Shown in pieces: positions 1 to 64,000 of a stretch of DNA of 64,000 bases. The notes under the pieces were generated by a model, which saw only the letters and a program-made list of their open reading frames with translations, was not told the DNA's origin and made no database searches. The DNA comes from Zygnema circumcarinatum SAG 698-1b (Eukaryota; Plantae; Zygnematophyceae). The stretch lies in contig CM074812.1 of assembly GCA_037447605.1 (NCBI GenBank), positions 2,108,001 through 2,172,000 of the forward strand, in the 5' to 3' direction. Positions within the stretch are counted from its first letter, which is position 1. Every line of letters begins with the position of its first letter. A program made the position numbers and the translations under genes.

Positions 1-577
1 CTGAAACTCAATCCTATAGATGCGCATCGAGCGGGAACAAACGCATGCTTCCGAAAAGCGCAGTTCTCATGGGTGAGCTCCCTAACTCCCTCACAACCCT
101 CCCCCTCCCTCTCCCCTCCCCCCTCCCCCCTCCCTNNNNNNNNNNCCCTCCCCTCCCCTCCCTCTCTCCTCCCATCCCTCCCTTCTCCCTTCTCCCTTCT
201 CCCTTCTCCCCTCCCCCCTTCCTTCCCTCCCCTACCTCCCTATAACCCTTAATAAACCCAACGACCCTTTCCTTAAAAGACCCACTTGCCCCACTGTGCT
301 GCAGGTCACGGATAGCGACCGCCCAGAACGCAACATTGTCGTTTCCGTGGGACAGTTCTCCGTTGTGTGGAATTTTCGGCGAGTGAAGCAGACAGAGCAC
401 GAATGCTACCGCTCGGCCGTCGGCGGATTCAAAACATGTTTTTGTTACCGAGTGGTTTCCGGGGAAGAGGCAATCGTGGAGAGCAGGTTCATGCACGACA
501 ATTTCATGGGATTTGGGTCCCCTGTTGCGCCGCTAATCGTTGCCACGCCGGACGTCGTCTCCTCATTCAATGTCTGA
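1..577 (+). CDS. CYPRO4/DEM-like (VID27 family) protein, last two exons (5' partial)
   Basis: Exons 1-72 (LKLNPIDAHRAGTNACFRKAQFSW|gtgag) and 305-577 (cag|VTDSDRPERNIVVSVGQFSVVWNFRRVK...ECY...CFCYRVV...IVESRFMHDNF...APLIVATP..VSSFNV*). These match the recalled plant CYPRO4/DEM C-terminus. Confidence 0.85.
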
Positions 578-1700
578 AGTCAGGGTTCAGGGTTTAGGGT
601 TTAGGGTTCAGGGTGGAGAGTGGGGGGTCTATAATGTAGGGTTCAGTTGTGAAGTCAGTTGAGAAGTCAGTTGTGAAGTCTTCAGTTACGGACTGACGTT
701 AATAACAGGGGGGTGAACTCTTTGAATACCTCTCTCGCACGCTTCAGAGCTCGACTGCTGTAAGAGAGGGATGGGGATGAAGTGAGGAGACGGGAGGAAA
801 GGAGGTGGGGAGGGAGGCAAGGAGAAAGGGAAGGATGGAGGGAGGAGGTAGAGAGGGAGGGAGGGAGGAAGGAGTGTGAGAGAGGGGCTTGGAGCTGTGG
901 TCACGGAAACGCACGAGCGGTGACAGGTTTTCTGAACATGTAAAGAGCAGATGTATGTAGATGTAGGTCATGCATTGGTCATCATCATCATCATCATCAT
1001 GACCCATGGGTATATGTGGCATGCATGCGCCATGCATGTAGTCGCTGTCTGCACGTTTGTACACTCAACAGAACCAGAATAATCTTTTTGCCTGAATCGA
1101 TTTTTCAATTTTTCATGCACATGATGACTAGCTGATGATTAAGTAACTGGCTAACTAAAACTGTGACAGAAAACAACCACAGTTCTCCTCTGACCTCCTC
1201 TCTGGACCCCTGTTGAGAAGAAATATGAGCCTTCCCATCGGACATCTCCTGTGCTGACATCAGCCCTAAAGCCTAAAACATTCTCTTTCTCATTTTCTTT
1301 CTGAACCCTAACGCTCTCAAGGAGCTCCTCTCTTAAAAAGAAAGAAAAAAAACTCAATATTAAAAAAGGGACGAAAAACTCCGTCACTCAAACAGCCTAA
1401 AGTACTCCCTGCGCACTCTCTCTCTCTCTCTGACTCTCTGTCTCTCTCTCTCTTCCTTCCTCTCTCACTGCGGCTCTCGCTCTCTCTCTCTCGCTCTTTC
1501 TCGCTTTCTATCTCGTACTGCGCTCATCCCCCGCACTCTCTCTGCCTCTTTCATCCATCTTCTCACTCTCTGTAACCTTTCATGCCCAGCCGCTACATTC
1601 CTCTCCTTCTCTCCCCTTTGTAGGTCTCTCTCCCCCCAACCCCTCTCTCTCTCCCTCTCTCTCTCTCACTCCCGTTCTCTCTCTCGCTCTCCCTCACGCT

Positions 1701-5455
<3,755 letters not shown>

Positions 5456-5849
5456 CCTCCCCTTCTCTCTCTCACTCTCCCCCTCTCTTCCTCTCTCTCC
5501 CTCCCTCTTCTCTCGCCTCTCTCTCCCTCCCAAAACTCTCACTCTCTCTCTTTCGCTCTCCCTGCCCTCCCAACCTCCCTCTCGCCGTGAACCCTGCACT
5601 GCCTCTGAGAGGGTTTGAGCCTGAAAGGCGCAGTGCCCCCCCACGTGTCGCTTGTGGCCCTTTCAGTCGTCACGTGGCGCCCTCCAAAGCCGCGTCCTCC
5701 CTCAAGCCGAGGCTTGGCCAATGAGAATGCGCCACGTAGGCGTCCGTATCAATTTTTCGTGTTGAAGCTGTTGTTGGGGCTGGTAGCAAAGGTCCTCGAA
5801 CATGGTCTCACATTGGTTGTACATTTCCGTACACAATCAACATTCAGAT

Positions 5850-6208
5850 CCGGCACACAATCGAATAATATATGGCATATCTTAAATTTACGAATCAAAT
5901 ACGATCGGATGTTTTCCTAAGCGTTGGGATCCTTTATGACCGGAACACAATCTAAATAAGTTTAGGAATATCAGGAAGATTCGAATCAGATACAACCAGA
6001 TTTTTTTTCCATGGGATCCTTTACGGAAGGAACACAATCGAATAGTGTTTTGTTTATCTGAAAAAAAAAACCAGATACGATTGGATCTGTTTCCGGGCGT
6101 TGGGATCCTACGTGTCCGGAACACAATCTTAACATTGTACGAAATATCTTCACGATACGAATCAGATACGATCGGATGTTTTTCCAAGCATTGGGATCCT
6201 TAACGATC
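5850..6208. repeat. ~89-bp degenerate tandem repeat (about 4 copies) between the divergent HHL1 and SET genes
   Basis: Recurring gaatcagatacgatcggatgttttcc..gttgggatcct....ccggaacacaatc at about 5890, 5981, 6071 and 6157. Confidence 0.75.
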
Positions 6209-7037
6209 CTGACTGGAGGGCTTTGACATGGAACATGCAGACAGTCGCAGTTCCATCAAACAGAGCTCAGTTAAGGGTCGTCAGATTCCCACTAGCTGTC
6301 CGTACAACCATATCTACTGTACTGACTGAATTCTCCAAACATAATATCCAGAACTAATATATTTGCCTTATACAAGTTCGACTCAAACCGATATTGAAAA
6401 ATACTGATTGTGAAAAACGTACCCGAAAACATTTTCGTACTGTACTTCTCCAACATGTACGGACATATACTGTACTGTACTGTACTGTAGGTACTTTTCC
6501 AAACCCGTACAGTATTTTACCGTTACAGTACTGTATCGGAACAGTTCAGTAATTTGTTGCCTTTTTAAAAGTCCAAATTCTCCAATTTCCAGCACCTTAA
6601 TAATTACAAAAGTGTTTCTCCCTGCTTCAATGCCTGCCTGCCTGCCTGCCTGCCTGCAGGAGCTGCCCTGCCCTGCAATCGCATGGGTATGCTCGCGGAT
6701 ATGTGATGTGATATATATGATCATCATGGTGATATGATGATGTGAGGTGGTGATCACGATGATATGATCATGATGTGATATGGTATGATGATGACGATGA
6801 TGATGATGAGGATGATGATGATGATGATGATGATGTTGATATCATCATAGCGAAGGCGGAGAAAAAGGAGGACTGCGCCTTTCAGATAGTTGTACTCTTG
6901 TCTCGCTGCATTCAGATGTGAATATATATATGTATAGCCGGCGGGCGTGCATTACCCCCAGGATTTGGTTCGAGGAGCTTTGACCTATTGAGTTGGAAAG
7001 GCGGCTGCTTGGTGGGGGAATAGTGGGAGGCGATAGA

Positions 7038-7146
<109 letters not shown>

Positions 7147-7410
7147 AGAGAGAATGAGAGAGAGAGATTGGTGAGAGGGCGAGAGAGAGACGGAGGAGAG
7201 GGAGGGAGGGAGAGAGTGGGCCACATGTGCTGACGAATGTGTAACAGGAGTGTCTTTTGCCGATTTTTATGCGGAAAATGTTGTCGTTCACTTGGAGGAA
7301 TTGAGGTTCAGGTTGACTTCATTCTTCGACCAGCCGATGTTTGAGAGCAAGGAATGGGAGGAACTATCAACCGTCTTCACAAAAAATAGGGTTAAGACGC
7401 CTTTCCGAAA

Positions 7411-7443
<33 letters not shown>

Positions 7444-7470
7444 CAGGATTTAGGGTTTGAGTTAGGGTTA
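7411..7470. promoter_or_regulatory. Telo-box-like (TTAGGG/TTTAGGG) cluster upstream of the SET gene
   Basis: ttagggttagggtttagggttagggttaggg about 200 bp before ATG 7647. A regulatory role is inferred from plant telo-boxes only. Confidence 0.35.
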
Positions 7471-7646
7471 CCTCTACTTTTGAGCAGAAGTTGAGTTGAA
7501 GTTAAGCCTTTCCGGAAGATGAAATTTGAAAATAATTACAGATTCATCCAAGTAGACGCGGCAAGCGGTTCCCGCAACCTCAAACCACTTTAACAGCTAA
7601 CAAAACCCAGAAAAAAAACACTGAATATTTGAAAAATAGGAAAGTC

Positions 7647-9429
7647 ATGGCAGCCATGGCGGAGGTTCTTGAAGGAGCAGAAGCGGCAGAAGCAGCGGAG
7701 AGAAAGGGAGGGACTTCTGAAGAGGAGCTGAAGGGAGGGATGGAGAAGGAGAAGGAGGGAGGAGGGGGGGGCGGAGGGGCGGGAGAGAGCTTGGAGCAGG
7801 GTAAAGAGGAGGGAGGGAGGTTAGAGAAGGAAGTTAAAGAGGAGGGAGAGGAGGGTGTGAAGCGGGAGAGAGCTAGGAAGAACGTTAAGGAAGAGGGAGC
7901 GGAGGGAGAGAAGGTGCAGGGTGGGGAGGGAGGGGAGATAAAAAAGGGGCGTTTTAAAGAGGGCGGAGATAAGTTGGAGGGAGTGGAGGGGGAGAAAGAG
8001 GAAGAGAAAGAGGAGGGAGAAGGTCTATCGAGCTGCAGTATTTGGGTGCAGTGTGACCGGCCGCTTTGCAGGAAGTGGCGACGCGTTCCGGCGCTCATTG
8101 CAGAGGAATTGGATGAGCAGACAAGATGGTGCATGACTGCCTCTCTCTCTCCGCGCTCTCCTCTCGGCCCCCCTCTCTCTCTCTCTCACTCTCTCGCTCC
8201 TCTCTCCTCTCTGCCTCTCTGCCCACTCTCCATCCAGCTCTACAATATATATATTACAGTTAATTAGAGTGGAAAACTCGCACCAGGCGTGCAAATTATT
8301 ATCATTATGCATGCGCATTCATGGTCCAACTTCAACATCGTCAGCATGCATCACTCATCATGCATCATTCACCATGCCATATCCAGTATGCAACATCCAG
8401 CATCCAACAACTAACATTCATCATCCGTCATTCGACATTCAGACATGAAGGCTTTTAAATTATCGTAAGGAGCATGCAGCATACATCTGCAAGTGCCATA
8501 GACAAGAGATGATGTTGTCAGACCATGAGGGCTCCATGTCGGTGGGAGGGTAAAGGCCCCTCCTTTTACTGGAAGATTGCAAGCTTACTCCTATTTCAGC
8601 TACAAAAATGTTCTAGGCAACTCATGTCAATGTATAACTCATCATAGATGTTTTTCATAGATAAGCCTCTTCGGTGATGTCACTGATATCGGCGGCGACC
8701 TCTACCATTTCCATGGGTTGTTGCCGTCCCTTCTCATTACTTTTTTTATTTGGTTGGGTGGGTGGAGAGCAGGGTCTGCAAGGACAACCCAGACAAGAAC
8801 TATGCGAAGTGTTCCATTGCTCAGGAGATGTCAAATGAGGAGATCAATCGCGAGCTGGGCATTTCAGAAAGTGAGTCGGAAGAAGAGGATGAGGAGATGG
8901 AGGAGGAGAGAGGGATAGTGGGAGATCTCAATGGCGGGGCTGGCAATAAGAAGCCCTTCGAAGGGCAAGAGCTTGAAGCTGAGATTCCAGATCTAAAGGG
9001 TGAGCCTCCTTCCTCACACTCTCCCTCCCTCTCTCCTCGATGGCTTCTCCACCACCCCTCCCTCTCCCCTTGCACTGACTAGGACTCTGGACAGGTACAT
9101 AGGTTAAATCTGCTCCTGTTCAGCAGTAAATCTGACGCCTCCCTCCCTCCCTCCCTCCCTCCCTCCCTCCCTCCCTCCCTCATTGCAGGAAGGGGGCAGA
9201 ACACCTGGACTCTCATCAAACGCAACATTTTTCTTCACCGGGAACGGAAGCGGCAGAGGAGGAACGAGGTAATCTTTGCTAACAAACCCGAAAAACCCAT
9301 TACAGCTCACAATTGTGATGGTGAAACTCAGCGGTCCTTAGCCTTCCCCCTCTTTGGGGACTTAGATTTGAAGGTTCAGGGCAGCAGTAGGGCGCCTTTC
9401 TTTTCGTTATTTTTTCTCAATTTTCCCTT

Positions 9430-9496
<67 letters not shown>

Positions 9497-12400
9497 GTCT
9501 GCCTCTCTCCCTCTCTCGCTCTCGCTTTCTTTTCCCAACTTTTGGGGTTGCAGGTCATGGTGTGCCAGTGTCGGATCTGGCCCGAGGGCAGCGCGTGCGG
9601 AGAGGACTGTCTGAACCGCGTGCTGTACATCGAGTGCCGACCGGACCTCTGCCCCTGCGGGGAGGCCTGCACCAACCAGCAGGTGGGGGGATGAGAGGGA
9701 GGGAGGGAGGGAGGGAGGGAGGGAGGGAGGGACGGAGGAGGGAGGGAGAGAGGAAGGGAGGGAGGGAGGGAGGGAGGGAGGGAGGGAGGGGTGAGGGAAG
9801 GAGGGAGGGGTGAGGGAAGGAGGGATGGAGGGTTGAGGGAGGGCGAGAGAGGGGGGAAGGGAAGGGTAAGAGAGGGAGAGAGGGGGAGGGGAGGGGTGAG
9901 GATGGGAGAAGTGGCTGTGAAGGGGGAAAGAAAGGGAGGTGTGAGAAGGGGGGAAGCCCCTGCTGGTTTTGTCTGTCCAAAACCAGCAGATTGTTTGATG
10001 TATTTTTGCTGAAGGAGCAAGGGGTAGATTGTGAGTTTATGTAGGGAGAGGAGGGGGAGACAGAGAGAGAGTGGGGGGGGGAGAGAGAGAGAGAGAGAGA
10101 GACTGTTGTGAGATGACCGGATTCTTGGGATGTTGCAGTTTCAACGGAGGGCTTACAAACAGATGGAAATCATTCGTGCGGGAAAGAGAGGCTTTGGGCT
10201 CAAAATTCTTGAGAGTGTGGGGGGCGGAAGCTTTCTTTTGGAGTACGTGGGAGAGGTGAGCTATCGACCCTAATATGGACGTCTCTAAAGATGAATTAAG
10301 AGTGTTTTTTGAACCACATAATCTGAAGAATATTCTAATTTCTGGGTGTTCTTGTTGGGAGAGAGAAATGGATTTTTGGGCTTTTGGGAGTTGTTTCCGC
10401 ATGGGTTTTGAGAAATAATTCTTTATTTTGTTCATTTAGGGCTATGATATGTCTCATTAAATTAAGTTACTACTCTCCTGTTTTAGATATTGACCTTTAG
10501 GTGGATTGACTCTTAAACCGTTGCATAGGGCTCTACTGTTTCTGCCTATTGGCTCAAGTATAACTAAGGCTTGGCTAAGTTTAGTCATCCCTCGCGCTCT
10601 TTTCTTCAATCTCTTAGTCAGTTTGTGTTCGGTAAACTTCTAGAAGGCTTGAGAATTTTTTCTTGTATACAGGTGCTCGATGAAGCTGCTTTTGCTCTTC
10701 GACAAAAAGAGTATCGACGAAGGGGGCAGAAGCACTACTACTTCATGACTCTAAATAATGGCGAAGTATGGCCCCTTTTCTGAAAGGAGGGGAGGGAGGG
10801 TAGTAGAAAGAAGGGAGGGAGAGCCGAAACGGTGGGCCGGGAGAGTGGAGAGATTTAGGGAGGCAGAAGTTATGGAGAGGGAAATGTGAGAGGTATAGAG
10901 AGATAGAGAGAATGGGAGAGGGGAAACAGAGAGGGAGAGGCGGGAGTGGAGAGGGGGAGTAAGAGAGTGAGAAAGGAAGGAGGATGTGAGAGAGAAGTGG
11001 GGAGAGGAGGTGTAGTGAGTGTGAGAGGGAGAGCGAGAGAAGAGAGGAGAGGACGAGGGACTGAGTTTAGACGTTGCGAGAGGGAGAAGGTGAGAGGAAG
11101 AAAGACAGAATGAGAGCTCATTTTTCAAAGACTGCGATGCTTTTGTCCTTATTTCTCAACTTTCCTCCTCCGTCTCCTTCCCTTTCTGATGTATGGAATG
11201 GTTGCAGGTCATTGATGCCTGTGCCAAAGGCAATTACTCTCGATTCTTGAATCACAGCTGTGAACCCAACTGCAAGTTTGTGAAGGTAACAAGCCTTCGT
11301 GTCCTTCCAGGATCATCTTCTATTATCCCGTCTGTTCCGCTTCCGTTTCCATTCATCGGCCCTTTCCTTTATCCTTTTTCCCCTTTCCCGCACCCTCCTT
11401 CCCCTCCCCTCCCTTCCCTTCCCTCCTACCCCTCCCCTCCTCTCCAACCCCTCCGTTCTCTCCCCCCTCTCCCTCCTTTCTCTGCCCTCCCTCCCCTCCA
11501 TTCCCTCCCTTCCCTCCCTTCCCGCCCTCTGCACCCTTTCTTCCCTCCCCCTCCCTCCGTCTTCCCCTTCTTCCCTCCTCCCCCCCCGCCCTCCCCCTCT
11601 CTCCCCTCCCCTTCCTCCCTTTCCTTCCATCCCCCTCCCTTCCCTTTCCTCCCTTCCCCCCCCCTCCCCCTCCCTCTCCTCCTTCTCCTCCCTCTCCTTC
11701 CTCTCCTCCCTCTCCTCCCTCTCCTCCCTCTCCTCCCTCCCCTCCCTCCACATCCACCCCTCCCTTGGGAACTCGGTTGCCTCCATTAATACCACCACAC
11801 TAACTACGCACACACACTAATTAAAGTTGCTTGTGTGGGCCATACTATGATAATTTTCACAGTAATTGAGTACCCACACTAAATGAGATCAATGGTGTAA
11901 TTAATGGTGTAATTATGGTGTGATTAATGGTGTAATTCTTACTCATTTTATGTATTTATTTTTATATTTATATTTGAGCAGTGGACAGTCGGAGGCGAAC
12001 TTTGTCTCGGACTCTTCGCTATTCGAGCAATCCAAGCGGTAAGTTTCCTCCTCCTCCTTCAAAAGCTTAACCCTGATCTCTCTCTCTCTCTCTCTCTCTC
12101 TCCCCCACCTCTGACCAAACTCAGTCCTTTGAACCGAAATTTTTTAACCATAGTAATTGTTATTCGTCGATTTCGATGTCTTTCAGCCACTCACTCTCAC
12201 CCCCCTCTCTCCCCCTACCACTATGTGTGTCTCCCTCAGGGAGAGGAGCTAACTTTCGACTATAACTATGAGAGATTTGGAGGAGCTGTGCCCAAACGAT
12301 GCTATTGTGGTGCTCCTAGCTGTAGAGGCTCGATACGAAGTGCAGCTTCAGGGTCACTACCAAATGGGTCGTTAGAAAAAGGGGAGGAAAAGAGAGAGAG

Positions 12401-15400
12401 AGAGGAGGAGGACGACGAGGAGAGGGAGTTTCCCATTATGTTGGTGGAAGAGAGTGAAGATGAGAGAAGCAGTGACGAAGAGGAGAGGGCGGGGCCGCCC
12501 CATAAAAGACACAAGTCTTCTGTGAGAGAGAATGGAGAAGCAAATGGAGCTTCTAAGAAGAGAGAGAGAGAGAGGGAAAGAGAGAGGGAGGACGGAGTGG
12601 AGGGGAGTTCCCCTGTGAGGAGGAAGATTGAACAAGGGGATGCATTAGAGAGAGAGTTGAATAGTTTTGGGAGGAAGAAGGGAGTGGGAGGACAGAAAGG
12701 GGGTGTTGGGAGGGAGAGGGAGAAGAAAGCAGGACATTCCATGCTGCAGAAAGGCGCAGTTTCAGTTTCAGTTTCAGTTGGTGCAGCGAAATCGAACGGA
12801 AACTTGCCCCGCAGTGATGGTGAGTTGAATTGCACGGAGTTGTGGGATTTTTTTCTTTCCTTCATTTTCTGGTGAAATCCTAAATCTTTACTTTTTTGCG
12901 ATGATTTCAGTGGAGAACCGGCTCGAGCGACTTCTCGACGGCAGCGGAGGGTTAAAGAAGCAGCCGGTCAGCATGGAAATCCCAACTTTTAAAACCCTAA
13001 TTTTTCCGAACCAATTTTTTTTATGGGTTTGAGGCTTTAGAGGTTGTCTCAGGGATCTCGAATAATTAACTCCAAAAAAAGCCTAAAAGAAACCCATTTT
13101 TCGCTCTCTGTCTGTCTCTCCCTCTCTCCCTCTCCCTCTCTCCCTCTCCCTCTCCCTCTCCCTCTCTCCCTCTCCCTCTCCCATACCACCGGACGAATCG
13201 GCTCTCACTTTTTGTACGGCTTCCTATCCTGCAGGACACCGCTCAAGAATTTTTGCGCATTTTTGAGAAATTAATTTCAAATTCTCCAAATTCCAGTCAG
13301 GGAGTTCATCCTCTCAGGTGATAATCTCAACTTTTATTTATTTATGTATTTTCCTTACTTGCTTTCCTCTTCCACCCCACTCCTCCCATTCGGCCTCTCC
13401 ATTCCTCCTCTCTCTCCCGCTTCTCCCTCCTCCTCCCTCCTCTCTCCCATCCCTCTCCTACCCCCACCACTCGTCTCCTACTTCCGTCTCTCCCTCTCCC
13501 TTCACCTCCCCAATCGCTACCCTTGCTTTTCTAACTGTCCTCTACCTTCTCCCAACAATACCTTTTAACTTTAGTGAACACTTTATGGTTATATGGGTAT
13601 AAATGGGGTATACAGCGGCTCGGATCTCGGTGTTCTTTTTGATGCTTTGCTAAAAACCACCTCTCGGAGCACTCTCCGACAATTCATAGAATTGAACGGT
13701 GAGTGGTTTCTCTTTCCCTCGTCCTCTCCCTCAGTCTCTCCCCGCTTTCTCCTTCTTTTTCCAGAAAACCCTAACTTTGCTTTATTTTGTCTTCACAACT
13801 TTCACAAACCCTATATTGAATGTGCATATGCTTCATCGCTTTCAGGTTCTCTCGTTACCTTCTCTCTTTCCTTCCCTGCTTCCTGCTAAGTTCGTCTATA
13901 AGGGATACTCCAACCTTCTCCCTCTCCTTTCCTCTCACTCATCCCCACACTCTCTCGTCGCCATTTTCTCTCCCTTCACCCTCTCCTCCTTGCCTCTCGC
14001 TGGTTTCGTCTCGAACCCTCCCTCCCTCCCTCCCTCCCTCCCTCCCTCCCTCCCTCCTTCCATCCCTCCCTCCCTCTCATTTTATGATTTTAACCTGTCG
14101 GGTTTTGCAGGTTTGGGCCTTCTACAAGATGTTGTCGAGCAGCTTGGCTGTGATTTGACAAGGACACCGCTCATTCGTAAAGTGCTGCGTGTAAGTCTCC
14201 CTCTTTCTCTCTCTCTCTCTCTCTCTCTCCCTCTCCCCACTTTTTTTTCTTCTTTCTTTTCTCCATTGCATTAGAAGTTATACTGGCTGCCGGCATTCTT
14301 ACTGGAAGGCGGAGCTGGAGAGAGAGAGAGAGTGTGTGCGCGAAAGAGAGGGATGGAGGAGGGGCGGAGGGAGAGGAAGATGGGGAGGGGGAGGGAGAGG
14401 ATGAGGGGGAGGGGGAGAGCTGAGGAGGGAGAGAAGGGGGGAGGAAGCTGACGAGAGTTTTGAGTTGATGAGTGTACGTAGATTTTTGCTTTGCAGATTC
14501 TTGAGCTTTTCAATGAGAAGGATATCCTTACCAGTAAAGTGGTCAATTCGTCTTTATCCGGTCGAACTGAAGAGTGCGCCCTCTACCTCCTCCCTCTCCC
14601 TCTCCTTCTCCCTCTCCCTCTCCCTCTACCTCTCCCTTATTTTTCAACCTTTGGAGTGAGAGAGGTTTTGGTCTCATGGAAAGGACATGCGCTGAGAAAA
14701 AGTTTTTGTGTTGATTTTGCTTTCTTTTTTTTCATCAGCTTTTCAGCTGTTATTCGCTCCCTCCATCGCCACAAGGATCAATGGGTATGTTGTTCCCTTC
14801 ATCTCATACATCATAGAGAATAAGCTGAACCCTCATCATACTCAATAACCACATTATTAACATCACCATTCATGTACATCACTTAATGCATCGTCAAACC
14901 CTCCCTCCCTCCCTCCCTTCCTCCCTCCCTCAACATCATGATGCATTACAGAAGGTCGACATTATCGTAATTTATAACACATAATCAGCAACTTGCATTA
15001 TTGCAACATTCGACATCATCATCATCCATCAGAAACTCATTATCGTCATCATCATGATGTCACACAGCACATGGCTGACATTACTTACCATCAAACATGT
15101 CTAGAAAACCCTACAAACCCTCAAAAACCTAAATACCTTAAAAACCCCACATTCCCTAAAAATCCGAAAAACTTAACTACAGAACCATTTCTCTATTCTT
15201 ATTCTTTTTTTATACTTTTTTTGGTGGCTGTAGATACAGCGCATGGTTTACGACTTCTGCTGTTGTTGGGGCATATCTGAAGGCTTGGACCGCCCATACA
15301 TTGCACATAGAGAGGGAGGAGCTCATGGAGGGAGAGAGGGAGGGAGAGATGGAGGGAGAGATGGAGGGAGAGGCTATGGAGGGAGCAGCCATGGAGTTGG

Positions 15401-18400
15401 GAGAAGCGGAGGAAAGTTCCAAGGCCGCGTTCGCATGAAAGGGCCGGAATTTCTACGGAGGCCGTTTAACGGAGAACAGAACGGAGTACATAGAAAGGGT
15501 TTAGGGGCTTCTTTTGGCCCGGGTTTAGGCACATCATCTGATGGGAGAGAGAGCCCGAAGGGAGAGACTTCACATAAGTATGCAAAGGAGGGTTTACAGT
15601 CTTCGCTTCATCCGCCAGGAGTGGTTTCCAAGGAGCGAGAGATAGGGAGGGAGAGGGAGAAGGAGAGAGAGAAGGCGGCAGATAGGGAGGAGAGGGTGCA
15701 CACTGACAAGGAGGTGACGGAGAAGGAGATGAATAGTGAGGTTAAGGAAAGGGAGAGGGAGAGGGAGAGGGAAAGGGAGAGGGAGAGGGATAGGGAGAGT
15801 GTGAAGGAGAGGGAGACGGAGCGGGAGAGGGAGAGGGAGAGAGATCGTGAGAAGGAGAGCGTGAGGGAGTGGGAGAAGGAGAGGGAGAGGGAAAGGGATC
15901 GGGAGAGGGAGAGGGAGAGAGAGAGAGACAGGGAGAAGGAGAGGGAGAGGGAGAAGATTCCGCAGCGGTCGGGCAATGTGAATGAGAATGGAGGGCCAAT
16001 CAAAAGCTTCTCTTCTTGTCTCGATGTGGAGGAGGCCAAAAGGACAGCCCTCAAACTGGCTGCCTCCTTTGTTGCGAAATATGAGAGGGAGAGGGAGAAG
16101 GTGCGGGAGGGGGAGAGGGAGGGGGAGGGAACTCAGAATAAGGAGGAAACTCTAAAAAATGTTGGAAGAGGGCAAGGGTGGGAGGGAGGAGGGAGGGAGT
16201 CTCAGAGTGGGAGAGAACACCATTCTGTTGATAGGAGGGGGCCGAGGCAACAGAGGGGGCAAAGTCATTCAAGTCAACAAGGTCAACCAAGTCAATGGGA
16301 TCTTTCGGAAGACTTGAACTTTCAAGGAGGGAGAAAGGAAGGTTCAGTTTACCCTAATAATGGAGCAAACCCTCCTCCCCCATCAAGCTCATCCATCACT
16401 CCCTCCTCTCATGACTCTGCCTTTCCCTTCTCCCCTGCTCCTCCTCCTCTCCCTCCTCCTCCCCCTCCTTCTATCCCTACAGCTCCTGCAGTTACCCCTC
16501 CCTCCCACATGCCTCTCCCTCCTCCTCCCGCTTCCTTCGCCTCCCACGGAGCTCCCCTCTCCCACCCTTTCCCTTATCAAGGAGTTTCTCCCTTCCCCCC
16601 TCAAATCTCTCACACTTACTCTCATCTTCAGCCTCCTTCAGCACCGACTTGGTTTCCTCCCCTCCCTTCCACTCCCCGACCTCTCCCTCCAACCACTACC
16701 ACTCTCAATCCGTCCGCTACTACCGATTCAACTGGCAGACATACGTTCCCAAGTGACTTGTCACTCCCTCCCAAGTCAGATCCCTCTCTCTCTCTCCCGC
16801 CAGGTGTGGTAGATACGTCTTCACATATACCTCTTAACCCTCACCTCTCCCACAATGGGGAATCTCTCCCACCCATGCAAGGAATCGTTCCTCCATTCCA
16901 CTCCCCTCTTACAGTCTACCCTCATCCTCTCCCTCTCCCCCTAGTCAGCTCTACTCATCCTTCTCCTTCTCCAGTAATGTCAAGTGGAGCCCATTTTTTC
17001 CCACAAGCAGGTCCTTCAGTTATGCAAGATGGACATACTCACACTTTACCCACTACCTCTACCAATCATACTCCTCACCTTCCTCTCCCTCCTCTCCCAA
17101 AACCCCCTCAACCGGCAACAGCAACAACCACAGCTGCCGGAGGGGAAATGCCTATAGCCAACAATGCTAGGAAGGAGGGAGAGGGAGAGGGAGAGGGAGG
17201 AGGAGGGAGGGAGGGAGAGAGAGACTTGGCATTGGAGAGAAAGAGCACTCCTCCTCCTCCTCCTCTCTCTGCTGTTCATCTTGGAGGAGGAGCCTATGGT
17301 CCCACCAGTTCCACGCTCGTAGAACCAGTTTCAGTTTCAGTTTCAGTTTCAGTTCCGGAAACCAAAAAGTCTGACTGGGACAGTCCCCCTCGACCGGCAC
17401 GAGTCCGAAAAGCGGTCGACCCGAATGAGACTTGGGACACACCGGAATCGGCGGATTTTAAAGATGCGGTGAGGCAGGCAGAGGGAGAGGAAGAGGGAGA
17501 GAAAGAGAGCGGAGAGCGGGAGCGGGAGAGGGTGAACTAACGGGAGATAATCCATTAAGGCTTTTAACTTGTGTTTTCAGGGTTTGGGTGTTTAGGGTTT
17601 TGAATACCCTAAAACCCCAAAAAAAAAGTAACTGAAATGCTCTTTTTAACATAACACGACATCCCTTTGTTGCCTTTGTCCTTGCTCTCGTCTTTCAAAG
17701 TGGGATAGGAAAGGGACATTTGTAAAAGCTGCAATTTGGGTTTTCACGGATTTTAGGGTTTTGGTTCATAGGGTTCAGAGGGGGGGCTGTGGTTGGGTAT
17801 GCAGGTGGTGAATTTGGTCCGATATCGCGTCAGCAAGTACAGAGAGGTTTGTCATTTCTACAAACATGCTCTTTTCCATGTTTCCCTCTCTCTTTCTCTC
17901 TCTCTCTCTCTCTCAGCTCACTCTCCCACCCCCTACCTCCTGCTCGCTCATTTCAGTCCTCTCTGAGGCAAAACTCTGAAGTCCTGATTTGCTATGAAGA
18001 GAGAGCGAGTGAGAGTTGGAGAGAGGGAGAGTGAGCGAGAGAGAGAAGACTATTGCATGTTACACTCAGCATGCTTCTCACCAGTGACTGTTCATTCCTA
18101 ATTGTGGGGGAGAGGGAGTATGTTCAACAGCTGCACCGGAAAGAGGTCGAGAAGATATGCAATAAGTTGGGACCCCTTGTTATCAGCAAGGAGACAAAAA
18201 AACACGAAGAGAGGAAAAAGCAGGTGGGAGGGGATTCATGCTTTCCTCTTGTCTGCTTCAAAGAACTGGTTCTATGCGGCTCCGTTCCGTTCCACCCGTT
18301 CTGTTCCGTTCCATGCTGTTCCGTTCCATGCTGTTCCGTTCCGTTTCATTTCGTTCCGTTCCGTTCTGTTCCATTTTGTTCCGTTCCGCTCTGCTCCATT

Positions 18401-18578
18401 TTGTCCTGTTTCGTTGGTTCACTTTTTACTTTTCACTAAACTTTTTTTTTTGCGGCGATGGTGGTTTTGGCTGCAGGGGATCAGAAAAGCGATTGTTCGC
18501 GCATCTCTGACGGAGCGTGTTAAGAAGTTTGTGGAAGATCACGTGCAGGTCTACTTGAAGAAGCAGCAGCAGGAGTAG
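7647..18578 (+). CDS. ASHH2: ASHH2/SDG8(EFS)-like histone H3K36 methyltransferase (CW, AWS, SET, post-SET, C-terminal SRI-like domain)
   Basis: 19 phase-consistent exons: 7647-8128, 8773-8999, 9189-9268, 9554-9682, 10139-10255, 10673-10765, 11208-11285, 11982-12038, 12240-12819, 12911-12966, 13235-13317, 13616-13698, 14111-14190, 14497-14573, 14739-14784, 15234-17468, 17805-17846, 18131-18223, 18477-18578. Motifs: CW (WVQCD..CRKWRR...WVCKDN..C), AWS ([11 protein letters not shown]), SET ([33 protein letters not shown]), post-SET ([10 protein letters not shown]), ASHH2-like [11 protein letters not shown]. Confidence 0.92.
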
Positions 18579-19850
18579 GGCAGGAGGGAGGGAGGGCGAG
18601 GGAGGGAGGGCGAGGGAGGGAGGAGAGAGGGAAGGGGAAGAATGGACAGAGGGAGGGAGGGAGAGAGATGGAGGGAAAGCGGAGAGGAGAGGGAGGAGAA
18701 AGCGGAAAATTTTTGGATAGAGGGAGCCAAAATTGATGATATGGCTCCCAGTGAAGCAATTTCTGACGTTTGGAAGAACCCAATTAGGACTCCCTGCTTG
18801 CCCCCCGTGGCGCAGGGTTCGGAGCTGAATTCAGGTCTAAAATTAGGCTATCGTTGTGTGTCTCTCTGTTTTTGTTTCAATTGGCAAATTTTTTGTACAA
18901 TTTTATGTGGCTAAAGAGCTGCATTTTGTAATAGGTAGCTGGATCATTGAAAGTAGTGACTATTATTTTCATAGTTTTGAATCTTCTCCCTTCTCCCCAA
19001 CACTCCCTGTCACGCTCACACCCTCTCCCACTTCCCCTCCCCCACTCCATCTTTCCCTGTCTCCCCATTTGTTTTTCGGTCCATGTAACAGTGTGAGTTG
19101 AAGTGTTGTACTTTTTGAAGTTTCTTGCGCGACGGAAAGTTCTCAATGACTACAGTTTTTCCATAGTTTTCTATTTCTGTGCCGTGGATTCATTTCATTC
19201 GTTGAGTTACACTTCAAGCTACCAGTGCTGTTCATGTGTGAGGAGAGACAGAGGAAGTGGGGGAGGCGGGAAAGGGGCCGAAAGAGAGAGAGAGAGAGAG
19301 ACAGAACAAGAGAGAGAAAGAAAGGGTGAGAGCGAGGATAAAAGTAATTTTTGGATTCAAATCCCACTCTTCCGACCGACACATCTTCACTACTCGACGC
19401 ACAAGAAGATGAAAACGATTTAAGAATCTCTGCAGCATACGAAGTCACCCACAGTGAATGGAGGTTCTATGTTCAACGGACCGCCTCCAAAGCGTCATCC
19501 ATGGAGAATAATAGCTATACAAGGAACGGAACAATGAGCGCCATTCGCCTTTCCTATGCTCTAATCTGCCTCTCAATCTCAATCCAAAGTCTTGTAGTCG
19601 ACAAACAGTAAACCCTATCACATGGAATGGATTTCCTGCCTTACACAGAGCAGATAAAAGGTAAGGAGACGAGTGTGCATATGAAGACCGTAGGAACATA
19701 AGAGTACAGACAGACCTGAGGTGGGACGATCCTGGTGAAGGGCGGACATGGTAAGAGTAGAAGAACATCACGGAGAGGGAGAGGGGAAGGGAGTGAGAGA
19801 GGGAGAGGACACGAGGGAGTGGAGTAACACTCCCTCCCTCCCTCCCTTCT

Positions 19851-24809
<4,959 letters not shown>

Positions 24810-26677
24810 GGCGGGGGAGGAAGGGAGGGAGAGGNNNNNNNNNNGGGAGGGAGGGAGAAGGGAGGGAGGGGGGTGAGGTGGGAGAGGGGGGAGGGACTGG
24901 GGGATTGAGACGGGAGGGAAGGGAGAGAGGGAGGGAGAAGGGTAGAGCGGGAGAGGGGGGGTGAGTGGAAGAGGGGTGAGAGAGATAGGGCTGTAGGGAG
25001 AGGGGACGTAGAGGCGAAGGGGAGATGGCACGACCGTACCTCCCTCCGGATCGGAACCTTCTCCTCACCTCCTCACCCCACAAAAAGTATCCTCTCTACG
25101 GACACGTAGTTGCCTTTCGCGGACAGATACTCGCTATTGAGGGACGCTTTGTCGTACTACTCAGCTGTGGACTTTTACCGCTTGCGGTTTGTAAGTTGGT
25201 TGCCGGCGTTCGCTCGAGTATAGGACACTGGGACCTGTCCGTATCCTGGTGGAGGATGGTACAAATATCCAGAGGACGCTTTGGGGACGTCGTACGGTGA
25301 GCCGAAGGCGTCTTGGAAGTTTCGCCTCGAATAAGTCTCGCACGTGTGGGACACAAAGGACGACTGTTGGGAGATGGCGTGGGAAGGGTATTGTGACCCG
25401 GTGGTTGCTTGGACGTTGTTTTCAGGATAGTAAACGCTCTTGAAGGACGTATAAGACACAGGTATTTCACATTCGGGCGCCGGGTCATGCGCCGTATACC
25501 ACGCGCGCCTCCGGGGGATCTCGGCAGCCAACATTTTGGAAGAGAAACAGCCAATGGAAAAGCGCCACATGTAAACTGTGCTTACGTGGCGGATGGCCAT
25601 TGGTGGATGCTCAGCAAAGTTCCTTTGGGCGTTTCGTTTTCGGAGGAAAGGTTTCGAACCTCCGCGAAACCGTCGATTGACTTTTGGGACCGATCTTGGC
25701 CGATCTTGACCGGGATTGACCAAAATATCTCGTTGGAATTTCATTTTTTTAAACCAATCACAGTACGCCACGTCTTCAATTCTGCATACGTGGCTGCATG
25801 CGGGCAGTTAAAAAATATTGTAAGTGACGATCTGATTGGGCAATTGATTGCCTCGGGCAGATAATGAAAATTTCAAGCTGCCTTTTAAAAGTCCGTCGCC
25901 ACGTCGCCGGACGGGCGAACCGGCCAGAAAGCGTCCGCCGACAGCAGTACCTGACGTCCGATTGAAAATACTACAGGGTATATCAAACCATTTCGATGCC
26001 TCATGGCAGTTTCCACAATCAGTTTTCCGCTCCTAGCTTCGTTTTATTGTGTTTCGGTCCTTTGTGACCAGTCCTTCGTGGTTCCACATTTTGCCTTTAT
26101 CCACGTAAATTTGATGGCCTCGCCATCGCGAGTTCAATGAAAGTTTGCGTTTTTTTCCACAATCTATTTGTGGGAAAATTGAACTTTGAAAGGATTTTCC
26201 TAACATATCTGTCCGAATTAGCATGAAACGGATTGGCCCTATGTTCCATGTGTGAGCGCAACGGCGAACAGAACTGCGGCCATGGAGCGCGCATGGAACC
26301 GCAAATAGCGCTAACTCTGGATCTCTGAACCCTCCGCGTATCGGGAACATCCAAGGGCTCAGGAAATTCATACATTTTGTACGGTCAATTGTACGGCGAA
26401 ATATTCGTACAGTCCGTCATCCGTACAGAGTCCGTACAGAAGCTTCCATTTCAGCCTCATCATCAGCAGCTCTTTTCCGGAGGCCAAAAACTGACCCTTT
26501 TATTAACTTTTTAAACTCCTCCCTTCTCTTTGTAAAAGAATAGTTTTTTTTGTTTTATTTCTTACTTTTCTTCACACCCCAATTTTTGCCTTTCAAATTT
26601 TAGCAACTTTTATTTTCATTATCCCTTTCATTTTGTTTTTTTCCTCCTTTCTTTTTATATTTTCCCCACAAGGAAGA

Positions 26678-29600
26678 ATGAGTCATCCGCCGCCCGCCGC
26701 TGAAGAAGGAACAAAGAAGAAGTACCTCCCTCTGTATGGAACGCTCGCGAGCAGCGCCATCGCCACGTGCTGGGCGGAGGTTCGTTCCCCCTTTTTTTTT
26801 TTTCGGTTTTTGAGTTTTTGGGGTATTGGGTTTTCAGAATTTATAGAGTTTGAAGGGTTTAAGAGTTTTAGGGTTTCAACTTTTTAGGTTTTTATATGGG
26901 TTTTGAGGGGCAGAGTCTTCCTGGGGTTCAGGGACTGAACGAGTCTCTCTGAACCTCCTCTTTCTTTCTGTCTTTCTTTCCTTCCTTACCTCTTCCTGTG
27001 ACCCATTCTCCCACCCTGCCTCTTCCGCCTCTCCTTCCCTCCTTCCTCTCTCCCCCTCTCTCCTTCATTACCCGCTGCCCTCTCTCTCGCTGTCGTATTC
27101 CCCCCCCCCCTTACCCTTCGTCTCTGCCCCCTCCCCTCTTTACCCTTCTTCCCCGCTTCACTCTCACCCTTTCTCCCCTCTCCCCCCACCCTCAACCTTC
27201 TTCTTCCTCCACCACCCCCCACCCCCCTTCACCTATCTTCCCCCCCCCCCCCCCTTACCCTTCTTCCTTCTCCCCCCCTCACCCTCACCCTCTCCCCCCT
27301 CCCCTCCCCTCCCTCACCCTCTCTCCCCACCCTCCTATTACCCTCCCCCCCCGCCCTACTCTTCTTCCTTCTCCCTCCCCTCACCCTCTCTTCCCCCCCC
27401 CTTTACCCACTCCCCTCTTTCTTCCCCCCCCCTCCCCCCCCCTACCCTCCTTCTCCCTCCCCCTCACCCTCTCTCCCCTTTCCCTCCCCCCCCCTTCACC
27501 CTCCTTCCTTCTTCCCCTTTCACACCCTCTCTCCCTCTCCCTCTCCCCTTCCCCTCCTCCCCCCCACCCCTATCCTCCTTTTCTCCTGCCTCCCCTCACT
27601 CCTCTCCCCTCCCTCCCTCTCCCCCTCTTTTACCCTCCTTCCTTCTCCTCCCTCACTCCTCCTCCCCCCTAACCTCCCTCTCCCCTCCCTCCCTCCCCAA
27701 AGTTCTGCACCTCCCCATCGATACCGCCATGTCCGCCTTCGCTGCAGGGGCCGCGGGTAAGGGGCCCGCCCAAGGCCAAGTAAGGGCGTCGATGGGACCT
27801 CGCGGCGGTGGCGAGGGAGGAGGGGCCGACCGCGCTCTGGAGGGGACTCGAGGCGGGACTGCACCGACAGTGCCTCTTCGGGGGACTCAGGATAGGACTC
27901 TACGACCCGGTCAGAGGGGCAAAACCCTAAAAACCCTAGAAACTCTAAAACCCTAAAACCCTAGAAACCACCGACAGTGCCTCTTCGGGGGACTGAGGAT
28001 AGGACTCTATGACCCGGTCAGAGGGGCAAAACCCTAAAAAACCCTAGGAACTCTAAACCCCTAAAACCCTGGAAACCACCGACAGTGCCTCTTCGGGGGA
28101 CTGAGGATAGGACTCTACGACCCGGTCAGAGGGGCAAAACCCTAAAAACCCTAGAAACTCTAAAACCCTAAAACCCTAGAAACCACCGACAGTGCCTCTT
28201 CGGGGGACTGAGGATAGGACTCTATGACCCGGTCAGAGGGGCAAAACCCTAAAAACCCTAGAAACTCTAAAACCCTAAAACCCTAGAAACCACCGACAGT
28301 GCCTCTTCGGGGGACTGAGGATAGGACTCTATGACCCGGTCAGAGGGGCAAAACCCTAAAAACCCTAGAAACTCTAAAACCCTAAAACCCTAGAAACCAC
28401 CGACAGTGCCTCTTCGGGGGACTGAGGATAGGACTCTATGACCCGGTCAGAGGGGCAAAACCCTAAAAACCCTAGAAACTCTAAAACCCTAAAACCCTAG
28501 AAACCACCGACAGTGCCTCTTCGGGGGACTGAGGATAGGACTCTATGACCCGGTCAGAGGGGCAAAACCCTAAAAACCCTAGAACTCTAAAACCCTAAAA
28601 CCCTAGAAACCACCGACAGTGCCTCTTCGGGGGACTGAGGATAGGACTCTATGACCCGGTCAGAGGGGCAAAACCCTAAAACCTTTAAAACCCTAAAACC
28701 CTAAAACCCTAGAAACCACCGACAGTGCCTCTTCGGGGGACTCAGGATAGGACTCTACGACCCGGTCAGAGGGGCAAAACCCTAAAAACCCTAGAAACTC
28801 TAAAACCCTAAAGCCCTAGAAACCACCGACAGTGCCTCTTCGGGGGACTCAGGATAGGACTCTATGACCCGGTCAGAGGGGCAAAACCCTAAAACATTTA
28901 AAACCCTAAAACCCTAAAACCCTAGAAACCACCGACAGTGCCTCTTCGGGGGACTCAGGATAGGACTCTACGACCCGGTCAGAGGGGCAAAACCCTAACA
29001 AACCCTAAAACCCTAAACCCTAAATCCCTAGAAACCACCGGCAGTGCCTCTTTGGGGGACTGAGGATCGGACTCTACGACCCGGTCAGAGGGGCAAAACC
29101 CTAAAACCTTTAAAACCCTAAAACCCTAAAACCCTAGAAACCACCGACAGTGCCTCTTCGGGGGACTGAGGATAGGACTCTACGACCCGGTCAGAGGGGC
29201 AAAACCCTAAAAACCCTAGAAACTCTAAAACCCTAAAACCCTAGAAACCACCGACAGTGCCTCTTCGGGGGACTGAGGATAGGACTCTATGACCCGGTCA
29301 GTGGGGCAAAACCCTAAAAACCCTAGAAACTCTAAAACCCTAAAACCCTAGAAACCACCGACAGTGCCTCTTCGGGGGACTGAGGATAGGACTCTATGAC
29401 CCGGTCAGAGGGGCAAAACCCTAAAAACCCTAGAAACTCTAAAACCCTAAAACCCTAGAAACCACCGACAGTGCCTCTTCGGGGGACTGAGGATAGGACT
29501 CTACGACCCGGTCAGAGGGGCAAAACCCTAAAACCCTAGAAACTCTAAAACCCTAAAACCCTAGAAACCACCGACAGTGCCTCTTCGGGGGACTGAGGAT

Positions 29601-32600
29601 AGGACTCTATGACCCGGTCAGAGGGGCAAAACCCTAAAACCTTAGAAACCCTAAAACCCTAAAACCCTAGAAACCACCGACAGTGCCTCTTCGGGGGACT
29701 GAGGATAGGACTCTATGACCCGGTCAGAGGGGCAAAACCCTAAAAACCCTAGAAACTCTAAAACCCTAAAACCCTAGAAACCACCGACAGTGCCTCTTCG
29801 GGGGACTGAGGATAGGACTCTACGACCCGGTCAGAGGGGCAAAACCCTAAAAACCCTAGAAACTCTAAAACCCTAAAACCCTAGAAACCACCGACAGTGC
29901 CTCTTCGGGGGACTGAGGATAGGACTCTATGACCCGGTCAGAGGGGCAAAACCCTAAAAACCCTAGAAACTCTAAAACCCTAAAACCCTAGAAACCACCG
30001 ACAGTGCCTCTTCGGGGGACTGAGGATAGGACTCTATGACCCGGTCAGAGGGGCAAAACCCTAAAACCCTTTAAAACCCTAAAACCCTAAAACCCTAGAA
30101 ACCACCGACAGTGCCTCTTCGGGGGACTCAGGATAGGACTCTACGACCCGGTCAGAGGGGCAAAACCCTAAAAACCCTAGAAACTCTAAAACCCTAAAGC
30201 CCTAGAAACCACCGACAGTGCCTCTTCGGGGGACTCAGGATAGGACTCTATGACCCGGTCAGAGGGGCAAAACCCTAAAACCTTTAAAACCCTAAAACCC
30301 TAAAACCCTAGAAACCACCGACAGTGCCTCTTCGGGGGACTCAGGATAGGACTCTACGACCCGGTCAGAGGGGCAAAACCCTAACAAACCCTAAAACCCT
30401 AAACCCTAAATCCCTAGAAACCACCGGCAGTGCCTCTTTGGGGGACTGAGGATCGGACTCTACGACCCGGTCAGAGGGGCAAAACCCTAAAACCTTTAAA
30501 ACCCTAAAACCCTAAAACCCTAGAAACCACCGACAGTGCCTCTTCGGGGGACTGAGGATAGGACTCTAAGACCCGGTCAGAGGGGCAAAACCCTAAAACC
30601 CTAGAAACTCTAAAACCCTAAAACCCTAGAAACCACCGAACAGTGCCTCTTCGGGGGACTGAGGATAGGACTCTATGACCCGGTCAGAGGGGCAAAACCC
30701 TAAAAACCCTAGAAACTCTAAAACCCTAAAACCCTAGAAACCACCGACAGTGCCTCTTCGGGGGACTGAGGATAGGACTCTATGACCCGGTCAGAGGGGC
30801 AAAACCCTAAAACCCTAGAAACTCTAAAACCCTAAAACCCTAGAAACCACCGACAGTGCCTCTTCGGGGGACTGAGGATAGGACTCTACGACCCGGTCAG
30901 AGGGGCAAAACCCTAAAAACCCTAGAAACTCTAAAACCCTAAAACCCTAGAAACCACCGACAGTGCCTCTTCGGGGGACTGAGGATAGGACTCTATGACC
31001 CGGTCAGAGGGGCAAAACCCTAAAACCTTTAAAACCCTAAAACCCTAAAACCCTAGAAACCACCGACAGTGCCTCTTCGGGGGACTCAGGATAGGACTCT
31101 ACGACCCGGTCAGAGGGGCAAAACCCTAAAACCCTAAAACCCTAAACCCTAAAAGCCCTAGAAACCACCGGCAGTGCCTCTTCGGGGGACTGAGGATAGG
31201 ACTCTACGACCCGGTCAGAGGGGCAAAACCCTAAAACCTTTAAAACCCTAAAACCCTAAAACCCTAGAAACCACCGACAGTGCCTCTTCGGGGGACTGAG
31301 GATAGGACTCTACGACCCGGTCAGAGGGGCAAAACCCTAACAAACCCTAAAACCCCAAAACCCCAGAAACCACCCACCGGGCCCCCTCGGGGGACCGGCG
31401 ATCGGGCTCTACGACCCGGCCGACAGGGCAAACCCCCAAAACCCTTTGAAACTCTAAAACCCTAAAACCCTAGAAACCACCGACAGTGCCTCTTCGGGGG
31501 ACTGAGGATAGGACTCTACGACCCGGTCAGAGGGGCAAAACCCTAAAAACCCTAGAAACTCTAAAACCCTAAAACCCTAGAAACCACCGACAGTGCCTCT
31601 TCGGGGGACTGAGGATAGGACTCTACGACCCGGTCAGAGGGGCAAAACCCTAAAAACCCTAGAAACTCTAAAACCCTAAAACCTTGGAAACCACCGACAG
31701 TGCCTCTTCGGGGGACTGAGGATAGGACTCTACGACCCGGTCAGAGGGGCAAAACCCTAAAAACCCTAGAAACTCTAAAACCCTAAAACCTTGGAAACCA
31801 CCGACAGTGCCTCTTCGGGGGACTCAGGATAGGACTCTACGACCCGGTCAGAGGGGCAAAACCCTAAAACACCCTAAAACCCTAAAAACACGGAACATCT
31901 AGAAAACCCTAAGACCCTAAAAACACGGCAAACCTGAAAAACTCTAAAACCCTAAAACCCTAAAACCCTAAAGACACGGCAAACCTAAAAAAACCCTAAA
32001 AACCCTAATAACCCTAAAACCCTTAAAAACCCTAAGAACACTAACTGCTGGAACAAGGTTGAAACATCTGCAATGGAAGTCTGAAAACATTAAACCATAG
32101 AAAAATAAAGTAAAATTTCGCTGAAAGCTCGCTACTCAGCGGTGGGGGGGTGAAGGGGAGGGTTTGTTATTAGGAGAGGGAAAGGAAGAGGGAGGGAGGT
32201 GTGGAGGGTAGAGAGAGGGAATACAAAGGAGAGGGGTAGAGAGAGGGAGAGGGCTTGTAAGGTCTTTAGCGGTTTTAGGATTTTGAGGGTTTTAGATCCA
32301 AACTTGATTTGATTCGGATTAATTTGCGCCAATTTTAGTGTTGTTAATTCCAATTATTTTAGTTTTTTTCGCTTGCAGGTGAAGAGCTTCTATGTGGGCA
32401 AAGACCACGAGGGCGAAGTACCGCTTCTGAAAAAGATTGCCGCCGCGATGACCACTGGTAGGCATCCGCACAGGAAGGCGTTGACTTTCTTGACTCGGCT
32501 TGACTTCCTTCACTCAGATTGATTTTCTTGACCCAGATTGACTTTTTTGACCCGGTCTGACTTTCTTGACTCAGATTGACTTCCTAGATTGCCTTTCTTG

Positions 32601-33918
32601 GCCCAGATTGACTCTCTAGGTTGACTTCCTTGACTCAGATTGCCTTCCTTGTCCCAAATTGAATTCCTTGACCCTGATTGACTTTATTGACTCGGATTGA
32701 CTTAACTCAGATTGTCTTCCTTGACTCTGATTGACTTCCTTGACTCGGCTTGGTTTTCTTGACTCAGATTGACTTTCTTGGTTTGGAACTGACTGGAACG
32801 TGTGATTTGAAACTGGTGACTTGGGCTGAAAACTGGAAACTAAGAAAACTGAAATTGAAACTGAAACAAAAACTAAAACTGAAACTGAAACTGAAACTAA
32901 CCTGAAACTGAAACTTAAACTCAAACTCAAACTCAAACTCAAACTCAAACTCAAACTCAAACTCAAACTCAAACTCAACCTCAAACTCAAACTCAAACTT
33001 AAGCTGAAACCGAAACCGAAACTGTCCTGAAACTGTCCTGAAACTCAAACTCAAACTGGAACTGCAACTGCAACTGAAACTAGAACCGAAACTGTCCCAA
33101 AACTGGATCTGGAACTGGAACTGGAACTGGAACTGGAACTGGAACTGGAACTGGAACTGGAACTGCCACTGAAACTGAAACTGAGAGCCACGTGGCATGT
33201 GTCCGCAGGCGCCATCGGCATCGCGATCGCGAATCCGACGGACCTCGTTAAAGTGCGCCTCCAGGCGGCGGCGGGGACCGGGGGAGGCGGGACCGGGGGA
33301 GGGGCTATGCAGGCCTACGCCAGGATCTATAGGCAGGTAGGTACGCGGGCAGGCAGGGCGGGCAGGGGGGGCGGGCAGGGGGCAGAATTGGAAAAAAAAA
33401 GTTACGATTAAACTATTTTGAATTTGGGGAAATTTTGAAAGTGAATATCACTACGTTTGGAAGTTGGGGGAAATTTGGGGAATTTGAAAGTGAATGATAG
33501 TACATGAGGTGAATAATAGTACTACGTGTGGAAGTTTACAGCATGACTTCAAAAAACGCATCATTTTTTTTCTTTTCTTAATTTTTTGTATTATCACTTG
33601 TGGGTCTATAGAGACACAGATTTGGCAAAAGGAAGTCGTTTTTTTTTTTTTTTTTTTTTTTTTGGTGGCAATGGAAAACTTTTATTTTTTCTTTTTGGGG
33701 TAGTTTGAAAACGATCAACACCATATCCATCTGTTGACTTAGATCCTGAAATTTTTCCTTTCCTCATGTTTTTTTTCTCCTGCCCGTGGGTTCGGGCAGG
33801 AAGGCCTGGCTGCCCTTTGGACCGGAGTGGGGCCAAATATCGCTCGAAATGCAATCATTAATGCAGCGGAACTGGCCAGTTACGATCAGATCAAGGAGGT
33901 GAGCTGGCAGTCTCTCCC

Positions 33919-33952
<34 letters not shown>

Positions 33953-34884
33953 CTCGCACTCTCTCCGTCTCTCCCTCTTCCTCTTCCCCTTCCGACCTCC
34001 TTCCCTCTCTCTTTGTGTGTCTCTCTCTCTCCCTCTCCCCAACCCTCTCTCCCTCCTAACTGAGCGCCTCTCCTTCTCTCTCACCCTTTCTCTCCCTTCC
34101 CCACTCCCTCACTCCCCCCTTCCCCCTCTCTGTGTCCCTCTCTCTCCCTCTCTCCCTCCCTCTCTCCCTCCTAACAAAAACCTCTCCCTTTCTCTCTCGC
34201 ACTCTCGCCCTCTCCCCCTCTCCCCCTCCCTCTCTCCCTCCTAACCACAAACCTCTCCCTCTCTCTCTCTCTCACTCTCTCCCTCTCCCCCTCCCTCTCT
34301 CCCTCCTAACCACAAACCTCTCCCTCTCTCTCTCTCACTCTCCCCCTCTCCCCCTCCCTCCCACCTTCCTAACTATGAACCTCCCTCTCTCGCACTGCCC
34401 CCTCCACCTCTCCCTCCCTCTCACCCTCCAACTAAGAACCTCTCTCTCGTGCACTCTCCCTCTCTCCCCTCTCTCTCCCCTTTCTCCTCTCCTCCCTTCT
34501 CTCCCCTTTCTCCCCTTCTCCTCCCTCTCCCCTCTCCCCTTCTCCCTCTCTTCTCCTCTTTTCCTCCCTTCCCTTCTTCTCCCTTTCTCCTCATCACCTC
34601 TCTCCCCCCTCTTCTCTCCTCTTCTCCCTACTCCTTTCTCCCCCACTCCCTTTCTCTCTTCTTCCTTCTCTTCCTTTTCTTTCTTTCCTCTCTCCCTCTC
34701 CCTTCCTATCTGATTTAGCGTTTCCTTCTCAATTCTTTCTTCTTTTCTTCTTTCTTTCTTCTCTCTCTCTCTCCCGCAGTCTCTCCTCTCCCTCCCCGGC
34801 TTCCAGGACAACGTGGCGACCCATCTCCTGTCCGGTCTCGGCGCCGGTTTTGTCGCCGTCTGCGTCGGCTCCCCCGTCGATGTG
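26678..34884 (+). CDS. UCP1: Mitochondrial uncoupling protein (UCP/PUMP, mitochondrial carrier family), 3' partial
   Basis: Exons 26678-26779, 27703-27909 (several 1-nt losses in its first half; ends [33 protein letters not shown]), 32379-32457 ([10 protein letters not shown]...KKIAAAMTT), 33209-33336 ([12 protein letters not shown]), 33800-33898 ([25 protein letters not shown]) and 34780-34884 ([17 protein letters not shown]). The remaining exons presumably fall in the N gap at 35214-35313. Confidence 0.9.
27862..31868 (+). repeat. ~107-bp tandem array, 38 units by my count: UCP exon-2 3' end (48 nt) + splice donor + telomere-like spacer
   Basis: Unit = caccgacagtgcctcttcgggggactSaggataggactctaYgacccg|gtcagaggggc + (aaaaccct)-variant spacer. 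The first unit is the real exon end. Confidence 0.97.
32480..33185. repeat. Compound minisatellite/microsatellite in UCP intron 3
   Basis: A ~18-bp ttgactttcttgactcaga-type repeat (32480-32780), followed by the hexamers aaactg, aaactc and gaactg. Confidence 0.85.
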
Positions 34885-34910
34885 GTCGGAACAAACAAAC
34901 AAACCGCTCA

Positions 34911-35110
34911 GGGGTTTAGGGTTTTAGGTCTTTTGGGGTTTTAGGTCTTTTAGGGTATTAGGTCTTATAGGGTATTAGGTATTTAGGGTTTTAGGTCTTA
35001 TAGGGTATTAGGTCTTTTAGGGTTTTAGGTCTTTTCGGGTTTTAGGACTTTTCAGGTTTTAGGTCTTGTAGGGTTTTAGATCTTTTAGGGTTTTAGGTCT
35101 TTTAGGCCTT
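34911..35110. repeat. Telomere-like (ttttagggttttaggtc)n repeat after the UCP exon 6 donor
   Basis: Degenerate ~17-bp units. Confidence 0.8.
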
Positions 35111-35869
35111 TAGGATAAGCGGGAGGAAGGGAGAGACGAGAAGGGGTAGGGGGTAAGGGAGGGAGGCAGCTGGGGGTGGGAAGGCTTGGAAACTATGTGT
35201 GAAAGGTGGCAGGNNNNNNNNNNNNNNNNNNNNNNNNNNNNNNNNNNNNNNNNNNNNNNNNNNNNNNNNNNNNNNNNNNNNNNNNNNNNNNNNNNNNNNN
35301 NNNNNNNNNNNNNGCTCTTCGGGAGATATTTTTTTCTCCTTAGAGAAATTGGCTTCACCACATTATTTTTGTTTTTAAATCTTTAATAAAACGACATCTT
35401 TTCATTTCACCGATGTTCATCTATCGTGGTTTCTTCTACTCATTTTTTTTTTGAATTTAAATTTGCATTTGACTAACTCTCTGACTGACTGACCGACTGT
35501 TGGTATTTTATTAAAGGCAAAATTCGAATTGCTTTCATTTTCCACAATTTCCACAGCAAAAAAAAAAGCGAAATCGGTACCGAATTCAACTTCATATATC
35601 AATAGTAAAAAAATATTAAAAAAATTATTAACGTCTCGGGGGTACCCACTGCCTTATTAATCTCCTCCGGCCAAAAAATGTCATAGTCACTTAAAGAATA
35701 ATCAAATCCTCCAAACTAGAAAGAATACCTCCCACAGCCTCTACCTCTACAGAACTTTGCCTTGCCCGCTACTCATTTTACAAAAAGTATGTAAACTCCC
35801 AAACTGCATAGCTTCTAAAACTCGCCAAATTCCAACCGACCAAAGCCAAAAACCATCATCGTCATATCA

Positions 35870-36216
35870 CCCCTGAACCCAAAACCCTAGACCCTATACC
35901 CTATAGACCTCAGGGCCTGGACCCTGGACCCTAGGGCCTAGGGTCTAGGCCCCTATGCACTAGAACCTAGGCCCTATACCCTAGGCCATAGTCCATATAT
36001 ACTAGACCCGAGACCCTAGACCCTATGCCCTAGACCCTATGCCCTAGACCCTATACCCTATAGACCTCAGGGTCTGGACCCTAGGGCCTAGGGTCTAGGC
36101 CCTATGCCCTAGGCCGTAGACCATATATACTACACCCTCGACCCTAGACCCTATGCCCTAGACCCTAAGCCCTAAGCTCTAGGCCCTAGACCCTATCCCC
36201 TAAACCCTAAACCCTA
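35870..36216. repeat. Degenerate telomere-like heptamer array (ccctaga/ccctata/ccctaaa) abutting the MYB stop codon
   Basis: 7-bp periodic CCCTAnn units; the most canonical units are next to the gene. Confidence 0.8.
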
Positions 36217-38977
36217 ATGCATTTCTAGCGCTTGTGGGGAGAGCACGGAGCGAGCATTGTCTAGGATCCATGAGACCGCATCAAATCTTGGACTCGCCAA
36301 AAGCGCCGCCAAGTTCGGCGACTCCAAGGGCCGCCCATAGATGGGTTCGGGCGTGGCCAAGCTTCGGCCCAAGTCTGGAAGTCCCACATCGTTAGAGAAT
36401 TCGACGGCTCTCAAATAGGGTCGCTCCACCTTCACATACATTGGCTTATTGCTGTGACAGTTCCGTTGGCCGTTCCGTTGGACGGATTGGAGCTGAACTG
36501 CGGCGCCATGGAACGTGCTCGTGGCGGCGCCTCCTTCTTGGGAGGGAGAGGAGGTCTTTTTTGGGGTCTCCTCAGTCACAACTTTTCGGGGTTCATTTGA
36601 GATGTGGTGGTTTTCTTGCTCAGCTTCTCTCGACTGCGATTCTATGTCGTCGAGCGCAACGGGCGACTGAACAAGATACTGATCCATGGCCATGGAAACC
36701 TCCGGTCCAAGGAACAATGATTGCTGTTGACTCTGGTCAACAACAGGGAGCATGTGAAGGTGGCTATGGTGTGTTGATGAAGCCATGTGGGATGCATGAG
36801 GCATAGGAGAAATGAGCATACATGTGGGGTCGTTTAACGGAACGGAAACCTCGTCAACTGTGGAGACAGCCATGTCATGTAGCCAGGAAGTGTACGGACA
36901 TTCCTGTGTGACCAAATCCTGGGTGGAGTCTTCACTTGTGAACTGCCCCACAAAGTCAGGAGATCCATTTTCCCCTCCGAGCCCTGAACCCTGAATGGCC
37001 CCTTGACTGCACAATGTAGTGAACATGGGGTTCAGGGGACTCAGAGCGGTGATGTTCCGTGTTGCAGAAACTCCGTTAGGGTTTTCTCCCCCCTTCGTGA
37101 AGCAAGCAGCCATGAGATCTGAAGGCATACATTCCCTCAGAGCGGAGCACATTCCTGTGGGAGAAGCCAAAATCTGCTCCCACACTCTTCTTGCTTCTTG
37201 AAGATGTCTCTGCTTCCGAATTTCCGGCCCCTCCTCCTCCGCTAGCCGACAACGAAGGTTGACTTCTTGAGATTCTTGGAATGGAGCCATGGCTGCCACT
37301 GTAACTGCTTTCTCTCCCACTCTCGCAGTGACTACTCCTCCTGCTAATGCTGGGGGGGGGGCTTGGCAGCCATGGCTGATCGTAGCGGAAGCTTGTAAAG
37401 GGAGAGGCTCCGTCTTGCAGTTGACTAAAGGGGAGGGAGAGAGAGAGGGAGAGGGAGTGGGAGAGGACGAGGAGCCTCCGGGAGGCCGTACAGTCACCAT
37501 ACTTGAGCCGGTATCCATGACAGCCGCTTCAAAGTTAACAAAAGTTGTTGGACGGGCCCCATCATTTGACTCGCAAGTCATTGACTTTGAAGTACACACA
37601 GGTGTTCCTGCCACCCTTGTTGCTCTTTTCCATCGCTCCCTCTCTCTCTCCAAATCTCTCTCCCTCTCTCTCTTCTCCCTCTCCTTCCCACTCCCAATCT
37701 CCGTCGAGCAACCGAACGTCTCTGTCACACTCACGCTTCCTCCTCCTCCTCCTCCTCCTCTCCATCCTCCTCCCGCTTCTCTCTCTGATCTCTCTCTCTC
37801 TTCCTTCACCTGCCGCGGCCCCTCCCCACTGTGCACGCTCTGCCTCCGCATGGCTCGTTTTCTATGCGAATTCCAAAAATTCTTTATTGTGTTATCGGAT
37901 CTGCCCGGCAACATGGAAGCCATGAGAGCCCACTTGTTCCCATGAATGCTCTGCAGTTCGATCACCTTCCGCTGCTCTTCTTCTGTGAGAGGACCGCTCC
38001 GTATTGCGGGACTCAAATGCTTCACCCATCGCAGCCGACAGCTCTTACCGCTTCTGCAGAAACAGGAGGACGAAGAATGCGTTAGAACATAACTATGTAC
38101 ATGTAAATATGAATGTTAAGAAAAACTATAAAAATGAAAGCATGATTCGGAGAAGAAAGGAGGGGAGATAGAAGCACCTGTTGAGACCGCTTTTGAGTGC
38201 AATTGTGGACCAGTTTCCCTCCTTGAAGCGCTGCACGCACAGCGCAAGCACCGCATCCTCCTCCGCCGTCCACAGCCCCTGCTATTAAATAAAACCGTGA
38301 ACCGCTCTCTTAGAATGTATTAAGAAATGTCTCTCTCACTTTCCACCCCCTCCCTCTCCATTTTATCTCCCTCCCTCCCCCAACTCTCCACTCCTAACTT
38401 ACTCCCAGCCTTTTTCCCCTTCAGCTCTCTCTTCTCGCCGAGCCATCCCAAGCCCCTTCCTCCTTCTCTCCCCTAATGTCTTCCCCCTAGACTGTTCCTC
38501 TATCCCTTAGCCTCTACTCTCCTTCTCTCTTCATTTTGTACTCTTATCTCCCCTCTTGGCTTCAAACTCCCCCCCCTCACTCGTCCTCCCAACCTCTCCC
38601 TCTCGCTCTCTCTGTCTCTCTCACTCCCTGCCTCCATTCCTCTTCTCCCCTCTCCCTCCTCGCACTTCCCCTCCTCACTTCCTCCCTCCCTTCCTCTTCT
38701 CCCCTCTCCCTCCTCGCTCTCCCCCTCCTCTCTTCCTCCCTCCCTCCCTCCCTTCCTCTTCTCCCCTCTCCCTCCTCGCTCTCCCCCTTCTCTCTCCCTC
38801 CTTCCCTCCCTCCCTTCCTCCCCTCCCATCTCCCTCCTCACCCATACTCTATCTCCCACCCTCTCTCTCCCATCGAAACATCACATTTCTGCATGAGACA
38901 GAGAAGCAAAGTACCTTCTTGAGCTCGTCAGAGGCCCCTCCGCTGGCAGCCTCGCTCGTTTCTTGGGAGCTTTCCAT
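36214..38977 (-). CDS. R2R3-MYB transcription factor (GAMYB/DUO1-related)
   Basis: Exons 38915-38977, 38178-38278 and 36214-38053 give ...LKKGLWTAEEDAVL...[30 protein letters not shown]...VIELQSIHGNKWALMASMLPGRSDNTIKNFWNS, followed by a long low-complexity C-terminus. Confidence 0.9.
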
Positions 38978-39400
38978 CGTTCATTTGAGCGCTTCCACTT
39001 GCTCACAAAATACGGGACCGCCGCTCCATGCTGCAACTTGCGACAGTTCCGTTCCGTTCAGTTCCGTTCCGTTCTGTTCCGTCCAGTTCCGTTTCAGCGC
39101 CCTGCCATGGAACCGCAAGTTTCTGTGAGGCATGGAATGGAGCCGCATGGCTTTCTTTTTTTTTTTTTTTCATTTGAAGTGATAATTTGAGGCAGCGTGA
39201 ATGTGAAATGAAATGTTGTTAAGGTTTGCGGAGAGGATGACTTTTCAGTTGAAAAATTATAAAGGAAAGAAATAAATTTTATGATTATATTATTTAAGTA
39301 TAGGAGAATTTTTCAAGGAAAGAATAAATAGAATTGTAGTTTGGCAGGGCGAACGAAGAGGAGGGAACGAAAACTTAGAGAGAAGGAGAGAGAAATATGA

Positions 39401-39442
<42 letters not shown>

Positions 39443-42400
39443 GAGAGATAACGCACCCCGCATGGAATTCACTATTTGAATGAGTACGCTCGGGGCAAAA
39501 AAATAACTTTCCTCTCGAATAAAATTTCCTCACGATACGACCACAGAAAATTGGTACGAGGAGAGAGGGAGAGGAGGATAGGGAGGAGGAGAGAGATATG
39601 GATTGAGCGAGGGAAAGAGAGAGAGACAGAGGAAAATGGAGAGGGTGTGAGTTAGAGAGAGAAAGGGAGAAAGGGGCAGAGAGAGGGAGAGAGAGAATTA
39701 GGGATATGGAGAGAGGAGGAGAGAGCGGGAGAGAGGATTAGAATGAGGGAGAGAGGAGAGAGAGGGAGATAGGGAGGGATGGAGAGAGGGAGGGAGAGAG
39801 AGAGGGAGAGGTTGAGAGAGAGAATGTGATAGAGAGAGGGAGAGGGAGAGAGAGAGAGAGAATAAGGAAGAGAGAGGGTGAGAGAGAGCGGGAGAGAAAG
39901 AGGGAGAGAGAGAAAGGGGGATATTGAGGGAGGGGGAGAGAGAGGGAGAGAGTATTAGAAAAGGGGAGGGATGAGAGAGGGAGATAGAGAGGGAGGGAGA
40001 GAGAGGGAGAGAGAGAGGGAGAGAGAGAGAGAGCGGGGAGGCAGAGGAGCGCGGGCAGCGACCGGCGGGTTCGCGCTCTAAGGAGTGGACCGCCCATTGA
40101 CTTTTGGCCTCAGCTCGTCCGTACAGATTCGGACAACGAAAGTACCGGGGGCGGCGGGACCCACCGTCTGACGGAAGTACCGTACAGGTTTGTCGTTTAG
40201 GGACTTCCATAAGTCGCCGATTCTGTCGCATGGCCGCAAGACATTGGCTGACGACCGCGTCGCAGAGGTGTACGAGATCGCAGGGCGAACCGAAACTGGC
40301 GTACGGTCAGGGATGGATAATTTGAACCCAGAAAAAATCAGGCCGTTTAATAAAACGCTTTTTGGAACGATTGTACAATAGTACGGCCAAACGGTCGTAC
40401 GGCCTGCTTAGCGCCAATTGCCAATTGTACGACCGTACGTAACGTTCAATCCTAACGGTCGTACGTCCATTCAAGAAGAGTTTCAAAACTCTGGAACTTT
40501 CAGATATTAGAACATTCTAATTCTGAAATATAACTTTTTGCCTTTCCTATGTACGGTACGGTTATATGTGACAGAAAATGTACGTCTAACGACGAAATGT
40601 GTACGGAGATCGTCAGTTGCGGTCCGTCGGTCAACTGTCCGCGGCGGCGAGCGAACCGGCCGCGCTGCTGCGGTTACCGTCCGTCGGTTTGCTTCATACG
40701 GACAGTACTGTTTTTTTCTTTTTCGCAGATTTTTACATTTAACGGCACATATATGAGAGAGTGAATATTCACAAAAAGATTTTTTGAAGATACGGGGCAG
40801 GAAATCACTTTTTCCTGCACTAACCAATGGGGACATGACACGTGCATATTTGGATGACGTGGCGAGTTGTACTTGTACAATAGATGGATAGATTCGGAAT
40901 CGAAGAAATGTTCGCAGAGATTTGCTTCCGGAATAGGATCGGGAAATGGTCGGTGTCGATCCGTGAACTTGGGCTCCGTCAATGGAGTCCTCATGGATAT
41001 CAGTCTTAGTACCTGATGTTTAGAATCTCTCATCTGATTGGATGACATCAGTTGTGGATCCAGAATTCTACCCGGATCTACTCCCCGTTGATCCGTACTC
41101 ACTCGTATTCCGTACGATGCAGTTGGCGGGTGACACTTCCGATCACAGTGACGCCTTGGACATGACGTGACATGACGCTACGTGACGTGAGGTGACGTGA
41201 CGTATCTTCACTACGGTGCCAAACCGTCGTTAACTTCCCGAATCCTTTACCACAAATCAGCGTCTGCCACGTGGCATTGATTTTTACAGTAATTACGTCA
41301 GCATGTCGATTTTCTGTATTTTTGTGCGAGGATGATATTTAGGTCGCTCCAGAATTTTGACATATTCGTCCTCAAGTTCGAGCATAAAAATAATACATTG
41401 CAAGACGCCAAGTGTACTGAATGTATGTTCCTAGATGCTATGTACTTCGTTTGAACAAATATTTCATGAATAAAGTCAAAGGCACAATCTACGTATTAAA
41501 TTCAGACATGAATATGCTTCGCTACCGATACGACAAAACCTATTTCAATTATCACAGAAACGACAATAATTTGTCCTAAACATCCTGGCGATTCAGAGCT
41601 CTCCACGTGTAATGTTTTGTCGTTGTTAGTAAAATATCTACAAGCGTTGACTGGATTTTGACCGTCGTTCAGTTGCTCTTGTTTTGGCGACTCGTCCGGT
41701 TCTAAACGAATGGGCGTCGCCGCTTCATGCTGTTTCCTGCGACTGGTCGTGAACTGGAACTGATAATACCGGAACTGTCGAGCTTGACACATGTGTCGGC
41801 ACGGAGCGGTTCTGGTTGCGATCCTCCTCATCCAACGGCTCGGCATGTGCCACGTGGCACATTACTTTCACTTGATGATCGACGGCCTCAAATTCGCCAC
41901 GTCACCTTTTAAGAGGTCCATTCGACTGCCACGTTAGCAGGAGCCTCCACCAATCTGGACGTTTCACGTCACCCAAGTTGCTGTCGTGGCGGATGCCTAT
42001 TGGCTTTTGATCGCTTGGAGACAGGCGAATGGTTGTTGTGGACGGCTTGTGATTCTTGTTGCGTAGCGATGTAACCGTAAAAACCCTAAGGAAATCTTGA
42101 ATCTCGACCGTCGATATTCCAGTTGAGCAGCCTCAAACGCCAAGATAGCATGGATCCAACCCTCAAAAGCAAACTTAAAAGCAGGTGGAAACACTTTCCG
42201 GGCAGCGACCGACATTCGGCGTAACTATGCTATTTCTTCTCGAATCAGCTAAGAACTTTTAAAATAAAAGTCGTTTTTTCCGCGCCTGGCGACGCCCTCG
42301 TCAACCGGCTGCCAGGTCAGCGCAGCATATAGTGTGATTCGCTCGTAGATTCTGTGCAGCCACGTCAGCCCTAGGTACGGCCATCACTGCCGCGGGCCGC

Positions 42401-42544
42401 GCCGACAACGCGCTGCGTTCGAGGCCGCGCGGGGACGCGTCCGACGAAGAACACGACGAAGAAGACTGAAAGGACAAAAGTCGGAGTGACCCGCTCGCTC
42501 GCCGACAAAGTTCGACGACCATCAACTTCCAGTCTTGTCGCCAT

Positions 42545-42931
42545 TAGGGATGGCCCGCGTTATAAAGTCCAACTATATTATATACTTTACAACGGGTTTA
42601 AAAGTAGTAATATAGTACAAAGTAAAACACTTTATTACATATATTATACCCACTCGTTTTGAACAATTAACGACCGTACGACCGTACTCGTACGTTCGTA
42701 CGGTCGTACCATACCAAAATTAGGTCGTTTTGGCGTTGGCGTTGCGAAATGCGTCCGTCTGGTTCACTCTGTCTGCTCGTGCATCCGTACCGCATAATAC
42801 CGTACAGTCGTTCGACCGTACGACCGTACATGTTGTAAAGGCGTTGTAAATTAATATATATCAGCCGTTATCTAGTCGTCACAGTTGTATAATATAATAT
42901 ATAATATATAGTCGTAACTAATCCATCCCTA
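42545..42931. mobile_element. Possible non-autonomous hAT-like element (copy at about 44569-44956)
   Basis: Termini tagggatgg...ccatcccta (Ac/Ds-like TAGGGATG), AT-rich inverted subterminal arms and internal cgaccgta repeats. No 8-bp TSD found. Confidence 0.4.
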
Positions 42932-43060
42932 CTCACGATGGCGCGGCCATCCAACATACGTGGACAAAGTCAGCATGGGGAACCACGAGCTGGTCGCTAT
43001 CAATCACTAGTCAATCGACCTATTCAATCAGTGTCAATCAATCGCAAGTCTCCATCAATA

Positions 43061-43260
43061 GGGGGAGTCAGACCTTGACCATCGCCAAATCGATTTCGAA
43101 AGCCTGTCCGGCGAATTAAGTATTGGCTAGGTACGCATTTCGGTACGGCTGGGCTTGGCGGAGCCGCGGATCCCAACCCGGAACTCGTACACGAAAGAAG
43201 TGACTTTTAGTATAAGGAATTCGGGAATTTCGTAAGCGATTGTCAAGGTCTGACTCCCAC
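43061..43260. mobile_element. 200-bp MITE with TA target duplication (copy at 45086-45285)
   Basis: ~25-bp TIR g[g/t]gggagtcagaccttgac[c/a]atcgc with 2 mismatches, flanked by TA on both sides. Confidence 0.75.
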
Positions 43261-46200
43261 TAATTTTCTTGTCGCTATTGCTAATCGTGACGACTAGAAT
43301 TTGCAGACCGCACCTTTCCGCGTTGACCTAACTACAGTAACTGTACGGGGTCAAGCGTACGGTACGGCGCAGGCTTGGGCGTGGTACAAAGGCGCCCTCT
43401 CCCTCACTCTCACGCACCCACGCCTCTTTCTCGCTCCCTCTCCCTCTCGCCCTCTCACGCCCCTCTCTCTCTCTCTCTTACTCACTCACTTTCTCTCTCA
43501 CTTTCTTTCTTTCTGGGCCGGCACGCAATGTCCATCTCAATGACAGGTTCTGGGCCCGCGCTCGCACACAATACGTTAGAAAAGTTTGATGGGACTAATT
43601 GGCTCGACTGGAAATCGCAATGTCAGCGTTTTTTTGAGGAGGAGGAGCTTTGGTCCATAGTTAACGGTACAGAGAATACGCCTGCGCCACCTGCTGCCGA
43701 TGCTTGTACTGCAGCGGACATGGCCGCGTGGGAAAAGGAGATGGAGGCGTGGCTGACCCGCGACGAGAGGGCCTTAAGGTGCATCTCCCGCGCCATTCCC
43801 CGCAGTCAAGTTGGGCCCATTCGGGAGGCCGCATCCTCCCACGAGGCATGGNNNNNNNNNNGGCTCGGCATGTGCCACGTGGCACATTACTTTCACTTGA
43901 TGATCGACGGCCTCAAATTCGCCACGTCACCTTTTAAGAGGTCCATTCGACTGCCACGTTAGCAGGAGCCTCCACCAATCTGGACGTTTCACGTCACCCA
44001 AGTTGCTGTCGTGGCGGATGCCTATTGGCTTTTGATCGCTTGGAGACAGGCGAATGGTTGTTGTGGACGGCTTGTGATTCTTGTTGCGTAGCGATGTAAC
44101 CGTAAAAACCCTAAGGAAATCTTGAATCTCGACCGTCGATATTCCAGTTGAGCAGCCTCAAACGCCAAGATAGCATGGATCCAACCCTCAAAAGCAAACT
44201 TAAAAGCAGGTGGAAACACTTTCCGGGCAGCGACCGACATTCGGCGTAACTATGCTATTTCTTCTCGAATCAGCTAAGAACTTTTAAAATAAAAGTCGTT
44301 TTTTCCGCGCCTGGCGACGCCCTCGTCAACCGGCTGCCAGGTCAGCGCAGCATATAGTGTGATTCGCTCGTAGATTCTGTGCAGCCACGTCAGCCCTAGG
44401 TACGGCCATCACTGCCGCGGGCCGCGCCGACAACGCGCTGCGTTCGAGGCCGCGCGGGGACGCGTCCGACGAAGAACACGACGAAGAAGACTGAAAGGAC
44501 AAAAGTCGGAGTGACCCGCTCGCTCGCCGACAAAGTTCGACGACCATCAACTTCCAGTCTTGTCGCCATTAGGGATGGCCCGCGTTATAAAGTCCAACTA
44601 TATTATATACTTTACAACGGGTTTAAAAGTAGTAATATAGTACAAAGTAAAACACTTTATTACATATATTATACCCACTCGTTTTGAACAATTAACGACC
44701 GTACGACCGTACTCGTACGTTCGTACGGTCGTACCATACCAAAATTAGGTCGTTTTGGCGTTGGCGTTGCGAAATGCGTCCGTCTGGTTCACTCTGTCTG
44801 CTCGTGCATCCGTACCGCATAATACCGTACAGTCGTTCGACCGTACGACCGTACATGTTGTAAAGGCGTTGTAAATTAATATATATCAGCCGTTATCTAG
44901 TCGTCACAGTTGTATAATATAATATATAATATATAGTCGTAACTAATCCATCCCTACTCACGATGGCGCGGCCATCCAACATACGTGGACAAAGTCAGCA
45001 TGGGGAACCACGAGCTGGTCGCTATCAATCACTAGTCAATCGACCTATTCAATCAGTGTCAATCAATCGCAAGTCTCCATCAATAGGGGGAGTCAGACCT
45101 TGACCATCGCCAAATCGATTTCGAAAGCCTGTCCGGCGAATTAAGTATTGGCTAGGTACGCATTTCGGTACGGCTGGGCTTGGCGGAGCCGCGGATCCCA
45201 ACCCGGAACTCGTACACGAAAGAAGTGACTTTTAGTATAAGGAATTCGGGAATTTCGTAAGCGATTGTCAAGGTCTGACTCCCACTAATTTTCTTGTCGC
45301 TATTGCTAATCGTGACGACTAGAGAATTTGCAGACCGCACCTTTCCGCGTTGACCTAACTACAGTAACTGTACGGGGTCAAGCGTACGGTACGGCGCAGG
45401 CTTGGGCGTGGTACAAAGGCGCCCTCTCCCTCACTCTCACGCACCCACGCCTCTTTCTCGCTCCCTCTCCCTCTCGCCCTCTCACGCCCCTCTCTCTCTC
45501 TCTCTTACTCACTCACTTTCTCTCTCACTTTCTTTCTTTCTGGGCCGGCACGCAATGTCCATCTCAATGACAGGTTCTGGGCCCGCGCTCGCACACAATA
45601 CGTTAGAAAAGTTTGATGGGACTAATTGGCTCGACTGGAAATCGCAATGTCAGCGTTTTTTTGAGGAGGAGGAGCTTTGGTCCATAGTTAACGGTACAGA
45701 GAATACGCCTGCGCCACCTGCTGCCGATGCTTGTACTGCAGCGGACATGGCCGCGTGGGAAAAGGAGATGGAGGCGTGGCTGACCCGCGACGAGAGGGCC
45801 TTAAGGTGCATCTCCCGCGCCATTCCCCGCAGTCAAGTTGGGCCCATTCGGGAGGCCGCATCCTCCCACGAGGCATGGCATCTTCTCGCCTAGAGTTACG
45901 AGTCTCAGAGTTTGTCTCAGAAGCGTCGAAGTTGGCGAGCCTACACCGACTGCATGAAGGACCCTTCTGAAACCATAATTGACTATGTTGGTCGCATCAA
46001 AGCGCAGAGCATAGACTATGGGGTCCGTGATGATGAGACTATTTGGACTCTTTTGAGCGGCTTGCCAGAATCTTCCCAGCCGTTCATCTTGTCCATGGGT
46101 TCTCCCTCAGATTCACTTATCGTCACTGAGTTGATCGACCTTTTGGTGGAAAAAGAAAAGCGTCTGGTGGAAGAAGGAGAGGAAACCGGGACTGTCAAGC

Positions 46201-46776
46201 ATGGCATCATGCGCGGCATTTCGAAAATCATCGACTTTGGCTGCATGGCGGGAGCAAGTTTTGCTATTGCCTTTCATATAAAGGACTGGGTTGTAGCGCA
46301 TTTGGACCTAAATAACCGCGGCGCCTCCATACCTATCTACATACTTCAAGTCCTCTCCACGCTTCTCTTTTTATTCTCATTCATTCGCTTCTACGTCTGC
46401 GTGTTAAAGCCTGAGAAAAAAGCCGATTGGGACATGTTTTCTGAACACCACGACGAAAAGGAGCTTCAATCCACTCTGAACCTCGTTTTGGGACTGGCCT
46501 CTAAAATCACCTCCGCTCTCTTTGGGTTCACGGAATACGTCGGAGATTTTCCTTTGTTGTTCGCAAACGCACAGCTTGTGACGCTTCAAAGCTGCATGAC
46601 CTTGCTGCTGGTGGTCATCTGCGAGTTGGACTTGGCCAATATGCTGAACGCGGCGGCTGCGGGTATAGGCTACGTGGCGTACCTCCTCTCCACTTCCGAG
46701 AAGCTGAGAAAATATGACGCCTTGGGGAGGAATTGTAACGAACGGTATACATGGAGTGTATGACCTAGTACTTACA

Positions 46777-46851
46777 TCCGCGGTTGCCTTTTAATGGTAA
46801 AGCACTTAGGTGGATACCGGGAGGTCTTGAGTTCAAACCTTGTTGGAGGCG
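46777..46851 (+). other. tRNA-derived Pol III promoter-like segment inside the TRIM LTR (second copy 59204-59278)
   Basis: A-box/D-arm-like tgccttttaatggtaaagca, variable-loop-like aggtc, and B-box/T-arm gagttcaaacc at tRNA spacing. Stems are imperfect, so this is not a functional tRNA. Confidence 0.7.
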
Positions 46852-48083
46852 GGTTTGTTACATTGGTATCAGAGCCAAGGACTGGTATTTGCAATCCACC
46901 CTAAAAACACCGTGATCTCTGAGCATGGTACGGTTGGCCAGAGGGTGTGAACTGTACATACTGCCATGTGTTAAAGGAGCTTGAACGCGCTCGTGAAAAC
47001 CCTTGGGCATGGTGCTGGGGGCGAGCCGGTTTAGTGGGGAGGAATGCCAGCGAGCATACATGGGTGTATGACCTAGTCTAACTACTTGTTAGTGCGAGGG
47101 GGCTCACTCCATTTCTTTGCCGTCAGTTCCTCGTTGGGTCACCCTCCCGTGAGTTAAGCGTTCAATCGGCGATGACATCTTCAAATCCCTGCTTCACTCA
47201 TAGCCCATTTTACTCGCGAGTGAATCCGCGGCAATAATACGGCGGAATGAGAGAAATGAATAGGAAGCTCACGGCTCTAAAACTCATGTAGGTAATTCAC
47301 TTTCGTACATTGAGACCCCCCTCTCCGTCGGCCGCAAGTAATCTCACGACTCACTTACCTCACGGCCTGGCGAGTAAGTGTAGTGTACTTAACCTGGCAG
47401 GGCAGCATACTTGAGACTACTACGGCTGAATGAATTGTTACCCGCGCAACAAAAGCTAATCGCCAAATGCTTATGTCCTTGCACACGTGACAACAACATC
47501 ACTCACAGACTAACAACATCGACTAGCGGCCTGCAAGGGCCCTCCCTATCCCGATCCTAATCCTGCGCCGTCGGATCATAAATAGACTCCACGGATCCAG
47601 CCTTTTAAACTTCGTCGGATCCGGCTTCGACCTTCCGGATTCGATCAGCGTCTTTAGCGCGTGGGATCTGACCCGCCTCCAAGATGTGGCGTGTAATCCT
47701 GCAGCGTCGTCTCGCGCCACCCCGACAATTGACGCAGCTCCATTACAGTTGTTCCTGAATCAGCGCCGACAATTTGGCGCCGCGTATCGCGTCAGTCCGT
47801 CGGCCAATCAAAGGTTGGCGGCAGCGCTGCGTTAGTTTTTGGTCAGCTGGCGCGCAGTTTACGTCACGTCCACATCTTCAATTAAGCTCAGCGGCGCGTC
47901 GCGCATCCGTCCCCGATTCGTCGCGTCAGCGCCCTCGTCCGCCAGCTCCGCCCGGCGCCCATCTCCCAGCGACCAAAGTCCATTACCTCCAGCGGGTCGG
48001 TCTATTTTATAAGCCAAGGGAGCCACACACACCTAACCTGCGCACACAAAACCCCAATGTCCCAACAACAACTTGTCTAGTGA

Positions 48084-51000
48084 CTAACTACTATACACTA
48101 ACAATCCCCCTCTTTGGGACTTTAGTTTTGCATGGGCCAGCCCAACCAACCTGCCATTCACCAGCAGGGTTTCTCCGCTAACTCCTTTCGTCAGCAGCAT
48201 ATCGGCGGCTTGCTCCTTCGTACCTACGAACTTCACATCGATCAAACCCTCCTCGACCAACTCCCGTACATAATGGTACTGCACTCTGATGTGCTTGGTC
48301 AGCTTAATGAAACACGGGTTTCCCACCAGAGCTGTCCCGATGAAGGAATTGATTATGGTGAACAAGGTAGTAGGAAGGTTGTTCTCTCTTGCATTCATCA
48401 AAATTTCTTGGAACGCCAGCCCTCCTTTCATGACACTTGACAAGCACCCATGTGCACAACCCTTTGTACTTTCGATAGCGCTACGAGGTCCACCCGCAGC
48501 TTGGGAGCTCCAAATGTCCACCTCCCCATATAGGTAAATGAAACCTGAAGTCGAGCGCGATGTATCTACATCACCGCCCCAATCTGAGTCTGTATAGCCA
48601 ATCACCCTGGTTGGCCCCCTCTTGTACCTGATCCCATAATCAAGCGTCCCTCTCACATATCTGAATATCCTCTTCACGGCCTCCCAATGCTCGAGGCCCG
48701 GATTTTCCATGAATCGGCTGGCCGAGCTCACTGCTTTCGCCAGATCCGGACGCGTTCCAATCATCAGGTACATCATACTCCTATTCGCAGACCTGTAAGG
48801 CACTCCGAACATCTTCTGCGCCTCTGCTGCACTCGAAGGTGACATCTCCTTCGACAATCTAGCACCTATCTCCATCGGGCTGGAGCACGTCCTAGAATCT
48901 TCCATGTGGAACCGGGCAAGAACATCCGATGCATACTTCTTCTGACACAAGAATAAGCTGCCATCCTGCCCCCTCTTCAGCTGCATCCCAAGCAGATACT
49001 GCGCCTCCCCCAAATCTGACATCTTGAAATTCGCTTGAAGCAACTCTTTCAAGGAACTGATTCTTTCAAGCGAGAGGCTCACCATTATGAGATCATCAAC
49101 GTAGATCCCGACGGACATGATGTCCGCCCCCTCTCCTTGACGGTACACGGAATGATCTATTTCGAATCGGTCGAAACCATTCCTCCTCAGAAGATCATCT
49201 ATCTTCTCGTACCACACTCTGGGCGCCTGCTTCAAACCATATAGGCTCTTCACTAGTCGACAGACTAGGTGTTCCTTTCCTGGGACCACCTTCCCCTCCG
49301 GCTGCTCCATATAGATCTCTTCCGTTAGATCTCCGTACAGGAATGCCGTCTTGATGTCCAGCTGATGGACATGCATTCCTTCAGCCGCTGCGATGGAAAT
49401 CAAGGCTCTCAAGGAGTTGAACTTTACCACTGGAGCGAAAGTCTCCACGTAGTCAACTCCATACTTCTGGGCGTATCCCTTCGCCACTAGCCGCGCCTTG
49501 TATCTGTCCACGCTTCCGTCTGCCTTCCTCTTGACTTTGAAGACCCATTTGCAGCCAATAGCTCGCCTCCCTTGAGGCAGCTTCTCCAACCTCCACGTGC
49601 CGTTCTCTATCAAGCTGTCCCACTCGCTATCGATCGCCACCCGCCATTTGTCGCCATCGACTCCGTCGTGTGCTTCCTCAAAGGTCTGTGGTTCCGTGAT
49701 CATAAAGCAATGGGCAACTCCCACAAGGTCAGCTGAATCTGAAGGCACTCTTTCATGGATAAGGTTGTTCTCAGGCGAATACCGATCTGGTCGCCTCCTG
49801 TCCCGACTGCTCTTCCGAACCTCCTTCGCGCTTCGTCCTCTCGGATAGAAGTAGAGTCCGGGTACAAAACCTGGAGGCATGTTAGCTAACATAGCCTCTC
49901 TCTCGGCCGCTTCAAGGTCCTCAGACTCTTGCGTGTGCAGCGGCACCGTCTCCACGGAGTTCTCCTCTTCCTCACTCAACTGAGTGTGCACTGGAATCGT
50001 CTCCGTCGAATTCTGCGGCTCCTCCGCATGCGCCTCTTCTGGCGACTCTCCAACATCAACAGGCTTCGCTTGGCGCGGCTCTTTGTTTCAAACTCCCTTC
50101 ACTCTACGTGATGTCTTTGGCATCACCTTTGACATCCGCTCTCACTCGTCTCTCCTCCTCATACGATGCAAAATCCACTTTATTTGGAGGAAAGATGCGA
50201 GAGTCTGCAACACGTTGACAACACTCCCCTCATCCATGTCCCTCGTGCCAGCGGGACTTCCTGGCGGTCGGGGTTCCACCTATGCGATAGGCTGTTGGTG
50301 TTATAGCCGAGAACATAACCCTCCACCGCTCGGGGGTCAAACTTCTTCTTCTGTCGCGCCTTGGGCAGTGCAGCCCAGCATCGCGCGCCAAAGGTCCTCA
50401 GGTGGGAAACTGTGGGCTTCCTCCCACTCCACATCTGCTCAAGGACCTGGTCTTTCAGAACAGAAGACGGACATCTGTTCCTAATGTAAGCAGCCGTAGA
50501 AACTGCTTCTCCCCAAAAGGAAGCCGGAAAGGGGGAATCAATCAACATGGTCCGAGCCATGTCCCCCAATGTCCGATTCACTCGCTTAGCTGCTCCATTG
50601 CTCACGAGGGGAATAGAGGCGAGAATTCATGCATATACGCTGGTTCTTGGGAACCCTCACGAACTCCGCCGATTTGAATTAAGCGCCGTTATTAGAAGCA
50701 TGAAGCCTTGACCTGTCTTGATTCTGTCTCCGCCTGGTCAGCCAATCTCGAAAGGCTCCGAAAGCCTCTGACTTGTTCTTGAGGAGCGTAATCCAAATCT
50801 TCCTCGAGTAATCGTCGAGGAACGTGACGAAGTAACGTGCTCCGCCGTTGGTCGCCGGTGTAACTGGGCCACACAAGTCAGAATGTACCAATTCCAACTT
50901 CTCTCGCGCTCGATAGGACTCGTCTCCACTCCTCACGAATGGTCTCCTGTGCGCCTTGCCCTCCACACACTCCTGGCACAACCCAAGCTCCTTCTCCACT

Positions 51001-52485
51001 ACACCCGGGTCTAGCCCACGGACTAACCCCTTCTCAGCCAACTGCTGCATTCCTCTATGGTGTAAGTGACCAAGTCTGCGATGCCATACATCTACGGCAT
51101 TCTCTGAGATTGCATTGGCATGCTCATAATTCTCCCTCTTGTAATCAAGAAAATACAGCCCTCCTCTCTCATAACCCCTGAACAACTGTCTCCCAGTTTC
51201 TGTATGGATGGCCACGCATGACTTCTCCTCAAACAAAACACTGTAACCTTTCTTACACACTTGGCTAACAGACATGAAATTCTGCTTTAGCCCAGGGGTG
51301 TGAAGAACGTCACCAATTGACAACTTCTCTTGTATGTCTTCTTCATTGATGACCGAGCCGTCTCCGAGTATCATCCTCACGGCTCCACCTCTCGTCACGG
51401 TGACTCCTTCACCGGTTGCTGAATGGACTGAGCGTGTCTTCTCCAAGTTGTCGAGCTTGGAGAACATCGATGTGTCTCCGCACATATGCGTAGAAGCGCC
51501 GGAATCAATCAGCCACGGCCGCTTCGGATCCTCTTCCTGAATCCTTCCCACAAACGCATTCTCAGTATTCTCCGCCAGCATGAGGTTGTTCTCAACTGCT
51601 ACCTTGCAGTCTGAACTCCTGTGGCCTCTCTTCTTGCATTTGAAGCAAGTGCCACTGAACGCCTTCTTCTCCTTCTTGCCGGATGAAGTCGCGTTTCCTC
51701 CCTTCTCTTGGCTGCCTCTGTTCTTGAAGCAATCGCTGGAGTAGTGGCCGGTCTTGCCACACGTGTAACACGTAATTCCCGAGTATTCTCCTCGGGCTGA
51801 CTTCCGGGCGCCTCCTCTTCGATTCGGTCGAGTGTGCAACGCAAGCACTTTCTCCTCAGGGCTGCCGACATCCTGAATGGAGTCCTCCTCCTTTATCCTA
51901 CTCTTGACTTGCTCAAGAGTCATCGTGGTATTAGTCAGGACTGTCCTCAAAGCCGCCACTGCCACATCGAATCTACTGGTCAAACCCCCTAAAAACTGGC
52001 TTATCTTATGGTCTGCCTCTAATGGTTTCCCAAGGGCTATGAACCTCTCCATCAGAGCATCAAACCTGACCATATAAGCTTCTAATTTCTCATCTGAAGT
52101 CATCTTCATCTTGCCTAGCTGCGTGTAAAGACTGACGATCGTCACATTGTCTTTTACATCATACATTTCCTCTAGGCATCTCCACATGGCATGAGAGGTT
52201 TTCAGATCATATAGCATAGAGGACGGACTTCCTCTTACGCTCATTACAATCTGCGTCAGGGCCTTGTTGTCCTTGGCTTTCCATCGTGCGAGCGCCACGT
52301 CGTGCTCCGACTGCTGCTCCGCTGAGGCTCCAACCGGTAACTCCGGCGCCTTGATGCTGCCATCAACATACCCAAGCAACCCCTTGCCAACAAGCAGGGG
52401 AACCAACCTCCATCTCCACGCCTTGTAATCCTGCCCATCAAAGGCCGGAATGCTGAACTTGACGTGGTCCTCTGAGTCTCCATGA
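48084..52485 (-). pseudogene. Copia gag-pol polyprotein, frameshifted
   Basis: Gag with two CCHC knuckles, PR WLIDSGASTHM, IN HRRLGH..CQEC..VHSDLCGP, RT YKARLVAKG/QLDIKTAFL/SLYGLKQAPR/YVDDL, RH GYTDSDWGG. Spread over ORFs 50679-52610, 50180-50605 and 48084-49991. Confidence 0.92.
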
Positions 52486-52661
52486 GCTCTGATACCACTT
52501 GTTGGTGTAGGGACTCCTCCACTGCTGCCGTCCGTTCCTCCATTCGGGTCACCCTCCATCGGAGTTCGCGTTCCACTCGACGATGACATCTTCAAATCCC
52601 TCACATTCACTCATAGCCCATTTTACTCACAGAGTGAATCACAACAATAATNNNNNNNNNN

Positions 52662-55600
52662 TGGATATGGGCGCGAACCAGGGGCGCGACTTCGGCGACC
52701 CCATGGACACGGGCCCCGGGCCTTCGGCCCCACCTCCGGCTCCCCCTTCTTCTTTACGGGGGCCGGAACTTAGCGGCCAGCCGCTGCTAGGGGAGCAGCG
52801 ACAGTCGCATCCGCATGGGGCGGCAGCGCCTCCACCTGAGGCGTCCCGACAGAGGTCGGAAGGGGCTGCCCCCCTCGGCGGGCAGAGCACCCGGACACCC
52901 CCGGTGAGCATGGGGGTGCCCATCCCCGTGGATGGGGATGAAGTCCTCCGACGAGCGGAGGCCAGCGCGGATAAGCGGTTTTCCGCGCTGGAGGAGGCGC
53001 TGGCTCGCATGGCGAGCCAGCAGGACGCGTTCCAGCAGAACGTGGGGCGCCTCCTCGGCGAGATCTTTGAGCAGGGCCGGCAGAACCGTGGGGACCCTCC
53101 CCCTCCAGCCACTGGTAAGCCCACAACCCCTCCTCCTGTAGTCTTGGCAGATACAGTAGGAGAGGCGGCAGCTCCTAGGGGGGGTGATAGAGGAGCTGCA
53201 GCGCCCATAGGTGGACAGGTACCTCCTGCTCGTTCGGCTGCTTCTGGCAGCGGACGTGGGTCCACGGGGCGCTCCCAGCCTCGAGGGGCTGGGGCTCCGC
53301 CCGGCGCCGCTGCTTCCCCTTCAGGAGCAGCCGCGGCCGTTCCTAAGGGGAATGGCAAGAGGAAATTTCCTTCCTCTCACCAGCAGCAGCACCAACGGCC
53401 ACAGCCGCAAAAACTTGCTCCACAGGAGATGGAGGCTTTGCGCGCGGAAAACAAGTGTTTCCGTTGCCGGAAAGTGGGGCATAGGTCTTATGACTGCCCC
53501 TCTTTCAAGAAGGACAGAAAGGGGAAGGGGCCGGCGGAAATCGGCTCCCCACCAGCAGCTTAGGAGTCGCTGCCGGTGGGCCTGTCAGTGGAGGGGGCAG
53601 CACGTTGGCTGCAGTCACTGGGGTAGAATGTTGTATTCCACGGAGACATGACATTCTCAATGTGATTGGGGGAATTTTCGGTGGGAACATGTTATTTGTG
53701 TGTGAGGCACTCCCTGCTGATTATTCATTGCTACCTTCCACGTCTGTGACTCCAACAATGTTTTCGAATGTTGTCTTTGGGAATAAATGGCATGTCATTA
53801 TCATGAATGCCATGGGCACTGATGCCTTAGTGCAGTGTGCATTTGATGCCCTGCGCTTGCTGCGGTCGGAGGACCATGTGCTCAGCCTGCGGGTCTTGCT
53901 CCCACAACATGTGGCAGTGAGGGCTTATCCACAGACTGATTGGAAAGTGGTAAAACTATGGAAGAAGGGCTTTCCCCTTCTTAAGTGGATAACTGGAGAT
54001 CCCACCAGTGCGCTGGTGAAGTCTCCTCATTCCCTTGTGTGGCGGATTGCGCGTCCCCACGCACCAAATGTGCTACGGTCCATTTTCCACTTGGCCCATC
54101 GGGCGATGACCTTTCAAGGGTCAGCCGACGGGCACTCAGCAGTGGTACTGCTGGACACTGGCGCGGACGCTAACTTTGTTAGTAAAGCGAGCCAACGGTA
54201 GATACTGAAGTAACGGTCCAAAAGGACCGCCCGCTGGGGATCGGCAGGGTTTGCGGCCCGTACCCCTCATCTTCCGGAGCAGTGTAACTTTCGACGATCG
54301 CCAGATTTCTGCTAGTCAGCTGGGCCAAATTGAAGATTCACCATACTCGGGGTGGCTTCAATCGCTTGCCGACGCCATAGCCCCAGAAATGTACTGCACC
54401 TCGAAGAAATGGTCGACGATACGGGTGCCCAACCGGATTTTGTTGTCCCTAATCATGGGTCCTCCGGGCAGCGTTGAAGGTAGACGATAACGCCGCGAAC
54501 TGCTAGGCCCCTTCCCGACCGCCTCTTCGCTAGCCGCCTTTGTCGTTTCGGTGTCACATGCAAATTGGCAAGGCCCTGAAAACGAATAGCATCTTATTTA
54601 TGGTGCAAGTCATGACGGCAACCGAGGATGCTCATGACGAGGATCAAGAGTGGCAACCCACTGCGGGTGAGGGCATGCCCACTGTTCCAGCTATGTTTCA
54701 ACCTTTGTTGAAGGCGTTTGAGGATGTGTTCCCAGACGATCTGCCAAGGGGTTTGCCTCCAGCCCGCGGGGTAGGACATACCATACCCCTTGAGCCAGAA
54801 CAGAAACCTCCTTGGAGGCCTATCTATAGGCTCACCAAAGGAGACCGAGGAGATGTGAAAGCGTACCGCCAATCAAGGTGATAAGGGTCGGATTGAACCT
54901 GCGCGAAAGCCCCTTCAGCCCCGTTCCTTTCGTTGGAAAGAAGGATGGTCTTTGGCGCACGTACCGATTATCAGCACCATCAAGATCACTGCGAAAGAAC
55001 AAAGTTTGCTTTATCACAGACAGATGATCTTCCGGATCGCTCGCGGCGGCTTAAGGTGTTCACCTCGCTGACCTTGCGCTAGGGGAAAAATTTACATCGA
55101 TCTGCAAGTCAATGGATGCCGATGTTCCTAAGACGGGTATTTCTGGACGCCGATTGGCTTCCAGCATAAGGTGCTACTCTTTGACCCACTTAACGCTCCG
55201 CTTACGCTCTCCAAGCCGTGATGAACGATGTTCATCGGTATGGATGAGTTCGCCCCGGCTCACTCGATGATATCCGTATTCAAAGAAGACGGACACCGAA
55301 AGCAATCTTAAGTATGCGCAAGAAAAGTGTTCGAGGTGTTGCGTAAAACACACGCTTTATGCCGCTTAAAGAAGTGTAATCATGCAACGTGAGTTGTTGT
55401 ACCCGGGTATATCTTGAATGATCAGGCCTTAAACCCGATCCAGCCCAGCGTGTCTCGCCAGAAAGACTCATTGCACTCAAATTGACTTTCATCAGCTTGC
55501 GGCCTTTTCTGGATTTATGAATTACTTCCAAAAATTATCCAAGGCTTCAAAGAATTGCAGGACACCGCTACTTCAATTTGACACGCTCCGGTGTCGCTTA

Positions 55601-58559
55601 TGCATGGACGTAATGCCAAAGCGCCTTTCATGGTGCTGTACATGCGGCCAGGATAAAGACCTACGCCGAGGCTACCGTTGATTCCACGTTACCATACGAG
55701 GTGGTATGTGACGCCTCTGGGTTCGCTTTGGGTGCGGTCTTGTTCCAAGACGACCAACCACTTGCTTACGAAAGTCGCAAGATGAACCCACCGAAAGCGA
55801 ACTATTCGCCATGCAGCAAGAGCTCTTGGTCGGGTGGGTTCACGCCTCGGTGACACGTAAGTGCGTCGCTATTTGAGGGGGCGTATAGCCACGCTCGTCA
55901 CCACCTCACCGACCACCGACGCCTTCCACTCAAACTTTTCGAGGCGGCGGTGCATCGGTTCCAGTCCTCCAACGGCCGATCGCAAGTGGGTATACAAAGC
56001 CCGAGGTCAATGTAGCGACCCACTTAGCGTGCAACCCATTCATCTAGCTCGGATGACGCGGCCGTTTAATTAGAAAGGTTGGTGGTACGAGAGATGGTGG
56101 AGACGGCGGGCCGCCAACCCGCAAAGGTTTACATCTCCAAAGATGCTTTGTCATAAATCCCTCCACCAGTGACGCAGTCAACCCTCCTGCTCTCTCTGAT
56201 TTCAGACAGATGATTCAGGAGGGGTACACTGGTGATCCTTTGTTCCTGGGCGGCCAAGGCAATGGCTATAAGAACAAGCTCGTGCTCAAGGACGGTTTTT
56301 GGTACCACGACAAGCAGTTAGTCGTACCCAAGGCTGGATCTGTACGGCAGCTCATATTGAGTGTAGACATCCTCCTCCTGCATAGAGGCCATATGGGCGC
56401 TACAAAACCCGCTAAGCATCAGCCCGGAGAATTCCGTGGCCCTGACTACAGCTGACGCTGAGGTATGCATGTACTCGCATGCCCAACTTGAAAGTCATTG
56501 ATAAGCCTCGCGACGGACCTCGTGGCCTGCTTACATAAACGCCTCCTTACGGTGAAGGAGAGTGTGGTACGACTTAATCACAGATTTACCTCAGACCGCC
56601 GGGTTTTGACTCATCCTCGTATTGTTTTAATCGCCTCGAAAGCAAAAGATGGGTGCATTTCGCAGCCCACGCTAAGACAAATGAGTCGACTTTAGATAAA
56701 GACGGGCTATAGCGTTGACAAGGTCCGGAGTCAACATGGACTTCAATCCAGATCATCTCAGATCGCGGATACCTCGATCTACCGCCATTGTTAAATCCTC
56801 CGGATTATCTGACTAAGCAAAGTTATGAGTACGTTCTCCACCCTCGCATGATGGCCAAACCGAGCCGGTGAACCTGATTCGAAGACTATTTGAGGTATTA
56901 TGTGGGACCCATCCCGATGGATAAGGAACGCCTCCCGTAATGAAGATGCCATTAACAATGCACCTGTGAATCAATCTAAGTATTCACCTCCTTTCTTTTC
57001 TTGAACTTTGGTCAAGATCCTAAATCCTCTCAAGTGTACCAAGAGATCGCCAGCCGCATGTGTGAACATGGATGTTCGGCTGTGCCCTGCATCCGGGGCA
57101 ATGAGAGAGCCGCTGAGTCAACCTCCCCGCCGTTAAGGTTTCACTCGAAAAATGTCCAGGCGTTACTACAGAGGGCCAAAGTGCACCTCCTCGTTAGCGC
57201 CCCGCCGCGTAAAGCCTATGTCGATCAAGCCGCCGTACAGATTAACCTTCGGCCAGGGCGCATCGTGCACGGGCCGAGCACGCCGAATCCCAGCTCAAGG
57301 CTTACGGCGGAACCCGTAGGGGTTGTGGCCTCGCTTCATGGGACCTTTTTCGGGTCGTGGAAGCTTTAATCGGTGAAGTCGCCATCGGGTTACGCTACTC
57401 TACCTACAAGGCGAAGGTGCATCCTGCCTTCGGCGTGGGTCTTCTAAGGCATACTGCACATGGAGAGTTCAAACTACCCTCCAAAGGGAAGTCAAGGTGA
57501 TCTCAGTATGAGGTTGAAGCCATTCGCATTACCACAGACATGGAGTGCAGGTCAGATTCTCGCCACCTAATATCTCGTGGCTAAAACGGTTGGCCATTGG
57601 CCAACATAAAGACGTTGAACGGGGAGCAACTGGACACAAATTGCAAGGAGCTCGAGATTGTACTGAGCGCTAGTAAACCGCCGGTGAGCGGGCTTAGGGC
57701 GCTAGGTTCCTCAACCGGCCCACGCTTACTCGAAAGCGGACTTGACCGATTAACGCCGAAGCCTCTCTTCCCGCGCAGACACCCCGTATTAAAGGCGAAA
57801 GTGCTCTAAAATCGCGGCCGCCAAGGTTATTTTTCCCCGCTGAACGGTAGGCGTTCACACTCGTAGGGGAGCACGAAATGCGAACGCCATACGGGGCCGA
57901 CCCCCGAGGTGCAACAGTGATACTATGGTTACCCCTTCACCTCAGCGTCTAGCCGATAGGCTAAGACGCTGCCGAGACCACAAGAGGTCTTGGGCTCGAT
58001 CCTTGCCGCGGGCAAGGGATCTCTTTTTGGATCGTACCGGTCGTCCGTACAGATGGTACGGCCGCACCGACATACGGATCCCGCGGCCAGAGATCTGGCC
58101 GCGCACCGCCGCACGTCGGCGCGCTGCACGACGGCGCGACCGGCAAGATGCGGCGGCATCTTTTGCAAAAGTTAATCGCGGCCCCGGTGATCAGACGGAC
58201 GGGATGACAAATCGGACTGCCGAGATTTAGCCGCTGGGCCAGCACGACGTAGCGCCGGGCCAAGGCCGCTGACGCTGCCCCGCGGAGATGCGGGCGGAGT
58301 ATTCTCACGGGAAGCTTGTCCCCAGCCATAACTCGGCAGGATCTCGCCACGCTGGGCAGCCTCGACAAGGGCCCCGCCTCCCGGTCCCATGCCGGGTAGG
58401 GGTTCAACTGGGAGCTTTATGGGATCAAGTACGGGATGGAGACCATCCGAGCTCTTGTACCAAAGCATTGAGCTCAGTTTCCTCCTCGACTCCTCTCTCC
58501 TTCTCTCTCTTTGACACTTAGACTTTCAGAGCAGCCTGCCGGGGGGGCAGGTTGTTACA
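52662..58559 (+). mobile_element. Ty3/Gypsy (chromovirus-like) retrotransposon, heavily frameshifted, 5' end lost in an N gap
   Basis: Gag with CFRCRKVGHRSYDC (52667-53563), PR LLDTGADANFVS (~54150), RT-start motif FEDVFPDDLPRGLPP.R.VGHTIPLEP (~54720), RH VVCDASGFALGAVLFQ (~55700), integrase remnants and chromodomain-like YEVEAI (~57507). Ends ...tgttaca where the Copia LTR resumes. Confidence 0.85.
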
Positions 58560-59831
58560 TTACCCCACATAACAAAAGCTAATCCTTAAGTACTATGTCA
58601 CTACACACGTGACAACAACATGCTACGGAGCTAACAACATCGACTAGCGGCTCCCGCAGTGGCCCTATATCCCGGATCCTAATCTTTGCGCCACGGATCC
58701 TCGACTCACACGGGATTCAAATTTCGCCTGTCGGATCCCATCAAATTCTCCGCTCAATCCATCGCTCACAGTAGGATCCGACCCCGCCTCCAAGATAGAT
58801 GACGGCTAATCCTCAAGGCTGCCCCTTGCCCAGACCGGCTACAATTCGACGCAGCCCGCATAGCTCTGAATTGGCCGATAATTTGATCGCCAGATCGCCA
58901 AGTCCGGACCGCCAATCAGTACGACGCTCAGCCAGACCGCTGGATTCGCTAGCTAAGGCCACATCACATCTTCACTTCCGCTTCCTACGGGTCAGCTGGT
59001 CCGCCACGCCACTTTCGATTCGCTGTCGCCATACTGGCCACTTCTCGACCGCCGCTTTCAGCCCCAATCGACCAAGTCCGTGACCGCCACGGGTTCAGCG
59101 CATTATCGGGCCGCCAAGGGCCACACACACAACACACGCACACAAAACTAATGTCCCAACAACAACTTGTCTAGTGACTAACTACTATACAGTAACACTT
59201 ACATCCGCGGTTGCCTTTTAATGGTAAAGCACTTAGGTGGATACCGGGAGGTCCTGAGTTCAAACCTTGCTGGAGGCGGGTTTGTTACAGGAATATTCCG
59301 TTTACACCAGCTGGGATAGTGCAGGTGTTCGGATTTCTTTTGGGCTGTAGTTGGCTCTTTTACATCATCGGCGGGCTCTACATCAATAATCTGAAGCGTC
59401 TTTCTTCTTCCGAATGGAAGACTCCTATCTTTTAGGGGATCAACAGCATTGCGTTTGAAATAGTCACCCAGCTTCCCATGACTTTCTTTTTTATTTTCCT
59501 GACACTAATAATCTGGTCATCTAGATCAATCCATGGCCATTGCGCTGGTGCCACATGCTTAGCCTACTCATCCGTACACGCCTGTACTGGACTCTTTATG
59601 TTGATCCCAGCAGTCCTTTATTGGAACAATTTCCGCTTTTTCTTTAAATCAGTTCGTGGTAAGGCGCCCGTTAGTGGTGCCAGGGTATAGCTCCGAGTGA
59701 AGTGACTCGGAGCGCTGTGAGGGAAAAGTGAAGAGAAGGCGACGCTGAGGGACTTCGCGAACAGACAGAGGGGTCGTGGCGGGCAGCGGTGCAGCAAGAG
59801 GGGAGCGAGAGGGAGGGAGGGGAGTGTGTGA

Positions 59832-59849
<18 letters not shown>

Positions 59850-59874
<25 letters not shown>

Positions 59875-62359
59875 AGGGACGGGAAGGTATGTCTGCCATT
59901 CATGTTTTGACAGCCACTTCTTATGGATGGTATTAGTTACTGCTGCATGCATATAGAGAGCTTTGCGCTTCTAGTGTTGATTATAAGTGGTTCGAAGCAT
60001 TTATTCAGGTAGGGTTTGTAGGGTTGCAAGATTTTATGGTTTTTAGCGTTGCAGGGATTAAAGTTTTAGGGTTGAAGGGATTATGGTTTTAAGGCTAAGA
60101 GTTAGGGTTTCTGAAACCCCTTAAGCCCAATTATTCATTAATGTTTATTTAAGTTTACTATATATATATAAAGTAATAAAAAACATACTTTTCGATTGAT
60201 TCAAATCATGAGTATTATTTTTGCGATACTGTGTTTCAGTTGTATGAAGACACCCACAAGGAAATAAATTGTTGTATAAGAAAAAATACCTAAACCTAAG
60301 CTTCTGCTTTCCTGTGTATCTCGCATGCATGCATGCATGCATGGCATCCATCGCATACCCATGCTTGCTCGCATGCATGTCCTTGAACCACCCTCATCCT
60401 TTCCCGACAGGGCCGGATCCGGGACTTAAGTTCAAGGGGGGCCGACCAATGAGTTGGAAAAGCTCCACATTCAAAGGCGCCGCGGCTCGATCGGAGACGG
60501 GGCAGGAAACGGACGGCGGCGAATCGCCGAAGGACGTCAGGCGAGCGGTCCGCCGTTGGATGCTCTAGCCTGAGGGCCGCTCCATGTGACTCGCTCCGTT
60601 ATTCTGGACGGTAGTTTCGCAGTCCCGCATGGCAGTCACACGTGTGAGACGTCCCCTCCGGCGTCTCTCAAATTTGACGAAGACTTTACTGGCTTCGAAA
60701 TGCTCCTGATTTGGATTTTCTTTCAGATTGACAAACCCTAGTACGAAAAATCAGGATGCCACGTGTCACTATAGGTCATGTGGCAAATCGCCATTCGCTG
60801 TCGTGAATGGATCTAGGGTATTTGAGAATCTGAAAAACCCTGAAATGACGTCAGCATGCCCCTGGGACCACCCCATTGGTCAAGTTCAGATTTGAGATGT
60901 GCAGTCAGCGAACTGCTGTGCGCCGTTCGTGCTTGTCAATCTTTAGCCTTTTTCGAAACTAGTACTATTTACATCGCGGCTGTGAGTTACAACGCGGAAA
61001 GCGAGTACTAATTTTCATAAGGGTGAAGGATGAAAGCTGGATTTCCCTGAACCCTCCTGGGCTTCCCCTCCACGCCCCCCCCCCCCCNNNNNNNNNNGAG
61101 AGAGAGAGAGAGAGGGAGGGAGGGACGGGAAGGTATGTCTGCCATTCATGTTTTGACAGCCACTTCTTATGGATGGTATTAGTTACTGCTGCATGCATAT
61201 AGAGAGCTTTGCGCTTCTAGTGTTGATTATAAGTGGTTCGAAGCATTTATTCAGGTAGGGTTTGTAGGGTTGCAAGATTTTATGGTTTTTAGCGTTGCAG
61301 GGATTAAAGTTTTAGGGTTGAAGGGATTATGGTTTTAAGGCTAAGAGTTAGGGTTTCTGAAACCCTTAAGCCCAATTATTCATTAATGTTTATTTAAGTT
61401 TACTATATATATATAAAGTAATAAAAAACATACTTTTCGATTGATTCAAATCATGAGTATTATTTTTGCGATACTGTGTTTCAGTTGTATGAAGACACCC
61501 ACAAGGAAATAAATTGTTGTATAAGAAAAAATACCTAAACCTAAGCTTCTGCTTTCCTGTGTATCTCGCATGCATGCATGCATGCATGGCATCCATCGCA
61601 TACCCATGCTTGCTCGCATGCATGTCCTTGAACCACCCTCATCCTTTCCCGACAGGGCCGGATCCGGGACTTAAGTTCAAGGGGGGCCGACCAATGAGTT
61701 GGAAAAGCTCCACATTCAAAGGCGCCGCGGNNNNNNNNNNATTCAAAGGCGCCGCGGCTCGATCGGAGACGGGGCAGGAAACGGACGGCGGCGAATCGCC
61801 GAAGGACGTCAGGCGAGCGGTCCGCCGTTGGATGCTCTAGCCTGAGGGCCGCTCCATGTGACTCGCTCCGTTATTCTGGACGGTAGTTTCGCAGTCCCGC
61901 ATGGCAGTCACACGTGTGAGACGTCCCCTCCGGCGTCTCTCAAATTTGACGAAGACTTTACTGGCTTCGAAATGCTCCTGATTTGGATTTTCTTTCAGAT
62001 TGACAAACCCTAGTACGAAAAATCAGGATGCCACGTGTCACTATAGGTCATGTGGCAAATCGCCATTCGCTGTCGTGAATGGATCTAGGGTATTTGAGAA
62101 TCTGAAAAACCCTGAAATGACGTCAGCATGCCCCTGGGACCACCCCATTGGTCAAGTTCAGATTTGAGATGTGCAGTCAGCGAACTGCTGTGCGCCGTTC
62201 GTGCTTGTCAATCTTTAGCCTTTTTCGAAACTAGTACTATTTACATCGCGGCTGTGAGTTACAACGCGGAAAGCGAGTACTAATTTTCATAAGGGTGAAG
62301 GATGAAAGCTGGATTTCCCTGAACCCTCCTGGGCTTCCCCTCCACGCCCCCCCCCCCCC
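59850..62359. repeat. ~1.25-kb near-identical direct duplication flanking N gaps
   Basis: About 59850-61087 is repeated at 61098-62359. Probably an assembly artefact. Confidence 0.88.
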
Positions 62360-62496
62360 ACAGAGCGCCGTGAATCCTCCAAGCTTTTTCCCCAAACCTT
62401 AAACCCAGAAACCCATCTCTTACGAAACAAAAAAAAAAAATCCGAAGGAAATAAATGAGCAGCGAATGAAAGCCTGGACCCTCAGAAAGTCAGAAC

Positions 62497-62638
62497 CTTA
62501 AACCCTAAAGCTTAGACCCTAAACCCTGAACTTCAAACTTTGAACCTTAATTCCTAAACGCTAAACCTGAAACCCTAAATCTTAAACCCTAAACCTTAAA
62601 CCCTAAACCTTAAATCCTGAACCCCAAACCCTAAACCC
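62497..62638. repeat. Telomere-like (CCCTAAA) array immediately upstream of the RAP gene
   Basis: Degenerate aaaccct/aaacctt heptamers ending about 18 bp before ATG 62656. Confidence 0.85.
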
Positions 62639-62655
62639 TCCGGTGGACTTTTTCG

Positions 62656-64000
62656 ATGTCTCTCCTCCCTCTCCCGCTCTCTGCGCGATGCGGGGTACTG
62701 CCACGTGGCTGCCAGCCAGCCAATTGGGAGCAGAGATCTGCCACGTGGCGGCTGCTGAAGCCGCCAGCGAGGCAGGCCCTTGCCAAGTGGCAGTTCGCTC
62801 TGAACCCTAAAAGCGGCGGGGCCGACCAAAGGGATTCGAAGGAAGACGGGGAGGATCGGCCAATGGCCCGCCGCCATGTGGCAGCGAGTCCGAGGGTTCA
62901 GGGAATTCCAGAATGGATACATCGCGCTCGGCTTTCGGCAGAGCGTGTGGCGGAGGCGAGGGGCTTGGAGGTACCCATTTCGAAAAGGAGGGATCGGAGA
63001 AAGCAGAAGAAGAAGACAGTAGTGGGAGCGAAGGCGAAGGAGAGCAAGGAGGGAGGGAAGGAGAGAGAACGGGAGGGGGAGAGGGAGAGGGAGAGAGAGG
63101 GGGGGAGGGAGAAGGAAAGAGTGAGGGAGGGGGGGACGGGGAAGGGAAGAGAGAGAGTGGGGGAGAGAGAGAGGGAGAGGGAGGGGAACCCTAAAGCCTT
63201 AAACCGTGAAGGGGAGAGCGCTGCAACCTTGCTGAGGTATAGAGGGGGCGAGGAGGAGGAAGATTGGGAGGAAGACGGGGAGGAGGGGGAGTGGGAGGAA
63301 GCGGGAGAGAAGGGGTTTTGGGGGGAGGGAGACGAGGGAGCTGGCTTGAGGGAGGGTTCAGGGAAGAAGAATTCAGGGTTGAGAGATGGACTGGAGGCTC
63401 TGAAGGAGCAGCTGCAGGCGAGGTGGAGGGAGGAGGGAAGGGAGGAGGGGGTTGGGGTTTGGAGGGGTTCAAAGGATGGGAGTGAAGTTGGAAGAGGAGG
63501 AAGTAGTGGGGCTAAAGCCTCAGAATGGGAGGGAGGAGGCGAGGGAGAAAGAGGGAAGGTGGATAGGGGAGTTGGGGAGAGAGAGGAGTGGGAGGAGGGG
63601 AGGAAAAGGCGGAACGGTAGGAGGGAGGAGGTGGAGGACGGGGAGGAGGGGGAGAGAGTGGAGGAGAGAAGACAAGTAAGAGGGGGTTGGGAGAGAAAGG
63701 AGTGGGAGAGTGAGGAGGAGGATAAGGAGGAGGAGGGAGAGAAGAGGTATACAGAGCTTCGGAGGAGGAGAGAGCCTCGAAAAATGAAAAGCAGCCATTT
63801 TTCCGTGAATCGAAAAATTGTGGAAGCTTCCAATTTGGAGGAGCTCCTTGAAGTGATTTCCTGCGAAACTGAAGCGGAGTTCTATGTGGGGGTTCAGCTC
63901 TCTCCTGTGAATGCAGCGACGGCTCTTCACCGGCTCGCCCAACACATGGAAACCCTAAAACTGACCCGCATGGAACGGCTCTCCGTTGCCCGTAAACTTC
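62656..64000 (+). CDS. RAP: Chloroplast RAP-domain/OPR RNA-binding protein, 5' part (runs off the window)
   Basis: The frame from ATG 62656 is open to the window end (absent from the ORF track because it has no stop). It ends VNRKIVEASNLEELLEVI...LSPVNAATALHRLAQHMETL...RLSVARKL, matching the recalled plant RAP motif LSPLNIATALHRIAKNME. Confidence 0.82.
   Translation, partial: MSLLPLPLSARCGVLPRGCQPANWEQRSATWRLLKPPARQALAKWQFALNPKSGGADQRDSKEDGEDRPMARRHVAASPRVQGIPEWIHRARLSAERVAEARGLEVPISKRRDRRKQKKKTVVGAKAKESKEGGKEREREGEREREREGGREKERVREGGTGKGRERVGEREREREGNPKALNREGESAATLLRYRGGEEEEDWEEDGEEGEWEEAGEKGFWGEGDEGAGLREGSGKKNSGLRDGLEALKEQLQARWREEGREEGVGVWRGSKDGSEVGRGGSSGAKASEWEGGGEGERGKVDRGVGEREEWEEGRKRRNGRREEVEDGEEGERVEERRQVRGGWERKEWESEEEDKEEEGEKRYTELRRRREPRKMKSSHFSVNRKIVEASNLEELLEVISCETEAEFYVGVQLSPVNAATALHRLAQHMETLKLTRMERLSVARKL

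What the first reader, a model, noticed from the sequence alone, without database searches (positions are those of the whole stretch)
27862..31868. Intronic array of ~37 spare exon ends in which every recurrent variant is synonymous
Seen: each ~107-bp unit repeats the last 16 codons of UCP exon 2 ([16 protein letters not shown]), the GTCAG donor and a telomere-like spacer. The five sites that vary in two or more units are CGA/CGG (Arg), TTC/TTT (Phe), CTC/CTG (Leu), ATA/ATC (Ile) and TAC/TAT (Tyr). All are silent, although these copies should be non-coding. Non-silent changes occur only as singletons (TAA near 30566, +A near 30640, one garbled unit near 31371). If about a quarter of random changes were silent, 5 of 5 would be roughly a 1-in-1000 event; two of the sites are CpG transitions, which weakens this. 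Inference: the array is either (a) exchanging sequence with the live exon by gene conversion or unequal crossover and so is filtered by protein-level selection, (b) a record of earlier or allelic versions of the exon, or (c) translated through alternative splicing.
Basis: partly seen in the sequence, partly recalled or inferred. Interest (0 to 1): 0.88.

Follow-up and report, generated by a model that had tools for sequence, protein, structure and literature searches.

The report
Intronic exon-end copies under protein selection
An algal uncoupling-protein gene carries 37 untranslated copies of one exon's last 16 codons inside the next intron, and these copies vary only at silent positions, most likely because they swap DNA with the working exon and so feel its selection second-hand.

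Summary
Observation confirmed. 27862-31846 holds 38 units of about 107 bp: 48 nt of UCP exon-2 end, the donor, and a telomere-like spacer. All five recurrent exon variants are silent (P about 0.001; CpG does not explain it), while the spacer varies freely. Contigs of four public runs from four studies show the head-to-tail junction and the C/T variant. One shows the four-variant unit exactly, so the variants are not assembly noise. Copy number and unit order are unverified. The mRNA contig uses the first donor, carries the unit-1 haplotype and joins exon 3; read-through stops at codon 7, so translation of the copies is rejected. The anatomy is known (human F7, LMNB2, CBS donor minisatellites). 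The scan noted six other donor arrays in this genome, none with a silent bias in the notes I saw. Toy simulations: an isolated array or one clonal lineage almost never gives 5:0 (at most 0.4%). Exchange with the live exon plus mixing between genomes gives it in 25-83% of cases. The mechanism is inferred from one locus and five sites.

The parts
26678..26779 (+). UCP coding exon 1 (ATG to phase-0 donor)
   Evidence: sequence; boundary inferred from homology and GT
27703..27909 (+). UCP exon 2; 5' half mis-assembled (indels versus mRNA contig); last 48 nt = unit 1 of the array
   Evidence: tblastn to plant UCPs; RNA-like contigs X7, X20 cover 27761-27911
27862..27909 (+). Live exon end, 16 codons, haplotype CGA-TTC-CTC-ATA-TAC; 12 of 16 residues are kept in 83-100% of 105 relatives
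   Evidence: Mito_carr and best PDB hits UCP2/UCP1
27910..27968 (+). Authentic donor (GTCAGA) plus first telomere-like spacer; first 20 nt carry no recurrent variant in any unit; in-frame stop at 27928
27969..31846 (+). 37 intronic copies of exon end + donor, separated by 51-60 bp spacers
   Evidence: head-to-tail joint seen in all four runs
28717..29141 (+). Four-unit block (units 9-12), ends with the four-silent-variant unit 12 (29036-29083)
   Evidence: junction 11-12 matches X20 record 2 exactly
30103..30527 (+). Second copy of the four-unit block (units 22-25), 1 mismatch in 425 bp
30567..30569 (+). Singleton TAA in unit 26 (probably real, see report)
31371..31418 (+). Garbled unit 34, probably unpolished long-read sequence
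   Evidence: inference
31847..32378 (+). Remainder of intron 2 (original intron tail, telomere-like repeats, acceptor)
32379..32457 (+). UCP exon 3, joined to unit 1 in the mRNA contigs
   Evidence: loose end at 27911 in X7 and X20 equals exon 3 start
33209..33336 (+). UCP exon 4
33800..33898 (+). UCP exon 5
34780..34884 (+). UCP exon 6; later exons are lost in the N gap at 35214-35313

Best explanation
This is a donor-spanning minisatellite whose exon part is tethered to the live exon by concerted evolution. SHOWN: the array exists in independent DNA data; the first donor is the one seen joined to exon 3; the copies cannot be translated; recurrent variation in the copied codons is silent only. 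INFERRED: slippage or unequal exchange duplicated the exon-end/donor/spacer unit. Units keep exchanging sequence, sometimes with unit 1. A chromosome whose array carries amino-acid-changing copies keeps producing broken UCP alleles and is selected against, and good copies flow out of unit 1. Silent variants are free, and out-of-register exchange between genomes in sexual cycles mixes silent haplotypes of different alleles into one array. Splicing ignores the 37 extra donors by taking the most upstream one, as in human F7. The array needs no function of its own.
For: Silent-only pattern P about 0.001, robust to CpG, and the spacer does vary. Signs of exchange inside the 48 nt: all four combinations of 27888 and 27903, and unit 32 carries only the first of the linked variants. 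Unit 1 differs from interior units 9 and 22 by one base in 107. The first 20 intron bases, the part that includes the live donor, also lack recurrent variants (P=0.017). A unit with four linked silent differences is real. Toy population models with two-way exchange plus mixing give silent fraction 0.71-0.96, P(no non-silent given 4-6 recurrent)=0.25-0.83 and 0.1-1.4 non-silent singletons, as observed. No paralogue contig accounts for the variants (depth sums).
Against: One locus, five sites, picked post hoc from many arrays. No direct observation of a conversion of unit 1 and no second strain known to differ. Terminal units of minisatellites usually exchange less (own knowledge), and a tenfold edge effect drops P to 0.05. 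Only 6 of 37 copies equal the live exon end (0.16) against model means of 0.33-0.64. Models are rescaled toys (N=1000) with unknown real rates; the frequency of sex in this organism is unknown.
Confidence: 0.55

Rival explanations
1. One-way record: the copies were made from coding templates (earlier or allelic states of the live exon, or a lost paralogue) and have not had time to decay; nothing flows back, so there is no selection on the array itself.
For: Four linked silent differences in 16 codons look like a coding donor. Models in which unit 1 donates 10-30% of conversions and never receives give silent fraction 0.74-0.83 and P=0.26-0.39.
Against: Needs a strong donor bias; unbiased donate-only gives P=0.04. 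No gradient toward unit 1: units 2-8 all differ from it. No paralogue contig at 80% likeness in four runs (contigs can miss things).
Confidence: 0.2
2. Chance: a neutral minisatellite whose five recurrent variants happen to be silent, noticed because of that among many arrays.
For: At least six other donor arrays are noted in this genome without such a bias being mentioned (unchecked notes). Only five sites. If the three linked changes were one event P rises to 0.014.
Against: P about 0.001; 0 of 169 and 0 of 98 matched samples in isolated or neutral simulations; counting three changes as one event already presumes a coding donor.
Confidence: 0.15
3. Assembly or polishing artefact: collapsed alleles, paralogues or misplaced short reads created the array or its variants.
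For: Local assembly is rough: indels in exon 2, garbled unit 34, duplicated contig ends at gaps. No long read spanning the array was seen.
Against: Head-to-tail joint in all four runs of four studies; C/T at 27903 in all four; the rare unit with its spacer reproduced letter count for letter count in X20. Variants sit on contigs that include the spacer, so they are array units, not mRNA or paralogue reads. Polishing can shuffle unit order but not invent these haplotypes.
Confidence: 0.06
4. The copies are translated through alternative or recursive splicing and are under direct selection.
For: Every copy keeps an intact donor; array sequence is present in RNA-like runs at low depth (may be DNA or pre-mRNA).
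Against: Stop at codon 7 of the read-through; no AG|GT or AG|GC site; an acceptor in a spacer would delete the first 53 or so codons of exon 2. One exon-3-joined contig per run, with the unit-1 haplotype. A probable real stop codon in unit 26.
Confidence: 0.04

Closest known systems
Human donor-spanning minisatellites: F7 IVS7 (37 bp), LMNB2 (100 bp x 10-15), PDGF intron 4 (81 bp x 16-18), CBS IVS13, interferon-inducible 6-16 (PMC1557585)
   Same: First unit spans the exon-intron boundary, the donor is repeated exactly in the intron, and the most upstream donor is used (F7, LMNB2, PDGF).
   Different: More units (38), a longer coding part per unit than F7 (48 nt versus 4 nt), a telomere-like spacer, an algal gene; and a silent-only variation pattern that I found no report of (library incomplete).
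Concerted evolution with selection between a gene and non-functional copies (Fawcett and Innan 2011, PMC3924837; fog-2/ftr-1 repair, disease alleles from pseudogenes)
   Same: Gene conversion carries variants between a working sequence and copies, and selection acts through the exchange.
   Different: Here the copies are 48-nt exon fragments inside the gene's own intron, 37 of them, and the signature is purifying rather than diversifying.
Silent-cassette donors (immunoglobulin pseudogenes, MHC, R-gene clusters)
   Same: Untranslated copies that retain coding quality because they exchange with an expressed locus.
   Different: No amino-acid diversity is stored; the target is a highly conserved carrier helix; no sign of programmed conversion.
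Plant mitochondrial uncoupling proteins UCP1/UCP2 (PUMP), SLC25
   Same: Exons 2-6 are collinear with poplar UCP2-type and grass UCP, 56-88% identity.
   Different: Nothing unusual in the protein except a Gly-rich loop in exon 4.

Membership tests
Donor-spanning minisatellite (F7/LMNB2 type) | Tandem repeat whose first unit spans the exon-intron boundary | tested here: met
   mRNA leaves the genome at 27909
Donor-spanning minisatellite (F7/LMNB2 type) | Donor sequence repeated identically downstream | tested here: met
   GTCAGA in 36 of 38 units; unit 14 GTCAGT, unit 34 garbled
Donor-spanning minisatellite (F7/LMNB2 type) | Most upstream donor used in mRNA | tested here: met
   X20 record 1 unbroken from exon 2 into exon 3; contigs may drop rare isoforms
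Donor-spanning minisatellite (F7/LMNB2 type) | Copy number polymorphic between individuals (VNTR) | not testable with these tools
   only short-read contigs with coded sample names
Donor-spanning minisatellite (F7/LMNB2 type) | Downstream donors become active when the first is mutated | not testable with these tools
   needs a minigene
Copies under concerted evolution with a selected gene | Exchange among copies | tested here: met
   four-gamete pair, partial haplotype in unit 32, block duplication; recurrent CpG change or polishing could mimic part of it
Copies under concerted evolution with a selected gene | Exchange involving the expressed copy | tested here: inconclusive
   unit 1 within one base of units 9 and 22; direction and recency not shown
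Copies under concerted evolution with a selected gene | Deficit of non-silent variants in the copies | tested here: met
Intron gain by tandem duplication (AG|GT proto-splice model) | Duplicated unit holds AG|GT so that donor of one copy and acceptor of another restore the reading frame | tested here: not met
   no AGGT or AGGC in any exon haplotype; the intron position is shared with plant UCPs
Alternatively spliced cassette array | Each copy has its own acceptor and gives an in-frame product seen in mRNA | tested here: not met
Plant UCP (SLC25) | Mito_carr repeats, closest solved relatives UCP1/2, collinear exons | tested here: met
   last exons missing in the gap

The most novel reading that the evidence does not exclude
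In this alga, exon-end minisatellites are a genome-wide class of untranslated sequence held to the genetic code by recombination with their own exon: they store silent alleles of the population, can overwrite or repair the live exon end, and give a direct read-out of second-order selection on a non-coding repeat.
Probability: 0.3. Interest if true: 0.72.

Novelty: new variant of a known kind. Interest (0 to 1): 0.5.

Why it matters
If right, non-coding repeat copies can show a clean coding signature (no amino-acid change among common variants) without ever being translated. That is a caution for using silent-site bias as proof of translation, and a natural test bed for theory on selection acting through gene conversion: the ratio of silent to non-silent variants measures exchange rate times population size. 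The genome seems to hold many exon-end arrays, so the test can be pooled. It also extends first-donor selection among identical 5' splice sites from mammals to a plant-lineage alga, with 38 sites.

Tried and rejected
CpG hypermutability: rejected. Translation of copies: rejected. Simple single-lineage filtering: insufficient. Pseudogene reading of exon 2 from its frameshifts: rejected, the mRNA contig differs from the assembly by indels and two substitutions and joins this exon 3. Paralogue donor: no contig found; no further copy of the 48 nt in the window. Finding this organism's own UCP or the neighbouring MYB protein in the protein collection, to fetch the locus from other strains: blank (length limits make blanks weak). 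Junction motif in metagenome contigs: 0 hits. Literature searches for the silent-bias pattern: nothing. Zhuo et al. 2007 on introns from tandem arrays was not held. The organism was not identified (names coded).
Full report
Observation. Splitting on the donor motif gives 38 units from 27862 to 31846, each 48 nt of exon end plus a 51-60 bp spacer that starts with the donor and is built from telomere-like AAAACCCT words. Five exon positions vary in two or more clean units and all five are silent. The three non-silent oddities are single units (26, 27, 34). Haplotypes at the five sites: ACGAT 15, ACGAC 9, ACCAC 7 (units 1, 9, 11, 22, 24, 31, 38), ACCAT 2, GTGCC 2, GCGAC 1, plus unit 26 with the stop.

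More than chance. 35 of 144 possible single changes are silent, so P=0.0008, or 0.0013 given the transition/transversion mix. Of eight possible CpG transitions only three are silent, so CpG does not explain the two CpG sites. The units are old enough to vary: about nine recurrent substitutions in the 59-bp spacer against none at 36 non-silent sites (P=0.011; the spacer count is my conservative reading of an ambiguous alignment). The first 20 intron bases also lack recurrent variants (P=0.017). Caveat: five sites, one locus, chosen after the fact.

The gene. Exons 2-6 match Mito_carr and align in order with plant UCP1/UCP2. Twelve of the 16 copied residues are kept in 83-100% of 105 relatives, so the live exon end is strongly constrained. 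The last exons fall in the gap at 35214. The organism is coded. Earlier notes call it a streptophyte alga. A Zygnema assembly made by nanopore, Racon, Pilon and HiRise (PMC11096116) would fit the error pattern, but I did not test that identity.

Independent reads (contigs only, four runs, four studies, stretch 27670-27968). All four runs hold the joint from the end of the spacer back to the start of the unit, and all four show C/T at 27903. X20 record 2 (136 letters; 6 and 4 mismatches, 18 letters between, A>C at 27894 listed) equals the junction of units 11-12 or 24-25 exactly and no other junction, so the four-variant unit is real. In DNA run X6 the array arms are 400-490 deep against 22-53 for unrelated contigs. 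This is compatible with tens of copies, but the tool warns that depth is no copy number. A third X6 arm (2 mismatches, depth 33) is most simply unit 26 with its TAA; the tool did not list that letter, so this is probable only. Copy number and unit order remain unverified, and short-read polishing may have shuffled units.

The mRNA. X20 record 1 (1287 nt) runs unbroken over 27761-27911 and continues with the start of exon 3 (32379); X7 shows the same loose end. One such contig is listed per run. It differs from the assembly only in the 5' half of exon 2 (indels, two listed substitutions), which I read as assembly error. Its haplotype is that of unit 1: 27867 and 27879 are seen directly, 27888 follows because the mRNA contig and the array contig overlap without merging, 27903 follows from equal mismatch counts in X7 and X20, and 27894 is assumed. 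So the live haplotype is a minority type in the array (6 of 37 copies). Contig depths over 27880-27899 add up without room for a paralogue. Runs X7 and X20 are RNA by guess only.

Not translated. Reading past donor 1 meets a stop at 27928; no haplotype contains AGGT or AGGC, so no internal splice can swap a copy in seamlessly. Option (c) fails.

Mechanism. Toy simulations (48 sites, 12 silent, 38 units) asked how often 4-6 recurrent variants are all silent. Neutral or isolated arrays: 0. One clonal lineage with a protected unit 1: 0.003-0.004. Clonal population: 0.02-0.08. Unit 1 donating only: 0.04 unbiased, 0.26-0.39 with strong donor bias. Two-way exchange plus out-of-register exchange between genomes: 0.25-0.83, with 0.1-1.4 non-silent singletons, falling to 0.05 if unit 1 exchanges ten times less. 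The reason: within one lineage new array mutations are three-quarters non-silent whatever happens at unit 1. Silent-only diversity needs fast turnover relative to mutation and an outside supply of silent haplotypes, that is other alleles. The sequence shows exchange inside the exon part and near identity of unit 1 with units 9 and 22, but no gradient toward unit 1. The models are rescaled and show sufficiency only; they overshoot the share of copies identical to the live exon.

Comparison. Minisatellites whose first unit spans a 5' splice site are known in human F7, LMNB2, PDGF, CBS and 6-16, and the first donor wins by scanning (PMC1557585). This array meets the testable features of that class. 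Selection acting through conversion between genes and non-functional copies is established theory (PMC3924837). First readers noted six other donor arrays and one acceptor array in this genome (unchecked), so the anatomy is a habit of this genome.

Limits. The joined spliced protein was not searched. No second strain could be shown. Verdict: real, new variant of a known kind, interest 0.5; a pooled test over the other arrays decides whether it deserves more.

Noticed in passing
window 27703-27800: Assembled 5' half of UCP exon 2 has frameshifts and a stop; the mRNA contigs differ there by indels and substitutions, so it is probably assembly error. Both DNA runs showed no contig over 27670-27859.
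   Followed up: partly
window 59852-61087 versus 61098-62359; 41837-43851 versus 43862-45878: Stretches of 1.2-2 kb are repeated directly on both sides of 10-N gaps: likely duplicated contig ends.
   Followed up: partly
window 35214-35313: 100-N gap cuts off the last exons of the UCP gene.
   Followed up: no
window 27910-27929 and each unit: First 20 intron bases have no recurrent variant while positions 21-59 have about nine (P=0.017): possible tethering of the live donor region too.
   Followed up: partly
window 20756-23866: 3.1-kb (AG)n tract inside a minus-strand gene with a VHS/TOM1-like N-terminus (name from memory), interrupted by an exon near 22550-22760.
   Followed up: no
window 36214-38950 (-): MYB-like gene with a long C-terminal exon; no relative found for residues 60-600 (length limits apply).
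   Followed up: partly
window 3807-4197, 26800-26900, 31850-32030, 34915-35114, 62480-62630: Telomere-like words (TTAGGG/TTTAGGG variants) are common in introns and intergenic DNA; they probably seed the repeat instability.
   Followed up: no
window 43530-57700: Copia-like and gypsy-like retrotransposon pieces, some degraded; earlier notes s1-555093 and s1-555104 cover this area.
   Followed up: no
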